Below, piece after piece: positions 1-62,867 of a stretch of DNA of 62,867 bases (its first letter is position 1; each line of letters starts with the position of its first letter). The DNA lies in the IMG/VR virus record IMGVR_UViG_3300032050_000130, positions 1 through 62,867 of that record; one strand, given 5' to 3'. A program made the position numbers and the translations under genes. Source of the stretch: a virus. Lineage: Duplodnaviria > Caudoviricetes. The notes under the pieces are model-generated. The model searched no databases and had not been told where the DNA came from. It worked only from the letters and a program-made list of their open reading frames with translations.

Positions 1-715
1 CTTCTAATTCTCTTACTTTCTTTTGTACTGCTAAATATTTTACATACATTTTAGGTACGCCACCATATAAACCAGCTTCTTTAACTATTGATTCGTTAGG
101 TACACAATTTGGAACTTGTCTACCACCTTTATTTTTCATACCAACTTGCTTATATCCTTTCCAACAAGGTGAATCTTCTTTTACCAATGATTCGTTTGCA
201 GCTGATTGATAATCCTTTAACCATTTTTTATAATAGTTAATTAAATCTAAATTTACTGCTATTGATTTTTTAATATTTTCTTTTTTATTATTTGGTAAAC
301 TTTTAGTATGATTAAGATTTTGTAATAATAATTTATTTGTTTCTTCTAAATTTTTAATTAATTTTTCTAATCTATTCGTTTCTGAATCTTCGTTTACCAC
401 ACCTTCGTTTTGTCCGTATTCGTGATAGTTAGATGATGCTTGTGAAATAAAGTTTTCTGCATTAGTAATGTGGTCTTGAATCCAAGCCGGTATATCTTTT
501 TCATTCTCACCCATCTTTGCTTTTAATTCAGTTGCCATCTTAATGATAGTATCTAATGAATTGTTTGCCATAGAAACTTCGTGGTCTTCACCTTCTGCTT
601 CATTTACAGGCTTAAATGCACTTGCGTATGGATTAGAATAAACTTTACCATATTCAAATTTCTTATCACCCATAGTGAAAGAACCTTTTCCAGCTAAATC
701 AGTTAAACGAATCAT
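1..715 (-). CDS. Partial hypothetical protein (runs off the left edge); probable internal head protein
   Basis: Not in the ORF track. Translated by hand from the ATG at 715: MIRLTDLAGKGSF...VNEAEGEDHEVSMA...EDSPCWKGYKQVGMKNKGGRQVPNCVPNE..., open to base 1. It has the MIRL leader, repeated V/L-x-E sites, and a PCWKGY..VPNCV motif I recall from T4-like aquatic phage proteins. Confidence 0.75.
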   Translation of the reverse strand, partial: MIRLTDLAGKGSFTMGDKKFEYGKVYSNPYASAFKPVNEAEGEDHEVSMANNSLDTIIKMATELKAKMGENEKDIPAWIQDHITNAENFISQASSNYHEYGQNEGVVNEDSETNRLEKLIKNLEETNKLLLQNLNHTKSLPNNKKENIKKSIAVNLDLINYYKKWLKDYQSAANESLVKEDSPCWKGYKQVGMKNKGGRQVPNCVPNESIVKEAGLYGGVPKMYVKYLAVQKKVRELE

Positions 716-717
716 AA

Positions 718-1278
718 TTATTTCTTTTTCATTGCAAGTCTTTCTCTCATTACATCAGTTGGGATGTCAGAGATTTCATAATAACGATTTAAGATGTGAC
801 CCATATCTTCATATAAAGCATGTAATCTTTCATCCATTGCTTTTGCTTCTACTGAGAATTTATCAAATTGCTTACCCAACTTATCTAACTCACTCATATT
901 TCTTTTTACAGTTTGAGCATCAAACCAATCATCTGCTTCTCTTAATGATAATTCTTTTGCAGCTTCAACAATTCCACCCAATGTTTCCGCAACTTGAGTC
1001 ATATCCGAATTACGTTTCATTTGGTTTTGGAATGTATTATAAGTTGAAATAATTTCCAAAAAGTGTTTTTTAACTTCTAAAGAAAGTTTTCTATCAGTTT
1101 GTTGGTCTAAATTTTCTTTAATAGAAAACTTACCATTATTAATTTTTACTTCACTTAAAGCAGTTTTACGAATATCATTATATCCTTTAGCTACTTTAGT
1201 TACGTGCGTTGGTTCTTCAACTTTTAATTTGAATTTATTTTTATGCACATAATCGTATATGTCAAAATTCTTGCTCAT
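718..1278 (-). CDS. Hypothetical head-module protein
   Basis: 186-aa ORF tightly packed downstream of the prohead protease; helical C-terminal half. Confidence 0.75.
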   Translation of the reverse strand: MSKNFDIYDYVHKNKFKLKVEEPTHVTKVAKGYNDIRKTALSEVKINNGKFSIKENLDQQTDRKLSLEVKKHFLEIISTYNTFQNQMKRNSDMTQVAETLGGIVEAAKELSLREADDWFDAQTVKRNMSELDKLGKQFDKFSVEAKAMDERLHALYEDMGHILNRYYEISDIPTDVMRERLAMKKK

Positions 1279-1279
1279 T

Positions 1280-1873
1280 TTATGCTATTTCAGTTATTAT
1301 TTCTCTCATTAAATCCTGTGCCTTGCAGTATTCACCACACACATCAGTACCAATTTGTTTTAGTGGATTTACGGACTCATTCATTGGGACCATAAACGCA
1401 CCATGTGTAGATGGATTGGAAACAAAATCCCAACCAATCAATTCAAAATCTTCTTGTACTTCTACTTTGTTTCCACTCATAGGTCTAGTTGAACCCATAC
1501 CTCTTGATGAAATACCTAATAGGATGCCCGCTTTTAATAACTCTTTAAGAATATTACCAGATGGAGTTCCTAAAATTTCTACTGTCCCACAAAGGTCATC
1601 ACCTTCCCACCAAATCTCTCTGATATTGTGTGATACGTTCTTTAAGTTAATAACGGTAGAATCCGGATGGTCTAATTCACCCAATGCTCTACGTTCTTTA
1701 ATGAATGTTAAGTATTTCTTAGCTTCTCTTTCTAATATAGGTTTTGGATATACTCTGCCATTCTGGTTTTCAGCACCAGCTCTTTGTAAGACACCTTTAA
1801 CTAGGGTTCTTCCACCTTCATCTTCTCTTATCTTACCTTCAAATAAGTGTGTTTCTATTAAAAGTCCTTTCAT
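1280..1873 (-). CDS. Prohead core protease (T4 gp21-like)
   Basis: Motifs NQNGRVYP, ALGELDHP, NVSH, GTPSGNILK, GISSRGMGS and DFVSNPST are typical of T4 gp21-type proteases. Confidence 0.95.
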   Translation of the reverse strand: MKGLLIETHLFEGKIREDEGGRTLVKGVLQRAGAENQNGRVYPKPILEREAKKYLTFIKERRALGELDHPDSTVINLKNVSHNIREIWWEGDDLCGTVEILGTPSGNILKELLKAGILLGISSRGMGSTRPMSGNKVEVQEDFELIGWDFVSNPSTHGAFMVPMNESVNPLKQIGTDVCGEYCKAQDLMREIITEIA

Positions 1874-1874
1874 A

Positions 1875-2552
1875 TTACTTTATATTAGTTGATGATTCCA
1901 TTTTAGATTTAATCTTATTGGAAATCATACTTAATTGTGATTTATCCAATCCTAATCCATCAACAACTTTTGCTACTAATTGTAATTTTTGTGTTGGATT
2001 TAATTTAGTTGTAGTTATTTTACTAAGCGCTTGTGTTAATTTTTGAGTAATTGCAGAAGGAATTGGTGCAGTTGGTAATTCAGCTGATAAATTTTCATCC
2101 GTTTTACCGGCTCTTAAATCCGCTAAATCATCACCTTCGATATCACCATCCTTATCAACATCCAATTGCTTTTGCTTATCAGTAAGTGCTTCATTTTTAT
2201 CGCCCTTGCCATTCCAAGCAGAATCAATTTTATTAAAGAATGATTTCTTTTCATCATCACTCATTTGAGTAATAGGTTTACCAGCTTTTTCTAATGCTTT
2301 TTTAAAGAATGCTTGATATTCAGCTTCTTCAACCATTACTTCTTTAACCAATTCTTTTAGTCTTTCTTTTGATATAGTTTCTTTGTACATAGGTAATCCT
2401 TTATGTTTTGTTGATGCAAAATCTTTAGCATCTTTCTTTTTCATTGAATCTGCTGCTTTTTCAACTTCTTTAGATGGGGCTTCCATATCGCCTTTTTGTA
2501 CAGCATGGACCATACCCATAAATCGTTGTTGAGCTTTTGATTGTGCAGGCAT
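1875..2552 (-). CDS. Head-module protein with DUF3008-like N-terminus and an EF-hand-like loop
   Basis: N-terminal MPAQSKAQQRFMGMVHA..KG...MKKKDAKDFASTKHKGLP; LDVDKDGDIEGDDL resembles a Ca-binding loop. Confidence 0.7.
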   Translation of the reverse strand: MPAQSKAQQRFMGMVHAVQKGDMEAPSKEVEKAADSMKKKDAKDFASTKHKGLPMYKETISKERLKELVKEVMVEEAEYQAFFKKALEKAGKPITQMSDDEKKSFFNKIDSAWNGKGDKNEALTDKQKQLDVDKDGDIEGDDLADLRAGKTDENLSAELPTAPIPSAITQKLTQALSKITTTKLNPTQKLQLVAKVVDGLGLDKSQLSMISNKIKSKMESSTNIK

Positions 2553-2553
2553 A

Positions 2554-3117
2554 TTATAAAGTTCTTAATTTTTCAGTTATTCCCATTAACCTTTCTCTGA
2601 TTTTATATAACGATGCGTTTGTTCTTTTCCAGTAATCTTCTTTCTTAAGTCCATTTTCAGTCTTAATTTTAGAATACCAATTAACAAACTTCTCTATTTC
2701 AGAAAGTTGTTTGTGTATATTAGAAACACCTCTACCAACTTTTGATTTTGGTGAAGATTCTTCTCTTTTTAATTCTAACCAACGATTTTCATCTAAAATC
2801 ATACCACTAATATCTGCTATCTTCCCACCGTCTATATCTTTAGCAGCAGTTGGTTTGATTGGCAATGCTTCATCTTTACTAGCCGGTACATCTCCCAATG
2901 CCCAAGCTTTTTCACCTTCTTCTAAATTGTCCACCACAGTACCACCACTTACTTTTGCTAATCTATTATTTTTCTTTGCAGTTTGTCCTGGCTTTGAGAA
3001 TGCAGCTGGAGTATCATACCCTGCAACATTACCTGTTACTGACATTTCATCCAAAGATTTTTGAATGTTTCGTTCTCTAACGTATTTACGAATAGCTTCT
3101 TTAATTCTCGCTTCCAT
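2554..3117 (-). CDS. Hypothetical head-module protein
   Basis: 187-aa ORF overlapping its upstream neighbour by 1 nt; several L-x-E sites (SLDE, NLEE, ILDE). Confidence 0.75.
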   Translation of the reverse strand: MEARIKEAIRKYVRERNIQKSLDEMSVTGNVAGYDTPAAFSKPGQTAKKNNRLAKVSGGTVVDNLEEGEKAWALGDVPASKDEALPIKPTAAKDIDGGKIADISGMILDENRWLELKREESSPKSKVGRGVSNIHKQLSEIEKFVNWYSKIKTENGLKKEDYWKRTNASLYKIRERLMGITEKLRTL

Positions 3118-3986
3118 TATTTTACTTTAGATTTAAGTTCTTTAATTAGCTCGTAAGAAAGCATAATAGATGAAACTTGTCCATCAGATACAGTTTTTCC
3201 AATTTTCATTTTTTCTAAAACGGAAATAGTTTCTGATAATTTAATTTGTGTAACTTTATCTTTTAGTTTTGATTTAATACCATTTAATTCAGAAATTATG
3301 TTTGGTAATTCTTTTCCAACATAATCTATGAATTTTGTAGTATTTGAGATGTTGTTTATATACTCTTTCAACAAATTCTTTTGAGAATCATCTAAATTTG
3401 TGTATTTTTTGTTGAAAGTTTCTACTAGAATCTTATAGGTAAGTAATCGTAGGTCTTTGTCTTGTTGTTTATAGGTTTCAATCAACTTCTTATCTTCCGT
3501 TGGTTGCGCTTTTATAGCGGGCTTTGAAGTGATATTTTCAATTAGGGTAATTTTAGAATTAAAGATATCTTTAATATCATATCCTTCTGCTCTTTTAGAT
3601 TCAAATACTTTGTATATAGAAGCTAGTACTTTATAGTTAGAAATAGGGGATGATAGGAATTGTTCAATTTCAAATTTTGCCGAAATTTCTTTAATAAGAT
3701 TAAATTTTTCTTTAGAAAGTGTATTCTGGTTTAATTTAGCATGTGCATCACATACGGTTTCCACCAATCTATCTGCTTTTGTTTCAGAATTATATTTTTC
3801 TTTTAATAATATATCATAAAGGCGTAATTCTTTATTTAACTCCGTATTTGGAGCAAAGAACTCTTTTACGATTTTTTTAGCGTTTTCAGTCTTATCGCCG
3901 TTAAGAACTTCCAATGTTATTTGTCTTACTAAAAGCTCAAATAACACTCCAGTATTCTTAAACTTGGAATGTTTAATTTTTTTCAT
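3117..3986 (-). CDS. Hypothetical protein downstream of the portal
   Basis: 289-aa Lys-rich ORF preceded by the ATATTTATA motif. Confidence 0.8.
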   Translation of the reverse strand: MKKIKHSKFKNTGVLFELLVRQITLEVLNGDKTENAKKIVKEFFAPNTELNKELRLYDILLKEKYNSETKADRLVETVCDAHAKLNQNTLSKEKFNLIKEISAKFEIEQFLSSPISNYKVLASIYKVFESKRAEGYDIKDIFNSKITLIENITSKPAIKAQPTEDKKLIETYKQQDKDLRLLTYKILVETFNKKYTNLDDSQKNLLKEYINNISNTTKFIDYVGKELPNIISELNGIKSKLKDKVTQIKLSETISVLEKMKIGKTVSDGQVSSIMLSYELIKELKSKVK

Positions 3987-4052
3987 TTACTTACCCTATA
4001 TTTGTTCTACCCTATAAACTAACACATATAAATATAAACAAATTAATGTTTA

Positions 4053-5828
4053 TTAAATTTTTGTATCGTCTAATAGATTTTTTTCATCAAGCATACCCGA
4101 TTTTTCATTTAAAACCGTCTTTTTTGATGAAATTCCGTTTATATATTCTCTTGCTAACTTCTTAGCATTTGTATTTAAGTTCCTATCATCTCTTTTTCTC
4201 TCCTTGTGGTTTTCCTTATCTCCCAACGGGTCTCTACCGTATGGATGTTTATCTTTACCATAAGTGTTCCCTTCTCTAGGTCTACCAACTCCTCTATTTA
4301 ATTCGATTTCAGTTTTTAGTTTACTGATTTCTTCTTCTACGTTTGTTTGTTCTGGTGGATTTGCCGGGTCCTGTCCTTGTTGTTCAATTGATGTCTGTCT
4401 GAAACGGTCTTTGAGGTCTAATATTACTTTTGCTCTTTCAACATCCATTTCATCCTGGCTCATACCAAATATATTATGGTACGCCCAATCAGATGATAAC
4501 ATATTAAGTGCTTTCGCATCACTTGCTAATCTAACTTTTTCAGACCACAAATTAACTTTTTCTTGTTCGTAAATTGTAGAAGCGTTAGTTAAACTTAATT
4601 CAAAGTTTGTCATTTCTGAATCTTCAATACCTTGAGATGCCAAATGAACAACTGCAATTTTTGCTAATTCACTAACAACTGTACGTTGAATTCTTTCGAT
4701 AGTTCTTGCAAAACGAACATCTTCTGCAGCCAATGTAGCTTTACCATTAACGTTCTCATCGTAAGATAAGTAAGCCTTTGGTACTCTTAATGCTGCGAAT
4801 AACTTATGTTTTAAATAATCAATATCTTCAATTGCCGCATATTCTAATCCGCTAAGGTTATCAATAGTTGTACCACTATCACTACCACGAACAGGTAAGA
4901 AGAAATCTTCCGTAAGGTTTTGAATATTGTATTTTAAATTATAATCACCTGTGTTTTTATCAACAAATGGAGTTTTCTTCATTTTATTGATAATTTTTTG
5001 CATATAGTTATCTACTTCTGTTGGTGGAATATTACCGATATCTATTTTAAATATTCTTTTTTCAGGTGCTCTCATAATACGATGGATTAACATCGCATCT
5101 TCCATTAAAGATAATTGTTTCCAAATTCTTCTTGCACCTTCAATCATTCCTTTACCATATGGAAGGAAGTTAGTATCTGATAACATTCTAAAGTGAGCCA
5201 TTTCATACTGCTCATATTCTTTCTTACCAAAACGGTCTAATTCAACTTTATACTTTACATAATCAGGATTATTTGGGTCAGTACCCTCTAATCTTTCTAC
5301 ATTATATACAGAGTGTGGTGCTACATTAATAATACCTCTACCAGGCATAATTTCTAATGCAATAAAAGCATCTCCATATTTTACAAGGTTTCTAATCCAA
5401 GGCCATAGGTTAAATTCTATGTTCATTATATCGTAGAATAAATTATGAAGTATTTCTCTTACATTTTCATTCGTTGATTTAATTTGAATTACATCGCCAT
5501 ACTCATTCTTTGTGGTACTCTCATCCGCATATATATCTAATGCCGAAGATATGATAGGGTCTTGGTCCATAGCATCATAATCTCTAAAAAGTTCTCTACG
5601 AACTTGATGATATGCCATTGATTGTGCACCCTGTGTGGTTTCGTAATAAGACCTTTGTAATTTAGTATATCTATCTCTGAGGTTTACAAAGTTTGTATTA
5701 TGTTGACGGTCTTCAACATCCACAACTTTACGTCTACCATCTTTATCAACGGTTACGATTGCATTAGTTGAGAATAGTTTTTTAAGCCTCCCAAAGAAAC
5801 TCCTATCGTCTTGAAATTGTTCTGCCAT
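4053..5828 (-). CDS. Portal protein (T4 gp20-like)
   Basis: LMEDAMLIHRIMRAPEKRIFKIDIGNIP, EDFFLPVRG, DIDYLKHKLFAALRVP and EDVRFARTIERIQ match T4-type portal motifs. Confidence 0.95.
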   Translation of the reverse strand: MAEQFQDDRSFFGRLKKLFSTNAIVTVDKDGRRKVVDVEDRQHNTNFVNLRDRYTKLQRSYYETTQGAQSMAYHQVRRELFRDYDAMDQDPIISSALDIYADESTTKNEYGDVIQIKSTNENVREILHNLFYDIMNIEFNLWPWIRNLVKYGDAFIALEIMPGRGIINVAPHSVYNVERLEGTDPNNPDYVKYKVELDRFGKKEYEQYEMAHFRMLSDTNFLPYGKGMIEGARRIWKQLSLMEDAMLIHRIMRAPEKRIFKIDIGNIPPTEVDNYMQKIINKMKKTPFVDKNTGDYNLKYNIQNLTEDFFLPVRGSDSGTTIDNLSGLEYAAIEDIDYLKHKLFAALRVPKAYLSYDENVNGKATLAAEDVRFARTIERIQRTVVSELAKIAVVHLASQGIEDSEMTNFELSLTNASTIYEQEKVNLWSEKVRLASDAKALNMLSSDWAYHNIFGMSQDEMDVERAKVILDLKDRFRQTSIEQQGQDPANPPEQTNVEEEISKLKTEIELNRGVGRPREGNTYGKDKHPYGRDPLGDKENHKERKRDDRNLNTNAKKLAREYINGISSKKTVLNEKSGMLDEKNLLDDTKI

Positions 5829-5836
5829 AATTTATT

Positions 5837-6274
5837 TTACCATTTTCTACAAGACCAATATCTTGCTTTTGTTCTAGGACCTGGATTATCACAATTGTGT
5901 CTTGCTCTAAAATTAGCCCTTTTACCTGGATTATTTTTCTTAATCTTTACTCCTTTCTGACCAAAGTTTACTTTAATAACTTTACCAGTTGTAGGATTTT
6001 TAACATATACCTTAAATTTCTTTACATCACCTGCCATTGGTTTACCCAACTTAACCTCTCTACCTTGATATTCCGCTTCATAAACACAATTACATCCAGC
6101 TTCATCTAATGATTGTGAGTAAGATTTAAGATAATTTATAAAATCATCCATATCTTCTTGCTCTACATCCAATTCATCATAATCATCAATTGGATTATCC
6201 GCTGGCTGGTCTCCTTTAGAATATGCCTTATCTACATATTCATCTTCTTTTAGGATATTTGTTAATTTAATCAT
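5837..6274 (-). CDS. Hypothetical protein (probable internal head protein)
   Basis: Start moved to MIKLTNILKE at 6274, downstream of the promoter motif at 6306. The C-terminal EAEYQGREVKLGKP...NFRARHNCDNPG..ARYWSCRKW resembles conserved proteins of T4-like aquatic phages. Confidence 0.75.
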   Translation of the reverse strand: MIKLTNILKEDEYVDKAYSKGDQPADNPIDDYDELDVEQEDMDDFINYLKSYSQSLDEAGCNCVYEAEYQGREVKLGKPMAGDVKKFKVYVKNPTTGKVIKVNFGQKGVKIKKNNPGKRANFRARHNCDNPGPRTKARYWSCRKW

Positions 6275-6338
6275 TTTGGTTTGTTTTTGTATTTTGACAT
6301 ATACCATAAATATCACTATTTGTCAAAACACTACATTT

Positions 6339-7946
6339 TTATAACCATTGTGATAGGTCTTCAAAATCATCACCAATCCTCATTTTCCAAGGATTATCAT
6401 CTCTATCAGCAGGTCCATATACACCGGCATGCTGCATGTTAGATGAAATTCCACCAATCGCTCTCTTTGTAAGGTCAATTCCTTCCTGTCTTAAACGAAG
6501 TGCAGTATCTCTAACCCACAATCCAATACAAAATGCCATTGTTAAATCATCGTTATAACCCTTCATAGCTTCCGCTCTACCGTTCATAAAGATAAATGTA
6601 AATAATTCATCTATCAAACGATTGGAACGAACTACAACTGCTTTTTCTCTAAAATATTCATCTAATTTAGATACAATCAATGGTCTGGTCTTCGAAGTTG
6701 TTGAGAATCCGGCTACCATCTGTCTTTCATCGGCTCTATATTTGTTTCTCATTTGGTGTTCAATATCAACATACTTTAAATCCTTACTCATATAGAATAA
6801 GTTTTTATATGCTCTATCAATTACCTGCTGAATACAAGCCCAACCAATGTTTGCGTTCTCTATTACAAGTAAAGCATCATTATATTGTGTAGATAATTCA
6901 ACTAAAAAGTTTCCAAAATCTTTTGTATCAACCTTACCTCTATATTCTGCAACCTGTGTACAAGTATTTATTTCCATAACATGAGCGGCTGAATAATCCG
7001 AACCATCACCTCTGGCCACATCGGCGATTACCATATAAGAACCACCGGCAGTTGGATATTCCCATCTCCAAAGGTTTCCATCAAACCCTGTTTTTTCCAT
7101 TGGGTCTTGACAAAATGATTCTTTATAAAACATTAACAACTCTGGATCGATTACTGTATCACCCGAAGATACGAAGTCACAATCGCATTCCTGTGCCGCT
7201 TTCTTTGCACCTAATAATTTCTCTTGTTCATCTCTCCATTGTTGTCCTCTTTCAGGATGTACAGTCCAATGCAATCTAATTGTATTAAACGGATTAGTAC
7301 CTTCTTCTGCATTTAACCAAGTTTTGTGAAACCAGTTACCCACACCATTAGGAGTAGAAAGTGCAATACAACTACCACCCGTTGATAGTGTTGATTGTGC
7401 CGCTACCCAAATCTCATCGATATCATCAATGAAAGCAGCCTCATCAAATATAAGAAGTGATAATGCTTCCGAACGTCCTGCATCAGGAGAAGAAGCAATC
7501 GCTTTAATTTGAGAACCATTATGTAAACGAAGGGAAAGTTTATTATCTTCCAAAGAACCACCTTTTAACCAACTAGGAAGTAATTCATGCATTACTCTTA
7601 CCTTTGTTACTAAGTTCTTTGCTACATCTTGCTTTGTTGCAATAACCAATACGTTGAAATCGGTATTGAATAACATTTTCCAAAGTGCATATCCCGCAGA
7701 TAAAGTTGATATACCAGTTTGACGTGATTTTAGGACTATATTAAATCTATTTCCTGCAAATTGCGTTAATGTACTTTCCTGAAATGGGAAAAGGTGAAAA
7801 GGTATCTTACCTCTCACCGGGTGTTGAATCATACAATACTTTTTCATAAAGTGTATCGGGTCAGTTGCACACTTTTTGTATTCTTCAGCGATAATCTCTT
7901 TTAAAGATTTCTTTTGTGTTATTCCAGTTCCAGCCATATTAATCAA
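6339..7946 (-). CDS. Terminase large subunit (T4 gp17-like)
   Basis: Walker A-like KSRQTGIST, Walker B LLIFDEAAF, coupling motif STPNG, nuclease ADVARGDGSDYS and the C-terminal NDDLTMA. Confidence 0.95.
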   Translation of the reverse strand: MINMAGTGITQKKSLKEIIAEEYKKCATDPIHFMKKYCMIQHPVRGKIPFHLFPFQESTLTQFAGNRFNIVLKSRQTGISTLSAGYALWKMLFNTDFNVLVIATKQDVAKNLVTKVRVMHELLPSWLKGGSLEDNKLSLRLHNGSQIKAIASSPDAGRSEALSLLIFDEAAFIDDIDEIWVAAQSTLSTGGSCIALSTPNGVGNWFHKTWLNAEEGTNPFNTIRLHWTVHPERGQQWRDEQEKLLGAKKAAQECDCDFVSSGDTVIDPELLMFYKESFCQDPMEKTGFDGNLWRWEYPTAGGSYMVIADVARGDGSDYSAAHVMEINTCTQVAEYRGKVDTKDFGNFLVELSTQYNDALLVIENANIGWACIQQVIDRAYKNLFYMSKDLKYVDIEHQMRNKYRADERQMVAGFSTTSKTRPLIVSKLDEYFREKAVVVRSNRLIDELFTFIFMNGRAEAMKGYNDDLTMAFCIGLWVRDTALRLRQEGIDLTKRAIGGISSNMQHAGVYGPADRDDNPWKMRIGDDFEDLSQWL

Positions 7947-8622
7947 TAGGAGGTTTTACTAAATCGTAACCCTTATCTTTTAATTTATCCCAAGCCTCAT
8001 TTCTTAATTGTACTGCCTGTTGGATTTCTCCTTCAAATTTTGTAATATCTGCAAGTATTTCTGCTTTAAGTTCATTAACATCCCTTTCCATACTCCACTT
8101 TTCAAGCTTGCCATCTTCTTGTACAACTTCATATTCTTGTTTAGCATCATTATAAGCCTGTTTAAATTGTGATATCACATCCTTACCATAAGAAATCATA
8201 TTATTATATACCTTATAATCTTCGTATGCTTCCCACAACCCATCTACTTTAATACGAGTCTCTCGTTTAGCCAAACACTCCGTGCAATATCCTGTTTTTG
8301 ATACTAGCTTTTTATCAATTCTACCTAATTTAATTGTTTTACAATCATCGGCTTTGCAACTATTTAATCTATCTAAATACGCTCTCGTTTCAGCCATTAT
8401 ATCACCCAATTCGGATACTTCTATTTTACCAGCCTCATATTGCTCCCAAGATTTACCATTTTCATCTGTCCATCTTTCGCCAACCTTTCTTTTTACTTGT
8501 TGTTTATCTGCTCCTGAAAATGATATCTGTGTGTTCTTTTCATATTCACCACCAGTCAATACCATATCCACCAACTTTCTACGTGTTGGATGCATAAACT
8601 TTTTATTGAATTCCCTTGTCAT
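7939..8622 (-). CDS. Hypothetical protein with two Cys pairs, coupled to the terminase
   Basis: 227-aa ORF overlapping the terminase start; CKADDC and CTEC. Confidence 0.75.
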   Translation of the reverse strand: MTREFNKKFMHPTRRKLVDMVLTGGEYEKNTQISFSGADKQQVKRKVGERWTDENGKSWEQYEAGKIEVSELGDIMAETRAYLDRLNSCKADDCKTIKLGRIDKKLVSKTGYCTECLAKRETRIKVDGLWEAYEDYKVYNNMISYGKDVISQFKQAYNDAKQEYEVVQEDGKLEKWSMERDVNELKAEILADITKFEGEIQQAVQLRNEAWDKLKDKGYDLVKPPID

Positions 8623-8673
8623 ATTACTTACAATATATTTGTATATATAAGTATATCAAAATTCAAAAAACGA

Positions 8674-11457
8674 TTAACTATCGAAGAAAATTCCTAAAAT
8701 TTGATTTAGGGGTGCGAATGCACCAGTTAATTTGTAAGTGTTACCACCATATACAAATACAATACCTTCGTTTGGTACAATTTTATCAAATCCACCTAAT
8801 GCGTTTAAACGTTGTAGTTCCAATTTAAGTTTTTCAATCTTTTTAGGGTCACCACTTGCTTTTACTTGTTGAATTGTAGATTCCAAACGTGCTACCATTT
8901 GTCTTTTGGCACTATCAGGATTTGCGGTAAGTACTGAACTCATAAATGATAATACATCCGCACCAACTCCTAAAAATATCTCCTCAAATCTCATTAGATT
9001 CTGCTTTGATATCTTTTGTTGGTCTTGTTTATCAGTTTGCTCAGCCCAAGCTTTTAATTTAGTATCTTGTATTGTGTTAATACGGAAACTCTTATCACCA
9101 AAAGCCCATCTCTTAACCAATCCTATTTTTTCTTGTGTATCTAATTTTTTTGCATTCTTCTCAACAAACTTAGTCCACCATGCTTGATGATAATCTGCTA
9201 CTCCATCGGAATCACTTAATGCAAATTCAGATTGTAGTTTACTAATCATAGAAATATACTTTCCTTGTAATTTAGAAAGATGTTCTGATTTAGGTAACTT
9301 ATTCATCGGTGGGCCTTGAATTGTGTATTTAGATTGTACGTGCGCATTTACTTGCTTAATCATACCACCCAATATACTTGCCGCTTGTTGATTCTCACCT
9401 ACAATAGTACCATCTACATCGTAATCAAAAGTACCATGAAACACTAATAGCGGTTGATTGTAGGGGATTACATTTACGGAGGTTGGGTATATTACTTCCA
9501 AATTCATAAACGAACTACCATCCTTAAATATCTTCTTACGTTGAGGTTCGGATAGGGCTGCTATTGCTTTTGATAGGTCTTGCATAGCGAAATTATAAGC
9601 ATCTGTCAATCCACCTCTACCGGCAAACTTATCTGCTACCTGTCCTATTGTCATCGCACCAGCTCCTTTGTTTTTTAGATGTGATTTGTTACGAGCTGCA
9701 ACTAATCTACCGTTTACCCAACTAACTGCTAATGCTTGTCCATCGGTCTTCTCTCTTGCTAATTCCAAATCACCATTCAATGCTCTTACCACAATTTGTT
9801 TAAGGTCTGCAAATGTTAAACCCATTTCAATATCAAATGGATGTGCCATATGACCATATGCACCACCTTCTAATAATAAACCCTCATTTACTGGATTTTC
9901 TATTTTATCTAATTTGGTATAATATTTAGGGTCTTCGTATAAATGGTCTAATGCAATTTCCTTTGCTATGTTTGTATCAGTTGTATGTTCTCGTTCAATT
10001 GCATACCCTTTTATAAATTCTTGCTTTATACCAGGTAATAAATTTCTATAATCATAATAATCACCTGCCCATTTTTTAGCAATATCAATAAGTGTCATAC
10101 CTTCGGCTTTACCACCAGGTATTTTATCTTCTTTTACTTTTTCGTATTCCTCACTACCATCTTTATCCAATTTAGATTTTAATTTCTTAACATCTTTTGA
10201 ATTTGGTGCTCCATTGATATACCCACCAGGTAAACTCAAACCAACACCAGCACCACCAGGTAATCCCATTTCACTCATTATTTCTTGCTCTAACTCATTT
10301 ATAATTTCATTAATATCATCTTTTGAAATTATTTGTGGTTTTTGATTTTTAGGAAGTTCCCAAAATCTTTTAGGTTTTTGTTCTGGATTTGTTCTATATA
10401 CTTCTTCCCAATCCTCTACTTTATGTGGGTCATCTGCCGGATTCAATGTACTTTGAACTACATTCTTCAATTTATAATATGCTTTTCTGAATTGAGTTTC
10501 CGTATCTTTTGATTTACCTTTACCTCTCATATCATCGGCTTTAGGAGTATCTAATTGAGTATATCCACCTTGCTTATACCAATTTTCAGGTTTATTTGTA
10601 TTTAATATTCTCGGTTGTCCATCTGCTACAAATGAAGTATCAGGTTCATCTCCGGCTTGCATACCAGCATTAGATGCCGCTTCTTTTAGTTCTTCTTTTT
10701 TAGGAATTCTAAATGTTACAGCTTTTTTACCATTAATAGTTGGCATTCCCCACTCATCAGTTCCTATATTTTTAACAACTACTTTTTTGTTTTTAAATTT
10801 ACCCATTAATAAAGTATCACCAACTTTTACGTTTAATTTGATTTCTTCGTTAATATATTCTTTAAGTGACTTAAGTTTGAGAGTAATTAATTTGAATACC
10901 TGGTCATCAAATTTAGGATATGCTTTTATAAATCCTTTCTTTCTATCAGCAGCATTTCCTGCACTTAACCAATAACGAACATCTGTGCCACTAATTGGAT
11001 TTGGTTGAGCAGGTGCTGCATAAACGTATCCTCTATCTAAATACCCAGTATCTACTTTACCCTTATATGCTTTAAAATATTTACCACTTAAACGTGATGA
11101 ATCTTTTTCACCTACCACCGTTATAAACCCAGTGGTATCTGAATCAAATTTGTTAAGTATTTCTTCTGGAGCATAAGGATTACGAATATTCACAATTTTG
11201 TTTGATGGAATACCAAACATCGTTGTCATTATTACTTTCTTTTCCTTAAAATTAAATGGAGATTTCTTTGAATCGGTGGTATTAGAAGTTCCGATATATA
11301 CATTATCTTTTCCAAACTTCTTAACCAAATGGTCATACGTTGCGTAGTGACCTTTATGAAATGGTTGAAAGCGGCCTGAGTAGACAACAACTACTTTGTC
11401 TATTCCTGCCGCTTCTCCCAATATTGTTTCTACTAAAAATTTTTCTAATCCTTTCAT
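8674..11457 (-). CDS. Multi-domain protein: HxGH nucleotidyltransferase + DUF5661-like module + ligase-like (KxDG) domain
   Basis: GRFQPFHKGH and ISGTDVR (cytidylyltransferase/NMNAT-like fold); IEREHTTD..IAKEIALDHLYEDPKYYTKL (DUF5661-like); EKTDGQ, NLEVIYP, EGIVF and YKLTG resemble motifs I, III, IV and V of the ATP-dependent ligase superfamily. Confidence 0.7.
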   Translation of the reverse strand: MKGLEKFLVETILGEAAGIDKVVVVYSGRFQPFHKGHYATYDHLVKKFGKDNVYIGTSNTTDSKKSPFNFKEKKVIMTTMFGIPSNKIVNIRNPYAPEEILNKFDSDTTGFITVVGEKDSSRLSGKYFKAYKGKVDTGYLDRGYVYAAPAQPNPISGTDVRYWLSAGNAADRKKGFIKAYPKFDDQVFKLITLKLKSLKEYINEEIKLNVKVGDTLLMGKFKNKKVVVKNIGTDEWGMPTINGKKAVTFRIPKKEELKEAASNAGMQAGDEPDTSFVADGQPRILNTNKPENWYKQGGYTQLDTPKADDMRGKGKSKDTETQFRKAYYKLKNVVQSTLNPADDPHKVEDWEEVYRTNPEQKPKRFWELPKNQKPQIISKDDINEIINELEQEIMSEMGLPGGAGVGLSLPGGYINGAPNSKDVKKLKSKLDKDGSEEYEKVKEDKIPGGKAEGMTLIDIAKKWAGDYYDYRNLLPGIKQEFIKGYAIEREHTTDTNIAKEIALDHLYEDPKYYTKLDKIENPVNEGLLLEGGAYGHMAHPFDIEMGLTFADLKQIVVRALNGDLELAREKTDGQALAVSWVNGRLVAARNKSHLKNKGAGAMTIGQVADKFAGRGGLTDAYNFAMQDLSKAIAALSEPQRKKIFKDGSSFMNLEVIYPTSVNVIPYNQPLLVFHGTFDYDVDGTIVGENQQAASILGGMIKQVNAHVQSKYTIQGPPMNKLPKSEHLSKLQGKYISMISKLQSEFALSDSDGVADYHQAWWTKFVEKNAKKLDTQEKIGLVKRWAFGDKSFRINTIQDTKLKAWAEQTDKQDQQKISKQNLMRFEEIFLGVGADVLSFMSSVLTANPDSAKRQMVARLESTIQQVKASGDPKKIEKLKLELQRLNALGGFDKIVPNEGIVFVYGGNTYKLTGAFAPLNQILGIFFDS

Positions 11458-11472
11458 ATAGTTTTCTTACTA

Positions 11473-11481
11473 TATAAATAT
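11473..11481 (-). promoter_or_regulatory. Representative copy of the ATA(T/C)TTAT(A) candidate late promoter
   Basis: The same motif sits upstream of 18 minus-strand gene starts (positions listed in findings). Confidence 0.7.
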
Positions 11482-11505
11482 TGAGATTATTGTTTTAGTA
11501 CAATC

Positions 11506-11862
11506 TTATTTACTAGCTGATTCAGTTTGTTGAATTCTGCTTGGTGCACCTGGTTGATAAATAACAGTTCCTTGTTCTAAATCGATTTGGTGTCTAGGGT
11601 ATTTTTCTTCTAAAGAATCAACCACACCTTTTAACTCTCTACTCTTATCTTTAAAAGTATCCTCTGCTTTTTCAAGAATTTCATCTAATCTAACTAGTTC
11701 TGAATTTAATTCTTTTTTTCTAATATAGATTTGTCCGAAATCATTTATTAAAGCTGATAAATCACCATTTAATGATTTAATTTTATCAACTACTTCTGCT
11801 TCTAACTTTACAGTTTCTAAATCAATAGACTGCTTTTGTGGAATTTTATCTAATTCTGCCAT
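11506..11862 (-). CDS. Small coiled-coil protein, paralogue of 15451-15735
   Basis: FGQIYIRKKEL...LEEKYPRHQIDLEQGTV aligns with LGQLSVRSREL...LQRKYKNAEIDLNDGTV. Confidence 0.75.
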   Translation of the reverse strand: MAELDKIPQKQSIDLETVKLEAEVVDKIKSLNGDLSALINDFGQIYIRKKELNSELVRLDEILEKAEDTFKDKSRELKGVVDSLEEKYPRHQIDLEQGTVIYQPGAPSRIQQTESASK

Positions 11863-11897
11863 AAACTTTTTGTTTTATTTTTGTATATATAAGTATA

Positions 11898-12287
11898 TTA
11901 TTTTTTATTTTTTAAAATGTTAGTGGTACTAAACCCTTCGATTTTATTGAAAAATTCTATTTTTGGAATATATTCTACTCCTATTATTTCGTCATATTTG
12001 TAATCGTTACCAATAACCATAACATCAGGTCCCCATTCTTTGATTCTTTCTATCAATTCCGCATCGGAACTAAACGATACAACACTATGTACACTTTTTA
12101 TATTTGATAAAAATTCAATTCTATCGTTTAGGTTGTTATATGGTCTATTTTCTCCCTTTTTGGATTTTACTCTTTCATCCGTATCAATACCAACTCTTAC
12201 TTCTCCAAATGTTTTCGCAAATTCCAATAAACGTAGATGTCCAACATGAAGTATATCAAATGTACCATTTACCCAAACCTTATTCAT
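11898..12287 (-). CDS. HldE/RfaE domain II-like sugar-phosphate nucleotidyltransferase (putative ADP-heptose synthase)
   Basis: NGTFDILHVGH, VGIDTD..V..KKG..RP, PDVMVIGNDY and GFSTT; abuts a heptosyltransferase-like gene. Confidence 0.8.
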   Translation of the reverse strand: MNKVWVNGTFDILHVGHLRLLEFAKTFGEVRVGIDTDERVKSKKGENRPYNNLNDRIEFLSNIKSVHSVVSFSSDAELIERIKEWGPDVMVIGNDYKYDEIIGVEYIPKIEFFNKIEGFSTTNILKNKK

Positions 12288-13438
12288 TATAAAAATTTTT
12301 CCAATTCTTTAATTACCATTTGTCCTGTAATATATTTAGTACATTCAAATTGTCTATGTGTACCTTTATGGTCTGGACACCAGTTCCAATCCCCTGCATT
12401 CAATCTGATTCTATTGAAACAACCTTCACATTTCCCTTCAGGTGAACCTATTCGTACACAATCTTGCATTTCAGCCCATTTATAAGAAAATCCACTTACC
12501 AAAACGGTTGGTACTTCTAATGCCCAACTTAACCAACTTAATCCACTACCAATTCCAATAAATGCGTTTGAACGTTTTAATTCTTCCATTACATTTTCAA
12601 TTGGACCGTTTGGATGATGAATGATTCCTTTTGGAAGCTTATTACCCATATAATCATCACCTTCTTTTGATATAAGTCTTACGGTGTATCCTTTAACATT
12701 TAACCAATCAACAACTTCTTGCCATCCGGTTGGATTATTCCAAAATTTAGATTGTGCAGTTCCAAATACGCCAATACATACTTGTTTTTCTTTTTGTAAT
12801 GTTTTAACTTTTTTTAGTTTTGGCTTTACTTCAACATATTCCAATCCTAATATGTCAGAACACATTTGTTGTAATGTTACCGCTTTTGGGTCAATAGGAT
12901 TTTTAAAAAAGTTTACCGAACTATCTTCATTATAAAATAATCCGATTGTGTGCATGGAATATAAGTTTTCTACATTTGTTCCTGGTTTTACGAATTGTAG
13001 TTCTGGATATTGTGTTTCAAACATATCGTTCATAAATGTGGAAACTATTACCTTACATTTATGCTTTTTTCTAAATTCATCAACATATGGAAACCATGCT
13101 AAAGAATCTCCTAATGCTTTTGAATCTAATGCAATATAAACTCTTTTATCCTTTGCATCGTATGTATGTTCAAACCATAATTTTCCATTTTCAAATATTT
13201 CAATTTTCCATTCTACAAAATATTCAATACTACATCTTGCCCAACAATTATTTGTAATTTCTGATGTGAAGTGAACTTTATTAGTTTTATTATCAATAAA
13301 TTTTATAAGATAATTTGATACTTTCGGTCCTTTTATTTCTACAAAGGGGCCCCTAACAAAATGAAATAATACTCTGTTTTGTACTTCTACTTTATTATTT
13401 TTATTCTTTTTTAAATTATTATAAATCATTAGTCCCAA
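12287..13438 (-). CDS. TibC/Aah-like protein O-heptosyltransferase
   Basis: SKALGDSLAWFPY, AQSKFWNNPTGW, FIGIGSGLSWLSWAL and the C-terminal Cys set C-EG-C..WCP.H....FEC that binds iron in the bacterial autotransporter heptosyltransferase family. Confidence 0.85.
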   Translation of the reverse strand: MGLMIYNNLKKNKNNKVEVQNRVLFHFVRGPFVEIKGPKVSNYLIKFIDNKTNKVHFTSEITNNCWARCSIEYFVEWKIEIFENGKLWFEHTYDAKDKRVYIALDSKALGDSLAWFPYVDEFRKKHKCKVIVSTFMNDMFETQYPELQFVKPGTNVENLYSMHTIGLFYNEDSSVNFFKNPIDPKAVTLQQMCSDILGLEYVEVKPKLKKVKTLQKEKQVCIGVFGTAQSKFWNNPTGWQEVVDWLNVKGYTVRLISKEGDDYMGNKLPKGIIHHPNGPIENVMEELKRSNAFIGIGSGLSWLSWALEVPTVLVSGFSYKWAEMQDCVRIGSPEGKCEGCFNRIRLNAGDWNWCPDHKGTHRQFECTKYITGQMVIKELEKFL

Positions 13439-15084
13439 GTTTTTATTGTTTCATCAAGTAATGAATATCCTTCAACTTGCTTACTATACACTTTATTAGT
13501 AGTGTATCTTAATTCTTGATGGTGATAGAATATGTGGTTAAACCAAAGGTCACCAACATCCCATTCACAATCTTTTATTCTTTGATTCCACCATTCTCTA
13601 TCGGTATTCCTTAACAAATAACAATGTGCCAAATCTTGATTATGAGCGGTTTTACTAAAATCCTCATCCACTACTTCTTTATATTGACTTAAGTTATTTG
13701 CCAATCCAATATAGTAAACGTTATTCTTTTCTGCTATATCACATGCTTTATATACTATATCAACAAATTCTTCAACGGTTGAATAAATAAAACCATCTGC
13801 TTCAAACACTAATGTATAATCGTAATCTCTATTTAAATTTTCAACTGCCATTTTATGTGCCAAATAGCAACCATAATGTCTTCCAGTAATCCAACCCAAA
13901 CCAGCTCCAGGATATAATTCTCCAGGTTTATTATCTTTACTTAAATGGTCAGGTCTTCTACAATGTTCTTTTGGTGCAAAATCTTCATAAACTTCATTTA
14001 CAATTGGAACATAGTCCATTCCATAACTTTCCAATTGACGAATAGATTTCATACTAAATCGTTCTCTATCGTTGTATGGGGTTGTTAGTAAATGTTTTAT
14101 TTGTATTCTTGGCTTTTCTGAAAATCCTTCTTTAAATTCAGGTTTTAGATTTTCTATAAGAATTTGTTTAGTTGCATTTGTATCATCGGTTATATATGTA
14201 ACCAACGGATTGGCATCATATGTATCCAAATATGTATATAATTTTCTAAAGATGCATTTCATTTTAAAAGATAATGCTTCTTTTATAGAAAGAGGATTTA
14301 GTTCTAATATTGATGAAAAATAAAAAAGGTCACATGCCGCATAAAACGTATCAACATCATCACGCTCTCCCCAAACAATACAATTATCTGGTTTGTTTTT
14401 CATCAATGGTGACCAATATGTTTCGTAATTCATAGCCTGATTACCTACGAAATGAAATTTAATTTTATACTTTTGTAATTTTCTTGCTATTTCAAATATT
14501 TCCGCTTGGTTTTTTCCAGGCGAAAATAGCCCAACCATTAAAACATGTTTGTAATCTTTTTCTAATCCCAATTCTATTTGAGATTCCTCTTTATTAAATG
14601 AATATTCTTCTATTGGATATTCCCAAGTAGTTAATTCAACACCAAGATTAGATTCTTCAAATTTCTTTTTACTCCATTCCGATACCAACACATATCTATC
14701 TGGTTGATATACTATATCCGAAGGATTTGTAAACGAACCATGTGTTGTTGCAACAATATTATATTTTCTTTTATTATCAAATATTATATCCAACACATAT
14801 TCTGGAAGGTCAAACTGCGGTATCTCCTGAAAATGTATTATATCAGGATTAAAATTTTGAATTACATCTATAATTTTAGATTTATCTTCTCCCAATGTAT
14901 GAACGGGTACTAAACTTTTAATACGATTTTTTTGTACCACAAATGCAGTACCACCACTATTGTTTATTTCAACAACTTCAATTTGAAAATCAGATAAAAA
15001 ATGCTTTATCTGTTTATAGGTATATTGTGGTTGTCCACCCGTAGAAAGGTGCGGACATATGTAAAGTAACTTCTTTTTTTGCAT
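13429..15084 (-). CDS. Two-domain glycosyltransferase (GT4-like GT-B + GT25-like GT-A)
   Basis: HLSTGGQPQY, VGLFSPGKNQ, DLFYFSSILELNPLSIKEAL (GT4-like); C-terminal GCYLAH...LVFEADG...AHCYLL (GT25-like). Confidence 0.8.
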   Translation of the reverse strand: MQKKKLLYICPHLSTGGQPQYTYKQIKHFLSDFQIEVVEINNSGGTAFVVQKNRIKSLVPVHTLGEDKSKIIDVIQNFNPDIIHFQEIPQFDLPEYVLDIIFDNKRKYNIVATTHGSFTNPSDIVYQPDRYVLVSEWSKKKFEESNLGVELTTWEYPIEEYSFNKEESQIELGLEKDYKHVLMVGLFSPGKNQAEIFEIARKLQKYKIKFHFVGNQAMNYETYWSPLMKNKPDNCIVWGERDDVDTFYAACDLFYFSSILELNPLSIKEALSFKMKCIFRKLYTYLDTYDANPLVTYITDDTNATKQILIENLKPEFKEGFSEKPRIQIKHLLTTPYNDRERFSMKSIRQLESYGMDYVPIVNEVYEDFAPKEHCRRPDHLSKDNKPGELYPGAGLGWITGRHYGCYLAHKMAVENLNRDYDYTLVFEADGFIYSTVEEFVDIVYKACDIAEKNNVYYIGLANNLSQYKEVVDEDFSKTAHNQDLAHCYLLRNTDREWWNQRIKDCEWDVGDLWFNHIFYHHQELRYTTNKVYSKQVEGYSLLDETIKTWD

Positions 15085-15088
15085 TATG

Positions 15089-15120
15089 TAAATATACGAA
15101 AAAAACTTGAATTTTCCAAA
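15089..15120 (-). promoter_or_regulatory. Bacteroidota-type sigma70 promoter (-33 TTTG / -7 TATATTTA)
   Basis: Minus strand reads TTTG-N20-TATATTTA, ending 4 nt before the ATG at 15084. Confidence 0.65.
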
Positions 15121-15121
15121 T

Positions 15122-15424
15122 TTAATCCATCACTACGGGATTCGTCATATGTTCTACGAAAGTTAATCCCAAGTGTTCACATAGTTTTTCTGCCAAAAAA
15201 TAGTTATCCATACCCCAATTATTCAAAATGTTAGCAGGTACTTTCCATTCTCCACTTGAAATAAAAGAATCTGGTTCGGCTACTGAATTTTGTGAATTTC
15301 TATATCTCAATTCGTATCTAACAGTACACGCATCTCTACCTAAATCGTAGTTCAAAATGTTACAATATAGTCTATTTATTGTATTCCCTAATAGATTAAT
15401 TTCTTGTATTTTAGTTTTTAACAT
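15122..15424 (-). CDS. Hypothetical protein
   Basis: 100-aa ORF with its own ATATTTATA motif at 15439-15447. Confidence 0.7.
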   Translation of the reverse strand: MLKTKIQEINLLGNTINRLYCNILNYDLGRDACTVRYELRYRNSQNSVAEPDSFISSGEWKVPANILNNWGMDNYFLAEKLCEHLGLTFVEHMTNPVVMD

Positions 15425-15450
15425 CTTTTTTTGTTTTCTATAAATATAAA

Positions 15451-15735
15451 CTATTCAGATACTTCAAACGTAACCGTACCATCATTTAAATCAATTTCCG
15501 CATTTTTATACTTTCTTTGAAGGTCTGATAATACATTCTCTAATTGAAGACTTTGGTTATCCAACTTATCTTCTATTTGTTTTTTTATTTCAAGTATTCT
15601 TTTAGATTCTAATTCTAGCTCTCTGCTTCTTACAGAAAGTTGTCCTAAATCAAAGATATAACCATTTACATCACTTTGAATGTTTTTGATATTATCTATA
15701 ATATCTTCTGCTATTTTTTCGGTTTTTGTTGCCAT
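15451..15735 (-). CDS. Small coiled-coil protein, paralogue of 11506-11862
   Basis: Start moved to MATKTEK at 15735, which removes the overlap with the upstream gene and follows the motif at 15749-15757. Confidence 0.75.
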   Translation of the reverse strand: MATKTEKIAEDIIDNIKNIQSDVNGYIFDLGQLSVRSRELELESKRILEIKKQIEDKLDNQSLQLENVLSDLQRKYKNAEIDLNDGTVTFEVSE

Positions 15736-15769
15736 ATGATTGTTTATATATAAATATATATGTTTTAAA

Positions 15770-17767
15770 TTATTCAAAAATTGCAGAAGCACATCCTCTA
15801 CAAATCGTTTCATATGAGTTTTCAACCATTTTAACATGCTCATCAGTTCCCCAAAAATCTCTCAATTCCTGCGTTTTAAAATCCCCAAACTGCATTTCCA
15901 TTTCATAATCATTACAACAAAGGAACGCTTTTCCACTTGCATTTACATGAACCCACCCAATAGGTCTACCACCAACCTCTCTACCATTTCCACACCCAAT
16001 CACTTTTTTATCAGCAACATTTCTTTTCAAATTTCTTTCTATTGCAGGTTTGTTACTCATTACTTCATCCAGTAGTCCAGCTCTATCAATAAGATATGGT
16101 ACTGTAAAAATATTCACACCTGGAAATAATTCTTTCGCTTTTTTCTCTTGCTGAACTAACTCTCCATTTTGTACATCTAAGTCAATATCCTGTGGGAATT
16201 GTGGACCTTTTTGTAACCAACCGCCTTTCTCAACAAATGATAATTCATGCGAACCATTTATTTGAATTGAGAATGCTTTTCGTTTTACCATTTCTGGTAA
16301 TTGTTCTACTGCATATTTTATATTAGATATTAGTTTATCAAATTGCTTTATATTAATACCACTTCTCTTACTCCAAGTATCCGCATCAAATGCAGGTGTA
16401 TTTAGGCAGATACCACTTAAACAATCTTGATACTCTTTTAGTATATCAACTCTTTCCGGTGTTAGTGGTATTCCATTTGAAAGTACCATCGTTACTAATT
16501 TATACTTTCTACATATTTTAAGTATTTCTTCAAAGTGCGGATATAAAAGAACTTCGTTATAATGCGCTGTGTAAAATCCATTAAATGCTTTTGATACTAG
16601 TCCATCTGGTCTTTCTCTTTCATCGATAAGATTTTTAATTATCTTTTCAAATAGTTCAGGACTCATTACTTCTTTACCGTGGTCAGGATTTCCTTTATAT
16701 CTTACTGGGCAAAACCAACATTTAGCATTACAAACTCCATATGGGTCTATTTGTAAGTTTGTTATTTTATAATCATTAAATTGAGTTTGAACTAAACTCA
16801 TTTTTGGGTGTTCAATTAATATAGATGTTTTTGCGGTTTCACAAATTTCTTTCCAATAATATGAAGAAGCAAACTTATCACTTATATCTAACTTCGCATT
16901 ATAAGGAAGTTTATCCGTGTATGCCCCTTTATAAAATAAACCTTTAGCATACGAATGTACATGAGTTGAATCTGCCACAACTCCTGCATTATGTAGTATA
17001 GGATATTTTTCTACTTCCGAAATATCACCAGTTACCCAACCAAAATCCAATCGTTCATCTACTATTGTTTCATGTCCCGCTAACCAAGCATTCCAAAGTA
17101 AACTCCACATACCCGCAGTCCATTTTTGTATTGGATAATCGTATTCAGTTTTTTTAACATGCAAATGTTCAGTATCACAAAAATATTTATATAAATTTAT
17201 ACTATCAGTTTCTACTTTATCCCAAAATTCATATGTAGTGTTTTTAACAATATATTGCGCTCCACCTGAATTATTATTTAGTAGCTTTGGTATTAGTGGG
17301 TCTATTCCAACTATTTCACACATTTTTTTATATGTATGGTCACCTTTACCGATTATATAATCATAATTTATATAAAATTTAGTATTAGATAAGTACCAAC
17401 TATTACCTTTTATCATATCATCAAATTTCGGTGGTTTTGTTAAAACTATATCCGAATCATGTAAAAATAAAACATCATCTTGAATTTCTGGCCTTGCAAC
17501 AATATGTTGCTTCATTAAATTAAAATAAATAGATGGTTGATAACCTTTATCGTTTCTAGTATCATTATAAAAGAAAAATCGTATAGTATTGTAATGTAAC
17601 ATTAATTTCTTCCATTCATCCGGAACAATACCATTTTCTATACCACATACAATATCAATATAATTTGGATTTACTCCCATTTTTTTGAAGTTGTTAATTA
17701 GAACTTCAACTTGCCAAGTGTAATAAGTTATTGCCGGTTGACAACAAATGTAACGAATTTTTTTCAT
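15770..17767 (-). CDS. Fusion of a GT-A peptide O-glycosyltransferase-like domain and a radical SAM (SPASM/twitch-like) domain
   Basis: The N-terminal half (CQPAITYYTWQVEVLINNF, DxD motif LHDSD, GGAQY, KWTAGMW, ILHNAG) resembles the HPAT/SERGT (GT95/GT96)-like fold. The C-terminal half has CNAKCWFC, SNG and C...LCCND...CRGC. Confidence 0.7.
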   Translation of the reverse strand: MKKIRYICCQPAITYYTWQVEVLINNFKKMGVNPNYIDIVCGIENGIVPDEWKKLMLHYNTIRFFFYNDTRNDKGYQPSIYFNLMKQHIVARPEIQDDVLFLHDSDIVLTKPPKFDDMIKGNSWYLSNTKFYINYDYIIGKGDHTYKKMCEIVGIDPLIPKLLNNNSGGAQYIVKNTTYEFWDKVETDSINLYKYFCDTEHLHVKKTEYDYPIQKWTAGMWSLLWNAWLAGHETIVDERLDFGWVTGDISEVEKYPILHNAGVVADSTHVHSYAKGLFYKGAYTDKLPYNAKLDISDKFASSYYWKEICETAKTSILIEHPKMSLVQTQFNDYKITNLQIDPYGVCNAKCWFCPVRYKGNPDHGKEVMSPELFEKIIKNLIDERERPDGLVSKAFNGFYTAHYNEVLLYPHFEEILKICRKYKLVTMVLSNGIPLTPERVDILKEYQDCLSGICLNTPAFDADTWSKRSGINIKQFDKLISNIKYAVEQLPEMVKRKAFSIQINGSHELSFVEKGGWLQKGPQFPQDIDLDVQNGELVQQEKKAKELFPGVNIFTVPYLIDRAGLLDEVMSNKPAIERNLKRNVADKKVIGCGNGREVGGRPIGWVHVNASGKAFLCCNDYEMEMQFGDFKTQELRDFWGTDEHVKMVENSYETICRGCASAIFE

Positions 17768-17784
17768 AGTAATTAATTAATGTT

Positions 17785-19152
17785 TTATAAACACGATGTA
17801 CAGCTTACTCCTGTGGTTACCGTTCCAAAGAACAATGGTAAATTAGCTGGCCCAGGGTAACCACCAAGTCCAACCTGACTCCACGTTTCTCCACCAAACG
17901 ATATACATCCAGGTGTACTTCCTGCTATACCTTCATAGGTATATTGTGCTCCACCATACGCACCTACACCGGTACACGGTTCGTAATCCCAATATTCATA
18001 GACTATTGCAGCTGTAGTTGTTGTAGTTGGTGCTGCTGGACACGAAGTACAATCAGTTCCCACATAAGTAGAACCATCACCCAAATCAATATCAAATGAA
18101 GGACCAAACGTAGGCTCAAGTAATCTAACACAGGTATATGGTGTAGGAGTTTCAAATACACTAAACGCTACTTGGTCAACACTAAATCTTACAACCAAAG
18201 TAGTTGCCGAATAACAATATTCAGCACTCCAATAGAAATATGATGGTGCAGCCGTTGTAGTTGTAGTTGTTGTAGGTGCTTCCGTTGTAGTTGTAGTTGT
18301 TGTAGGTGCTTCCGTTGTTGTTGTAGTTGTTATAGGTGCTTCCGTTGTTGTTGTAGTTGTAGTAGTTGTTGTAGGCGCTTCCGTTGTAGTAGTTGTTGTA
18401 GGCGCTTCCGTTGTAGTAGTTGTTGTTGGTGCTTCAGTTGTAGTAGTTGTAGTTGGCGCTTCCGTTGTAGTAGTTGTTGTTGGTGCTTCAGTTGTAGTAG
18501 TTGTTGTTGGTGCCGCAGTTGTAGTAGTAGTTGTTGTTGGTGCCGCAGTTGTAGTAGTTGTTGTAGTTGTTGTAGTTGTAGTAGTTGTAGTAGTTGTTGT
18601 AGTTGTTGTAGTTGTAGTGGTTGTAGTAACCGATAAACACGTACCCTTATCATCTAAAGTTCCATTATCACTAATAATAAAATAATTAGTTCCATCTGAA
18701 TAATATCCATTGGGTGCGGGAATTGTCAATCCACTATTAGTAAATATTTGTAGTGTATTTTGTAACACAGTTCCTCCAAACGAATAATAAGTTGTTGGTG
18801 ATGATGTATAATCGTAACAAGAATTTGCGGCAGAAGAAGCATGATATCCCAAGCTAAACGATGAAGGAGCCAAAGTTGTAGTTGTTGGTGCTGGTGGTTC
18901 TGGTGGTGCTGATGTGGTTGTTGTGGTTGTGAATGTAATAGATGCTGATAAACAATCACTGGTCGCTGTACCAAATGTTTCAACAACCGAACCTCCAGGT
19001 ACGGTATATTCATCAGTTTGTGCGGAGAATATTATTGAACCAATTTTAGAAGGTACAAAAACAGTTACTTCATTTCCTTCACATTCAGTCCATGTAACAT
19101 CGCCAGATGTTCCATTTGGTAAGGTTGCTCTATATAGTGTTGATGATGGCAT
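17785..19152 (-). CDS. Mucin-like Thr-rich protein, putative virion fibre or decoration
   Basis: Long poly-Thr and (T)nEAP/(T)nAAP repeats separating small Cys-containing modules; no signal peptide; directly downstream of the tail fibre and chaperone genes. Confidence 0.8.
   Translation of the reverse strand: MPSSTLYRATLPNGTSGDVTWTECEGNEVTVFVPSKIGSIIFSAQTDEYTVPGGSVVETFGTATSDCLSASITFTTTTTTSAPPEPPAPTTTTLAPSSFSLGYHASSAANSCYDYTSSPTTYYSFGGTVLQNTLQIFTNSGLTIPAPNGYYSDGTNYFIISDNGTLDDKGTCLSVTTTTTTTTTTTTTTTTTTTTTTTTTTTAAPTTTTTTTAAPTTTTTTEAPTTTTTTEAPTTTTTTEAPTTTTTTEAPTTTTTTEAPTTTTTTTTTTEAPITTTTTTEAPTTTTTTTEAPTTTTTTTAAPSYFYWSAEYCYSATTLVVRFSVDQVAFSVFETPTPYTCVRLLEPTFGPSFDIDLGDGSTYVGTDCTSCPAAPTTTTTAAIVYEYWDYEPCTGVGAYGGAQYTYEGIAGSTPGCISFGGETWSQVGLGGYPGPANLPLFFGTVTTGVSCTSCL
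18247..18630. repeat. Coding low-complexity repeat (ACA/ACT codon runs; TTTTTT(E/A)AP units)
   Basis: Plus strand shows (gttgta/gtagtt)n interrupted by gg(t/c)gcttc and ggtgccgca. Confidence 0.95.
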
Positions 19153-19164
19153 TTATATTTTTTA

Positions 19165-19623
19165 TTAAAAAGGTGATTCTCCTAATATATCAGTAGGCCA
19201 TGTTTGTTTTAATTGAATTGCGGTTGTCACATCTGAAAAATCCATATTTGGCAAATCTCTTAATTGTTGTTTTTTTGTAACTATTTCTTGAATTAATGTT
19301 TGATTTCCGGTTTCTAATGCTCTCATATATTGTAAATCTAAATCCGGAAATAATTCACTTCTTTTATATCTCAAATAATTTAAAAATAATTCTTTTGCCT
19401 TTTCTAAATTTAAAGATGGAATCGCAGTTGAACCATTCTCATCATTAAAATTAAAATCGTAACAAAAATTAAATGAATAATCAATTTCAGAATCATCATA
19501 CATAAAAACGTAATTTGAATCCGATGGTATTACTTTTTTGATTATAAAATCAATAGTTTCTTCATTCGGTGATATCCACTTAATATCACCATTTTTTTCA
19601 CTTATAATTAATTTTGGTTTCAT
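19165..19623 (-). CDS. Tail fibre assembly chaperone-like protein
   Basis: C-terminal R..R..LF.DLD..YMRALE...KQQLRDLP...WP pattern; follows the large tail gene. Confidence 0.7.
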   Translation of the reverse strand: MKPKLIISEKNGDIKWISPNEETIDFIIKKVIPSDSNYVFMYDDSEIDYSFNFCYDFNFNDENGSTAIPSLNLEKAKELFLNYLRYKRSELFPDLDLQYMRALETGNQTLIQEIVTKKQQLRDLPNMDFSDVTTAIQLKQTWPTDILGESPF

Positions 19624-19638
19624 AAATTATTCATTTTT

Positions 19639-22600
19639 TTATCTTGCCAATACTACAAAATCAACAAATTCAGGTGTCCAATGTCCAGCAAGGTTACCGC
19701 CAATATAGGTTGTTACAATACCAGGACTAGTATGACTAGGTCTTTCTATTCTAAAAGAAAATCCACTAATACTTTTTCCAGTAATTACGGCCATATTTCC
19801 AACTTCTTGGCTAGCATATGCTACGTTTGACGTTGTGGTTTGAACAATATAATCCGTAGAATCCATTGGATTGGTAAAAATTACATCATAAATATTAAAT
19901 GAACCTACAGCTAATGTACTACTAATATTGTAACGATTTAAAATAGTATAGTTTGCAGCATTTGTAATACCACCACCATTGTATCTAATTGTTCCAAATG
20001 CTTTTACTGCAGATGGATTTCCATATCCATTACTATATTTACTAATCGACCTATCGACCATTAAACTACCTGTGATTTCGGTTGAAAAGTTATAAGAACC
20101 ACTTACACCATCTCTTACCCTCAAATACTTATCATCTGCCAATACGGCCTGGAAGCCACCACCATTTATAATAGTACCCGCTGATATTGTTTTTATTGTT
20201 ACAGTTCCAGTAGATGCTGCAAACAAGCTTGTATCTACTTCCGAATCAAATCCATACGGAGGATACTGAGACGGGTCAGATGTATCATTACTATGCGCGT
20301 ATGCGTATCCAACTAAAGTTAAATAATAAGTTACTCCAGATTGTAAATCTGCCAATATTGTCATTTTTGTTGCCGGCAAATAAGAAGTTTGAGATCCTGG
20401 ATAATAAGATATTGTATATTGAAATCCGTTCCATTCATAATATTGATTTACCGTACCTTGTGCAGATGCAATTGCATAGTTTGAAGTTTCTACATAATTA
20501 GTAAATGGCTGTGGATAATGTCCTCCTGTTGTGAGAATCAAACGTAAGTATAAAGTCCCATCCGCTGAACCATTTGCGGTTACATAATTATTATAACTGA
20601 ATGGTAAATTATATGTTATAACATGTTGACCGGCTGCTTGAGTGGTGAACGAACCATTTGAACTTGGTATAATATTATAATCATATGCAATAGTTCCACC
20701 ATAATATGGGTCAAATGTTCCATCATTTGGTACACCATTAGTTTGATTTGATGAAGTAGTATATGTTGGTAAAATAGCATTTGGATATGTTATGCCAGTT
20801 GGTTCTGGTAATGTTAATTTTGTATTTGCGAAAAATCTTAAACTACCTGCGCCATCAAATACCGCAATTGATTCGGATGGTTCTGAATATAATCTAATAT
20901 TTTGGTCTGCTGATATTATTGATCCAGGTCCTATAGTCCATCCACCAATTGTACCATCATTTGAATTAATAGAACCATTTATAGATAAATCTTCACCGTT
21001 CCAAAGAAGCGAACCAGATACTCCCTTTAATGATAATTTCGAAACCCCTTGGTCAAATCCCATAAAAATTCCAGTATTATCATAACCTTGAACTTGAGAT
21101 TCTGTAACCCAGTTACCAGGACCAATACTAGAGCTTATTTGTCCAATAGATAAATAAGGATTAGCATTAGAACCACTTTCATTTGCATTTAAAACAATAA
21201 GTGAATTTGCTCCTCTTGCACCGATATTAATAGTTTTATCAACATATTGTTCTACTGCAAATAATACATCGGTTGCTACTGAACTGAATTGTGCACCAAA
21301 CGAAGTCCAGTTTGTATTTCCGCCACCAGGATAATTCCAAAATGTACCGGCACCTTGAGTACCCGCACTTCCATTCAATCCCGTATTATTTGTGAGATAG
21401 TATGTACTACCATATTTAGTAATATCTTTTCTTTCGGTTGTATGAAAATATCTTTCATTTGGATTAAATAATCCCCTATATACAACACCAGGACCAGGAC
21501 CCCCAGCAGTACCAGTTGTGCCCGCGGTACCAGTGGTGCCGGATGTGCCAGTTGTTCCAGATGTACCAGCTGCAGCGGATACTGCCCAAGTATTGGTTGC
21601 ATCCGGTGGATAACCGGTATTAATATTGTTATCGTTTGTAGAAGTATGTGTATTTGAATTTATCCATGTAGATGATGCATATCTTACAGTATCGTCTGGA
21701 TAATAGGTTACCCCAGAAGCCCATATACCTCTATAACTTCCTTCAGGAATACCAGGTTGTCTTTGACGTATAGAACCAACTATAGTCAATTGGTCACCAT
21801 CCCAAAACATTCCCTTACCAGATGTACCAGTTGTTTTAATTGAGAAACGTCCTGTTGTACCATTTGCACCGTCTTCATAAACACCCATAAAAATACCGGG
21901 TCTATTATACCCAATTACACCCGGTCCGCTAATTGAAGTTCCTGTACCCGATGTTCCTTGTGTACCCGTTTGGCCTATGGCAATATATGGGTCAGTTCTA
22001 CCACCCGCTAATACAATATTGGCAAAAGCACCAGTTCCATCTTTAGTACCAACATTTAAAGTATTCTTTACATATGATTCTTCAAATATCGCAATCTTGG
22101 CCGATACAAAAAATTCTTCTTGTCCTAAATACTGCCAATATGTTGTATCAGTATATGGTGCCGAACCATCTGGTTGTTGTGCTCCAACCGGTGTTCCAGG
22201 TCCACTACCTGTTATAGCAGCCCAATAGTGTGTTTCTTTATTTATTGTTGCTGGGTCAGGCCAAATTACAGCATCTCTTCTTTGGTTTGCTATTTCAGAT
22301 ATATAATCAATAGTTGAACTCCATATACCTCTCATCACAATACCAGGACCAGTATTACCTTCATATACTACTGATAGAGAAAGAGTTTTATAAAGCGTTT
22401 CTCTACCTTCACAATCTATTTGGAATATAATTTCACCGGATGAAATTGTTTCAGGACTTGACCAATTACTTATACCTGCAAAAGATGCCGGACCACCCGA
22501 AACATGAGAACCAGCCGTTAATCCACCGGCCAAAGTTAAATGTCCAGAGTATGATAGAATACTTACTCTACATTGATTTGGATATCCGGTTACACCATAT

Positions 22601-25600
22601 GCATCTAATTGCCCTCCGCTAAAAGTTGAAACATTTGTTAATTCTAAATCTCCTCTAAAAACTCTTATTGTAGTTGTAGATAAATCAAATTCGACTTCTC
22701 CAGAAACTCTATATATAATTCCAGCGTTTTCACTGGATAAGTTTGCACTATAAGGTGCCGGTGGTGTAAATTGAACTGCTAATGATTGTGTTACAAAATC
22801 AATTTGTCTATTTTTTTCATAATCGATTTTATAAATAATTTCAGCACTATGATTAACCGCAGGTGCGTACCAACTAACTATATCGTTAATTGCCGCAGGG
22901 TTACCTATCAATCTATTGGGTGGTGCAACATTAATCCAAGAAGATGTAGTAAAAATTGATGCAGAATAATATCCAAGGTTACCAATTAAATTTCCTAAAT
23001 AATCATTAACTTCTTGCGATATAACGTATGATGATGTATGTGCTAATTGAGTTGTACCTTTAAATGCCGAAATTTGCATTCCACTTCCCGTAAACTGCGT
23101 TGTCCACAAATCAGCGGTTATGGATGCATTGGTATTTGTTGCAGAGTATTTGTATGCATCTGCCCCACCCTTAATACCGGCTATTGTTAATTGTGCTTCT
23201 GCTTTTATTATTGATGGTGGTAATGGAACTGATGGAGTTACAGTTGGTGCCGCACCATCGGTTAATTTTACTTTCCATGTTTTGTTTTCACCAGGTCCTG
23301 CAGCATCACCACCACTTATTCCGCTAAATTCACAAAACGGCGGTGTTCCTTCCAATACACTAGGCCCTGCATAAAATGTTTCACTACCATCCGATTCTAC
23401 ATAATACAAATATGCATTCGGTCCATCAGTTTGACCAGGTATGTACGAACCTGTTGTGTTGAATGCAGTTACGGTAAGTGTAACATCACCAACATCAGTA
23501 TATCCATCTCTATCGTAATTAATTGTAGCCGTTGATGCTCTAAAATCCAATGAACGTGCATTTGGTGGTGCTACGTTTTTTGTAAATGTTTGAGTCCTAG
23601 TAAAAATAGAAGATGTATATTGATGCCCGCTCCCCAATGCAAATGGATATACTTGAATTGTATATAAAGCACTTGCAGAAACATATGGTGCATCAAACCT
23701 ATTATAATTTATAGTAGCTGTACTTAATGAAGATGATGATAATGAACCCGTTCTTATATTCCAAACTCCAGAATTACGAGTTTCTATTGAATTTATTCTC
23801 CAAGTACCCGGTGCAGTTGAACGCGTTGTAAAGGTAAGAAAATCATCACCTTCTTTAACAGTCAATGTAGTGTTCGTACTTGCATATGAAGAAATATAAC
23901 CAACTTCATCCGCAGGTATTGCCACCGATGTTGGTGATATTACAATCTGAATCGGTGGAGGTCCATCTAATATTTTTGTAAAATACTGATACACACTCGC
24001 TGTATAAACCGATGATGTGTAATACGGTTGAATCTCTAATGGAAATTCAATACTTCCACTTAAATTAGTCATATTAGATGATGCACTAAAAATAAGTGAA
24101 TGAGTATAGTTGTTATCAAATCTTATATTACCATTTGTTATATTATTTGCTACAATAGATGCTGTTGCAATATGGAATGTTCCAGGAAATCTACTTCCAG
24201 TAAATAACAAATATCTAGACCCTTGCTTCAATCTAATTTCACCAGTAGATGGTTTATAATCATTTACAATACCTCTTGAGTTTGCATTAAGATTTACATT
24301 CGCAGGAACTATTTCAAATACTATACTTTCATCTCCAGGTTTACCTTCTGGAACAATTGTAAACGTTTTATTAATGCTTACTGATTCCGAAGAATATGGT
24401 TCAATATAAGTCCAATTTATTGTAAGAGTTTTACTTTGAGATAAAGGTGTTCCTACAAATTGATTTTCTAAAGTAGAATTTATAATGTAGTTATTATCAT
24501 CAGTTGCACTTATTTTAATATCAGAATTTACACTCTGAGTCATATAATATACCCAATACTCTGGTACAAAATCTGAATTTATAGACATCGATGGGTAAAC
24601 CATAACTGATGCCGAAATTGGATTTGAACTTGTACCCCTTCTATAAAACGATGCAGTTGCACTTGCAGATGGTGGAGTAAATACTTTTGATAATCTTGGA
24701 TTTATAGTAAATGCATCAGCATCGTAGGTTACAAATCCAGCATCAATACCATCTAATAAATCCGTTAATGTTAATGTTGTATAAATTGATGCAGTTACAT
24801 TAGGATTTGTTGGAGTAGGTTCTGAACCCGATGCTATTAAGTAAATAGTTCTTTGCCCATCTATTGAATCTCTATTAAAAATTGCATTATAATCAAGTTC
24901 TCCAGAACCGGTAACACCTGGATAAATTCCTTTTACAAATCCACTGGCAGATGCATCGGTCAATGTTACATAATATGAACCAGAAGCAACGTATAATCTA
25001 TTACTAGAACGGCCGTATGGCAATCCACTTCTAATATCTAATTCGTTTATTCCATCTATTCTTACTGCCTGAACTTCAAGTGAACCAGATGGGTCATTAT
25101 TTCTAATTACAGTTCCTCTATATGGTCTTATCTCATAATTTACACCACCCTTACCATCTACAACTCTTGTTATGATAATGGAATCATTTATTCCTTCACA
25201 CTCACCGGTAAATTCTATATATTGAACAACAATATCTTCGTTAGAACCTGTAAAGTTTGCAACAGTTAAAGTTAATAAATCAGTTTCTCTATTCAAAAGT
25301 AATCCAGGCACTTGTCCCCCAACGTATTGAGAAGAAGATAATTCATTTCCAAAAAAATCAAAAGAACGAGATGTATATGTTACCGAACCGGTTAAATAGC
25401 TTTTTATTACATCAATCGAAATTACGGTTGGTGGAATAGGGTTACCATTTCCGGATCCAGAATCAAATTGGAAATATAAAGAAGATGGAACTAGTTGTAA
25501 ATCTTTATTAATTACATTTAAATTACCACCATCAAATGTTTTACTTTCTTCAACAACTACAGGAATATAATTGTTATTAATATCGTAAAACTGAAATCTA

Positions 25601-27177
25601 AAATCAAATGTTTCTCTCGGTAATGTTCTCGGTATTGGTTGAATAAATGAGATTTCATCCGGAGAAAATGCAGTTTCTTGTGATGCTCTTAAACTTACAT
25701 CCGATATATACCATGCATTTCCTTTAACTTCAAAAAATAATTTTACATCCGATAAATCTTCCGCTTTAAAGTTTGCAGTTATTTGAGATTTTTGTAATAA
25801 ACTATTATCGGAAGTTACATTTAAAATATTTTGCTTTGTGCCTACATTTGTTATTACATTGTTATATGTAGACTGTTTAGAACCACTTAAATATACCAAA
25901 AGAGTATCAGTAGTATTAATTGGACTACCCGCTCTAACGTTAAATGTTAAACTATATTCACTATCAGCATTAATATCTAAAGATTTAGTTGTATAGAATA
26001 AATTTGTTCCTGAACTGTTTAATTTAACCGAGTTGTATAGATACGTTTGATTAAATTCAGTAGATAAATTATTAGAAGAAGTTACCCAATAATTTTTAAA
26101 ATTAAATAAATCAAATCCACCATAATATTCTTCATTCTTAACAGTTGTTTCTAAATCTCTTAATATTTCATTAGACTCTAACTGAATTTCTTGTATAAAT
26201 TGATAATCGGAAAGGTCTGATTGAGATTTTCTGAATATCTTTACTCTAGCCACATCCCCTACGAATGTAGTTAAATCCGATAATGTTATTTTTGCAAATG
26301 AACCGGTAAGTGCGGTTTTTAAATTATCTAGTCCCTCAATATAATTAAATGATGCGGTATATCTTTGATTTGAAAAATCTGATACCAATCCATTTACGGT
26401 ATAAGGATTAGTAATTGTTAAATCAGTTTTACTAATTATATCATCTGCTTGTGAAAAGAAATTAAGGTCAGTAAATTCAATTGTTGTTCCAACTACCGAA
26501 CCCGTCCATGCACCACCATCGTTAATTTGTACAAGATAACTTGTTGGTTGGCTAAAATTTGTAAGGGGAGTACCGGCGGCGGGTACTTGTGAAAAACCAT
26601 CTACATGCCCTTTTTGTGTTATTGTAGAGCTAATATTAGAATAAATAGGTTTTACTATTTCCGTAATAGATACGTTTGGTCTTTTATAAAATCTTACCTT
26701 ATCCTCATTCGATAATAATCTATTAATTTTAAATGGTTTTTCCCATTTTACATTATAAACATTTTTCCACTCATCAGGTACATCTCTTACAACACCACCG
26801 TCATCTACATAACTTTTCAACTCACCGAGAATAGTAATCTTTGCTTCACCTATCGGAGTATCTTCGTATATATAAACTGCTATTAGTTTAGAAGTACCTT
26901 CATAGTATTCAGGTACACCATTACCAGGTTCATAATAAACAGGATTGCCAGCAACATCTAATATTTGTATTTTTATTTCAGTTGTTTCTTTTAGATATTC
27001 AGACCCTTCTATTAAAAATCCATTTTTACCACCAGTAAACGTATCGTTAAATTCGGTAATTTTAAAATATGTGGAATTCGGACTGTCATCTATCAGAAAT
27101 GTTTGAAAAGAACTTAATGTCTGTACTGGATTTAAATTACTTTTCTGACCATCTGCGTATTTTTTTATTCTTGGCAT
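19639..27177 (-). CDS. Very large tail fibre / baseplate-associated structural protein (2512 aa)
   Basis: Beta-rich Ser/Thr/Gly composition, a short G-T-S/G-T-T triplet run, repeated GPG(I/V)V.RG.(W/F) modules, a fibre-like C-terminus (VKAFGTI..YDVIFTNPM..TDY), and a downstream chaperone. Confidence 0.8.
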   Translation of the reverse strand: MPRIKKYADGQKSNLNPVQTLSSFQTFLIDDSPNSTYFKITEFNDTFTGGKNGFLIEGSEYLKETTEIKIQILDVAGNPVYYEPGNGVPEYYEGTSKLIAVYIYEDTPIGEAKITILGELKSYVDDGGVVRDVPDEWKNVYNVKWEKPFKINRLLSNEDKVRFYKRPNVSITEIVKPIYSNISSTITQKGHVDGFSQVPAAGTPLTNFSQPTSYLVQINDGGAWTGSVVGTTIEFTDLNFFSQADDIISKTDLTITNPYTVNGLVSDFSNQRYTASFNYIEGLDNLKTALTGSFAKITLSDLTTFVGDVARVKIFRKSQSDLSDYQFIQEIQLESNEILRDLETTVKNEEYYGGFDLFNFKNYWVTSSNNLSTEFNQTYLYNSVKLNSSGTNLFYTTKSLDINADSEYSLTFNVRAGSPINTTDTLLVYLSGSKQSTYNNVITNVGTKQNILNVTSDNSLLQKSQITANFKAEDLSDVKLFFEVKGNAWYISDVSLRASQETAFSPDEISFIQPIPRTLPRETFDFRFQFYDINNNYIPVVVEESKTFDGGNLNVINKDLQLVPSSLYFQFDSGSGNGNPIPPTVISIDVIKSYLTGSVTYTSRSFDFFGNELSSSQYVGGQVPGLLLNRETDLLTLTVANFTGSNEDIVVQYIEFTGECEGINDSIIITRVVDGKGGVNYEIRPYRGTVIRNNDPSGSLEVQAVRIDGINELDIRSGLPYGRSSNRLYVASGSYYVTLTDASASGFVKGIYPGVTGSGELDYNAIFNRDSIDGQRTIYLIASGSEPTPTNPNVTASIYTTLTLTDLLDGIDAGFVTYDADAFTINPRLSKVFTPPSASATASFYRRGTSSNPISASVMVYPSMSINSDFVPEYWVYYMTQSVNSDIKISATDDNNYIINSTLENQFVGTPLSQSKTLTINWTYIEPYSSESVSINKTFTIVPEGKPGDESIVFEIVPANVNLNANSRGIVNDYKPSTGEIRLKQGSRYLLFTGSRFPGTFHIATASIVANNITNGNIRFDNNYTHSLIFSASSNMTNLSGSIEFPLEIQPYYTSSVYTASVYQYFTKILDGPPPIQIVISPTSVAIPADEVGYISSYASTNTTLTVKEGDDFLTFTTRSTAPGTWRINSIETRNSGVWNIRTGSLSSSSLSTATINYNRFDAPYVSASALYTIQVYPFALGSGHQYTSSIFTRTQTFTKNVAPPNARSLDFRASTATINYDRDGYTDVGDVTLTVTAFNTTGSYIPGQTDGPNAYLYYVESDGSETFYAGPSVLEGTPPFCEFSGISGGDAAGPGENKTWKVKLTDGAAPTVTPSVPLPPSIIKAEAQLTIAGIKGGADAYKYSATNTNASITADLWTTQFTGSGMQISAFKGTTQLAHTSSYVISQEVNDYLGNLIGNLGYYSASIFTTSSWINVAPPNRLIGNPAAINDIVSWYAPAVNHSAEIIYKIDYEKNRQIDFVTQSLAVQFTPPAPYSANLSSENAGIIYRVSGEVEFDLSTTTIRVFRGDLELTNVSTFSGGQLDAYGVTGYPNQCRVSILSYSGHLTLAGGLTAGSHVSGGPASFAGISNWSSPETISSGEIIFQIDCEGRETLYKTLSLSVVYEGNTGPGIVMRGIWSSTIDYISEIANQRRDAVIWPDPATINKETHYWAAITGSGPGTPVGAQQPDGSAPYTDTTYWQYLGQEEFFVSAKIAIFEESYVKNTLNVGTKDGTGAFANIVLAGGRTDPYIAIGQTGTQGTSGTGTSISGPGVIGYNRPGIFMGVYEDGANGTTGRFSIKTTGTSGKGMFWDGDQLTIVGSIRQRQPGIPEGSYRGIWASGVTYYPDDTVRYASSTWINSNTHTSTNDNNINTGYPPDATNTWAVSAAAGTSGTTGTSGTTGTAGTTGTAGGPGPGVVYRGLFNPNERYFHTTERKDITKYGSTYYLTNNTGLNGSAGTQGAGTFWNYPGGGNTNWTSFGAQFSSVATDVLFAVEQYVDKTINIGARGANSLIVLNANESGSNANPYLSIGQISSSIGPGNWVTESQVQGYDNTGIFMGFDQGVSKLSLKGVSGSLLWNGEDLSINGSINSNDGTIGGWTIGPGSIISADQNIRLYSEPSESIAVFDGAGSLRFFANTKLTLPEPTGITYPNAILPTYTTSSNQTNGVPNDGTFDPYYGGTIAYDYNIIPSSNGSFTTQAAGQHVITYNLPFSYNNYVTANGSADGTLYLRLILTTGGHYPQPFTNYVETSNYAIASAQGTVNQYYEWNGFQYTISYYPGSQTSYLPATKMTILADLQSGVTYYLTLVGYAYAHSNDTSDPSQYPPYGFDSEVDTSLFAASTGTVTIKTISAGTIINGGGFQAVLADDKYLRVRDGVSGSYNFSTEITGSLMVDRSISKYSNGYGNPSAVKAFGTIRYNGGGITNAANYTILNRYNISSTLAVGSFNIYDVIFTNPMDSTDYIVQTTTSNVAYASQEVGNMAVITGKSISGFSFRIERPSHTSPGIVTTYIGGNLAGHWTPEFVDFVVLAR

Positions 27178-27240
27178 TAATAGTGTTATTTTCTAATGAT
27201 ATAAAATAAATATTTACAATAATTATAATCAAAAGAAAAA

Positions 27241-27270
27241 TCTAAAGAATACTAAATAAAACTAAAGAAA
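27241..27270 (+). promoter_or_regulatory. Three 10-bp direct repeats, candidate RHH operator
   Basis: tctaaagaat / actaaataaa / actaaagaaa directly before the ATG at 27275. Confidence 0.5.
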
Positions 27271-27274
27271 CGTT

Positions 27275-27451
27275 ATGAAAAAATACTCAATGATACAAAT
27301 TGATGCTGAAATTCATCAATTATTAAAAGAATTTTGTAAAGAAAGAGGATACAAAATAAATGGATTAGTAGAAACCCTTATAAAAGAAAAGGTAGAAGCT
27401 TCAAAGAAACCTCTACCTAAAAATATATTACCAGTTAATTCTAAAAGTTAA
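27275..27451 (+). CDS. Ribbon-helix-helix (CopG/Arc-like) DNA-binding protein, 58 aa
   Basis: Below the ORF-track cutoff; translated by hand as MKKYSMIQIDAEIHQLLKEFCKERGYKINGLVETLIKEKVEASKKPLPKNILPVNSKS. Alternating beta strand, helix, G turn, helix. Fills the intergenic gap. Confidence 0.7.
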   Translation: MKKYSMIQIDAEIHQLLKEFCKERGYKINGLVETLIKEKVEASKKPLPKNILPVNSKS

Positions 27452-30400
27452 TTTTAGAAAACCCATTATCCTTTTTAATCTCAATTAACCCATCTACGAT
27501 ATCTCTCATTTGTTCCAAGTGAGAAATCATCCAAATAAAATCGAATTGTGTTTTAAGATACTGCATCATCATAAACAATGAAGATAGATTATCCGCATCC
27601 AATGTACCAAACCCTTCATCTATTACTAGGAAGTTAGGTCTAGGTAATCCACAGATGTTAATTAGAGCCACTCTAATAGCCAGCCCGGATATAAACTTCT
27701 CCATACCACTACACATCTCTAAATTCCATGCCTGGTCTTCGTAAACGATTTTAGCGTTAATGTTCTTACCATCGGTATCCATTGAAAGTGAGAAATCTAC
27801 AACTTGTGCTAGAATATTGTTTACTTCATTCTCAATTACCGGCATTGCTTTAGAAATAAGTTCATAAGGTACACCATCTTTTTTAACAGCATCCAAATAG
27901 TAGGTATATAAATCATTCTTTTGTTCTAAATCTTTAACTTCTTGTATTTTAGATTTTGTCACATTTATAAACGATTCAATAGAACCCATCTCACCAGTAA
28001 TAGTCAATATTTTTTTATTGGTGATTGCAATATCACTTTCTATATTTTTCTTATCAACTTCTAAAACTCTAATTTCTTGGTTTATTGCTGTATTTTTACT
28101 TATCGTTGCAATGTTTTCGTTATATCGTTGAATATCACTATCAACACCTTCTAATTGAGTTTTAAGAAGTTCGGTTTGTGTTTCTAAACCATCTAATTCA
28201 GCTTCAGTCTTTTCTTTAAGTACAATTCCTTTATTATACTTATTTCTTAAATCAACCAGCTTTTCCCATACTTCCTCTACTTCGGAAAAAGGTTCAGTTA
28301 CTCTTATCAAAGCATGTTGTGCAATATTAAGTGTTTCTAACTGTGATTCCTGTGTTTTAACTATTTCTTTTGTTGCAATTGCATCCTTCACAAATACATT
28401 GTTCATACAAAACTTACAATTTGGGTCATATTCATGTGTTTCCAAATGTGTAAGCTTCTCTAAATTCCTCTCATATTGAGATTCCAAACGGTCTATTTGT
28501 TGTTGAATATCCGATAGTTTACCTTTTGCAAGGTCCCACTCTTTCTTCGCATCATCTATCGATAACCCATTAACATTATCGTACATACTAATTGATTCCG
28601 ATACTTCGTTTAAAACCCCCTCAAACTCTTTTATTTTCGATTCCTTTGTTTTCTTATCATTACCATTACTTTCTAATTTCCTCTCAATGGTCCTTCTGGA
28701 ATCACCCAATACGTTGATATCCAGATTAGAATCAGTAGGTATCAAAGATTCCTTTAAATCAGATATTTGATTTTGGATTCTATCTCTGGATTCGGTATAA
28801 TCTTTTAGGGTTTTATTTAAATCATTTAATTCTGATTTTTTAGTATTGAATTCGGTTTCCTTCGTCGCCAATTCAGAAGTAAAATCATTACGTTTGAAAT
28901 TTCTGATAAGTACAGCCACTTCCTTAATGTCTTCAGCCGCCGCTTCATATAATTTATCAAATATATCCAATCCCATAAATTGAACCAATAGGTCTTTTCT
29001 TTCCGATTGTGGTTTATCAATGAATAGAGCGTTGTTTCCTTGTAGTGAAAGTGCGGTTAGTACAAAATCTTCATATCTTCCCACATACCCTTCGATAACC
29101 TGGTTGGTATCCCTTCTTTCAGTTCCATTAAGGGATTCAGCTACCCCATCTAACGTTCTCCAAAATTGTACATCTACTTTAACGTTCTTTCCCTTATTAA
29201 CAGTCCTTGCTTCCCTTCTTATTGAGTATTCTACACCTTCTATTTGAAAATCCAATTGGCAATGAAAATCGGCCTTTCTATTGTTCATAACATGTGCCGC
29301 TTTGAATGCTCTACTACACTTATCAAATAGACAAAATGAGATTGCATCAAATAGAGATGATTTTCCGCTTGCATTTGGTGCAAACAATCCCATCAATCCA
29401 GTTACTTTGCCGAAGTTTATCACATTATCTTCTCCGTATGAAAACATATTACTGAATTCAAATCTTACCGGCTTCCATTGTACGTTTCTCGTTAGTTCGT
29501 CCGCAACTATTCTACTATTAATATCTTTATTAAGAGATTGAATTCCGGCTATATCTTCTGCACTAACAAACGGCATCATTCTTTGGATATAATCAGTAAT
29601 TAGGGAGTTTTGATAATTAACATCAGTTATATCTTCTAATTCCAATTGATTATCTCTATCACCGGTTTTCTTTTTCTGTAAACTATCCGTTTTAATTGTT
29701 GTAAAATCTTCTACACCATATTTTATTTTGATTTCGGTGATTGCTCGTTTGGTATCTGCTACATCGGTTTCAGAAAATCTTACTCTTAAACGGGGATGGA
29801 CAGGCATATCGGTTACATCAGGTACTACACCATTTATAACATCCATCGTATAGTAACCATAATCGTTTTGGATATCAACTTCTTCATAAGTCATTGTATC
29901 TAAATCCCAAACAAGAAATCCGTGCTTATCTAATGTTTCACCAAAGTTTTGTTGCACTAACGAACCTGCATAAACACACTTACAACCTTTAGGGGAGATT
30001 AGTTCTTGTCTTTTGTGGATATCACCTAATAGGGCTAAATCGTATCCATCGAACATATCAGTTGTGAAATGACGAGATGATACAACGTAACCTATATCGG
30101 TTTGTGAATGGTCCACAGGTCCGTGAAATAGTGCAATCTTTTTTCTGGCCGGCATCATTGTCCAATCATCCGCTTTAGGCCAATTATCTTTATTATCAAA
30201 AATAGAATATACCGCAAATGCAACTTTATCTTCCCAAAAGATTTGTGTATCTTTTAAGTAATGAAAGTTTGGAAGATTAAGTGCTTCCACAATAGGTGAA
30301 AGTACATCCAACCTATCGGAGTTATTCATATTACAATCGTGGTTACCCGCAATCAATATCGTTTTACAATGTTTAGAACATTCGGTAAACAACCAACTAA

Positions 30401-30593
30401 TTTCTTTAACCAATTCAGGTGACATTTCTAGTTTAGCATGTGCGATATCACCTGCTAAGTAGATTAGAGAATCTTCAGTACCTCTGGTACGAATTTCTTC
30501 AAACATTTTTTCAAAGACACCTCTAAATTCTTTGTGTCTCTTTACATTACGAATATGGATATCCGCAATATGATATATTCTTTTTAAACTCAT
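27441..30593 (-). CDS. Fused Mre11/SbcD nuclease and Rad50/SbcC ATPase (T4 gp47+gp46-like)
   Basis: DIH, GDI, GNHD and GDIH phosphoesterase motifs; Walker A APNASGKSS, coiled coil with CKFC hook, signature-like CSGME, Walker B IDEGFGTLD, ISH. Confidence 0.92.
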   Translation of the reverse strand: MSLKRIYHIADIHIRNVKRHKEFRGVFEKMFEEIRTRGTEDSLIYLAGDIAHAKLEMSPELVKEISWLFTECSKHCKTILIAGNHDCNMNNSDRLDVLSPIVEALNLPNFHYLKDTQIFWEDKVAFAVYSIFDNKDNWPKADDWTMMPARKKIALFHGPVDHSQTDIGYVVSSRHFTTDMFDGYDLALLGDIHKRQELISPKGCKCVYAGSLVQQNFGETLDKHGFLVWDLDTMTYEEVDIQNDYGYYTMDVINGVVPDVTDMPVHPRLRVRFSETDVADTKRAITEIKIKYGVEDFTTIKTDSLQKKKTGDRDNQLELEDITDVNYQNSLITDYIQRMMPFVSAEDIAGIQSLNKDINSRIVADELTRNVQWKPVRFEFSNMFSYGEDNVINFGKVTGLMGLFAPNASGKSSLFDAISFCLFDKCSRAFKAAHVMNNRKADFHCQLDFQIEGVEYSIRREARTVNKGKNVKVDVQFWRTLDGVAESLNGTERRDTNQVIEGYVGRYEDFVLTALSLQGNNALFIDKPQSERKDLLVQFMGLDIFDKLYEAAAEDIKEVAVLIRNFKRNDFTSELATKETEFNTKKSELNDLNKTLKDYTESRDRIQNQISDLKESLIPTDSNLDINVLGDSRRTIERKLESNGNDKKTKESKIKEFEGVLNEVSESISMYDNVNGLSIDDAKKEWDLAKGKLSDIQQQIDRLESQYERNLEKLTHLETHEYDPNCKFCMNNVFVKDAIATKEIVKTQESQLETLNIAQHALIRVTEPFSEVEEVWEKLVDLRNKYNKGIVLKEKTEAELDGLETQTELLKTQLEGVDSDIQRYNENIATISKNTAINQEIRVLEVDKKNIESDIAITNKKILTITGEMGSIESFINVTKSKIQEVKDLEQKNDLYTYYLDAVKKDGVPYELISKAMPVIENEVNNILAQVVDFSLSMDTDGKNINAKIVYEDQAWNLEMCSGMEKFISGLAIRVALINICGLPRPNFLVIDEGFGTLDADNLSSLFMMMQYLKTQFDFIWMISHLEQMRDIVDGLIEIKKDNGFSKINF

Positions 30594-31525
30594 ATATTAT
30601 TTAATTTTGAAAGTACCAAATCATCCCAACTAGTTTCTTTAGCATCTTTCAATAATTCATTTACTTTTTCAAATCCCATTTCACCAGCATCCTTATCGGT
30701 TGGTATAATGTTTCTTACTTTGATTCCATTCTTTTGAAACCATTCAGTATGTTTAGTGGAATCTTCAACGGCATCGGAATCCAACATAATAGTTACATCC
30801 TTAACACCCTTTTCCATAATTTTATTTTTCAGTTTGCTGAGTAAGAACTTACCCAACAACGGAACTACATTTCTCTTTACTGAAAATGAATCAAACACAC
30901 CTTCAACCAATGTAATAGGTTCGTTCCAATTAATCATATTTTCAAATACAATTACATCTCTACTTACCGGTGGGTTCTTATACTTCATTTTCTCATCTTC
31001 ATAAAATGAACGAGCTACAAAGTAATTAAGGTCACCATTATCATCGTAAGAAGGTATAATAACCCTTCCATTGTATAAACCATCTTCGCAATATCCGATG
31101 TTATATTTTACGATATCAGCTTTTGTGATACCTCTTTTATTTAAATAATGTAGAGCTTGCTTATAAGCTGGGTTAATACTCTTTGGACAAAAATATAATT
31201 GTTTGAATTCTTTTGGTAATTGTAATTTAGCTACATATTCTTCCTTCGAATCATATTCAGGTTCATCACCATATACATCTCTTACAACCCCTATATCCCT
31301 AATATCCACATTGAGTTTGCGAAGTAGGGATGATATACTTCTACCTTTGGAATCACATACCCAGCAATGCCATCTCTGATTATCTAAATTTATTTGAAGT
31401 TTCTTCTTATGGTGATTACAAAAAGGACAATGGTGTGCCTGCTCATTTCCCTTTAAGGATGAACCTACTCCCAATGCGGAGTCTAATATATTGATTATTT
31501 TTAATTTATTCTTACCCGATAACAT
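30590..31525 (-). CDS. DNA primase (Zn finger + TOPRIM)
   Basis: CPFC...HCWVC zinc finger, RVIIP, YKNP, VEGVFD, LDSDA and KDAGE. Confidence 0.9.
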   Translation of the reverse strand: MLSGKNKLKIINILDSALGVGSSLKGNEQAHHCPFCNHHKKKLQINLDNQRWHCWVCDSKGRSISSLLRKLNVDIRDIGVVRDVYGDEPEYDSKEEYVAKLQLPKEFKQLYFCPKSINPAYKQALHYLNKRGITKADIVKYNIGYCEDGLYNGRVIIPSYDDNGDLNYFVARSFYEDEKMKYKNPPVSRDVIVFENMINWNEPITLVEGVFDSFSVKRNVVPLLGKFLLSKLKNKIMEKGVKDVTIMLDSDAVEDSTKHTEWFQKNGIKVRNIIPTDKDAGEMGFEKVNELLKDAKETSWDDLVLSKLNNI

Positions 31526-31554
31526 AATTTAGGTTATATCCACAAAAACTTATA

Positions 31555-31586
31555 CAAATATACAACTTTCTTGGGAAATAACCAAA
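31555..31586 (-). promoter_or_regulatory. Bacteroidota-type sigma70 promoter (-33 TTTG / -7 TATATTTG)
   Basis: Minus strand reads TTTG-N20-TATATTTG, an exact match to the TTTG...TAnnTTTG consensus, upstream of the primase. Confidence 0.8.
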
Positions 31587-31591
31587 TTTAA

Positions 31592-31795
31592 TTAACCGCC
31601 ATAAGAATTTTTAACATCAATGAGAAAATCGGCTAAAAATTGAAGTTTATTGGCTACTTCTTCTCTAGGTTTGTTTTCGAGAACCATAGCTTTAAGGTCT
31701 ATAAGTGATGTTGCCGCAATAGAATGTGCATCATCTTTTGAATTTAAATATGAATCGGAGATACCATATTTTTTACAAATTTGAGTAATTGTCAT
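31592..31795 (-). CDS. Hypothetical protein
   Basis: 67-aa ORF filling the gap in the operon. Confidence 0.65.
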   Translation of the reverse strand: MTITQICKKYGISDSYLNSKDDAHSIAATSLIDLKAMVLENKPREEVANKLQFLADFLIDVKNSYGG

Positions 31796-31807
31796 AACGT
31801 ATGTTTA

Positions 31808-32215
31808 TTAATATATATCCTTTCGGAAGAATTTTCCCATTAAATTTTCATTAATAGATTGTGAATCAGCCAAAACATCTAATTTAAACTGCCACCAAAC
31901 TTCCCAATATGTAAGTGATTTTTTACTAAAGCAGAATTGAATAATTTCTCTTTCAAAATCTTCACCTCTACCTTCTTTTACTTCATTCTTAATCCATTCG
32001 TTTGATGAATAGTATTTCTCCCAATCGGAAGCTTTTTTTACTACCCTTTTACGAACCTTTCCCTTTAAGGGTTTCAAACGGCGAGTTGAAGTAAGTGATT
32101 TTTTACCAATATAGAATTTACCAGTAGGAGTATGTACAATTTTATAGACAAACCCAATCGCACCCTCTGGAGTGTTTTCTTCTGTAACAATATTTCCCTT
32201 AAATTTCCAAGACAT
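31808..32215 (-). CDS. Small GIY-YIG-like nuclease domain protein
   Basis: GFVYKI.....GKFYIGKK, YYSS, FEREII and a conserved E and N near the C-terminus. Confidence 0.75.
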   Translation of the reverse strand: MSWKFKGNIVTEENTPEGAIGFVYKIVHTPTGKFYIGKKSLTSTRRLKPLKGKVRKRVVKKASDWEKYYSSNEWIKNEVKEGRGEDFEREIIQFCFSKKSLTYWEVWWQFKLDVLADSQSINENLMGKFFRKDIY

Positions 32216-32218
32216 TGA

Positions 32219-32470
32219 TTATCTTTTTGGCACTTTTTTAGAATATGCACTTTCTCCCGGTCCGTATCCAGCTGGCTTAAACCCTGCAGGTGCTCCTGGA
32301 AAAGAACCAAATTCACCACCTCTTGGCTTTGTTAAATCACTGTTTACTAAATCTTTTGATTTTGCAAAAGGTTCTTTTTGTGCATCAATTGGTGTTTTAT
32401 CAACACCTTTGGTATTAGCCTTTGAGGTTGCCGGTGCGCTATTATTTAATAAGTCTACTAATTTTGACAT
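32219..32470 (-). CDS. Hypothetical protein
   Basis: 83-aa ORF (MSKLVDLL...) preceded by the ATATTTAT motif. Confidence 0.7.
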   Translation of the reverse strand: MSKLVDLLNNSAPATSKANTKGVDKTPIDAQKEPFAKSKDLVNSDLTKPRGGEFGSFPGAPAGFKPAGYGPGESAYSKKVPKR

Positions 32471-32509
32471 ATATTGTTTATTTACTAATAAATATTAAGT
32501 AACATTCTT

Positions 32510-33451
32510 TTAAGTATCAAACCTAATAATAAAGTTTAATGGGTAATCAGGTAACGATTTAATTGGTTGGGGTAATTTAGCTACAGCCACCATATTCATC
32601 TCATTATCATATAACCCAATTGTTGTAATATAAGGTGCTAGATATGAGCCTGTTGGGTCTACTGAACCAGAAATCAAATAGTCATCAAAACTACCCATTT
32701 TCGTTGTATCAATTTCTGATGTAAACGGATATTTTTTATTTCTAACCCACTTAATACCCGGGTCATAGAATGTAGTGGATACTATATCACCAACTCTATA
32801 TGAGCCTGGTCTTTGAATATTTGTTGATATTTTTCTTCCGCCATCTTCATAAACCGCCGAAGGGTTTTGTGAGTAATTAAATTCGTTTTCCAACACATTA
32901 ATTAAAATTTCATTTTCAAATATCGTCTTTGTTGAACGAAAATCTAAAAAGAAACTACTCAATGTACTACCATCAGTTACATCTTTGGCCAAAACAATAG
33001 TACCTCTGTCATAAAATATATTACCTTTAATATTACTACCAGAATCTATTAAATTAGAATATCCATCATCGGTATATATGTTATTATTTGTATTATCGGT
33101 TAGAGTTACAGTTCCAACTTTGATACCTTCTCCATAAAATGGTTGTGGTATTGGTAATACAACAATATTATCTTCTAAAATTCTTTCATCTTTTGAAGCA
33201 TAGGACCTTCTATTTCCCACTTCATATAATACTGATGCGGTATCCGCATTTCTATAAAATTGAGATTCTATTGAAGAATACAAAACTTTTTTAACTATAC
33301 CCTGACTTTGTGGGTCATTATCAACATCTACAAAAGTATTATTTGGATTTGTGGCATATATCGGTGATATATCGTTTTCATCAAGTCTCCACTCTTTATA
33401 AACTTTTATAGGTCTTACTATAATATCGGACTTTGGTATATCCTTTAACAT
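32510..33451 (-). CDS. Baseplate/tail structural protein
   Basis: GNIFYDRG, EFNYSQNPS and YITTIGLYDNEMNMVAVAKL; paralogous with 33531-34742. Confidence 0.75.
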   Translation of the reverse strand: MLKDIPKSDIIVRPIKVYKEWRLDENDISPIYATNPNNTFVDVDNDPQSQGIVKKVLYSSIESQFYRNADTASVLYEVGNRRSYASKDERILEDNIVVLPIPQPFYGEGIKVGTVTLTDNTNNNIYTDDGYSNLIDSGSNIKGNIFYDRGTIVLAKDVTDGSTLSSFFLDFRSTKTIFENEILINVLENEFNYSQNPSAVYEDGGRKISTNIQRPGSYRVGDIVSTTFYDPGIKWVRNKKYPFTSEIDTTKMGSFDDYLISGSVDPTGSYLAPYITTIGLYDNEMNMVAVAKLPQPIKSLPDYPLNFIIRFDT

Positions 33452-33484
33452 CTATTTAGATTTATTATAAATATTCTATAAAGA

Positions 33485-33507
33485 AAAAACCCCCTATAAA
33501 GGGGGGT
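33485..33507 (-). terminator. Rho-independent terminator
   Basis: Minus strand ACCCCC-CTTTATA-GGGGGT followed by a T run, after the stop of 33531-34742. Confidence 0.75.
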
Positions 33508-33530
33508 GCTTTCTTTTTATCAAACTAATA

Positions 33531-34742
33531 TTAGAATGATAATTTAACTTTTATTAATACTTCTTTATCAAAAGATTTAACTATTGGTTGAGAAGTTTTA
33601 GCTACTGCCACACATTCATTTGCGTCATTGTAAAGACCTACAGCGGTAACATACGTTTGTGGGTCACTTTCAAATGTACTTTCTACAAAGAAACCATCCG
33701 CATCAATATATGTAGGATTGTTAGAATAGTTAAATTCTCTATTCGTTGCTCTTACAAAGAAATGTTGAGTAGAAATGTTTTCAGTTCTACGTGCTTCAAA
33801 ATCTTTACCATTTTTAATTGCGTAATACAATCTCTTATGGTTGTACATATCTGCTGCAGTTGAATCCGAAGGAATTAATGTACCTACAGTTTGCAATGCT
33901 TCATTCCAAACACTACCAACCACAGTACCTACTGATTTAGCGTTTAAAACGATTATACCTCTATCAGGATAAAATAAACCATATCCTTCGCTGGTTGATG
34001 GGTCTGCGGTATTTTTTATTGTTGCTTCACTTTGTGTTCCTAAATTTAAAGAACCAGATACAACTTTAAACACTCTACCACTTAATCCTAAATCATCACC
34101 AAATTTCTTACCACTATTATCGATAAAAGTAAATTTACCATTTGAACCAGAAAGAGTTAATGACCAGTTACCTGCATCCATTTTTTCTCTGAATCTATTT
34201 CTAGCTACATTTATGATGTAAACACCATTACAATCAGTTTCTATACCAGATGCATTTTCAAAAGAGAATTTTGCATCAGTTGGGTCTAACAACATAGCTT
34301 TATATTGTGCGTATGTAGCTTTAGTTGATAGTAACGCGTTATCATCGGTTGCTAAGTCAACAGAACCACTTCCATCAACGTGTCCATAAGCTACTGCAAA
34401 TTGAACTTCTTCAACATCACTACTTACTGGATTTAAATCATATACGTTATAGTAATATTTTCCACTCTGTGCATCTGCTTGTGAAGATGTAAAGAATGCG
34501 GTTAGGGATCCTGAATCATTTGTCCATAATCCCGTTGTAACTATCTCAACTTTTGCGTTTACTTTATCAAAATCACCAAATCTTTTATAAATACCGGTAG
34601 TAACTCCGGCGTTTGTTGCAATTTGTTGACCAGCTGGTAAAACGGTGTTAAGTATAGCCACTATTTGGTTTGTATCAATCGTACCCGTATTTGCTAACGA
34701 TGCAATTTGGGCCGTTATATTTGGGTCATTTACTAGTGCCAT
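33531..34742 (-). CDS. Baseplate/tail structural protein
   Basis: YGLFYPDRG, EFNYSNNPT and YVTAVGLYNDANECVAVAKTSQP, similar to the C-terminal part of tail-collar/DUF3751-like domains. Confidence 0.75.
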   Translation of the reverse strand: MALVNDPNITAQIASLANTGTIDTNQIVAILNTVLPAGQQIATNAGVTTGIYKRFGDFDKVNAKVEIVTTGLWTNDSGSLTAFFTSSQADAQSGKYYYNVYDLNPVSSDVEEVQFAVAYGHVDGSGSVDLATDDNALLSTKATYAQYKAMLLDPTDAKFSFENASGIETDCNGVYIINVARNRFREKMDAGNWSLTLSGSNGKFTFIDNSGKKFGDDLGLSGRVFKVVSGSLNLGTQSEATIKNTADPSTSEGYGLFYPDRGIIVLNAKSVGTVVGSVWNEALQTVGTLIPSDSTAADMYNHKRLYYAIKNGKDFEARRTENISTQHFFVRATNREFNYSNNPTYIDADGFFVESTFESDPQTYVTAVGLYNDANECVAVAKTSQPIVKSFDKEVLIKVKLSF

Positions 34743-34755
34743 TTTTTATATTTTT

Positions 34756-35379
34756 TTATGCTTTATAAATTACTGTTACAGGTATAGTTTGAGACCCTCC
34801 GGTTTCATTACCATAAACTGTCAATGTGGTTGAAATATCAATTGTCAAGTTTGGATTTGGTGTGAATCTGAATTCTAAACCACTTACCACTTGTGCAGTT
34901 GTTGTAATTTCTTCACCCAAGAATACAGGTACAGTACCTGTTCCGGTTGCTCCTCTTGTCACTGTTAATGTACCACTTCTTTGGTCTGCCAATACAACCG
35001 TATATCCTGCATTTGAATTTCCGGCAGGAGATGTTGTTGGAGTTAATCCTACACCACCTTCGGTTTGGTTTACACTAATTGAAGGTACACCCAATCTTAC
35101 AGTTGGAATTTGAGTAGTTCCTTTTGGAAGGGTAACTAATTTATATCTCAATATTTGAGTTTCATCAGGACTAGCTTCCGTAATAGGAATAGCTCTGATT
35201 GCTGAATCATAATAAGCCGAACCCTTTGGGTGTGCTGGCTCATATAATGTATAATCAATCTCATCATCACCCAAAGCGAACTTTGTGATATTCAAAGACT
35301 GACCCGATGCTAATTTTTGTCTTCCTTTTTTTGTAAGGATAGCATCTACGGTAATTTCGGTATTATCTAAATATGCCAT
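34756..35379 (-). CDS. Baseplate/tail structural protein
   Basis: AILTKKGRQKLA..ITKFALGDDEIDY resembles the N-terminal part of tail-collar/DUF3751-like domains. Confidence 0.75.
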   Translation of the reverse strand: MAYLDNTEITVDAILTKKGRQKLASGQSLNITKFALGDDEIDYTLYEPAHPKGSAYYDSAIRAIPITEASPDETQILRYKLVTLPKGTTQIPTVRLGVPSISVNQTEGGVGLTPTTSPAGNSNAGYTVVLADQRSGTLTVTRGATGTGTVPVFLGEEITTTAQVVSGLEFRFTPNPNLTIDISTTLTVYGNETGGSQTIPVTVIYKA

Positions 35380-35439
35380 TTGATATTGTTTTTATGCTTT
35401 TATTTCTAAAATAAATATAACCATTTAGTATTTTCAATT

Positions 35440-38400
35440 CTAATCAACCTCAAGTATCGGTTCACCACTACCTCTACCAGTCTTAGCCACTCTAAGTATG
35501 TTAGGATTAGTTGTAAATGTTTCTACCGGAGATAATCCATCAGGTGTTGTTGATACGGTTTGTTGTGAACCTTTAAAGTATGAACGCTTCAATCCTTCCG
35601 GCATAAATTTAAATTTATAGTGTGTTGGTAAATATCCATTGATTGTTGTAGCTTCTACAACACCATTTCCTAATGTGACACTACCACCATACGGTTGAAC
35701 TGAAACTTTATAATTATCGAAAGTTACTGGAACATCTTGGTATCTAACTTGGTCTCCAGGTGATGCACCATTTACTGGATATCCTGCTATTTGTGTTGAT
35801 ATTTTTTTGGTTGTTTGTTCTTTTACTAAAAATACACTTTTTCTACTTCCGGTTGTTTCGGTATTACCAAATAATCCATCCCACGTTCTTACAACCGCAC
35901 TACCATTTTTAGCGTACAATCCAAATCCTAAATTTTCCAATGAATTTCTATCCATTCCTATTTGTATAGAATTAAATGAATCAACTTCCGCTACAATGTT
36001 ACTACCGGTTTGTAATGCCTGTATAAACGTATCAAAGAAAGGTGCATCTGCTTCAAGCATATCGGTAACATTATAGTCAACCAATCCTTCGTAATTAGGA
36101 TTAGTACCCTCTAATTCGTAAACATCACCTGCATTCACAATACCATCGTAATTATTTAAATTACCTTCAAGTGTTGCTATATCTTGATTATTTAATTCTC
36201 CTTCTTTTACTTCATATGATGAATCAATCTGATTTGTATCCATTAATGAAATAGCCGATTCGTGGTCATTTCTTTCCGATGAAGGTCTATTCCATCTAGT
36301 TTTACTTCTTTCTAAAAAGTGTGGTTCAATTAATAATCCTTTAGATATTTTTGCTCTTGCAGGAGCTAAATCTGCTAATACATCAAATAAAGATTTATCA
36401 ATGTATCTTACCAATTGTATATACTCATTAATATTTCTTTCCATTCTTTGGAAATAATAATTTCTAAGTTTTGATAAAGTACGATATTCATCTTTATATT
36501 CATCACTATAATCACCAATATAATTATCTATATTAAAATCACCAAAAGTTTTTAGGATATCCATATTCACTTCTTTAATAGGAGAGAAGAATAATCCTAA
36601 ACGGTTGGAATCAATTGGTGATTGGTCAAATGATTTTTTAGTTGCTCTAGTTTTATATGATAAATCAGTTACTAAAGAAGCAGATTCAAATCTAATTTTA
36701 TTAGAATATCCAAATCCTAAAGATGGCACAGTTGCTGTTACCGTTCTATCGTATGGAGTATGTTGATATGGATAATTTGGTGCAACATAAGTAAAACTAG
36801 CAGTTGCCGAATTATGCCCATATGTATCATTTATTGCCACATTCTTAATATACGGGTCAATATTCCTATCTTTCGGATATTCAAAATCTAATCTGAATAA
36901 TAAATCTTCAGTAGAAGCTGTATATGAATTACCATTTATTGCATCTGGAAATAATGTATGATTATTGAACTTACTTCGTTGTAAAGGAACTTTCCAAAGA
37001 CGGAATTCATCTACGTTTCCTTTATATCCGTTTCCACCAATTTGTACATAAGAACCAGTTCCCCATTGAGTATCTTCACTTAATATAGACATACTCACCG
37101 ATGTTATAATTCTTTCACCATCGGATGTTCCCAACCATACTTCAAATAATGAAGTTGAACCTGGATAATTATGCCTATTGATTACAACATTTGAATAGTG
37201 TTCGGTTGAAATTGGAAAATCTAAACTTCCTGTTTTATAATCAGGACCATATGCGTAAATTATTGTTGATGTTATATACGGTGTATTTGGTCCAGTAGGA
37301 GCAAAGTATGGAGCTAACGCCTGGTCACCACCGAAGTTTAATTCCAATTTACCAAATGAACCGGTTGTTTTTACTAAATCCAAACTCCACTCACTTCCGG
37401 ATATCAATGTATAAACCGTGTTTGGTAAAGTATCTGGTTTAATTCTAAACTCTATACAATTTGGATAATCGTTTGTCAAAGAAGAACTTACCCAAGGAAC
37501 TTTTACAGATGAACTCCCACTTAAATAATAAGCCGCTGTTCTATCATCAAATGTAAATTGTGTACTACCACCTTTACTCGGGTCTTGTGGTCCACCGAAT
37601 TCCATTATAGTCAACATAGATTGTGGTACACCATAACAAGCCATTACAGCTTTCATAGCTCTACCAGTTCCCTTATGCTTTAAAATATATGGAAGGTTAT
37701 TTAATATTCTTCTCCAAACTTCTTCATTTGCAGATTTTAATGATTTGGAATATTTTTGACGTCCATCCTGATATTGCCCAAATACATATTCCCATAAAAA
37801 GTTAGAATCAAATGCACGTTTAGAATTCCACCCCAAAGATTCTAAAATATGTATTACCATATCATTAGAAATTCCATATAAGGAGTTTTCATATAATTCT
37901 TTGGATTTGGATAATGATTTAATGTAAATCCACAATGCATCAAAATGCTGTCCTAACATATCCATAAAGATAACAAATTCCTTATTTTCTTCGGATTCTA
38001 TTATGTATTCCGGTATGTTATTACTAATTTTATTTGGATTGTATTTATCGAATACAATAGATGCATCCAACGCAGTATCATACCACAACGTAAATAAAGA
38101 TGACGTGGTATTAATTAATATAGATGATGATGGATTGGTTTTTGGATATGCTAATCCATTTGATTCTTCGTTTGTTGTATAATATAAATACTTTTCATAT
38201 CCATCGAAATTAGTTTTAATTTCTACCGATGCGTTTTCAAATTTTTTCTTCTCATTTGTTTCACCAATAGAATTTGAACTTAATTCTGATATTTTACTAT
38301 CATAATATTCCAATAATTTTACCTTATAAACAAAATTTTCAACTCTTTCCGTTGCCGAACTAAAGTTTATAAAGTTTTCAAACAAATATTCAGAACCGCT

Positions 38401-40470
38401 TGCATATTGGATTGTTATTTTAGAAGTATCAATACCATTCTTTAATGCAAAATTACTTACAAGTGATGTAGAACTTACCGAACCACTTGCTACCAATGTA
38501 TCATATATCTGAAACTCTATTCCATTATCTGGTTGTAAAGAAAAATTAGGCCCTCTTAATGTATTACAGGTAATTTCTTCTTCACCAACAATAGTAACGG
38601 TTTCAATTATAGGTGTTGAAATAACTTTCGATACCCATAACTCTTGATTTGGCTGTATTGATGTTTCTAGTGGTTCGTATAACTTGTAAATCAAAGTGTT
38701 TCTATCACCCAACCAAGTTGTTATTACCTTATTGTTAGCATCTCCTAAATGTAATAAATGTGTAAGATATTTATTTGTTTCTTCATCAAATATTTTTGAT
38801 TCAAGTTGATTTAAGAACCCTTCAGCAATTCTATTAATTGCAACATTTCTAGGAATCTCTAAATCACTTTTTTGGAAATTAATAGAAATTGTTTCTTCTT
38901 TACCAACTACCTCTTTCTGTCCACTTATGTTATATGGGACAAGTTTTAAAATAATACTAATTACTTTATCATTTGCAGAAGTATCGTAATTAATATATTC
39001 AAGAAGTTTTTGAAAATTAAAACTGACATTACCACCCGCAGCTTGTCTGAAATATCCGGTAGAATTATTAATATATATTCTAACAAAATCAGTATTTACG
39101 GAATCATATGATATTTGAAAATCAACATTTGTTCCAGAATAATCAGCTCCTACTATTTCTTTAGGATATACTATGTTTCTTAAATCAGGAACACCAACAA
39201 ACACCTCATCAAATACCGGTATCGATAATTCCAATGGATTACCATCGATTGATACATTTTTAGGAACTAATATTAATTTATAATTTCCTATCGTATCAAA
39301 CGCCGAACCAGGAATTATTATCAACGTTTCATTCTGTGCACTATCCTTTGTAAAAGTATATTCTTTATCTTTAACGTAAGCGGTTATAGATGTTACATTT
39401 CCATTTGCCTTTACAACTAAAGGTAAATCTGCTTTTGAATTAATATTATATTTTAATAAAGAATCAGATGTTACAATAGAAAGTGAAGGTGTTGTAGTTT
39501 CGGTTATAGTTATTTCTTCAACTTCTACATTTAAAACTGAATTGGCGGTCAATGTAAATCTATAAACTAAATTTTCACCAGTTTCAGCTATAACAGGTGT
39601 ACCTTTACCATTTTCTGGAATATATTGAGCATTTAAAACTCTATAAAGTCCTGGGTTCGCACTTGATATTACAAAATCTGCGCCAGAATCTGCGATAATT
39701 GCAGTATTACCACTATTCAACAAGCTTCGTTCACTACCATCCGCCTTTTCTATATTAATCGCTCTATTTGGACCGGTAACGGAAACTACTAAATTAAACG
39801 TAGGTGTTTTTATTGCAACATCATCAACGGGTACAACTGGTAGTTTTGTATTTTTCGGAAAATTAAATGATAAATCTCTAACATTTTGATTATCAAAAGT
39901 TATATCCGAATTTTGTAAAACATCTCCAATATAATATTCTATTTTAAAAGAATAAGGTGGTGTTTTTGTAAAAATTGCCTTTTTAGCATCAGGTTCAACC
40001 GATAAAAATCCGTCTACATTTTTTAATATCGGCTCATAATTATTAAACGTTGTATCGCTAAAATTAGGATTTTGTACAACCGTAATTCTATAGCTTTCAT
40101 TTGCAAATACATCTCTTCTTTGAGAAGTAATTAATACTTGTCCTAATTTTAAAATATCACCTAAAGTATAAGATAATTTTGTAGGAGTTGTTTTAAATGT
40201 ATTTTCCCCATTTACAAATAGTGTAGCTCCACTTTCATTTGAATTGACAATAAAAATAAGATTACCATCCTGATTTATAGTGCCAGCTGTATTTTGTCCG
40301 CCTATTGGTACAATATCATTGTTATTATTCACAATGGCTGGCTTACCATCAGGCAAAATAACAGCATCAACCGGTTGTAAAGTATCAACTACCGATGTTA
40401 CATTCTGCTCCAATTGTTGTTTTATGAGCTCATCCGATTGTTCTATTCTATCGTCATTTAATCTTGCCAT
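35440..40470 (-). CDS. Large baseplate wedge protein (gp7/P2 gpI-like core plus beta-sandwich domains)
   Basis: IPEYI..FMDMLGQHFD and PYILKHKGTGRAMKAVMACYG; LamG-like YKGNVDEFRLW; position in the baseplate operon. Confidence 0.75.
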   Translation of the reverse strand: MARLNDDRIEQSDELIKQQLEQNVTSVVDTLQPVDAVILPDGKPAIVNNNNDIVPIGGQNTAGTINQDGNLIFIVNSNESGATLFVNGENTFKTTPTKLSYTLGDILKLGQVLITSQRRDVFANESYRITVVQNPNFSDTTFNNYEPILKNVDGFLSVEPDAKKAIFTKTPPYSFKIEYYIGDVLQNSDITFDNQNVRDLSFNFPKNTKLPVVPVDDVAIKTPTFNLVVSVTGPNRAINIEKADGSERSLLNSGNTAIIADSGADFVISSANPGLYRVLNAQYIPENGKGTPVIAETGENLVYRFTLTANSVLNVEVEEITITETTTPSLSIVTSDSLLKYNINSKADLPLVVKANGNVTSITAYVKDKEYTFTKDSAQNETLIIIPGSAFDTIGNYKLILVPKNVSIDGNPLELSIPVFDEVFVGVPDLRNIVYPKEIVGADYSGTNVDFQISYDSVNTDFVRIYINNSTGYFRQAAGGNVSFNFQKLLEYINYDTSANDKVISIILKLVPYNISGQKEVVGKEETISINFQKSDLEIPRNVAINRIAEGFLNQLESKIFDEETNKYLTHLLHLGDANNKVITTWLGDRNTLIYKLYEPLETSIQPNQELWVSKVISTPIIETVTIVGEEEITCNTLRGPNFSLQPDNGIEFQIYDTLVASGSVSSTSLVSNFALKNGIDTSKITIQYASGSEYLFENFINFSSATERVENFVYKVKLLEYYDSKISELSSNSIGETNEKKKFENASVEIKTNFDGYEKYLYYTTNEESNGLAYPKTNPSSSILINTTSSLFTLWYDTALDASIVFDKYNPNKISNNIPEYIIESEENKEFVIFMDMLGQHFDALWIYIKSLSKSKELYENSLYGISNDMVIHILESLGWNSKRAFDSNFLWEYVFGQYQDGRQKYSKSLKSANEEVWRRILNNLPYILKHKGTGRAMKAVMACYGVPQSMLTIMEFGGPQDPSKGGSTQFTFDDRTAAYYLSGSSSVKVPWVSSSLTNDYPNCIEFRIKPDTLPNTVYTLISGSEWSLDLVKTTGSFGKLELNFGGDQALAPYFAPTGPNTPYITSTIIYAYGPDYKTGSLDFPISTEHYSNVVINRHNYPGSTSLFEVWLGTSDGERIITSVSMSILSEDTQWGTGSYVQIGGNGYKGNVDEFRLWKVPLQRSKFNNHTLFPDAINGNSYTASTEDLLFRLDFEYPKDRNIDPYIKNVAINDTYGHNSATASFTYVAPNYPYQHTPYDRTVTATVPSLGFGYSNKIRFESASLVTDLSYKTRATKKSFDQSPIDSNRLGLFFSPIKEVNMDILKTFGDFNIDNYIGDYSDEYKDEYRTLSKLRNYYFQRMERNINEYIQLVRYIDKSLFDVLADLAPARAKISKGLLIEPHFLERSKTRWNRPSSERNDHESAISLMDTNQIDSSYEVKEGELNNQDIATLEGNLNNYDGIVNAGDVYELEGTNPNYEGLVDYNVTDMLEADAPFFDTFIQALQTGSNIVAEVDSFNSIQIGMDRNSLENLGFGLYAKNGSAVVRTWDGLFGNTETTGSRKSVFLVKEQTTKKISTQIAGYPVNGASPGDQVRYQDVPVTFDNYKVSVQPYGGSVTLGNGVVEATTINGYLPTHYKFKFMPEGLKRSYFKGSQQTVSTTPDGLSPVETFTTNPNILRVAKTGRGSGEPILEVD

Positions 40471-40485
40471 TTGGATATAAATATT

Positions 40486-41760
40486 TTATTCTAAAATCCT
40501 ATTTTGTACCGAATCCATTATATCAAATGAATTTCTATTATTTCCTTCTGCCTGACGATTATCAATCGCACGTCCTCTGCCTCTGAAAATTCCTCGTAGA
40601 GCGCCAATAGGTTTAGGTTCTACAACAATTTCTTGTGGTGGTTCTAATTTTGGTAAAACACCAACTTCATCTGCAGGCAATATATCAGTCTTTGGTATTA
40701 TGATATCGTCTTTAATAACATCCGATATCACATCTTTAATTGCCTTTTCTTTAATTACTTCTTCCGGTGGTGTTTCTTTTATTATAACCGCTATTTTCTT
40801 TTCTGGTATTTTTGTATCAATTTGTAAATCTGATGTCTTTGTTTGAATTATTTTTTCAACTTCATCCATACTTTGTATTGTTTGATTTACTTTAGAACCA
40901 AACGATACATTAGGTACTAACATAAATTTATGCAAAACATTTACCAAAATTCTTTCACATATTTTTCTTATATCATTTTTAGATAGGGTTATACTGTTTT
41001 TAACACCTTTTGGTTTTCCATAATTAATATCATTGATATCAGATATTCGGTTTGTAAATTCATATATCGTAGATTCCATGAACTTATTATAAATTTGAGT
41101 GCAAAATAAATCTAAATCTTTTAAATTATATTCTTGCACAAGCTTTTGTACCCATTTTTCAGAATATGTTGATTTCAAATAAGTACTAATAACTGATGGA
41201 TTAATTTTTTCGATATACTCAAAAATAGTTCGTATCGTATCATCTCTAAATTCCAAATCATTAACAAATGCGTTATATTGTTGCCCAAGTTCTGAAAATA
41301 AATCTATTCCCTTTTTGTGTACTAAAACGCGTATCTCCGTTCTTGATGGAGAAATTTCTTGAATCCAAACTTTATCAAATTCCTTATCACTGCCCAATCG
41401 TTTGTTAATTAATGTAATTTGTGTTTTAAAAATACCTGAATTATATCCGGCTTCTTTTATTAAACGATTTACATCTATAAAATATTCCGATGGGAATTTA
41501 TATTTTTGAAATAAAGTTCCTTCGGTTAATAAAAAATAATCTCTAATGTTTTGACCAGTTAAAGGTATATATCGTACGCCACCATAATTTTTTTGATTTA
41601 ATTGATTATCGTTTGCATCGTATATTACAAACTCAATATAATCATTTTCACTAATACCAAAAAAAGATTGTATATCAGATTCTTCAAAAATATTTCTGTC
41701 TTGTGGGTTTAGTCTATACCCCTTATTTTCAATTATTTCTTTAAATGATTTTATTGCCAT
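40486..41760 (-). CDS. Hypothetical baseplate-operon protein
   Basis: 424-aa ORF with IQEISPSRTEIR; translationally coupled to the upstream gene. Confidence 0.75.
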   Translation of the reverse strand: MAIKSFKEIIENKGYRLNPQDRNIFEESDIQSFFGISENDYIEFVIYDANDNQLNQKNYGGVRYIPLTGQNIRDYFLLTEGTLFQKYKFPSEYFIDVNRLIKEAGYNSGIFKTQITLINKRLGSDKEFDKVWIQEISPSRTEIRVLVHKKGIDLFSELGQQYNAFVNDLEFRDDTIRTIFEYIEKINPSVISTYLKSTYSEKWVQKLVQEYNLKDLDLFCTQIYNKFMESTIYEFTNRISDINDINYGKPKGVKNSITLSKNDIRKICERILVNVLHKFMLVPNVSFGSKVNQTIQSMDEVEKIIQTKTSDLQIDTKIPEKKIAVIIKETPPEEVIKEKAIKDVISDVIKDDIIIPKTDILPADEVGVLPKLEPPQEIVVEPKPIGALRGIFRGRGRAIDNRQAEGNNRNSFDIMDSVQNRILE

Positions 41761-42776
41761 TATCCTTCAAATTTATTACCTCTTTGTTTTTGTAGTCCAA
41801 CGGTCAATGTAACTGTTGATGATTTAGTTTTTGCTATAAATGAACCTTTATATAATTTATCCCTACTAGTTCCAACCGCTTTAGCAGGTGTTTTATCTCT
41901 AACAGCTCCCTTGTTTGGCGCTAGTAATATTATTTTCTTTGCTTTAGGTTCAAGTGTAACAGATGCTACTTTTTCTAAAGCATCTCCGGTTTCTCCAGTC
42001 GATTCAAATGAAACGGTTATACTTTCATTTGAAAAATTATATACCTCAACGTCAGGACCATTTATCCAAGTAACTTCACCTTTTGCATTTGCTCTTGAAT
42101 TGAATAAAATATCATCTCCACCTTCCTCTCCTTTTTTGATAACTTTAAGAGATACATCCATTCCAACTTTAGAACCTTCCGCAAGTTTCGCATCTTTACC
42201 ATCTAGCTTTTCTTTCAATTCTCTATTTTGTTCTTCTAAAGAAGCAATTCTTGCTGTCAATGATGCTCTTTGTATAGCTTCTGATGTTGCTTTTTGAATA
42301 GCATTTGAAAGGTCTACTACCGATGTTTCTATTTTTAACCCAATTTGTGCTGCATTGTTTTGTGATTGTGCTGCATTTAAACTCTGATTATCAACTTCTA
42401 TTCTTAAACTTTGTGTTACTATTTCTAATTCAGAAACCTTTGCAGTTAAATCCAATACAATTGTATTCAATTCAGTAACTTCTTCGGTTAAATCTATTAT
42501 AGATTGAGTTGCTTCATTATATATCGGACGTGGAACGGTATCATCTAACGGCGGTGGTTCTATTGGTAATAATTCTATGATTGTTGTATCGATAGATTTT
42601 AATACCTCATTCTCATCATATTTTGGTTTTGTAAGTTTACCAAAAATTATACCAGCTTCTAAATTTTTATCATCAAATATGTGGACACCTGAATTATTCT
42701 TTGTCTTAATCGCCAAAGAACCACTAATTAGTAATTCACTAACTTTATCCTCATTCTTTAATCCACTTTTTATCAT
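41760..42776 (-). CDS. Coiled-coil structural protein
   Basis: Central heptad coiled coil and a beta-rich C-terminus. Confidence 0.75.
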   Translation of the reverse strand: MIKSGLKNEDKVSELLISGSLAIKTKNNSGVHIFDDKNLEAGIIFGKLTKPKYDENEVLKSIDTTIIELLPIEPPPLDDTVPRPIYNEATQSIIDLTEEVTELNTIVLDLTAKVSELEIVTQSLRIEVDNQSLNAAQSQNNAAQIGLKIETSVVDLSNAIQKATSEAIQRASLTARIASLEEQNRELKEKLDGKDAKLAEGSKVGMDVSLKVIKKGEEGGDDILFNSRANAKGEVTWINGPDVEVYNFSNESITVSFESTGETGDALEKVASVTLEPKAKKIILLAPNKGAVRDKTPAKAVGTSRDKLYKGSFIAKTKSSTVTLTVGLQKQRGNKFEG

Positions 42777-42777
42777 A

Positions 42778-43851
42778 TTAATTTTTTAGAACAGTAAATG
42801 TAATATCTTCATCAAAATATTTCACATCACCATCCCCTCTATCTATTTTAAATTCAATTTTATAAACCCTATTTGGCTCCCAATTACTTAAGTTTAATTT
42901 AAAATAATTTCCACTAGTATCGCAACTTAATTTTGAATAATCTCCAAATGGAATTATTATATCTTCTGAATGGAAATCTTTTACTTGATAATATGATGAT
43001 GTTGGTAAATATTTTATTGTATTATACGCAAATGAATTTGAAAAAGTTTTTAAAGGAAATTGCTCTCTACCAAAAACTCTTATTTTAGGATTAGTGCCTA
43101 ACTTGTATTCTTTTTTAAAATTCTTCACACTAACAACAATATCATCACTTGTTAAAGGTGATAAAGAACCCACTACAAACAATTGGTCATCCCATCCTAC
43201 TCTAATCTTTGGTTGATGTATCGTGTTAGTTTCTTTACTAAATACTTTTATTATACCGTAATCTTCCGTATTATTTTCTACTTCACCGGAATGTTTAATT
43301 ACCATACCCTCATTTTTTATAGAACCACTATTCCATGCTCTCAAAAGAGATGTAACATCCATATGAATATCTGCGGTTTGGTAACTAAATGATTGGTTTG
43401 TAGATGGTGAAGAATACCAAACACCACCCTGGCCTTGAGATGAGCCAGTTGCATTTCCAGAAAATACACCAATTGGTAACCAATCTAAATTAGAATCACC
43501 TTCTCTATAATTCCACGTAACTCCTTGTGTCGTTACACCATCAAACCTAGTCCCAACTCCCATTTGCCAACTTTGAGATATTGGATATCCATATAATGTA
43601 TAATCCAAAGGAATTTCTTCACTTTCAGTTTCTCTTAATATTAGAGTAGCTTCAGTTAATTTCATTGAACCTTCTGCTATTGATTTTGATACAAATCCAT
43701 TTTCAAATTTTATTAAAGCTCTAGAAATATCTTTTATATTTCCATAGTAAATTTTACTTATTTCCATTACTTCATCTAAGCCACAATTTTGATTGGGCTG
43801 TTGGAGATATATCGCTGCATCTTTTGATGCTGTTAAAAAATAGTATGCCAT
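42778..43851 (-). CDS. Structural protein with a DNRLRE/CBM96-like domain
   Basis: ASKDAAIY...NCG...SRALIKF...ATLIL...VTW...MDVTSLLRAW...NEG...FSKE..PKI pattern. Confidence 0.65.
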   Translation of the reverse strand: MAYYFLTASKDAAIYLQQPNQNCGLDEVMEISKIYYGNIKDISRALIKFENGFVSKSIAEGSMKLTEATLILRETESEEIPLDYTLYGYPISQSWQMGVGTRFDGVTTQGVTWNYREGDSNLDWLPIGVFSGNATGSSQGQGGVWYSSPSTNQSFSYQTADIHMDVTSLLRAWNSGSIKNEGMVIKHSGEVENNTEDYGIIKVFSKETNTIHQPKIRVGWDDQLFVVGSLSPLTSDDIVVSVKNFKKEYKLGTNPKIRVFGREQFPLKTFSNSFAYNTIKYLPTSSYYQVKDFHSEDIIIPFGDYSKLSCDTSGNYFKLNLSNWEPNRVYKIEFKIDRGDGDVKYFDEDITFTVLKN

Positions 43852-45890
43852 TATCTTACTCTACCTTTAATGTCTTTATCTGGATATTTTACTTCGAAAA
43901 CCGAAGGGTCTAATGATGGATAAACAATTTTATCTTTGGTTGCCGCATCAATATTATACGAATGTGGAGTATATTCATCACCACATTTATTAGTTATTTT
44001 TATCATAGGAACTGATTGTACACCCTCTACGTTAGCAAGTAACAATTCAATCTCACTTAAATTAATAGTTTGATTAAAAGTCCAATTATCTATTATAAAA
44101 TATTCTTTTAATTCATTAATACAATTAATCAATACTTCACTTTTATTATATGATTCATAACAAATAATTTCAAAATCTATACCAATGTTTATGACAAATC
44201 CATCTAAAATATTAATACCATCTGTAAGAATTTTATATTCATTCAAATAAGTTTTAATGTTTTCTTTTAAAGCTCTATTACTATTTACACCTGTTAAATT
44301 ACCGTTTACATCGTATGCTAACAAATATAGATTTATTGCAAATGGATTATTTTTTTCATTTTCATTTGATGTTTTACCAATTAAAAATTTTGTAATATCT
44401 TCTTTAACACTAGCAACATCCGGTTCTTCATTATCTGGTTTATTTACAAAACTCATAACCAAATCGGTAAATTCTTGCAAACTATTTGGAGATGCCAATA
44501 TAGAGGCCGGAGAATTATTATCCAACGTACCATCAGCGGTTGCGTAAGATTTAGCAACAGCACCAAATTTTGGTGGCATCGATAATACTCTTACTTGATA
44601 ATCTTTTGTGGTTACTGCTCTATTTTGAGAACCAAAATTTGCTAATGCATTTTGTCTAATTTCTTCAATAGTTTCACCGTTTTTACCACCATACGCAGGT
44701 ACATCGTTATCAATTGCAACTGAACTTTTCATTTTAATATATAACGAAAGTTCGGTTGTTGAAAATGATGTAATATCCTCATCAAATTCTATTCTACTTA
44801 TAGAATTAATTGAATTCACTGGTGAATTTGATTGTACTCCACCACCGATTAAATACTTAACCGTCATTGTTGTGTTTGCAGGTGATGTACCGTATGTTTT
44901 TGTTTTTAAAAAATTAGTTGGGTCAAAAGATTCTTCCAATCTATTAATAGAGTTTGGCAATCCAAGACCTACATTTTTAAGATTAGGTATTAATAGTTCA
45001 TCGGATGCAGAAGGGTCTCCTGCGCCGAATTGTATTAAGGTTGTACCATCGGTGTTAATACTGGTTGTAAATCTTCTAGGCGTTTTTATTGTTTTTAAAA
45101 TATAAGGAACAGATGATTTAAACTGATATAAATCAGGATCTTTTGATTCTATATTTGGTTGCTCAATAAAAACCATTTCTTGTCCTAAATACGGAACTTC
45201 ATACCATTTGTTATTATTAGAATCTCTTACATCTAATATTTGAATCACATTTGATTCCGGTAACAATATTCTTTGATACGGTGTATATGAATTAAAGTCT
45301 ATTATCTTTTCAACTTCGTTGCCAGATATTGCATCTACATATTTTTTAATTAAATAAAACGTTGGTTCTCCGGTTATAGAATCTCTTTGATAAACAGTAA
45401 TTTCTCTATCAATTTCTTGAGAAAAATCGATAATATCTAAACTTATAAAATTTATTCCATTAGATGATGTAGCTTGTAATCCCGATTTAATTCTTAAATA
45501 ATATTTTTCATCCGGCTTATTATTTACTCCAGAACCTATTGCCGGTACCAGTTGGTACACCGATAATTTTACAGCAGCCGGTGATGTTACTTTTGGTTTA
45601 TATCCTAAAAATCTTGCTAAAGGAATTACACTTTGTATATCATCTGCATATAGCATTAATGATTGTTTAAATGTATCATCTATATAATAAGAAAGAACAT
45701 CCCCAACATAAGCTGCCATTTCAATAAACATTGTACCTGGCGATGCTTCACTAAAATCATTATATGTTTTAGGAAAGTATGTTTTTGCGTATTCTACGAG
45801 TCCACTTCTAAAGGATTCAAAATCTTTATTAAGATATTTTACATCCTTTCCTCTATTTTTAAAATTCTTATTTACAACATTTATTGCCAT
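43851..45890 (-). CDS. Baseplate wedge subunit (T4 gp6-like)
   Basis: KDFESFRSGLVEY, PGTMFIEMAAYVGDVLSYY, LGYKP, IQFGAG and QNRAVTTKDY. Confidence 0.9.
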   Translation of the reverse strand: MAINVVNKNFKNRGKDVKYLNKDFESFRSGLVEYAKTYFPKTYNDFSEASPGTMFIEMAAYVGDVLSYYIDDTFKQSLMLYADDIQSVIPLARFLGYKPKVTSPAAVKLSVYQLVPAIGSGVNNKPDEKYYLRIKSGLQATSSNGINFISLDIIDFSQEIDREITVYQRDSITGEPTFYLIKKYVDAISGNEVEKIIDFNSYTPYQRILLPESNVIQILDVRDSNNNKWYEVPYLGQEMVFIEQPNIESKDPDLYQFKSSVPYILKTIKTPRRFTTSINTDGTTLIQFGAGDPSASDELLIPNLKNVGLGLPNSINRLEESFDPTNFLKTKTYGTSPANTTMTVKYLIGGGVQSNSPVNSINSISRIEFDEDITSFSTTELSLYIKMKSSVAIDNDVPAYGGKNGETIEEIRQNALANFGSQNRAVTTKDYQVRVLSMPPKFGAVAKSYATADGTLDNNSPASILASPNSLQEFTDLVMSFVNKPDNEEPDVASVKEDITKFLIGKTSNENEKNNPFAINLYLLAYDVNGNLTGVNSNRALKENIKTYLNEYKILTDGINILDGFVINIGIDFEIICYESYNKSEVLINCINELKEYFIIDNWTFNQTINLSEIELLLANVEGVQSVPMIKITNKCGDEYTPHSYNIDAATKDKIVYPSLDPSVFEVKYPDKDIKGRVR

Positions 45891-45893
45891 ATG

Positions 45894-46325
45894 TTAGCTT
45901 CTTACTTTAAAATTTACATCAAATAACTGATTATTATAATCCGCTTGAAAAGTTATTTTTATTTCCAATTCTCCTCTATCTAACATATCTGGAGTAGAAC
46001 TTACTTCTATCTGCGAAATTGATACCTGCGGAATCCAGAACGCTATCGTTCTTTCTATTTCATTAAAAATTTTATTATTCAAATCTTCACTCTGTTGCTC
46101 AAAAATAAATTGATGTAGATTAGAACCAAAAAGTGGTTGATTAATTCTTTCTCCTCTTTTTGTTGATAATAAATTTTTTAAATTCGTTTTAAGTTGAGTT
46201 ATATTATCATATGCCAATTCAAATGTATTATTTGTCATAGCATATGGGTATTTTATGCCATATGCATAATCTTGAACATTTTTATTATTCCCTGTTACGA
46301 TATATTGCCCAACTATTATTGCCAT
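45894..46325 (-). CDS. Baseplate gp25/GPW-like protein
   Basis: LKNLLSTKRGERINQPLFGSNL..FIFE...WIP. Confidence 0.9.
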   Translation of the reverse strand: MAIIVGQYIVTGNNKNVQDYAYGIKYPYAMTNNTFELAYDNITQLKTNLKNLLSTKRGERINQPLFGSNLHQFIFEQQSEDLNNKIFNEIERTIAFWIPQVSISQIEVSSTPDMLDRGELEIKITFQADYNNQLFDVNFKVRS

Positions 46326-46825
46326 TATTTTTTCTTAAATCTTTTAACAAGTTCAGAATAATCTCTATTCAAAGCTTTATCCAATTCGGCAACACCAGTT
46401 TGAACACCCAATCCAGTTGGCTGTGGTCCTCTAGCTAAATCACCATATCCCATTTTATCAGCTATTGCAGTTCTACCTACAATTGAACCCATATCTGCTT
46501 GTCCAAAATTCATTGTTCTGAATCCACCATCACCGGTAGCCGGTGCTATTGCAGTTTCATTTAAAATTTGATTAATCATTGGGTTTTTACTAAATTGCTT
46601 TTGCTCTACTACTTTGGTTTGAATAGATTCTACTATCGTTTCATCTTCCATCATAGCTTTGGCCATTGATAATCCAGTATTTTTTGATTTAGTAGGTTGT
46701 TTTCCTTCTGATATTAGTTTTTTCATTTCGGCTCTTACAGTTTCCTTAATTAAGGTTGGTAATTGTTGTTTTAATTCCTCTTTTATTAAGATTTGTATGG
46801 CCTGTAATAGTTTATCAGTATTCAT
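46325..46825 (-). CDS. Hypothetical structural-operon protein
   Basis: 166-aa ORF ending in RDYSELVKRF; promoter motif upstream. Confidence 0.75.
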   Translation of the reverse strand: MNTDKLLQAIQILIKEELKQQLPTLIKETVRAEMKKLISEGKQPTKSKNTGLSMAKAMMEDETIVESIQTKVVEQKQFSKNPMINQILNETAIAPATGDGGFRTMNFGQADMGSIVGRTAIADKMGYGDLARGPQPTGLGVQTGVAELDKALNRDYSELVKRFKKK

Positions 46826-46879
46826 AATATTGATTTGTTATGTTTATAAATATTTAGATTGATTATTTTTGAGTTTATC

Positions 46880-47800
46880 CTAAAATGAGAAAACAGAACT
46901 ACCTATGACAATTCCTTTTTTTCTCAAATTTAATAGATAATCGTAACTTCTTCCTCGTATTCTAACTGGTTTTCCGTTTTGATAAATAATATTACCTCTA
47001 TCACAATTAACGTACAAACAATCATTATTAGAAGTAAAGTTTATAATTCTCTTATCTACATTTGGTAAAATATTTTTTATAGCTCCATATATTGATATTT
47101 CAATATTTCTAGTAGGGCCGTTTAAATAGTTTGGACTGGCTCTAAATCCATTTATAGAACTACCAGTTACGGCTTCAAACTGAAACTGTTGGGAAAGGAT
47201 ATCCGTAACCGTATCAAATTTAAATCTGGTATTACCTGCTCCTACTGGTGTAAATTTGGTTCTAACCCTATTTAATATAGCAGCCGCTACATATGCTTCT
47301 TCGGTTTGGTTTCTTCCTGCTTCTGAAAAGATTGCTGCAATAAAATTACTCCATTCTTCATCTGACATATTTCTACCTAAATAATTTTCTGCAATCTTTC
47401 TTGCATCTGTGCCACTTGCAACATACGATGTATTTGGAGTATTAGCAGTATTAATTGTTTTTGCTCCATTATAAATTGGTGCCGCTTCTACTTCGGCTGG
47501 GTATGCAACTGCAAATAATTGCTCAACATCTTCTTTGTAATATTCTATTTCAGCAAGTGTCAAATCACCAGTACTTTTAAACCCAGTAGATACGGCCGGT
47601 GCATCTGGTATTGATACGGATGGTTGCTCTGGCTCACATACATATCCTCTCCAAGATGCAACACTTGGTAAAGTAAGACCATTTGCAAATGTAGTAGTAC
47701 AAACGGCTTGTCCTTCTACCGTTAGTAGATGCTGTTTAGCCAATGATATAAAATCATTTACTAAAAGTTCACATCTATTGTTTGGTATAATTTTAGACAT
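46880..47800 (-). CDS. Baseplate-associated protein with a SleB/Hydrolase_2-like lytic transglycosylase domain
   Basis: AIFSEAG...VAAAILNRV...TVTDILSQQFQFEAV. Confidence 0.7.
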   Translation of the reverse strand: MSKIIPNNRCELLVNDFISLAKQHLLTVEGQAVCTTTFANGLTLPSVASWRGYVCEPEQPSVSIPDAPAVSTGFKSTGDLTLAEIEYYKEDVEQLFAVAYPAEVEAAPIYNGAKTINTANTPNTSYVASGTDARKIAENYLGRNMSDEEWSNFIAAIFSEAGRNQTEEAYVAAAILNRVRTKFTPVGAGNTRFKFDTVTDILSQQFQFEAVTGSSINGFRASPNYLNGPTRNIEISIYGAIKNILPNVDKRIINFTSNNDCLYVNCDRGNIIYQNGKPVRIRGRSYDYLLNLRKKGIVIGSSVFSF

Positions 47801-47802
47801 TT

Positions 47803-48852
47803 TTAATATTTTGATATATGTTCATATAATCTTTTGGCCTGTGCATATGACGGGTGGAATCCATCTCCAATAACACCTAAAGAAATTTTTGGAACAATTA
47901 TTGCATTTTTTATAATGTTTATTGATTTTTGAAAAACTCTATACTCTGCTAATAATTTTTCCATTTCAGCTCTTGTTTTTACTAATCTAGTTGGTTTTGT
48001 TGAATTATCTCCCATATCGATATCAGAATCATATCCCGTTACCACTACTGCTTCCGCTCCGGTTGCTCTAACTGTATCAACCATACTTTGTAATGCATTT
48101 AAAATTTGCGGAGTTTTTCTACCAGAATAACAATCGTTTACTCCACCATAGATATAAACTTTATCGTATTTATTAGTTTTCAGTCTTGCTTCCAAATTAG
48201 GTTTCATCCAAGCGGTAAGTTGTTCTCCCCCTTTTGCCAGTATCTCAATATTTAAATCCTTTCTTTGTGTTTGAAATATTCCTGACCAAGTATACTTTGA
48301 TATAACCGTAATAGAATCTCCAACTATTAATATTTTTTTACCACTTGGATTTCCAGGTGGCGGATTTTGTTGATTATTTTGTCTATTAGATGGTGCCGTA
48401 TTTGATTGATTATTTTGTCTATTGGGTGGAGTTGGTGGCGTACTTGCACCCGCATTTGTATTCTTCCATTGCCCTACAACAGAAACATAATTACTATTAG
48501 CCGTTATATTTGCTACCGCACCTGCCGCCGCTTGGGTAGCGGTTATCAATGGTGGAGTTGGTGTAACTAAAGTTGCACCTGTCCAATATATTTTTACTCC
48601 CTCTCCCATTGCACCTGTTAAATCATATGCATCAGTAGATGATAATCCGGTATTAAGTGCTCTAATAAATGCCGTTTTCATACCTTCAATATTTCCTTTT
48701 AAAATAGGAATTCGGTTTATACTATCTCCACCTCTCTTTACACACGCATCATATTCTTTTGCATAAACATCCGCAACGTATTCTATGCTAGATACTCTTG
48801 ATGCATCACATAATTTTTGAAGTACGTTATTTTTAAAAATTTCCCAAGACAT
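47803..48852 (-). CDS. Baseplate-associated protein with a C-terminal SGNH/GDSL hydrolase
   Basis: IVGDSIT, G block II, GGVND and DGFHP, after a Pro/Asn/Gln linker. Confidence 0.8.
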   Translation of the reverse strand: MSWEIFKNNVLQKLCDASRVSSIEYVADVYAKEYDACVKRGGDSINRIPILKGNIEGMKTAFIRALNTGLSSTDAYDLTGAMGEGVKIYWTGATLVTPTPPLITATQAAAGAVANITANSNYVSVVGQWKNTNAGASTPPTPPNRQNNQSNTAPSNRQNNQQNPPPGNPSGKKILIVGDSITVISKYTWSGIFQTQRKDLNIEILAKGGEQLTAWMKPNLEARLKTNKYDKVYIYGGVNDCYSGRKTPQILNALQSMVDTVRATGAEAVVVTGYDSDIDMGDNSTKPTRLVKTRAEMEKLLAEYRVFQKSINIIKNAIIVPKISLGVIGDGFHPSYAQAKRLYEHISKY

Positions 48853-48853
48853 T

Positions 48854-49462
48854 TTATTTATTTATTTCTTTTGCAATTTGTGCTACGGCCGATTGCCCTT
48901 TTGACGCTATGTTTTGAGCCTGAGATAATACCGTTGTTTGTAAACTTTGTACCTGCGATAATGCACCTTGTGCTTGTGATGCTAATCCTTTTGCTTGTGA
49001 TGCTAATCCTTGTGCCTGTGATAAAGCGTTTTGAGCCAATCCTTGTGCCTGAGATGCCAATCCTTGTGCCTGAGATGCCAATCCTTGTGCCTGAGATGCC
49101 AATCCTTGTGCTTGTGTTGTCAATCCTTTTAATTTTTCTAATTCAGCTTTTTTAAATTTTTTAGGTACAGGTACTTCTTTTGGCTTAAACAACTTTGGTT
49201 TTTTAATATTAACTTTTGTTTTCTTAAGATTATTAAGTTTATCTTGTAATTCTTTATATTTGGCAGCTGCCTTATCAGCTAATTCTTTTGATGGCAATTT
49301 TCCTTCTAATGCCTTTAAAGGGTTATCAATTTTAGGAATTCCAGGAATATTAAAATTGTTGACTAAATTTGAAGCATCTTGTATCTTTCCCAATGCTTCC
49401 GTAGGATTTATTGGTAGATTTGAAATTTCTTTATTTACAATATTATTTAAAAATTCTGCCAT
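48854..49462 (-). CDS. Hypothetical protein with AQGLASQ heptad repeats
   Basis: 202-aa ORF between the hub and SGNH genes. Confidence 0.75.
   Translation of the reverse strand: MAEFLNNIVNKEISNLPINPTEALGKIQDASNLVNNFNIPGIPKIDNPLKALEGKLPSKELADKAAAKYKELQDKLNNLKKTKVNIKKPKLFKPKEVPVPKKFKKAELEKLKGLTTQAQGLASQAQGLASQAQGLASQAQGLAQNALSQAQGLASQAKGLASQAQGALSQVQSLQTTVLSQAQNIASKGQSAVAQIAKEINK
48960..49128. repeat. 21-bp coding tandem repeat
   Basis: tgtgcctgagatgccaatcct three times exactly, plus degenerate copies. Confidence 0.9.
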
Positions 49463-49465
49463 AAT

Positions 49466-50707
49466 TTATGAAGTTTGATTTTGTTTACTCAAAATATTAT
49501 TTAATTTTCCGGATATTTCATCAAATTTTGGTTTATTTTCTGGTCCAATTTTTGTAGGTCCCGCTGGTGTTAAAAATTGCATATTAACTACTGCTTCTAA
49601 TAATTCAACAAGTAAATCAACAAGTTGCTGTCCTTTTACCATAGGTTCTAATTGTTGATTTCCTAAAAATATTGAACCCTTACCAGTATAAAAGTTTACA
49701 TTTCTGTCATTTGTCATTACAAAAATATCATCTCCAACAGTAACATCTATTCCCAATTTATTATCAATAGATAATCCCCCATCGGAAATAAAACCATAAT
49801 TCTTTTTTGAATAAAAAATTAACTCACCTGATTTTGAAGATAAAATAATTCTACCCGAATTTAAAAGTAATTGGTCTCCACTTAATTTTTGCGGATATGA
49901 ATCAAAACTATTAGGTTTTGTTGCAAAATCAGATGTGCCATTTTTATCAACTACTCCCGGTTGAAATCCCAATTCATATTGTCCAGAGGTCATTGCTATG
50001 ATAGTACCATCTCTATTTATATCTTCGGTTGTTGTTACATCAGGACCAGATGCTTTACTTATACTATTTTCACCGTTTCTTATAATAGTTGTTGGTGCAA
50101 ATACTCTACCTGGATTGTTATATCCAGAAAATCGTATTGATTGACCAAAACGAGATTCAATAGTTGTATCACCTTCGTATAATTTTAATTTATGAATACC
50201 AGGTTCAAACTTAAAATAATCACCGAATTTATCAAATTTAGAACTTAAATCTTGATTCGTTTTAGTAATACCTGTTGCTTGTACGTTTCTGATATTTTGT
50301 ATATTTCCCTCTGGTGCTTTATCTTCTTGCTTATCTTCTCTTTTTGTACTGATTTGATTAATTACCGCATTTGTATTTTGGTTATCACTAGGATACATTC
50401 TCTGATAAAATATCCCAGCACCATTTTTTACAATTTTTACAATTTCATTTACAGTTGGTAAATTATTTGTATTCGAATCCAGTTTTAAAGCAAGTGGTAA
50501 TTCCGATTCATTTGATGTAAAATTATTTAATTCTCTAAATTTTATAGCCCCAATGTATGCCATTTTATTGGATTTTTGTGCTATATCTGGATGGGTTTCA
50601 TCCAATATTACCGAATACACTACACCAAATTCTGTTGTAACTTCACCGGTACCAATAGTTCTAATATTTCTAGAATTGGATATTCTATTTGCAAATAAGT
50701 TACCCAT
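49466..50707 (-). CDS. Baseplate hub/spike protein (gp5-like)
   Basis: N-terminal OB-like region with PTVNEIV; EGDTTIESRFGQSIRF; beta-helix-like C-terminus; EPMVKGQQL; position upstream of gp25 and gp6. Confidence 0.65.
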   Translation of the reverse strand: MGNLFANRISNSRNIRTIGTGEVTTEFGVVYSVILDETHPDIAQKSNKMAYIGAIKFRELNNFTSNESELPLALKLDSNTNNLPTVNEIVKIVKNGAGIFYQRMYPSDNQNTNAVINQISTKREDKQEDKAPEGNIQNIRNVQATGITKTNQDLSSKFDKFGDYFKFEPGIHKLKLYEGDTTIESRFGQSIRFSGYNNPGRVFAPTTIIRNGENSISKASGPDVTTTEDINRDGTIIAMTSGQYELGFQPGVVDKNGTSDFATKPNSFDSYPQKLSGDQLLLNSGRIILSSKSGELIFYSKKNYGFISDGGLSIDNKLGIDVTVGDDIFVMTNDRNVNFYTGKGSIFLGNQQLEPMVKGQQLVDLLVELLEAVVNMQFLTPAGPTKIGPENKPKFDEISGKLNNILSKQNQTS

Positions 50708-50708
50708 A

Positions 50709-51101
50709 TTACTTCATTTTCTTTTTTAAATCTTCTAACTCAAATTCTAAATCATCTACTCTTTCCACTTCTTGTTTAGTTTCTTCTAATTCTTTAAGCA
50801 ATTGATTCTTTTCAAATTCAGTAAGGAATCCATCCTGTCCTTCGGTTTTCTTTTCTGCTGCTATAATTTTTGTTGCAATGGTTGCCAGTTTAACTAACTG
50901 GTCATCGTTCTTAACTGAACTATCAATGAGTGATGATAATATAGGCCCTATACTGGCTACATCGCCCGCATGTTTTATCATCTTCTTTAATTCTTCTATT
51001 AAAGAACTTATTTTTTGTTTTTTACTTAATTGGTTGTTATAAATGTCCTCAAATAGAGAACTTAGATTTTTTCCTTTAAATAACTCGAAATCTGTTGACA
51101 T
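50709..51101 (-). CDS. Hypothetical helical protein
   Basis: 130-aa ORF with the promoter motif at 51123-51131. Confidence 0.75.
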   Translation of the reverse strand: MSTDFELFKGKNLSSLFEDIYNNQLSKKQKISSLIEELKKMIKHAGDVASIGPILSSLIDSSVKNDDQLVKLATIATKIIAAEKKTEGQDGFLTEFEKNQLLKELEETKQEVERVDDLEFELEDLKKKMK

Positions 51102-51151
51102 ACTTTAGTATTTTTGTATGTCTATAAATATGTATTATGAAAAAAGTGGAA

Positions 51152-51967
51152 TTATAATTCTATTATCTCAATTTTTATCTTCGGTTGGTAATCTTTAGGT
51201 AGTTGATTGTTTATACCCTTAAACTCCTTTACTTTATCTTTAAAATATGTAATTTGTAATATACGGTCTGTTAGATTCATTACCGTTTGTGAAGAAGTAG
51301 ACATCTCTTTGGTATCTCTTTTCATATTCAATTGTGGTCTATTTGGAAAGTATTCCTTTCTCATAGCGTTTGCTATTTCTTTCCAATCTTCTACCTTATC
51401 AACTGATTTTTCAGCGGATATCTTTCTCATTTTAGATGATAGATATTTCTCACCATTTGTGTATCCAGCATCGGTGAACATATGTCCGTGATTTGTACGA
51501 ACAACCGGTGATTCCGAATTTTGTACCTTAATATCTGGTTTGTGTTTAGATGTAGTTTCAATACTAACCATATGTTTTGGAGATGATACAAATGTATGTC
51601 CTTTTAGGGATAATCCACTCTTACCTTTATAAGTTATAGCCGCTTTTAATGCCTGTTTGATTGTTGGTTGTTTGATAATGTTTCTCATCTTATCACCATC
51701 AGGTCCAGGTTTACCACCTTTTTTAACTATCTTATGTTCAGCTTCATCATGTCCAACTAATAGTGCTGAGTTTACAACTCCAATTCCATTTTCATTCAAC
51801 CCTTCACTCCAATCGGTAATTATATCATGCAAATATGCAACTTCAACACCATCTATAATAGTGTGAATAATTTCTAATTCAGGATTATAAGCTCTATCTC
51901 TATTTTTAGCCAGAATAAACTTATCACCAACTTCTTTAGATACAATAATACATTCCGAAAGTTTCAT
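51152..51967 (-). CDS. Ntn-hydrolase-like protein (NRDE/C45-like)
   Basis: C6-IIV...ILAKNRDR, EGLNENGIGVVNS, VVRTNH and TSSQ are typical of Cys-nucleophile Ntn hydrolases. Confidence 0.7.
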   Translation of the reverse strand: MKLSECIIVSKEVGDKFILAKNRDRAYNPELEIIHTIIDGVEVAYLHDIITDWSEGLNENGIGVVNSALLVGHDEAEHKIVKKGGKPGPDGDKMRNIIKQPTIKQALKAAITYKGKSGLSLKGHTFVSSPKHMVSIETTSKHKPDIKVQNSESPVVRTNHGHMFTDAGYTNGEKYLSSKMRKISAEKSVDKVEDWKEIANAMRKEYFPNRPQLNMKRDTKEMSTSSQTVMNLTDRILQITYFKDKVKEFKGINNQLPKDYQPKIKIEIIEL

Positions 51968-51970
51968 TTC

Positions 51971-52558
51971 TTATTGGATATATGCGTTCAATTCATATGA
52001 GTTTCTCATACCATAAACCTGAATTTGAAGTTTCTTTCTTTGAACCTTACCATCTTTAGATAATTCAATACTAAATTTATTAGTCTTGCCTTCCGATGGT
52101 TTACGAGGGCCCATTCCTATTTGTCTGAATGCATCATCGTCATTTATTTCATATCCTTTTTTCTCTGCATATGCTCTAGCTGCATTTATAGCTGATGTAT
52201 ATGATTTGTGATATACTTCGTAATCTGATTTTGCTTCTTTTATAGATTCATTAACTCCTTCAAATAATCTAACAGAAAGAATTACATCTTTACTTATATT
52301 TAAATTTCTTACTTTATGTCTTTCCAAATCGTAAGATGGATTACCAATTGTATTTGCTTTAGCAACTACACCATTTTTAATAAAGTGTGGTTGTAATCCA
52401 GAATAGTTGTCATCTCTAAACATGAAAACATTATTAGGTAATTCTTTGGATATTTTAATTATTTTCTTTAAACCTTCCTTACCCATAAAGCAACCACCTT
52501 TACAAACAGTTCCTCCGTAAGTTACACCTTTTACAAATGCTTCTTTTAAACTTTTCAT
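51971..52558 (-). CDS. Two-module hypothetical protein, probable internal head protein
   Basis: MKSLKE leader; an internal VNESIKE separates the two modules. Confidence 0.7.
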   Translation of the reverse strand: MKSLKEAFVKGVTYGGTVCKGGCFMGKEGLKKIIKISKELPNNVFMFRDDNYSGLQPHFIKNGVVAKANTIGNPSYDLERHKVRNLNISKDVILSVRLFEGVNESIKEAKSDYEVYHKSYTSAINAARAYAEKKGYEINDDDAFRQIGMGPRKPSEGKTNKFSIELSKDGKVQRKKLQIQVYGMRNSYELNAYIQ

Positions 52559-52559
52559 A

Positions 52560-52832
52560 TTAGAATCCTATTGAAATTACATCACCATCTGCTTCAACCC
52601 AGCGAATCTTTAATGCTAATAACTTTTTAAGAGTATCAGCTCCAAAACGATAACCAGTTCCAAAATTACCTCTTGCTGGAATATCCACAACCATTCCGTG
52701 AATACCAGAAAAAATTTGAGAATGGTCTGCACCAATTACTCTTTGAAATGCCACAACCTGTTTTTGTTGAATGGGTTTTAATTCTTTGAATTTTACCTCT
52801 GATGCTTCGTTTAATTTAGTAAGTTTTATCAT
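52560..52832 (-). CDS. Small hypothetical protein with MIKLTKLNE leader
   Basis: 90-aa ORF packed within the operon. Confidence 0.7.
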   Translation of the reverse strand: MIKLTKLNEASEVKFKELKPIQQKQVVAFQRVIGADHSQIFSGIHGMVVDIPARGNFGTGYRFGADTLKKLLALKIRWVEADGDVISIGF

Positions 52833-52833
52833 T

Positions 52834-53490
52834 TTATTTCTTTACTTTAATTTTCCAATATGTACCAAATCCAACATACGGTGAGAATCCACCATTAGTT
52901 CCATCGGTTGTTCTATTGTTTACACCTAAATTAAATTGATATAATTTATCTTTTTTGGTTTTAAGAATTAATCCACCACCAACTGCAGATACATAATCTT
53001 CTTTATTAAATCCAGCATTCAAGCCATAATATAATTGTGCTTTCGCAGGTTCTTTAACAATAAGTTCTTCTTTGATAATTCTTTCTTTTACTTTAGCATC
53101 CCAAGTTCTACCTAAAATTCTATTCTTTGTGATAGTATCGGTAAGAGCGATAGTTCCTAATCCACCATCTAAAGTTAGTGTATCTTTATAAACTACCTTT
53201 GCTAAATAATCTTTTAAAAGTGCTGCGGTATCCACATTAACTAATTCTTTAAGAACCAAAGTATCTACATCAATTACTTCATGTACAATATCTTCACCTT
53301 TTTTAGTTACCACTTTTACTTTCTCAACTTCGATAGTATCAATCGTATGTTTTAATACTTCATATTTTTTACCATCGATTTTGATAGTTCTTCCACCCGG
53401 CATTACTCCACCTGGATTAAACCATTGTAATAATACATAAATAATTAATGCTGCAATAGCAATATTTTTAAAATTCAACAATTTTTTCAT
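52834..53490 (-). CDS. Membrane-anchored protein with amphipathic C-terminal beta strands (possibly spanin-like)
   Basis: N-terminal hydrophobic helix, repeated DT(I/L), and the C-terminal LYYGLNAG..PYVGFGTYW. Confidence 0.55.
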   Translation of the reverse strand: MKKLLNFKNIAIAALIIYVLLQWFNPGGVMPGGRTIKIDGKKYEVLKHTIDTIEVEKVKVVTKKGEDIVHEVIDVDTLVLKELVNVDTAALLKDYLAKVVYKDTLTLDGGLGTIALTDTITKNRILGRTWDAKVKERIIKEELIVKEPAKAQLYYGLNAGFNKEDYVSAVGGGLILKTKKDKLYQFNLGVNNRTTDGTNGGFSPYVGFGTYWKIKVKK

Positions 53491-53527
53491 AAGATATTCG
53501 TTTTATGTGTATAAATATTCAGTTATT

Positions 53528-54958
53528 CTAAAATACCATCTTTGAACCAATTTGGAAGTTGTTCATTAAATTAAACTTTGGTTCAAAGGTCATAGCACCT
53601 CTATAAGATGTTGAAAGAGCAAATCTTCTACTAATTTTATAATCGTATCCCAATCCAACGATTGCTCCTGGTGTTCTACTTACCGAACTATTTCCGGTCA
53701 TTGTATTCCACGCTATTGGTGATTGCATTACGAATAATTGTGGAGTTAAGGTAACCTTTCTATTATATTGAAATGGTTTCATCCAAAATCCCACTACCGA
53801 TGCACTCAAAGATACATCATACCCACTACCACCCATTTTTGGCATCATTAAAGTAATAACACCCACATTATATCCCATCGTTCCCCATTTGGGATGTGGT
53901 TTAATGTACGTGTACCCATTAAGGTTCATAAGCGTTCCTTTAAGGTAAGCAAATGTAGTTCCGTATGAATGTATCGCATTTAATTTGCCCTCCTCAAAAT
54001 CCATCTTTGTAACCCCAGCACTCAAAGCAAATTGGTCCAACGTACTCCAAATAAGTGCGGTAGCTGAATATGATTTATCGCCCATTAGAGATGATTTGGA
54101 AACACCCACACTCATCATTACAGCGTATTTACCTTCCATATCCTCCGTTCCTGCTAAATCACTAGCTAACATCATTGGATTTGCTACTGATTTCTTTTTT
54201 TCTTCTTTTTTCTTTTCAGATTTTTTCTCCTCTTTCTTTTCTTCCTTTTTTTCTTCTTTAGATTCTTCCTTCTTCTCCTCTTTCTTTTCCTCTGATTTGG
54301 ATTCTTCTTTCTTTTCTTCGGATTTACTTTCAGATTTAGATTCTTCTTTAGATTCAGACTTGCTTTCCGATTTACTCTCTGATTTTGTTTCAGATTTGGT
54401 TTCGGTTTTAGTTTCAGTCTTTGTTTCAGAAGATGAGCTAGATGATGAAGATGAACTACTTCCAGAACTACTACTTCCCGATGAAGAAGATGGTGGAGTA
54501 GAACTACTACCAGATGATGGTGGTGCCGATGTTGGTGGTGGGGTTGATGCCGCGGCTGTACTTGCACTACTACTTGCAGCGGCAGATGCCGATGAACTAG
54601 CTGCTGAACTCGCCGCACTACTTGCAGCTTGTGAGGCCGCTTGTGATGCTGCAGCCGATGCCGCTTGAGTTACCGCTTGTTGAACTACCTGATTTGTAGG
54701 ACACCCCATTGTTGAATATGCCGTATAAGTTGCGGTTATCCAAACTTGAACCGCACCTGCCATTACTTCCTGTGGTGAGAATACTCTTATTTGATTATAG
54801 AAAGATACCGTTGCAAATCCGTTTGTGATTGTAGTGGTTGCTATTTTAATTTCACCAGTACATTTATCCTTATAGGTTTGGGTATAGGTTTGTCCCATCG
54901 CCTTTTGAGCGAATGAAGTTATAACAATTATCAGAAAAAAGAGTATCCATTTTTTCAT
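53528..54958 (-). CDS. Predicted outer-membrane beta-barrel protein with a long low-complexity linker
   Basis: Sec signal peptide; Ala/Ser, Ser/Pro, (ETKT/ESKS) and (EEKK) repeats; alternating beta strands ending in FQIGSKMVF. Confidence 0.7.
   Translation of the reverse strand: MKKWILFFLIIVITSFAQKAMGQTYTQTYKDKCTGEIKIATTTITNGFATVSFYNQIRVFSPQEVMAGAVQVWITATYTAYSTMGCPTNQVVQQAVTQAASAAASQAASQAASSAASSAASSSASAAASSSASTAAASTPPPTSAPPSSGSSSTPPSSSSGSSSSGSSSSSSSSSSSETKTETKTETKSETKSESKSESKSESKEESKSESKSEEKKEESKSEEKKEEKKEESKEEKKEEKKEEKKSEKKKEEKKKSVANPMMLASDLAGTEDMEGKYAVMMSVGVSKSSLMGDKSYSATALIWSTLDQFALSAGVTKMDFEEGKLNAIHSYGTTFAYLKGTLMNLNGYTYIKPHPKWGTMGYNVGVITLMMPKMGGSGYDVSLSASVVGFWMKPFQYNRKVTLTPQLFVMQSPIAWNTMTGNSSVSRTPGAIVGLGYDYKISRRFALSTSYRGAMTFEPKFNLMNNFQIGSKMVF
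54190..54690. repeat. Low-complexity coding region (AASS, poly-S, ESKS, EEKK)
   Basis: Visible directly in both DNA and protein. Confidence 0.85.
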
Positions 54959-55786
54959 TTAGAAGTTCACCCCCAATCCAAAAGTTTTGCTATTGATTAC
55001 CGGGTCATAATCAAACTTTATTGTTAAATTTTTAAAATCATGTAACGCTCCTACTTTCATAGTAGTAAATCTATCTAAATATTTTGGGAATGTAATATAT
55101 CCCAAATCATCTTTACCTCTCCATTTTACATCTTCGGAAACGGTACCAATCATAAAGTGAACACCGGTTCTCTTTATTCGTTTACCAGCTCCGATATAAA
55201 AACTATTTCGTTGAATCAAATCATTAACCATTGGAAAATCAACTTGAGTTATATTACCATATGGAAAGAATGTTGAATTATCTCTTTCAACACTTGAATT
55301 GTATTCCATTATAAGATATCCCTTATTACCAATGGTAAAGAACCCACCCAATTGTTTATCGGTTGTTTTCTGAATACCAAAACTAATTACAGGCTTCTTA
55401 CCTCTAATTGTATCTCTCTTACCATCGTTATAAACATAAATTCTTGCAGGTTGGCGGTATCCCCAATCGTTCCAATAGAATGATGGTTGCCAAAAGTTCC
55501 ATCCAAAGCCAGGTGCTCCCCACATATTCCATCTATTCCATCCCCATCCCCAATCGTTAAAGAATGGGTCTCTTACGATAATATTAGAACCAGGTCTTGT
55601 TCTGGTTGGTCTATTATACTCTCTAGGTGATTCGTTTCTCCAACTACTTACATCGTTTCTTTGTGGAATTGATTGTTGTACGGATGGAGTACTTCTTTGT
55701 GGTTGTGATGGAGTGGTTCTCCAATTGCTAACTTGTGAAAAAGCTAGTGTTGGCACAAATGCCAATAAAAATAATAAGTTTTTCAT
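54959..55786 (-). CDS. Predicted small outer-membrane beta-barrel protein with a Trp/Gly-rich N-terminal region
   Basis: Signal peptide (LAFS-Q), DWGWGWNRWNMWG region, C-terminal FGLGVNF. Confidence 0.7.
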   Translation of the reverse strand: MKNLLFLLAFVPTLAFSQVSNWRTTPSQPQRSTPSVQQSIPQRNDVSSWRNESPREYNRPTRTRPGSNIIVRDPFFNDWGWGWNRWNMWGAPGFGWNFWQPSFYWNDWGYRQPARIYVYNDGKRDTIRGKKPVISFGIQKTTDKQLGGFFTIGNKGYLIMEYNSSVERDNSTFFPYGNITQVDFPMVNDLIQRNSFYIGAGKRIKRTGVHFMIGTVSEDVKWRGKDDLGYITFPKYLDRFTTMKVGALHDFKNLTIKFDYDPVINSKTFGLGVNF

Positions 55787-55815
55787 AGGTATATTATTTA
55801 GTTACCTATAAATAT

Positions 55816-55841
55816 AAAAAAAGGGAGTATTACCTCCCTTT
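55816..55841 (-). terminator. Rho-independent terminator
   Basis: Minus strand AAAGGGAG-GTAATA-CTCCC followed by T7, after the lipoprotein stop. Confidence 0.85.
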
Positions 55842-55846
55842 CGATT

Positions 55847-57043
55847 TTAATTACCTTTTGATGGAAATCTAGTCCATCCATTTACCCATAGAGGTTTATC
55901 TAATTCAGGTATAACCACATCTATCTCTTTATTACTCTTTGAAAGTGCTAATGTTTTCAATTGGTCATTTGTTAAGATTGTAGTTGCTTTACTGATAAAG
56001 TTTAAAGTAGGATTAAATGTTCCTACTGAATTGTTTTCAAATACCGAAACGCCATCTTTTACGAATTGTGTAGTTTCATTACTTTCCAAACTTAAACCAC
56101 CTTTCATCCATCCCCAAATTACACTATTCTTCATTGTGAATTGAGTTGCTCTCCTAAATCTCAAACCTAAATTGTGGTTTGCTAATGCGGTAGATACATT
56201 CGGTCCAACTAAAATCATATTATAAAGTTTCGGATGTGTGTATGGAGTTGCAGTTGAACCTGTTCCATCGTTATCACATTCTACACCATTTCCAGCATCA
56301 CCATTATCTACGAATTGTGGGTCTCTCTTTGCTACACCATTCGTAATTGTTCCAGTAAATCCAAAATCAAAATCAAAATCATCATCTGCGGTTGCAAATG
56401 CATATAAGTTTCTTGGTGATACAGTTCCACCAAAGAATTCAAATGCATCATCGTTAGCATAGATAGTTTGAACATTCTCAATGATTGTTCCACTACCAAC
56501 ACCACCTAATGTTAGTGCGTTTATTTCCGAGTTTGGCATTGCTGCAATTCCTGCATATTCAATTCTTACAAAACGAAGAACACCACTATTATCTAAATCG
56601 TTTGTTCCACCAAATGGTCTACCTATACCACCTTCGATTGTTGGTTCTGATGTTCTATTGGTTTTTGCTCTACCCAATATAACAATACCACCCCAATCAC
56701 CAGGTGCCTTTTCACCATTTGCTCTACCTGATGTAAATACAATTGGTTTTGTTGCAGTTCCTTCCGCAATTAATTGTGCTCCTCTTTCGATGCACAATGC
56801 TCCCTTTTCAGCTATATCAGATACGATTGTTGTACCCGGTTGAATGATAAGTTTTGCTCCATCGGTTACATATACATAACCTTTCAATGTCCAAACTTTA
56901 TCCGCAGTTAAAGTTGTTGTTGTATTAATGTTGCCGGTAAGTGTAGTTGATGTTGGAATGTTAATCGGTCCATCACCACCACCTAATTCTTTTTCGCAAC
57001 TCAATAATCCAAATGCTAAAATAGCTACTAATAGTTTTCTCAT
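55847..57043 (-). CDS. Beta-helix surface lipoprotein partnered with the TonB-dependent receptor
   Basis: Lipobox LLSC; PGDWGGIVILG, DNSGVLRFVRIEYAG, NALTLGGVGSGT, DDAFEFFGGTV and DDDFDFDFG; 4-nt overlap with the TBDR gene. Confidence 0.85.
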   Translation of the reverse strand: MRKLLVAILAFGLLSCEKELGGGDGPINIPTSTTLTGNINTTTTLTADKVWTLKGYVYVTDGAKLIIQPGTTIVSDIAEKGALCIERGAQLIAEGTATKPIVFTSGRANGEKAPGDWGGIVILGRAKTNRTSEPTIEGGIGRPFGGTNDLDNSGVLRFVRIEYAGIAAMPNSEINALTLGGVGSGTIIENVQTIYANDDAFEFFGGTVSPRNLYAFATADDDFDFDFGFTGTITNGVAKRDPQFVDNGDAGNGVECDNDGTGSTATPYTHPKLYNMILVGPNVSTALANHNLGLRFRRATQFTMKNSVIWGWMKGGLSLESNETTQFVKDGVSVFENNSVGTFNPTLNFISKATTILTNDQLKTLALSKSNKEIDVVIPELDKPLWVNGWTRFPSKGN

Positions 57044-59289
57044 AAATTCAAATTTAATGTTAATGAAATTGTTTGTTCGTTGTTTGTTTTTATCAAATTT
57101 CGGTTTTGTAACTTTTGATAATAGATTGATGGTTGCGCAAGTACATCACCTATTGCCAATTTTATTTCACCTTTATTCAATTTGTGTAAAAGAGTTATAT
57201 CCAATACATCTCTACTATTTTCAAAGATGTTTGGGTAACCCTGAAATCCTACTGCTGATATTCTATCTCCAACTCTATTGTAAGTTATGTTGATAGTATT
57301 TTTCTTTTTGTGTATATTCACTCCACCATTTAACACATAGTTTGATTGTCCCTGCAATTGTCTTTTCATACCATTCACTTCTACTTCGGAATTCATTACC
57401 GAAAGATTTGTGTAGAAATCAAACCAACCATTTATTTTTTTACGAACTTCCAACTCAACACCATATAGGATAGCTGAATTGGGATTTGTATAAGTTAATA
57501 ATAAGTTTGATGGAACTGAACCATCTGCTACAATTTGTTCAATTGGTTTAATGAAGTTCTTACCAAATAAGGAAAGTGAAATATTCTCACCTGCCTTTGG
57601 ATACCATTCGTATTTAAGGTCTACATTATATATGTCAGATTTTTCTAACTTTGAGTTTCCTAATATTTGTGCGTTTCTTACAAAATCATAATAAGCAAAA
57701 TTAGCTACTTCTCTAAACTCTGGTCTTGCTAATGTTTTACTTAATGAAAATCTATACTTTGTTTTTTCTTCGTTGTATGAAAGATTTAGGGATGGTAGTA
57801 TATCCAAATACTCTCTATCTACATTTACCTTCTGTCCACTAAAATCTGCGGTTGATACATCAAATAAATTATACTCACCTCTTAATCCGGTGTTTAATTT
57901 CCATTTACCGAATTCAGTATCATACATTGTGTAAAGAGAACCCAAATCAAAATCGGCTGTGTATTTATCCGTATTGTTTGTAATTTCATCCATCAAATCA
58001 GTTGACTGATATCTAAATACTCTAGCATTGAATCCTCTAATCTTTTTTAAGTATCCACCACCTACTTTTACTTTACCAAATTCTTTATTGATATTACCAT
58101 TAAAAGAGTTCTCATCCATTACACTCCAAAAACGATATGTATCTCTCCATGCGGTTTGGTATGGTTCGTTTACTCCTAATGATTTTGTAATTGGATTAAC
58201 TCTATAATCGGGTTGCTCTCTAAAGATGTAATTGTATCCTAAATTAAAATCTAATGTTTTAATCTTACCATCGAATTGTGAATTAATTACAACGTTATTA
58301 ATATGATTTGACGATGTACTTCTTACGTTCTGAATATTATCAAAATTATCACCATTACGGGTTAGATATGTATCATCGGACTGATAGTTTACTAATGTTT
58401 TCCAACTATATCGATTTTTACCTAAATAAGTTAAATTTAATAAACCATTTGCAGAAAATCTTTTTGTAAATAAAGTATCTTTATAATCGTATGCTAATTC
58501 GGTAGATGATTGATAATCTTTTCTATCAATATAGTTTAAAACAAATGAGTTTCTAATTGTAGAACTTAATAATGCATTCCATTTACCTTTTTTATATCCA
58601 GCTGATAATCCACCATTTAAATTTGGCAATGAAGTAAATCCTTCTACCATTGGGTTACCAAATTGTTTCGTAAATAATCTTTTATCACCATTTCCGCTAA
58701 TTCTGTATTTGTAAGTAGATGGGAAGGTGGAAGGGAAATCAGTAGGTTGAACTAACTTGAAATCTTTCGAAGTTGAAACCGAGCCCCAACCACTTCCCAA
58801 TGAGATATTAAAAAAGTTATCGGATACTTCTTTTGTTGAAACTTGCACCAAACCACCGGCCCAATCACCTGGTTGATTTGCGGATGCCGATTTAGCAACT
58901 ATAATATTATCAATTAAAGATGTTGGAATTATATCAAATGAAAATGCTCTTCTGTCAGGTTCAGTTGATGGTAATAGGGTTTTGTTTAATAAAGCCGAAT
59001 TGTATCTATCCGCTAATCCTCTTACTAATACAAACTTATCGTTTTGTATTGTTACGCCACTTACTCTTTTAAGTGCATCACCCACATTTCTGTCAGGTGT
59101 TTTTTTAATAAAATCAATAGATACTCCGTCCGAAACTACGGATGAATTACGAATTGTAGTTATTACAGCTGCTTCGGTGGATTTCTTGCCTGCCGAACGG
59201 ACTGTTACCGTTGATAATTGTTTGGAAAATAGGGTGTCTTGCGAATACGTTACAAATGGAAGTAACAATAATAAAAGAAACGATTTCAT
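57040..59289 (-). CDS. TonB-dependent receptor
   Basis: Signal peptide; plug motifs DALKRVSGV, VRGLADRYN, FSFDIIP and AGGLV; barrel motifs LPSLNLSY, RPEFRE, GN..L, DLKYEWY and GVELE. Confidence 0.92.
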   Translation of the reverse strand: MKSFLLLLLLPFVTYSQDTLFSKQLSTVTVRSAGKKSTEAAVITTIRNSSVVSDGVSIDFIKKTPDRNVGDALKRVSGVTIQNDKFVLVRGLADRYNSALLNKTLLPSTEPDRRAFSFDIIPTSLIDNIIVAKSASANQPGDWAGGLVQVSTKEVSDNFFNISLGSGWGSVSTSKDFKLVQPTDFPSTFPSTYKYRISGNGDKRLFTKQFGNPMVEGFTSLPNLNGGLSAGYKKGKWNALLSSTIRNSFVLNYIDRKDYQSSTELAYDYKDTLFTKRFSANGLLNLTYLGKNRYSWKTLVNYQSDDTYLTRNGDNFDNIQNVRSTSSNHINNVVINSQFDGKIKTLDFNLGYNYIFREQPDYRVNPITKSLGVNEPYQTAWRDTYRFWSVMDENSFNGNINKEFGKVKVGGGYLKKIRGFNARVFRYQSTDLMDEITNNTDKYTADFDLGSLYTMYDTEFGKWKLNTGLRGEYNLFDVSTADFSGQKVNVDREYLDILPSLNLSYNEEKTKYRFSLSKTLARPEFREVANFAYYDFVRNAQILGNSKLEKSDIYNVDLKYEWYPKAGENISLSLFGKNFIKPIEQIVADGSVPSNLLLTYTNPNSAILYGVELEVRKKINGWFDFYTNLSVMNSEVEVNGMKRQLQGQSNYVLNGGVNIHKKKNTINITYNRVGDRISAVGFQGYPNIFENSRDVLDITLLHKLNKGEIKLAIGDVLAQPSIYYQKLQNRNLIKTNNEQTISLTLNLNL

Positions 59290-59361
59290 AAAGTCATTTA
59301 AGTTAGTTCCTCAATAACTATGTAATCGTTTCTCTAAATAGGGTATTTCAATATTAAGAAA

Positions 59362-59697
59362 TTATGAAGAAATTCCACAAAGTGTTAAGAATTCAGATGC
59401 ATTATGTATTACATCTTCTGATTTGAATTTTCTTAACATAGCCTCTGCTATTTCCTTTCTATTGTTCATATCATCTACCATACGAATAATTTCAGCAACA
59501 CCTACAACCATATCTCTATCGTTTTCATGACCTGGCGCAACTTCTACTTCTTTGATTGGAGTATTATCGTTTCCACATTTGTGACAAGTATATGGATGTT
59601 TCCTACCTTCGGATATTTTCCAAGTCCAATCACACTTATCGCAAATTACTTTACCATTAGAAACTTTTTCTTTTAATAAACTACTTAATCTTATCAT
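59362..59697 (-). CDS. Small Zn-ribbon protein with MIRLSSLLKE leader
   Basis: CDKC and CHKC pairs; an internal IKE site. Confidence 0.7.
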   Translation of the reverse strand: MIRLSSLLKEKVSNGKVICDKCDWTWKISEGRKHPYTCHKCGNDNTPIKEVEVAPGHENDRDMVVGVAEIIRMVDDMNNRKEIAEAMLRKFKSEDVIHNASEFLTLCGISS

Positions 59698-59981
59698 TAT
59701 TTTAATTTATTATAAAATTTATCGTATATAGTTTGCTTAATTTGTATAGGTAATTTTAATTTTCTATCTTTAATATAATCATCTAACTTGACCGATTTTA
59801 CGGAATACTTATAATCAAATTTAGCCATTGGTTTTGATTTTAAAGTTATGTCTACCAATGTATCTCCATTTTTATCCCAGCCCTTAGATGGATAAGATAA
59901 AACGGTATCTTTTAAAAATTCTTCAAAAGAAACTTTTTTTGATTTTTTTACTTCTTTTAATAAACTACTTAATTTTATCAT
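59697..59981 (-). CDS. Small protein with MIKLSSLLKE leader
   Basis: Start moved to 59981, which removes the overlap with the upstream gene. Confidence 0.7.
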   Translation of the reverse strand: MIKLSSLLKEVKKSKKVSFEEFLKDTVLSYPSKGWDKNGDTLVDITLKSKPMAKFDYKYSVKSVKLDDYIKDRKLKLPIQIKQTIYDKFYNKLK

Positions 59982-59982
59982 A

Positions 59983-60591
59983 TTATTTACATTTTTTCCA
60001 ACCACCACCTTTTGATTTGTAGTTCTTTGCAGCCCATCCGTTTGCATACGCAGATGGATATACATCGAATTTCTTTTTAGCGGCAGATTTAGATGCTGAC
60101 CATTTACCTGGGTCAGTTGGACAATTCTTTTCCAAGAATAATTCCAGTTTTTCTTCTATTGTCATGATTTCGTTTTTCTTTTTACCAGCACAATGTGCTT
60201 TTTGTGAGAATCCTTTTGGGTTAGAACAATTGATTGAGTTCTTATATTTTGTACTCCACTTTTCTTCCAATCCTTCACTAGCTCCTGTCTTTACAAATGT
60301 TGGTTTTTGACCTTTTGATTTTTCACCACCTTTCTTAGCATCTCCTGCTTTGGATTGTGCAGCTCTTTTTCTTTTTACAAATGTAGCAATACCATCTTTA
60401 CCTAACTTAGCTGCTTTTTCTTTTGATAAACAAGCTGCATATGAATCTCCTTTCTCACTATCTCCACATTTACCAGCTTTCTCTCCTTTAGTATTATATC
60501 TATCCCAGCCACCACCAGTAGTAGAGCCTTCACCACCTTTACCAAACCATTTGCGGAGGTCTTCGTTTAATATTGATTTTAATTCAATCAC
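59983..60591 (-). CDS. Basic multi-module protein (DUF5872-like C-terminus) with MIELKSILNE leader
   Basis: EDLRKWF; EKWSTKYKNSINCSNPKGFSQKAHC; KKKFDVYPSAYANGWAAKNYKSKGGGW. Confidence 0.7.
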   Translation of the reverse strand: MIELKSILNEDLRKWFGKGGEGSTTGGGWDRYNTKGEKAGKCGDSEKGDSYAACLSKEKAAKLGKDGIATFVKRKRAAQSKAGDAKKGGEKSKGQKPTFVKTGASEGLEEKWSTKYKNSINCSNPKGFSQKAHCAGKKKNEIMTIEEKLELFLEKNCPTDPGKWSASKSAAKKKFDVYPSAYANGWAAKNYKSKGGGWKKCK

Positions 60592-60698
60592 TATTTTAAT
60601 TTATTTAATATTGCTAAATTTGCATCTATTAATTTCTTTTTCTTCAAACCACTTCTTCTACTTCTCATTGGTTTTGGTTTTTTTGCTGCACTTCCCAT
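60591..60698 (-). CDS. Very small basic protein (35 aa)
   Basis: Translated by hand as MGSAAKKPKPMRSRRSGLKKKKLIDANLAILNKLK; fills the gap exactly and its TAG overlaps the next GTG start. Confidence 0.55.
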   Translation of the reverse strand: MGSAAKKPKPMRSRRSGLKKKKLIDANLAILNKLK

Positions 60699-60702
60699 AT
60701 TA

Positions 60703-61431
60703 TTACTTAGCGAATACGCCCTTTTTAATTAATTTATCTAAAATGTTTGCACATGCTACATCCAATGCTTTCTTAGTTGAAATACTAATTGTTGATTGGT
60801 TAAACTTAATTGGGTCTATTGAAGCATCCGAAACTAATGTTAATTGTCTAGTTGTTTTTGCTTCACCCAAACCAGATGCTGCTATAATTGCTCCAGTTTC
60901 TGCATTTGTGAATCTAACCTGTAAACCTAAACGAGTTACCATATTATCTTTAATACCATCCTTTAGGTTGATAGTTTCATCTTCCGATACTGAATAATCA
61001 TACACCTCAATTTCTACAAAGTAGTGTGCTAATTTAATATTTCCTCTACCATTAATTTTGTTTTCAGAAATTCCAGCGTTTGATGCTTTGAATTGTTGCA
61101 CCATTCTGTTTTTGATTTCAGTTTTATCTTCGGTGAATTCGAATCTATTAAGATTATCCAAATATTCTAATACGATGTTTGCAACACCCAATCCAACTCT
61201 CTTTTCTTTTAGTTCAGGATACATTTCGTACACTTCTTCACCAATACCACACTTTAGAATTTGTATGTACTTTTTAGGTCCTTCATAATCCATATAAGCA
61301 GATATATCTCTTTTCTTTTCAAAATCCGCCTTAAATTCTTCCGTCTTTGTACTTCCTATTGTTTGCGCAGTTACTACACTTACACCACTCGTAATCAACA
61401 ATATACCTAATAATACTAATAATTTTTTCAT
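60703..61431 (-). CDS. CsgG/HfaB-like exported protein
   Basis: Signal peptide; GLGVANIVLEYL..LNRFEFTE...AHYFV..EVYDY...LQVRFTNAETG.II...G.G fits the CsgG-like fold; no lipobox Cys. Confidence 0.65.
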   Translation of the reverse strand: MKKLLVLLGILLITSGVSVVTAQTIGSTKTEEFKADFEKKRDISAYMDYEGPKKYIQILKCGIGEEVYEMYPELKEKRVGLGVANIVLEYLDNLNRFEFTEDKTEIKNRMVQQFKASNAGISENKINGRGNIKLAHYFVEIEVYDYSVSEDETINLKDGIKDNMVTRLGLQVRFTNAETGAIIAASGLGEAKTTRQLTLVSDASIDPIKFNQSTISISTKKALDVACANILDKLIKKGVFAK

Positions 61432-61457
61432 ACATATCTATTTTTTATATAAATATC

Positions 61458-62351
61458 TTAAAATTGAAAGTTCGTACCAATCATAAACATAATTGGATTA
61501 GATTTCTTATAACCTACCGATTCTGATAATTTATCCCAAGTTGTGTTATATCTGATATTGGTGTTTAATATAAACCTTTTAGTTATTTTCCAATCCATAG
61601 ATGTACCATAATATAAGTCCAAATTGAAATCATTCAAATATGCTAAATCTGATTCAGTACCATCTTTGAATACTTTGTAGATATCACTCATAGCAAATAT
61701 TTGTGGTGATATATTAACTCTTTTTGTTTTAAGTGTATATGTGTACATTAACATTCCTTTGTAAGTAGTTTGTGATGATGCTGGCATTTGTGGATAAATC
61801 AAATCTAAAAAATCACCATTGATATCAATCGTATATTTTCCTTCCCACTCACCTTGATATGAATCCCAATATGTTTTTGATGCCGTTAAACTATATCCAA
61901 ATGTTCCAAACTTTTTAGTTCTGAATACATCTATAAATGAAATGTTAATATCTTTTTGGAAATCAAAATCCGTTGAATAAAATGTTTGTATCGTTGTTGT
62001 TCTCTTATCGGTATTTCTACTAAAACCATAACCTACTCCATAATAATTCCATATAGGATTTATTGATGCGGCAAATGAGTGTCCCCATTTACCATTCATT
62101 GATGATTTGCTATACCCTAAATTTAAAGTAGTTGATACCTGCTTTCCTATTATACCAACTGATAAGTTTGATGATGAAAGAACATCTTTTGAAAAATCAA
62201 TATAAGATTGTAATATACCCACATCATTCCAGTCATCGCTCTCTCCAAATAATTCTTTTGCAGATAATTGTAATGTATCAGGTTTTACAATTTGTGCGTT
62301 TGAAACAAAACCTATACAAAATAAGAATACTATGATTATTAGTTTTTTCAT
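61458..62351 (-). CDS. Predicted outer-membrane beta-barrel protein
   Basis: Signal peptide from MKKLIII at 62351 (VSNA-Q); alternating aromatic strands; ends in FMIGTNFQF. Confidence 0.7.
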   Translation of the reverse strand: MKKLIIIVFLFCIGFVSNAQIVKPDTLQLSAKELFGESDDWNDVGILQSYIDFSKDVLSSSNLSVGIIGKQVSTTLNLGYSKSSMNGKWGHSFAASINPIWNYYGVGYGFSRNTDKRTTTIQTFYSTDFDFQKDINISFIDVFRTKKFGTFGYSLTASKTYWDSYQGEWEGKYTIDINGDFLDLIYPQMPASSQTTYKGMLMYTYTLKTKRVNISPQIFAMSDIYKVFKDGTESDLAYLNDFNLDLYYGTSMDWKITKRFILNTNIRYNTTWDKLSESVGYKKSNPIMFMIGTNFQF

Positions 62352-62363
62352 ATTCATAAATAT

Positions 62364-62392
62364 AAAAAAGGGAGAAACGATGTTCTCCCTTT
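62364..62392 (-). terminator. Rho-independent terminator
   Basis: Minus strand GGGAGAA-CATCGT-TTCTCCC followed by a T run. Confidence 0.85.
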
Positions 62393-62395
62393 AAT

Positions 62396-62867
62396 TTACT
62401 TTACATTTGGGTCTTCTAGATTTTTGATATATTCATCAATTAATCTACTTACGGCTTCAGGTTTATCATCCGCCTTAAACTTAACCTTTATTTTAGCCAT
62501 ACCTGTTTCATGTGGATTAAATCCAGAATCAACCTCAATACCTTTGATATTGTGTTCATATCCTTTTTTCTTAAATAACCCTAATAGAGATTTTTTAAGA
62601 CTGGATACTTCTTTATCTTCATCACCAAATATAAGTCTACAAGAGAACTCAATATCTAGTTCATCCAATCCAATAGATGAGTGGTCTGCTAAAATATAAA
62701 GAGGTACAACCAAATCCTTACCACCTATATTAAAAGTGTGAGTTTTGGGTGTACCATCTTCATTGAAATAGTTTCGGAGAGCATTAATATGCTGTCTTTC
62801 ACTTATACCTTGAGAAACCATGGCGGCCTCTAAAAGACCGCCAACTAGTTCCTCTACATTTAATCTT
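62396..62867 (-). CDS. DUF2589-like protein (5'-truncated by the window edge)
   Basis: The frame stays open upstream of the listed ATG (..RLNVEELVGGLLEAAMVSQ); LVVPLYILA..SIGLDELDIEF and PEAVSRLID resemble DUF2589. Confidence 0.6.
   Translation of the reverse strand, partial: RLNVEELVGGLLEAAMVSQGISERQHINALRNYFNEDGTPKTHTFNIGGKDLVVPLYILADHSSIGLDELDIEFSCRLIFGDEDKEVSSLKKSLLGLFKKKGYEHNIKGIEVDSGFNPHETGMAKIKVKFKADDKPEAVSRLIDEYIKNLEDPNVK

Follow-up and report, generated by a model that had tools for sequence, protein, structure and literature searches.

The window, by which we mean the whole stretch of 62,867 nucleotides of viral DNA that was analyzed, carries on its minus strand an open reading frame with an ATG start, a stop codon at positions 15770-15772 and a product of 665 amino acids, in which an N-terminal glycosyltransferase (GT) module is joined to a C-terminal radical SAM (rSAM) module (Table 1). 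The source is a virus of aquatic bacteria. Directly upstream, on the same strand and ending 17 nt before the start codon of the GT-rSAM gene, lies a gene for a Thr-rich protein, as the original prediction had noticed. A full-length AF2 model of the 665-residue protein has a mean pLDDT of 89.8 and a pTM of 0.69, and 47 of 103 homologues, the window's own cluster among them, cover the query from end to end (100%) with 53-100% identity, which excludes an assembly or frameshift artefact as the origin of the fusion.

The motifs that had been picked out by eye in the N-terminal part, YYTWQVEVLINNF (residue 15), DSD (104), GGAQY (168), WTAGMW (216) and ILH (257), are all real, and they match the columns that are most strongly conserved in the family (W18, D104, D106, G169, Q171, W216, M220, W221 and H259); the CX3CX2C motif claimed for the C-terminal half occurs once (CNAKCWFC, residues 346-353). 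The first reading knew of no characterized fusion of this kind, and our literature search found none: the pairing of a glycosyltransferase with a radical SAM enzyme in one protein appears to be new.

Table 1. Features of the GT-rSAM gene and its neighbors in the same island of the window
Feature	Position	Strand	Basis or remarks
Whole gene, predicted 665-aa bifunctional GT-A / radical SAM protein	15770..17767	(-)	ORF list
GT-A glycosyltransferase module (predicted), residues 1-322	16802..17767	(-)	phrog_4417 family, GT8-clan fold
DXD motif D104-S-D106, after strand 99-103	17450..17458	(-)	conservation and secondary structure of the model
BtrN-like radical SAM domain with Twitch-type auxiliary-cluster subdomain (predicted), residues 329-665	15773..16783	(-)	structure and family profile
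Radical SAM cluster motif C346-X3-C350-X2-C353	16709..16732	(-)	kept in 60/60 distinct family sequences
Predicted ligands of a single auxiliary Fe-S cluster: C592, C617, C618, C656, C659	15791..15994	(-)	conserved Cys
Presumed substrate, 455-aa mucin-like protein with small Cys-containing modules joined by poly-Thr linkers	17785..19152	(-)	translation
Main poly-Thr tract, residues ~176-303, T5-10[E/A]AP repeats	18244..18627	(-)	tandem repeats and translation
551-aa protein with GT-B (Glycos_transf_1) domain	13429..15084	(-)	Pfam 2.1e-13; phrog_2170 glycosyltransferase
Aah/TibC-type protein O-heptosyltransferase homologue	12287..13438	(-)	TIGR04414 3.4e-86, 289.5 bits vs cut-off 200
Heptose-1-phosphate adenylyltransferase-like (RfaE domain II)	11898..12287	(-)	TIGR02199 2.1e-28, only 98.9 bits vs cut-off 181.5; phrog_7878 9.2e-36

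The Glycosyltransferase Module

Modeled on its own, the GT module (residues 1-322) reaches a pLDDT of 94.7 and a pTM of 0.92, and comparison of this model with solved structures, together with an alignment of relatives, bears out the expectation that the N-terminal ~320 residues have a GT-A fold with a conserved DXD motif. When 48,161 chains were searched independently of Foldseek, the top ten matches were all GT8-clan enzymes, among them LgtC (Z 15.1, rmsd 3.5, 234 residues aligned), glycogenin (Z 14.9) and Skp1 alpha-galactosyltransferase (Z 14.7), and the remaining matches listed were glycosyl-, sugar-phosphate- or nucleotidyl-transferase folds; a Foldseek-guided comparison gave Z 15.3 for glycogenin and 15.1 for LgtC. 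Likeness to the clan (LgtC, glycogenin, Skp1 alpha-galactosyltransferase, the UGGT catalytic domain, LARGE1 and GlyE) is nearly domain-wide, at Z 12.8-15.1 over 212-254 aligned residues, and includes a DXD that follows a beta-strand as well as a conserved His close to the C-terminus, whereas sequence identity is 6-13% and the GT of the window belongs to a separate sequence family (phrog_4417). On the predicted structure we assign residues 1-322 to the GT-A glycosyltransferases of the GT8 structural clan, several enzymes of which act on proteins or protein-linked glycans. In 49 stand-alone relatives D106 never varies and D104 is at least 90% conserved; among 67 fused relatives neither Asp varies, and Q171, H259 and K280 are invariant or nearly so in the two sets.

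Residues 5-310 match positions 2-290 of the 293-position phrog_4417 profile at 1e-61, a full-length match to a phage family without characterized function. This family is large, with 799 representative clusters at E<=1e-3 and at least 594 viral stretches with a confirmed GT module, and its profile gave 2,941 matches in a set of 5.8 billion proteins, the best 120 of which are all unnamed. Pfam Glyco_transf_8 matched neither the 665-residue protein nor any of the 49 relatives at E<=10, and against PDB sequences the family profile returned chance matches only (TAL-effector repeats, geminin).

The original prediction had likened the module to the plant peptide O-glycosyltransferases HPAT (GT95) and SERGT (GT96), and this likeness is weakly supported. 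Pfam HPAT (PF23452) matches 2 of the 49 stand-alone relatives (best E 1.3e-4) and is the only glycosyltransferase-type Pfam family with relatives below E 0.1, Stealth_CR2 and Nucleotid_trans being hit by one member each at E 0.17-0.38; it is also found on 10-58% of the members in 21 of the 30 nearest named ESM-atlas clusters, a lead from a neighborhood defined by language-model features and not by alignment. The window protein itself gave no match to PF23452 (cut-off 23.9 bits) at E<=10, nor did 10 genome-derived relatives at E<=0.1, and the HPAT model run directly on the window DNA found nothing, an uninformative result since it likewise found nothing in 14 control genomes. The best structural matches are the GT8-clan enzymes, in a set of solved structures without HPAT or SERGT entries.

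The Radical SAM Module

As had been proposed, the C-terminal half belongs to the radical SAM enzymes and has auxiliary Cys residues. It shows matches to Pfam Radical_SAM (PF04055; residues 342-489, E 3.3e-10, 40.8 bits vs a gathering cut-off of 29.5) and Pfam SPASM (residues 605-659, E 7.1e-07, 29.9 bits vs a gathering cut-off of 21.5), three conserved Cys in the cluster motif and five beyond it, and homology to BtrN. Among 60 distinct family sequences C592 is kept in all 60 and C617, C618, C656 and C659 in 58 each; C419 and C454 occur in about half and C449 in 3/60. SPASM enzymes, with two auxiliary clusters, have seven or eight conserved Cys to bind them; here only five Cys beyond the SAM cluster are conserved, which leaves this pattern incomplete, and because the sequence pattern is CX3CX2C plus only one Cys4 auxiliary cluster, we do not regard the domain as a full SPASM domain. 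Twitch and SPASM radical SAM enzymes catalyze many different reactions.

BtrN, the 2-deoxy-scyllo-inosamine dehydrogenase of the butirosin pathway (PDB 4m7t), is the closest match by both profile and structure. The family profile reaches it at E 2e-14 (56.6 bits) in two stretches that cover the core and the C-terminal cluster subdomain, where C592, C617, C656 and C659 align with Cys of BtrN, while the single rSAM sequence gives only E 0.0033; the next-best profile match is YydG (YydG/EpeE, a peptide epimerase) at 3.4e-4. In the structural comparison BtrN aligns over 227/246 residues (Z 19.3, rmsd 2.9), the next entry standing at Z 16.8. Both enzymes have CX3CX2C and one Cys4-type auxiliary cluster, that of the window protein by sequence pattern, but identity in the structural alignment is 17%, the window domain is ~90 residues longer (337 vs ~250 aa) and has a fifth conserved Cys (C618), and it is GT-fused and phage-encoded; its substrate cannot be the butirosin intermediate. 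Homology and model together point to residues 329-665 being a BtrN-type enzyme with one predicted auxiliary cluster. BtrN oxidizes a secondary alcohol of a cyclitol to a ketone and carries a Cys4 auxiliary cluster, according to the accessible text of PMC10337720.

Stand-alone rSAMs of this family are 341-347 residues long and start ~22 residues ahead of the Cys motif, which leaves them without a peptide-recognition domain. Close relatives are annotated in their sources merely as 'AslB' or 'PqqE/SkfB family'. Viperin was considered as an identity and rejected, the PADLOC matches to prokaryotic viperin being weak (19.9 and 18.8 bits) and confined to the generic radical SAM core and the NCBIfam score being 23.5 against a cut-off of 180. 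A search of 50,697 deposited phage genomes with the rSAM half gave no match at E<=1e-3.

The Thr-Rich Neighbor and the Genomic Rule

The 455-residue protein encoded upstream contains 148 Thr, 11 T5+[E/A]AP repeats and 12 Cys in the flanking modules; the DNA of its main poly-Thr tract has tandem repeats at 18245-18626, with periods of 27/30/54. It has no Pfam or PHROG match, and its globular modules have relatives in close kin only, with a shallow and mosaic alignment.

The first reading had tied the enzyme to this gene through their adjacency in a single stretch, and surveys of viral and cellular genomes show the link to be a strong and general rule of the GT family. In the viral survey, where a gene counts as S/T-rich if 20 consecutive residues hold at least 14 S/T, the immediate upstream neighbor of the GT module is S/T-rich in 60/79 loci compared with 20/607 other genes (odds ratio 93). 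The P value overstates independence, because the loci are mutually related and the best 80 of at least 594 were kept. One of the two upstream genes is S/T-rich in 67/79 loci, and the two downstream genes in 0/77 and 0/74. Among cellular or prophage-like genomes with a stand-alone GT, at a threshold of at least 8 S/T in 10 aa, the upstream gene is S/T-rich in 29/42, as against 0/45 downstream and 33/630 in the background.

The adjacency recurs in unrelated phage types, between the genes for the major tail protein and the tail chaperone, which embeds the GT gene in the structural module beside its putative target gene. Enterococcus phage phiFL1A has a GT homologue, gp51, directly after a major tail protein that ends in NGTTTTTSTTTTTTSSTTTTTTTQASSK, and in Bacillota prophage-like loci the upstream gene of ~205-225 aa, in the tail-tube position, ends in poly-Thr in 24/26 cases among the matches listed. 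There are exceptions: 19 of the 79 viral loci lack an S/T-rich gene in the position directly upstream, one fused locus (L006/L105) has a best upstream window of 10 of 20, and GT forms of at least 400 aa (two-GT forms, mostly from Bacteroidota genomes) have an S/T-rich neighbor in only 1/33.

We consider it probable that the GT module glycosylates the upstream Thr-rich protein. Like HPAT and SERGT, it would then be a peptide O-glycosyltransferase that works on repetitive tracts of hydroxy-amino acids, with the difference that its acceptor is probably Thr, in place of hydroxyproline or Ser, since the Pro content of the tracts is unaffected by the presence of the rSAM and the phiFL1A tail has no Pro. 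The idea of a hydroxyproline acceptor found no support: the window has no PF13640 oxygenase, and the Pro share of the tracts is 0.071 with and 0.070 without rSAM (P 0.75).

Coupling of the Two Modules

Among the 28 loci with an rSAM that shares at least 60% identity with that of the window, 26 have GT and rSAM fused (7) or have a stand-alone GT within two genes (19), and one split locus (L091) shows the same synteny as the window. More distant rSAM relatives, below 60% identity, have no such GT within 8 kb (0/52), and only 9/52 have an S/T-rich gene upstream. Some distant relatives adjoin unrelated genes, e.g. an RNR-like gene in L114. As to whether the fusion arose once or several times, the tree needs three changes, of which well-supported branches force only one.

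The same rSAM clade is found C-terminally fused to a sulfotransferase (P0079, 6.2e-13) and to a GT of another family, PF11397 ('GlcNAc', GT60-type; P0097, 2.9e-61), and it adjoins PF11397 GTs in L129, L130, L135 and L147. In P0097 the GT is likewise N-terminal and the rSAM, which is C-terminal, is 37% identical to that of the window; in L129, L130 and L135 an S/T-rich gene is found two or three genes upstream. The differences are that the PF11397 GT family is unrelated and that these loci have prolyl-hydroxylase-type 2OG oxygenases, whereas the window fragment has none. Across 67 fused representatives the GT module is joined to glycan-elaborating enzymes, namely Glyco_transf_7C (9), GT2 (8), GT6 (3), Gly_transf_sug (2), GT29 (1) and a methyltransferase (1); GT11 and further methyltransferases are among the full homologue matches.

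Searches of the window island with Pfam and NCBIfam profiles found no aminotransferase or other enzyme that consumes keto-sugars. A tie between the rSAM and the neighboring heptosylation genes was rejected, as the two occur jointly in only 9-10 of 31 GT+rSAM loci, which we ascribe to lineage synteny.

Discussion

The original prediction suggested that the enzyme may attach a first sugar and then tailor the sugar or Thr by oxidation, epimerization or deoxygenation. The interpretation that we favor is a Thr O-glycosyltransferase coupled to a BtrN-like, sugar-oxidizing enzyme, which together would build a modified O-glycan on a phage structural protein, and we are evenly divided as to whether this composite picture is right in full. 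Its parts differ in strength. That the substrate of the rSAM is a sugar and not the peptide is likely; that the rSAM acts after transfer, and as a dehydrogenase, is nearly but not quite an even call. Among the chemistries proposed, oxidation of a sugar hydroxyl is favored because the domain appears to be of the BtrN type with one auxiliary cluster.

An alternative, which we regard as unlikely, reverses the order of the two steps: the rSAM would modify a nucleotide sugar (compare DesII, with its TDP-sugar) and the GT would then transfer the rare sugar to the Thr-rich protein, the fusion serving to channel an unstable donor. DesII is the top Foldseek match of the rSAM (E 4.5e-10, Z 15.8), BlsE, a second nucleotide-sugar rSAM, is also among the structural matches, one rSAM relative adjoins a GDP-mannose 4,6-dehydratase (L111), and all of the genomic coupling evidence fits this order equally well. 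By sequence profile, however, BtrN is far closer than any nucleotide-sugar enzyme, DesII being absent at E<=1, and the remaining enzymes to which the GT module is fused work at a stage later than the first transfer. The rSAM, for its part, has partners in two unrelated GT families and a sulfotransferase, a variety that is easier to explain by action on an attached glycan than by one special donor for all of them.

Modification of the protein itself, with glycosylation as a separate decoration, is in our judgment improbable. Possible reactions would be L-to-D epimerization (YydG/EpeE-like), oxidation of Thr side chains (anSME-like) or cross-linking of Cys within the small modules, for which the 12 flanking Cys would be available; YydG/EpeE is the second-best profile match, anSME, CteB, SuiB and ChlB are structural matches at Z 16-17, and the tracts are poorer in Ser where an rSAM is present (median S/(S+T) of 0.076 with rSAM vs 0.168 in GT-only loci, P 3e-5, the loci not being phylogenetically independent). 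Against this, the family has neither an RRE nor another peptide-binding domain, as the short N-terminus of the stand-alone forms attests, its Cys pattern indicates one auxiliary cluster where anSME and the sactisynthases have two, the clade is repeatedly fused to or found beside glycan-acting enzymes, the sulfotransferase included, and oxidation of the Thr hydroxyl would compete with glycosylation for the same atom. A target other than a phage protein, i.e. DNA bases or host surface polysaccharide with the Thr-rich adjacency as mere gene order, is highly improbable even though DNA glucosylation and serotype conversion are the best-known roles of phage glycosyltransferases (accessible text of PMC12619734) and the two-GT forms mostly lack an S/T-rich neighbor (1/33), since the adjacency is directional and specific (60/79 upstream vs 0/77 downstream) and recurs in unrelated phage types at the same place among the tail genes, and Pfam, PHROG and NCBIfam profiles found no DNA-modification genes in the island.

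For the favored reading, glycosylation followed by oxidation of the attached sugar, the mechanism that we infer, with its acceptor, donor, order of steps and radical chemistry, would run as follows. The GT module, a metal-dependent and probably retaining GT-A enzyme with D104/D106 and probably also H259 at its metal and donor site, would transfer a sugar from a nucleotide sugar to the hydroxyls of Thr (and Ser) within the poly-Thr linkers of the mucin-like protein. In the second step SAM would be cleaved at the C346/C350/C353 cluster of the BtrN-like module, and the resulting 5'-deoxyadenosyl radical may take a hydrogen off a carbinol carbon of the newly attached sugar, with the electron leaving via the single auxiliary cluster (C592, C617 or C618, C656 and C659). 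A keto-sugar would result, which might be the finished modification or might serve as a handle for later tailoring steps.

We know of no radical SAM step in protein O-glycan biosynthesis in any organism. If this reading is true, such a step would be added to that pathway, and the BtrN-like domain would be the first known case of a radical SAM enzyme that tailors an O-glycan on a protein. The genes for the GT-rSAM enzyme and its likely substrate are neighbors. The reading offers a concrete and testable function for the phage 'hypothetical proteins' of the very large phrog_4417 family. It would also offer an explanation for a clade of rSAM genes of aquatic phages that is absent from the 50,697 deposited phage genomes. 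More tentatively, and with somewhat more doubt than conviction, we consider that the BtrN-like domain may be the tailoring enzyme of a widespread and hitherto unrecognized phage system that coats poly-Thr linkers of virion proteins with modified, mucin-like glycans.

Glycosylation of virions has a precedent in the mycobacteriophages, where phage GTs decorate the C-termini of capsid and tail-tube subunits (Freeman et al. 2023; accessible text of PMC12619734 and PMC13313380). The poly-Thr tail on a tail-tube gene followed by a GT gene, as in the prophages and phiFL1A, suggests the same idea; the differences are that the hosts and phage lineages are not the same and that the accessible text mentions no radical SAM partner for the mycobacteriophage enzymes. 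In mycobacteriophages, glycans on the virion are reported to give protection against anti-phage responses (accessible text of PMC12619734), and by this token glycosylation of poly-Thr tracts would bear on therapeutic phages. For phages of Enterococcus, Lactobacillus/Lacticaseibacillus, Staphylococcus, Clostridium and Bacillaceae, we predict that tail-tube and fibre-like proteins are glycosylated on their poly-Thr tails and linkers.

The fusion gene and its virus

The window encodes a 665-aa protein in which a glycosyltransferase (GT) module (residues 1-322) is joined to a radical SAM (rSAM) module (residues 329-665), and the fusion is genuine, because 47 of its 103 homologues, 53-100% identical and drawn from many assemblies, span the whole protein. 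Its full-length AlphaFold model has a mean pLDDT of 89.8 and a pTM of 0.69. The motifs quoted in the original prediction are all in place in this protein, and the Thr-rich gene that it placed next door does end, on the same strand, 17 nt before the fusion gene. The 62,867-nt IMG/VR viral fragment, with an estimated completeness of 34% and a GC content of ~31%, holds nearly all of its genes on the minus strand, among them baseplate wedge, portal and large terminase genes; Flavobacterium phage vB_FspM_immuto (56%) and Microcystis phage Mel-JY01 (54%) carry the terminases nearest to its own, which marks it as a large aquatic myovirus.

Features of the window, of compared loci (L) and of related fusion proteins (P)
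Feature	Location	Strand	Observation
GT-rSAM fusion gene	window 15770..17767	minus	665 aa
Thr-rich gene	window 17785..19152	minus	455 aa
Giant ORF	window 19639..27177	minus	2,512 aa, just upstream of the glycosylation island; Ser/Thr/Gly-rich, GTxGT-type repeats; probably a fibre
Small, apparently helical protein	window 15451..15843	minus	ends ...IDLNDGTVTFE; the listed ORF shares 74 nt with the fusion gene's 3' end; true start probably an internal ATG
Small, apparently helical protein	window 11506..11862	minus	ends ...IDLEQGTVIYQ
Homologue of Aah/TibC-type autotransporter protein O-heptosyltransferases	window 12287..13438	minus	TIGR04414, 289.5 bits vs cut-off 200
Heptose-1-phosphate adenylyltransferase-like gene	window 11898..12287	minus	adjoins the Aah/TibC homologue
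927-aa protein	window 8674..11457	minus	N-terminal cytidylyl/adenylyltransferase-like domain and DUF5661
Distant rSAM and PF11397 GT, then PF13640 (prolyl-hydroxylase-type) 2OG oxygenases and TauD-like dioxygenases	L130:9939-11590; L135:9962-12379		
AurF-like, methyltransferase and TauD-like genes	L140:4555-7233		
Three tandem rSAM paralogues	L160:7000-10006		330, 330 and 337 aa; CX3CX2C in each
P0097			PF11397 GT fused to rSAM; rSAM clade of the window, 37% identity
P0079			Sulfotransfer_2 fused to rSAM; rSAM clade of the window, 52% identity

A GT-A family structurally close to GT8

Modelled alone, the GT domain reached a pLDDT of 94.7 and a pTM of 0.92, and in a Foldseek-independent comparison against 48,161 chains all of the first ten places went to GT-A enzymes of the GT8 clan, whose members are retaining glycosyltransferases: LgtC (Z 15.1, rmsd 3.5, 234 residues aligned) was followed by glycogenin (Z 14.9), Skp1 alpha-galactosyltransferase (Z 14.7), and then WbbM, UGGT, an Anaerococcus GT8 protein, LARGE1 and GlyE. 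GT6 enzymes ranked below the clan, ahead of the PBCV-1 capsid glycosyltransferase A64R (Z 11.2), and a second structural comparison gave the same picture. A DXD motif (D104-S-D106) comes after strand 99-103, and D106 is invariant in 49 stand-alone relatives, as are Y76, G169, Q171, M220, W221, H259, G262 and K280. The structural matches and the conserved DXD bear out the GT-A fold anticipated for this domain, and we read the module as a separate GT-A family, structurally close to GT8.

At the level of sequence, Pfam gave no match in residues 1-322, PHROGs placed residues 5-310 in phrog_4417 (1e-61), a ~293-aa family of unknown function, and an exhaustive search with residues 1-325 found 799 representative clusters with E<=1e-3, of which 328 reach E<=1e-30. 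The proposed HPAT/SERGT likeness survives in weakened form, as a probable distant sequence relationship to HPAT: the Pfam HPAT family (PF23452) matches neither the 665-aa protein nor 10 relatives from cellular genomes, yet it matches 2 of the 49 stand-alone relatives (best E 1.3e-4) and is found in 21 of the 30 nearest named ESM atlas clusters (10-58% of members), with DUF7164 in 6 more. Of 50,697 deposited phage genomes, 77 have a match to the GT half, every one annotated as hypothetical, and none has a match to the rSAM half.

Poly-Thr genes beside the glycosyltransferase module

Viral loci were taken as the best 80, most similar to the query (44-91% identity), of at least 594 confirmed loci, with mechanical ORF calls, and an ORF was scored as Ser/Thr (S/T)-rich when its best 20-aa window held at least 14 Ser or Thr. 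In this best-80 set, such a gene lies directly upstream of the GT module at 60 of 79 loci, and either of the two upstream genes qualifies at 67 of 79; none does at the two downstream positions (0/77 and 0/74), and all other genes give 20 of 607. The odds ratio is 93, and because the loci are related to one another the P value of this adjacency is not a true probability. Thr dominates the best windows (908 T, 204 S, 31 P, 27 A), and the proteins that contain them are 154 to 1,647 aa long.

For a second set we turned to cellular genomes and again took the 80 loci closest to the query (31-51% identity). Beside stand-alone GTs shorter than 400 aa, the upstream gene has at least 8 S/T in 10 residues in 29 of 42 cases, whereas none of 45 downstream genes does and the background is 33 of 630; with the stricter 14-in-20 threshold, 15 of the 42 qualify. 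Longer forms (400 aa or more), which come mainly from Bacteroidota genomes and are fused to a GT7C or GT2 domain, have an S/T-rich neighbour in 1 of 33. Among them, GTs of ~560-590 aa with a Glyco_transf_7C/GT2-like second domain (loci L174, L177, L178, L180, L192 and others, on Chitinophaga, Pedobacter and Mucilaginibacter chromosomes) may act in another glycan pathway, outside phages.

At prophage-like loci, mostly of Bacillota, a ~205-225-aa upstream gene in the tail-tube position carries a poly-Thr tail in 24 of the 26 listed. In the Bacillota loci L184-L243 (e.g. L194, L200, L205, L207) this gene ends in a conserved ...FGxxYP(S/T) and then 7-15 Thr/Ser; the stand-alone GT gene comes directly after it, with genes of ~116 and ~1,100 aa next in line. 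The GT homologue of Enterococcus phage phiFL1A, gp51, sits between the genes of the tail chaperone and the major tail protein, and the latter has the C-terminus NGTTTTTSTTTTTTSSTTTTTTTQASSK. The window's own 455-aa protein resembles beads on a string, with four small Cys-containing modules and poly-Thr linkers, the longest ~125 aa.

A BtrN-like radical SAM module

Pfam recognizes Radical_SAM and SPASM in the C-terminal module, and NCBIfam returns generic sub-threshold matches only. Among 60 distinct family sequences C346, C350, C353 and C592 are conserved in all 60, and C617, C618, C656 and C659 in 58 each, which confirms the auxiliary Cys residues expected there; the module's remaining Cys are not conserved in these 60. 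Beyond C346/C350/C353 only five Cys are conserved, enough for a single auxiliary cluster, whereas a full SPASM domain has two. A profile built from 28 family members matches BtrN across the core and C-terminal subdomain (E 2e-14), with the four Cys of the BtrN C-terminal domain aligned to family Cys; YydG/EpeE (3.4e-4) and TYW1 (7e-3) come next. BtrN is also the best structural match (Z 19.3, rmsd 2.9, 227/246 residues), ahead of ChlB, CteB, SuiB and anSME (Z 16.3-16.8) and DesII (Z 15.8).

Coupling of the two modules and other partners

Relatives of the rSAM half with lengths of 188-599 aa number 476, and nearly all of the 120 listed are stand-alone proteins of 341-347 aa (61-76% identity). 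We compared the 80 viral rSAM loci most similar to the query (37-93% identity). At the 28 loci where the rSAM is at least 60% identical, 7 are fused to the GT and 19 have a stand-alone GT no more than two genes away, upstream of the rSAM in 17; two have no GT, one of them with just 1.2 kb of upstream sequence, and an S/T-rich gene lies farther upstream in 19 of the 28. The split locus L091 has the gene order of the window. Below 60% identity, this GT module occurs within 8 kb at 0 of 52 loci. In four sampled distant loci (L129, L130, L135, L147) the rSAM neighbour is a PF11397 (GT60-type 'GlcNAc') glycosyltransferase; a DXD sugar-binding GT takes this place in L140, and a GDP-mannose dehydratase does so in L111. 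On the rSAM-domain tree the fused state needs three changes, of which strongly supported branches force only one. Other fusions join the GT module to second glycosyltransferases (GT7C 9, GT2 8, GT6 3 and others among 67 scanned) or to methyltransferases.

Proposed mechanism

The analysis demonstrates both folds with their motifs, the homology to BtrN and the couplings seen in genomes; we infer the protein's acceptor, donor, anomeric outcome, order of steps and radical chemistry. Most likely, the GT module would start O-glycosylation on the poly-Thr linkers of the upstream 455-aa protein, and the BtrN-like module, which sits where sister fusions carry an elongating or tailoring enzyme, would then oxidise a hydroxyl of the attached sugar. 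That the rSAM module acts on the nucleotide-sugar donor is unlikely, that it acts on the peptide somewhat more doubtful again, and a target that is not a protein is very improbable. A hydroxyproline acceptor was considered and is not supported: the Pro content of the tracts is independent of rSAM, and prolyl-hydroxylase-type oxygenases are absent from the window. The Ser share of the tracts is lower in loci with rSAM (0.076 vs 0.168), which may be meaningful or a lineage effect only.

The GT and radical SAM superfamilies and the glycosylation of phage virions are already known; passages in PMC12619734 and PMC13313380 cite glycans reported at the C-termini of mycobacteriophage capsid and tail-tube subunits. 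A full-text literature search (few subscription journals, no supplements) found no report of a GT-radical SAM fusion, in line with the original prediction, which knew of no characterised one; nor did it find any report of BtrN-like enzymes in phages or of a rule tying phage glycosyltransferases to poly-Thr. New here are the rule linking this GT family to putative poly-Thr substrates, the BtrN-like partner, and that partner's likely action on a glycoprotein.

Other genes of the island and of related loci

The heptosyltransferase and adenylyltransferase-like pair suggests that the island also glycosylates proteins in another, independent way (Ser heptosylation); heptosylation genes accompany GT and rSAM in 9-10 of 31 loci, and among 75 loci with the GT alone they occur in one at most. 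Giant ORFs resembling that of the window also precede the island in L091 and L099, and in L099 a 1,333-aa relative of the 927-aa protein comes after the rSAM. The two small proteins, alike in their endings, may be paralogues. The loci with a PF11397 GT and PF13640 oxygenases are reminiscent of the Skp1 hydroxyproline-GlcNAc pathway of eukaryotes. Two viral contigs each carry two rSAM-locus copies ~146 kb apart (L115/L122, 206,326 nt; L116/L124, 221,321 nt) with near-identical neighbourhoods; a long repeat may explain this, or else a concatemer made in assembly.

Follow-up and report, generated by a model that had tools for sequence, protein, structure and literature searches.

Why should a large phage carry, at one end of its contig, a run of genes for envelope proteins, and do these proteins work together as one machine? 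The question is raised by a window of 62,867 nt, the whole of IMG/VR record IMGVR_UViG_3300032050_000130, which belongs to a T4-like myovirus with portal, protease, terminase and baseplate genes of the T4 type. Its final stretch (positions 52834..62867) contains eleven open reading frames, all on the minus strand and all at the coordinates that a preliminary description had assigned to them. That description saw in them a single outer-membrane remodelling cluster, and most of the encoded proteins are indeed exported envelope proteins. The account that explains the region best as a whole, and in which our confidence is about even, is that it combines two envelope modules, independent of each other, with a few insertions of single genes, rather than forming one apparatus. 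In this account the phage, a large T4-like one, infects freshwater Bacteroidota (the likely host is Aquirufa-like), and the final 10 kb of its contig form a region of variable cargo.

The gene cluster is real and owned by the phage. Relatives of its 749-aa TonB-dependent receptor occur on 96 viral contigs besides the window, 16 of which are records of 111-326 kb in which phage genes flank the receptor on either side (complete relatives of the window phage measure 171-326 kb), and near-identical copies of the 10-kb stretch are present in 17 runs from 12 studies. An assembly chimera, or host DNA fused to a phage contig, could be suspected from the 68-71% identity of the receptor and its partner to bacterial genes and from the GC content, which reaches 0.369 at 54-56 kb compared with about 0.30-0.34 nearby. 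However, the GC peak coincides with the Ser/Ala-rich repeat of a 476-aa gene, gene strand, spacing and overlap run unbroken across the region, and the border at 52834 is found again in a second viral record, G009. The initial judgement that host contamination is unlikely therefore holds, and the chimera reading, to which we assign a negligible probability, is refuted for practical purposes.

Module A consists of the receptor and a partner lipoprotein. The receptor (57040..59289) scores above the curated Pfam cut-offs for OMP_b-brl_3 (E 1.7e-25) and Plug (E 2.2e-8), in line with its original assignment, and matches TIGR01782 at E 1.2e-55, under the cut-off of that family; the CarboxypepD_reg domain that bacterial receptors carry at their N-terminus is missing. 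The 398-aa lipoprotein gene (55847..57043) overlaps the receptor stop codon by 4 nt, and the two are translationally coupled. Its reading frame starts with the lipobox LLSC, and its product, probably surface-exposed, belongs to a very large lipoprotein family, that of the 'FII' position in phoBR-oprP loci, with at least 7257 members at E<=0.001 among 8000 scored candidates; all 120 listed relatives carry PF28492. The presence of a lipoprotein beside the receptor, as first proposed, is thereby confirmed. The receptor is 68% identical to an Aquirufa receptor over 729 residues with 2 gaps, and the lipoprotein is 71% identical to the Aquirufa lipoprotein encoded likewise next to it, compared with 57-61% for the next-best sampled Bacteroidota; the two were captured together from the host lineage. 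The pair is retained in 14 of 16 related phage records, and adjacent homologues of both genes also occur in LR745206, an unrelated phage record of 635 kb.

Bacterial counterparts point to what the pair may import. Beyond the pair itself, the Aquirufa locus encodes a metalloenzyme-superfamily protein, two PHO4 transporters and a Porin_O_P protein. In two further genomes (G068 and G043), a TonB-dependent transporter (TBDT) gene is followed by a lipoprotein gene beside GT28-OprP-HisK-RR (PhoR-PhoB) genes, and the lipoprotein at this position in G068 is 39% identical to that of the phage (E 2e-64). The layout and Pfam families of these loci match those in Table 1 of Lidbury et al. (2020; PMC8115612) for Fjoh_0541-0546, a phosphate-starvation-induced locus of Flavobacterium johnsoniae; according to the same table, phosphate depletion induces its TBDT and lipoprotein 'FII' (Fjoh_0545/0546), with transcript fold-changes of 8.0 and 9.9. 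The phosphate link to Fjoh_0546 rests on this like layout in G068 and G043. As in Fjoh_0545/0546, going by that source, the bacterial relatives of the phage receptor share Plug, CarbopepD_reg_2 and OMP_b-brl_3, and the next gene downstream encodes a lipoprotein of about 400 aa; unlike the Fjoh genes, the window pair is phage-borne, its receptor lacks the CarboxypepD_reg domain, and no regulator, porin or phosphatase genes lie beside it. Passages of a 2026 preprint (10.64898/2026.10.24.761521) describe phosphate-acquisition genes adjoining outer-membrane proteins in aquatic huge phages. The neighbourhood evidence for phosphate does not extend to all loci: Porin_O_P lies clearly beside the closest bacterial orthologues in 1 of 25 genomes, with 2 marginal cases, and near a listed family match in 3 genomes of a 201-genome phylum sample, while two of the five Pfam-scanned loci (L093 and L147) have no phosphorus-related neighbour. 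The five complete relatives of the phage contain no PHO4 or PstS-like gene; PhoH, present in four of them, is uninformative.

Overall, nutrient uptake, one of the roles suggested at the outset, is the best-supported one for the receptor-lipoprotein pair, and module A is best read as a putative auxiliary gene pair for phosphorus scavenging. Upon infection, when both genes would be expressed, the receptor and lipoprotein would be inserted into the host outer membrane, where the lipoprotein would bind or process an external phosphorus-containing substrate and the receptor barrel would import it via the host TonB/ExbBD; host periplasmic phosphatases and PitA could then supply phosphate for the synthesis of the large phage genome. 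Cyanophages carry the phosphate-acquisition auxiliary genes pstS and phoA. The likeness is that of a lytic phage in which an uptake gene of the host Pho regulon relieves the phosphorus limit on genome replication; the difference is that the cyanobacterial genes encode periplasmic binding proteins and phosphatases, whereas the candidate here is a TonB-powered outer-membrane transporter of Bacteroidota with its lipoprotein.

Module B is built around a CsgG-like protein and a stalked barrel. The former (242 aa; 60703..61431) is a CsgG-superfamily protein with a signal peptide and no lipobox cysteine, the lipid-anchor cysteine being absent from the phage copies. The protein itself has no Pfam match; 15 of the 34 sequences in its alignment (the window protein, 2 phage homologues and 31 relatives) match Pfam CsgG, and its AF2 model (pLDDT 82.8) has CsgG as top Foldseek match (4uv2; E 7.9e-8, TM 0.53-0.55 over about 225 columns), which bears out the earlier comparison. 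It shares its fold with the curli channel (4uv2/4uv3; CsgG/HfaB/LpoB clan) but differs from it, apart from the missing Pfam match and cysteine, in having no curli partners and in being paired with a stalked barrel.

The stalked protein (476 aa; 53528..54958) has an autotransporter-like layout: a signal peptide, an N-terminal domain with two cysteines, Ala/Ser repeats, a Ser-rich and Glu/Lys-rich stalk, a short helix and a 12-stranded barrel. AF2 places 12 long strands and one 3-residue strand in residues 262-475; confidence is middling for the barrel, with 10-residue-block means of about 57-81, and the mean pLDDT of the whole model is 56.5. In VIA-align the barrel resembles those of NalP (Z 24.1, rmsd 3.2, 235 aligned) and EspP (Z 22.2) as well as KdgM (Z 18.7, rmsd 1.7) and FapF (Z 18.6), while Foldseek with the model retrieves NanC and FapF at E about 1e-6. 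The C-terminal domain is, by its modelled fold, a beta-barrel. Like the type Va autotransporters (NalP 1uyn, EspP, Hbp) and FapF, it has a 12-stranded C-terminal barrel after a helix with the remainder of the protein N-terminal, but the 'passenger' amounts to one domain of some 70 aa, carried on a low-complexity stalk of about 170 aa; the protein has no sequence-family match in Pfam, and plain 12-stranded porins such as KdgM match the barrel alone at least as well.

The two genes travel together. Homologues of the CsgG-like and 476-aa proteins are found in 13 and 11 of the 16 related records, respectively, and no more than 6 kb separates them in any of the ten that have both; in four the gap is less than 100 nt, also in records where the pair sits 13-48 kb from the receptor. 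They are adjacent, too, in the cultured Flavobacterium phage vB_FspM_immuto (NC_055915), where both are annotated as hypothetical proteins: gp017 shows 56% identity with the CsgG-like protein, and gp018 (474 aa) has the same N-terminal domain as the 476-aa protein (E 2e-7). Immuto, which infects a brackish-water Flavobacterium, differs in having no homologue of the receptor or lipoprotein. A 218-aa protein (52834..53490), without a family match in Pfam or other family searches, has one N-terminal hydrophobic helix that could be an anchor or an uncleaved signal, and a membrane anchor is predicted. It often accompanies the other two genes of module B: its homologues occur in 7 of the 16 records and lie no more than 190 nt from a module B gene in four of these, coming after the stalked-barrel gene in three (G004, G008 and G009) and after the CsgG-like gene in G010. 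In module B, the 12-stranded barrel would anchor the small N-terminal domain on its Ser-rich, Glu/Lys-rich stalk, and the module may serve either to display a phage protein on the infected cell surface or as an envelope-crossing link.

The modules differ in where they come from: the phage lineage took up the receptor pair recently from an Aquirufa-like host, and the CsgG-like/476-aa pair is older in that lineage. Moreover, the two pairs lie 13-48 kb apart in four related phages. The proposal of a single remodelling cluster that includes the receptor does not survive these observations.

The remaining genes are cargo, some of it sporadic. A 299-aa exported protein ending in F (61458..62357) is, by sequence comparison, a paralogue of the 476-aa barrel domain (hhalign against the 476-aa family 96.9%, E 1.9e-10, 190 columns; BLASTP E 7e-4). 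It has 888 homologues, the 120 listed of which carry no Pfam family, and a strong homologue in 2 of the 16 related records. A 275-aa exported protein (54959..55786; homologues in 3 of 16) also ends in F and has a Trp/Gly-rich N-terminal region; it has no Pfam or PDB profile match, no relation to the other barrels by profile (4.5%), and a language-model atlas lead to OMP beta-barrel families of only 0.88-0.89, below 0.9. Of the three barrels first proposed, the 476-aa domain and the 299-aa protein thus stand, and the 275-aa protein lacks Pfam or profile support. A terminator-like hairpin (AAAGGGAG..CTCCCTTT) followed by TTTATATTTA lies just upstream of the 299-aa gene (62357..62392, minus strand), and a second hairpin and TTTATATTTA cassette precedes the 275-aa gene (55809..55842, minus strand). 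Both genes, with the same cassette before each, look like moron-like additions. A promoter motif common to the cluster had been suggested, but the cassette precedes these two genes only, and generic promoter scans gave chance-level results. Between the CsgG-like gene and the receptor (59362..60591) lie three small genes without export signals, encoding 202-, 122- and 111-aa proteins with sub-threshold Pfam matches; the 202-aa protein matches phrog_27331 (E 1.8e-5) and the 111-aa protein has a zinc-ribbon-like CxxC pair. The DUF2589-family gene at the contig end (62396..62866), its 5′ end cut off, was correctly recognised (PF11655 at 49.9 bits and E 5.9e-13, where the cut-off is 23 bits) and is sporadic, occurring in 2 of the 16 records.

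Could the envelope proteins serve a different end? They might alter or mask the infected cell's receptors and so keep off further phages, or the phage's own progeny. The preprint raises such exclusion for phage outer-membrane proteins, citing the block of LamB by lambda Lom, and names TonB-dependent receptors as common phage receptors (10.64898/2026.10.24.761521); a surface protein on a stalk could act as a shield over the cell, and the receptor is more variable among phages (66-91% identity among 80 listed of the 96 contigs) than the lipoprotein (91-98% within the 120 best matches). Yet the near-absence of gaps between phage and bacterial receptors and the many lipoprotein motif residues invariant between phage and bacteria fit a retained transport function better than mere cover, and none of the 11 cluster proteins matches a PADLOC family. 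Superinfection exclusion is rather unlikely, though it deserves some weight.

Two further readings concern module B, and both appear improbable, to a similar degree. The CsgG-like protein, stalked barrel and 218-aa protein could form an envelope-spanning lysis device that stands in for a spanin and disrupts the outer membrane late. The layout of a helix-anchored component and an outer-membrane component on a long spacer would suit this, as would the adjacency of the 218-aa and 476-aa genes in the window and in three of the seven records with the former; in addition, the cargo region of one relative, L008, encodes an endolysin (PG_binding_1 and Glyco_hydro_19) and small membrane proteins at a distance of 7-9 kb upstream. 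Spanins are not known to have been defined for Bacteroidota phages. This reading is drawn purely from topology, however: the proteins resemble no known spanin in sequence or fold, the 218-aa protein is missing from 9 of the 16 relatives and far from the module in three, and no endolysin or holin was recognised within the window. Alternatively, a CsgG-like ring could export a fibre or adhesin, with barrels and receptor in the same machine, as the preliminary description had envisaged. The CsgG fold, the resemblance of the 476-aa barrel to the amyloid exporter FapF and the aromatic, Gly-rich region of the 275-aa protein are consistent with it. Against it stand the separability of the receptor and CsgG-like pairs in relatives, the missing lipid-anchor cysteine, the absence of any CsgA/B/E/F-like protein among those seen, and the scarcity of the 299-aa and 275-aa genes.

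Phage-encoded outer-membrane proteins in general have been described, if recently. According to the passages of the preprint (10.64898/2026.10.24.761521) that bear on them, freshwater phages commonly encode such proteins with 6-22 strands, some genomes having several of them, and beta-barrel proteins occur in 18.1% of huge phage genomes, which weakens the view that such genes are unusual for a lytic phage. Neither 'CsgG' nor 'lipoprotein' appears in its main text, and its main-text passages describe no receptor with a dedicated lipoprotein partner or Aquirufa-like origin. Cells infected by the window phage probably acquire a rebuilt surface. If the two-module account and its phosphorus-scavenging reading of module A are true, the receptor and lipoprotein would constitute an auxiliary metabolic gene pair suited to phosphorus-poor lakes.

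The envelope gene cluster (52834-62867, all on the minus strand; eleven ORFs occupy 52834-62866) is a real, phage-borne and widespread set of genes that consists of two modules and a number of sporadic additions. Module A comprises a 749-aa TonB-dependent receptor (TBDT; 57040-59289) and a 398-aa lipoprotein (55847-57043). Module B comprises a 242-aa CsgG-like protein (60703-61431), a 476-aa barrel protein (53528-54958) and often a 218-aa protein with a predicted membrane anchor (52834-53490). In a scan of viral contigs, a relative of the receptor is encoded by 96 of 98 pattern-matching stretches, and the 80 listed of these 96, from contigs as long as 326 kb, are 66-91% identical to it. A gene-by-gene search covered 16 long related records, which measure 111-326 kb and include five rated as 100% complete and one with terminal repeats. 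In one of the 16, G009, the receptor, lipoprotein, 275-aa, 476-aa and 218-aa genes follow each other as in the window, and past the 218-aa gene come the same genes as at 48.6-52.8 kb of the window, with 67-93% DNA identity; the border at 52834 is therefore genuine. With receptor relatives in 96 viral contigs and this border recurring in G009, the cluster is neither an assembly chimera nor host contamination, the latter already judged unlikely in the preliminary description. Between 77 and 87% of the sampled words of the 10-kb stretch are present in 17 sequencing runs from 12 studies, one of which may be the source of the window; the runs are labelled freshwater, lake water or (n = 5) fungus metagenome. 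The corresponding shares in RNA runs, 0.05-0.06, are not a sign of expression.

The window is a complete IMG/VR virus record (62,867 bases; estimated completeness 34%) with every long ORF on the minus strand and no tRNA genes. Upstream of the cluster lie T4-type genes for a portal (PF07230, E 1.3e-69), a prohead protease S77, a large terminase, gp25- and gp6-like baseplate proteins, a primase, an SbcCD-like nuclease and a SegE-like endonuclease. Based on the portal, the closest cultured phages are Microcystis phage Mel-JY01 (49.5%) and Flavobacterium phage vB_FspM_immuto (NC_055915, hereafter immuto; 44.4%), and a megablast search of the 10-kb stretch against GenBank phages returns no match. 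Elsewhere in the window, two giant ORFs of 2512 aa (19639-27177, minus strand; G+C fraction up to 0.37) and 1676 aa (35440-40470, minus strand) match nothing in Pfam or PHROGs at E<=0.001. Genes for sugar modification lie in a run at 8674-17767 (minus strand); they encode heptosyltransferase-like and group 1 glycosyltransferases, two cytidylyltransferase-like proteins, one of which is fused to DUF5661 (927 aa), and also a 665-aa protein that combines phrog_4417 with a radical SAM/SPASM domain. A GDSL-like lipase/acylhydrolase domain is found in a 349-aa protein encoded amid the baseplate and tail genes (47803-48852, minus strand), possibly an esterase of the tail that acts on a surface glycan. 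Within the cluster, a 202-aa ORF with a GTG start and a 122-aa ORF (59697-60591, minus strand) share 83 nt (59983-60065), probably due to one start codon having been called too far upstream; the 202-aa protein is the only cluster protein with a PHROG match.

The preliminary description treated the envelope genes as a single outer-membrane cluster, a view that the gene order in related records does not bear out. A lipoprotein homologue is found in 14 of the 16 (one cut by the contig end), and the two records without it end inside the receptor gene at the contig end. Homologues of the CsgG-like, 476-aa and 218-aa proteins occur in 13, 11 and 7 of the 16 records, respectively. The CsgG-like and 476-aa homologues are no more than 6 kb apart in all ten records that hold both, and the gap is below 100 nt in four of them (G004, G008, G013 and G014). 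Four records have the 218-aa homologue no further than 190 nt from a module B gene: it follows the 476-aa homologue in G004, G008 and G009 and the CsgG-like gene in G010. The receptor-lipoprotein pair is located between the CsgG-like and 476-aa genes in G003, G007 and G011, as in the window, and 13-48 kb away from them in G004, G008, G010 and G014. These distances show that module A and module B, the latter being the CsgG-like and 476-aa genes with or without the 218-aa gene, are separate units that merely happen to be together in the window.

The sporadic genes encode a 299-aa protein (61458-62357), a 275-aa protein (54959-55786) and a DUF2589 protein (62396-62866; PF11655, 49.9 bits against a cut-off of 23, in agreement with its original annotation). 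Homologues of the 275-aa protein are found in 3 of the 16 records and of the DUF2589 protein in 2; the 299-aa protein has strong matches in 2 records and weak ones in 2 more, which fall in 476-aa homologues. Near-identical cassettes at 55809-55842 and 62357-62392 (minus strand) consist of a G+C-rich hairpin, AAAGGGAG..CTCCCTTT, followed by TTTATATTTA. Only the 299- and 275-aa genes have such a cassette, 0-24 nt ahead of the start codon, so that the promoter motif said to be shared by the cluster genes is in fact private to these two. The combined signal has three matches in the window with no more than two mismatches, against 0.78 expected, and terminator-like sites in the region number 13 against 4.2 expected. 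A Bacteroidota-type promoter pattern gives 10 matches against 7.2 expected, none of them ahead of a cluster gene, and sigma-70-like sites are found 47 times against 50.3 expected. With their private cassettes, the 299- and 275-aa genes look like self-contained insertions, and the cassettes themselves look like the terminator-plus-promoter units of moron-like insertions.

Both proteins of module A are what they had been taken for. The receptor matches Pfam Plug (E 2.2e-8, 35 bits against a cut-off of 23.9) and OMP_b-brl_3 (E 1.7e-25, above cut-off), which identifies it as a TBDT. It also matches TIGR01782 with an E-value of 1.2e-55, but the score of 189 bits is below that model's cut-off of 310, and membership of this subfamily is rejected. 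The lipoprotein gene encodes an LLSC lipobox, overlaps the receptor stop by 4 nt and belongs to the precomputed family PF28492; the same order, TBDT followed by lipoprotein, is seen in seven bacterial loci examined. Neither protein has a relative in the PDB by sequence, nor the lipoprotein by profile. The closest bacterial lipoproteins are those of Aquirufa (Cytophagales), with best-segment identities of 67-71% and 71% across residues 1-397; the next-best among 201 sampled Bacteroidota reach 57-61%, and a family member is present at E<=1e-10 in 130 of the 201. The receptor is 68% identical to its Aquirufa counterpart over 729 residues with two gaps, and only the CarboxypepD_reg domain is missing, with the signal peptide fused immediately ahead of a TonB-box-like stretch; in this sequence comparison STVTVRSA of the phage protein aligns with DVVVKTVA of Aquirufa ahead of the plug. 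The phage relative L068 retains the CarboxypepD_reg domain, and in four further bacterial loci a receptor of about 940 aa precedes the lipoprotein. Adjacent homologues of receptor (27.6%) and lipoprotein (37.1%) also occur at 77559-81048 of LR745206.1, an unrelated, uncultured phage of 635 kb; this is apparently an independent capture and suggests that the same kind of pair has been acquired repeatedly. Three small faecal contigs labelled 'Bacteriophage sp.' hold a receptor-lipoprotein pair as well and may be bacterial fragments.

What module A does can be approached through its bacterial counterparts. In Aquirufa, the pair is followed by genes for a metalloenzyme-superfamily protein, two PHO4 phosphate transporters and Porin_O_P. 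Among other bacterial loci scanned with Pfam, L106 has a type I phosphodiesterase close by and L086 a histidine kinase and response regulator; no phosphorus-related gene neighbours L093 or L147. In two bacterial genomes, G068 and G043, genes for GT28, Porin_O_P, HisKA/HATPase and a response regulator are followed by a divergent TBDT (CarbopepD_reg_2 and Plug; OMP_b-brl_3 reported for G068 only) and a lipoprotein of 393 or 388 aa. This layout and its Pfam content reproduce the published phoBR-oprP locus of Flavobacterium johnsoniae, Fjoh_0541-0546. In F. johnsoniae, phosphate depletion strongly induces the TBDT and the lipoprotein 'FII', and the exoproteome is rich in both; FII, a relative of a Caulobacter lipoprotein of low-phosphate conditions, is assigned a pectin-lyase-like beta-helix fold, IPR011050 (Lidbury et al. 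2020, PMC8115612). The window lipoprotein likewise has a lipobox and sits directly downstream of a TBDT. The link to FII is indirect and runs via the lipoprotein of G068 (locus L185), 39% identical to the phage protein (E 2e-64).

Gene neighbourhood does not speak with one voice. Porin_O_P clearly adjoins the closest bacterial orthologues in only 1 of 25 genomes, with two marginal cases, and in the 201-genome sample of the phylum it lies near a family match, among the matches listed, in three genomes; this scarcity counts against a general phosphate link. PhoH is encoded by four of the five complete phage relatives (records G003-G006), and none of the five has a PHO4 or PstS-like gene. Lipoprotein motifs such as GDWGG, NDDA.EFFGG, ADDD.DFDFG and DAGNG.E.DNDG are invariant from phage to Pedobacter, and the best 120 database matches are 91-98% identical, which together point to a retained and specific lipoprotein function. 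Module A is made up of host-type uptake genes that sit in a genuine viral genome and persist among its relatives, as expected of viral auxiliary metabolic genes. Taken from sequence and gene context, phosphorus scavenging would be the most likely role of module A, with roughly an even chance of being right. In the same cargo region, the phage relatives L008 (17133-17768, 1795-2631 and 3593-7906) and L068 (7743-8483) encode further exported proteins, including a DNA/RNA non-specific endonuclease with a signal peptide, cohesin-, C-type-lectin- and LCCL-domain proteins, small lipoproteins and a class 3 lipase, along with an endolysin (PG_binding_1 plus GH19); a secreted nuclease would fit phosphorus scavenging.

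None of the exported proteins other than the receptor and the lipoprotein falls into a Pfam, PHROG, NCBIfam or PADLOC family, and PADLOC matches none of the 11 cluster proteins. The CsgG-like protein has 202 relatives at E<=0.001 in a full HMMER scan. It matches no Pfam family at E<=0.1 and no PDB entry by sequence or profile, and its connection to CsgG (PF03783) is transitive: in a 34-sequence alignment, 15 members match Pfam CsgG and 6 match LpoB. The structural evidence is more direct. Foldseek places the AF2 model (pLDDT 82.8, pTM 0.71) closest to CsgG 4uv2 (E 7.9e-8, probability 1.00, TM 0.53-0.55), with PelC, FlgT and LptE ranking lower; language-model look-alikes agree with CsgG, and the top BFVD match is an uncultured-phage protein already named CsgG. 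The proposed CsgG-like identity thus holds at the level of the fold, while the sequence family match itself fails. In contrast to CsgG, with its N-terminal lipidated cysteine, the three phage copies examined have a plain signal peptide ending in ..AQ or ..GQ without Cys, whereas the consensus of distant relatives has a GC lipobox.

Three beta-barrels had been proposed for the cluster, and the case is strongest for the 476-aa protein. In alignment A3, the signal peptide is followed by an N-domain (about 70 aa) in which two cysteines are conserved, and then by Ala/Ser repeats, after which come Pro/Ser-rich and Ser/Glu/Lys-rich stretches, the conserved motif NP.L.ASDL and, at the C-terminus, a domain of about 215 aa. 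The AF2 model has a mean pLDDT of 56.5 overall; within the last domain, means over 10-residue blocks are about 57-81. A helix (241-251) is predicted ahead of 12 long strands and one 3-residue strand (262-475). Foldseek returns NanC, FapF, autotransporter barrels and KdgM as best matches (E ~1e-6); VIA-align ranks NalP (Z 24.1, rmsd 3.2, 235 aligned), EspP (22.2) and Hbp (20.7) ahead of KdgM (18.7, rmsd 1.7), FapF (18.6) and NanC (17.4). The predicted barrel is well supported by the strands and both structural searches. A 12-stranded C-terminal barrel with a preceding helix is also the arrangement of type Va autotransporters, here modelled with middling confidence, but the 476-aa protein has no match to an autotransporter barrel family in Pfam or NCBIfam at E<=0.1, and an autotransporter-like reading of the model would depend in part on helices of low confidence. 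The 299-aa family, a paralogue of the 476-aa barrel, stands with it. The 275-aa family does not: hhalign gives only 4.5% for a relationship to the 476-aa barrel, and no PDB match is found by sequence or profile. A predicted complex between the CsgG-like protein and two parts of the 476-aa protein, its N-domain and its barrel, scores 0.01 against a mark of 0.32, a result neither for nor against binding.

Module B reaches back to immuto, whose gp017 is 56% identical to the CsgG-like protein. The 474-aa gene directly after gp017 encodes an N-domain that matches that of the 476-aa protein (E 2e-7), and lectin, cohesin and nuclease genes lie upstream, as in L008 and L068. Immuto has no receptor-lipoprotein pair, and its gp019 shows no homology to the 218-aa protein. 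A host origin of module B finds no support in Aquirufa and four other bacterial genomes: with these queries, the CsgG-like protein is not found in any of the five, and the 299-aa profile matches none. Among 201 Bacteroidota, the CsgG-like profile has weak matches only, in 21. The most likely role of module B would be surface display or envelope linkage, with less certainty than for the role of module A.

Phage outer-membrane proteins are not new as such. [quoted passage not shown] Literature searches on phage TonB receptors, Aquirufa phages, phage CsgG and immuto found no pairing of a receptor with an FII-type lipoprotein, no Aquirufa-like origin, no conserved pair of CsgG-like protein and stalked barrel, and no description of gp017/gp018, though supplementary tables may bear on each of these points. 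Phosphorus is limiting in many lakes, and a phage of 170-330 kb has a high phosphorus need. One tentative and rather doubtful reading of both modules is that widespread large freshwater phages give their Bacteroidota host a complete TonB-powered phosphorus-capture unit, namely a transporter with an FII/ElpS-like Pho-regulon lipoprotein (ElpS presumably being the Caulobacter relative of FII), which would be the first such viral pair; and that, in a lineage going back to immuto, they also carry their own CsgG-fold protein and autotransporter-like stalked barrel as a phage-specific means of bringing a phage protein onto or across the outer membrane of the host.

A receptor-lipoprotein pair with the proposed function would extend the idea of cyanophage pstS to Bacteroidota and to TonB-driven uptake across the outer membrane. 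To our knowledge, no biochemical function has been assigned to the FII-type lipoprotein family, which reaches very high abundance when phosphate is scarce, and the phage lipoprotein, compact, highly conserved and found in many lake metagenomes, offers a natural handle on it. Module B in turn is a tractable model, as gp017-gp018 belong to a cultured Flavobacterium phage, and could reveal a role of the CsgG fold outside curli biogenesis as well as a way in which phages alter the surface of the infected cell.
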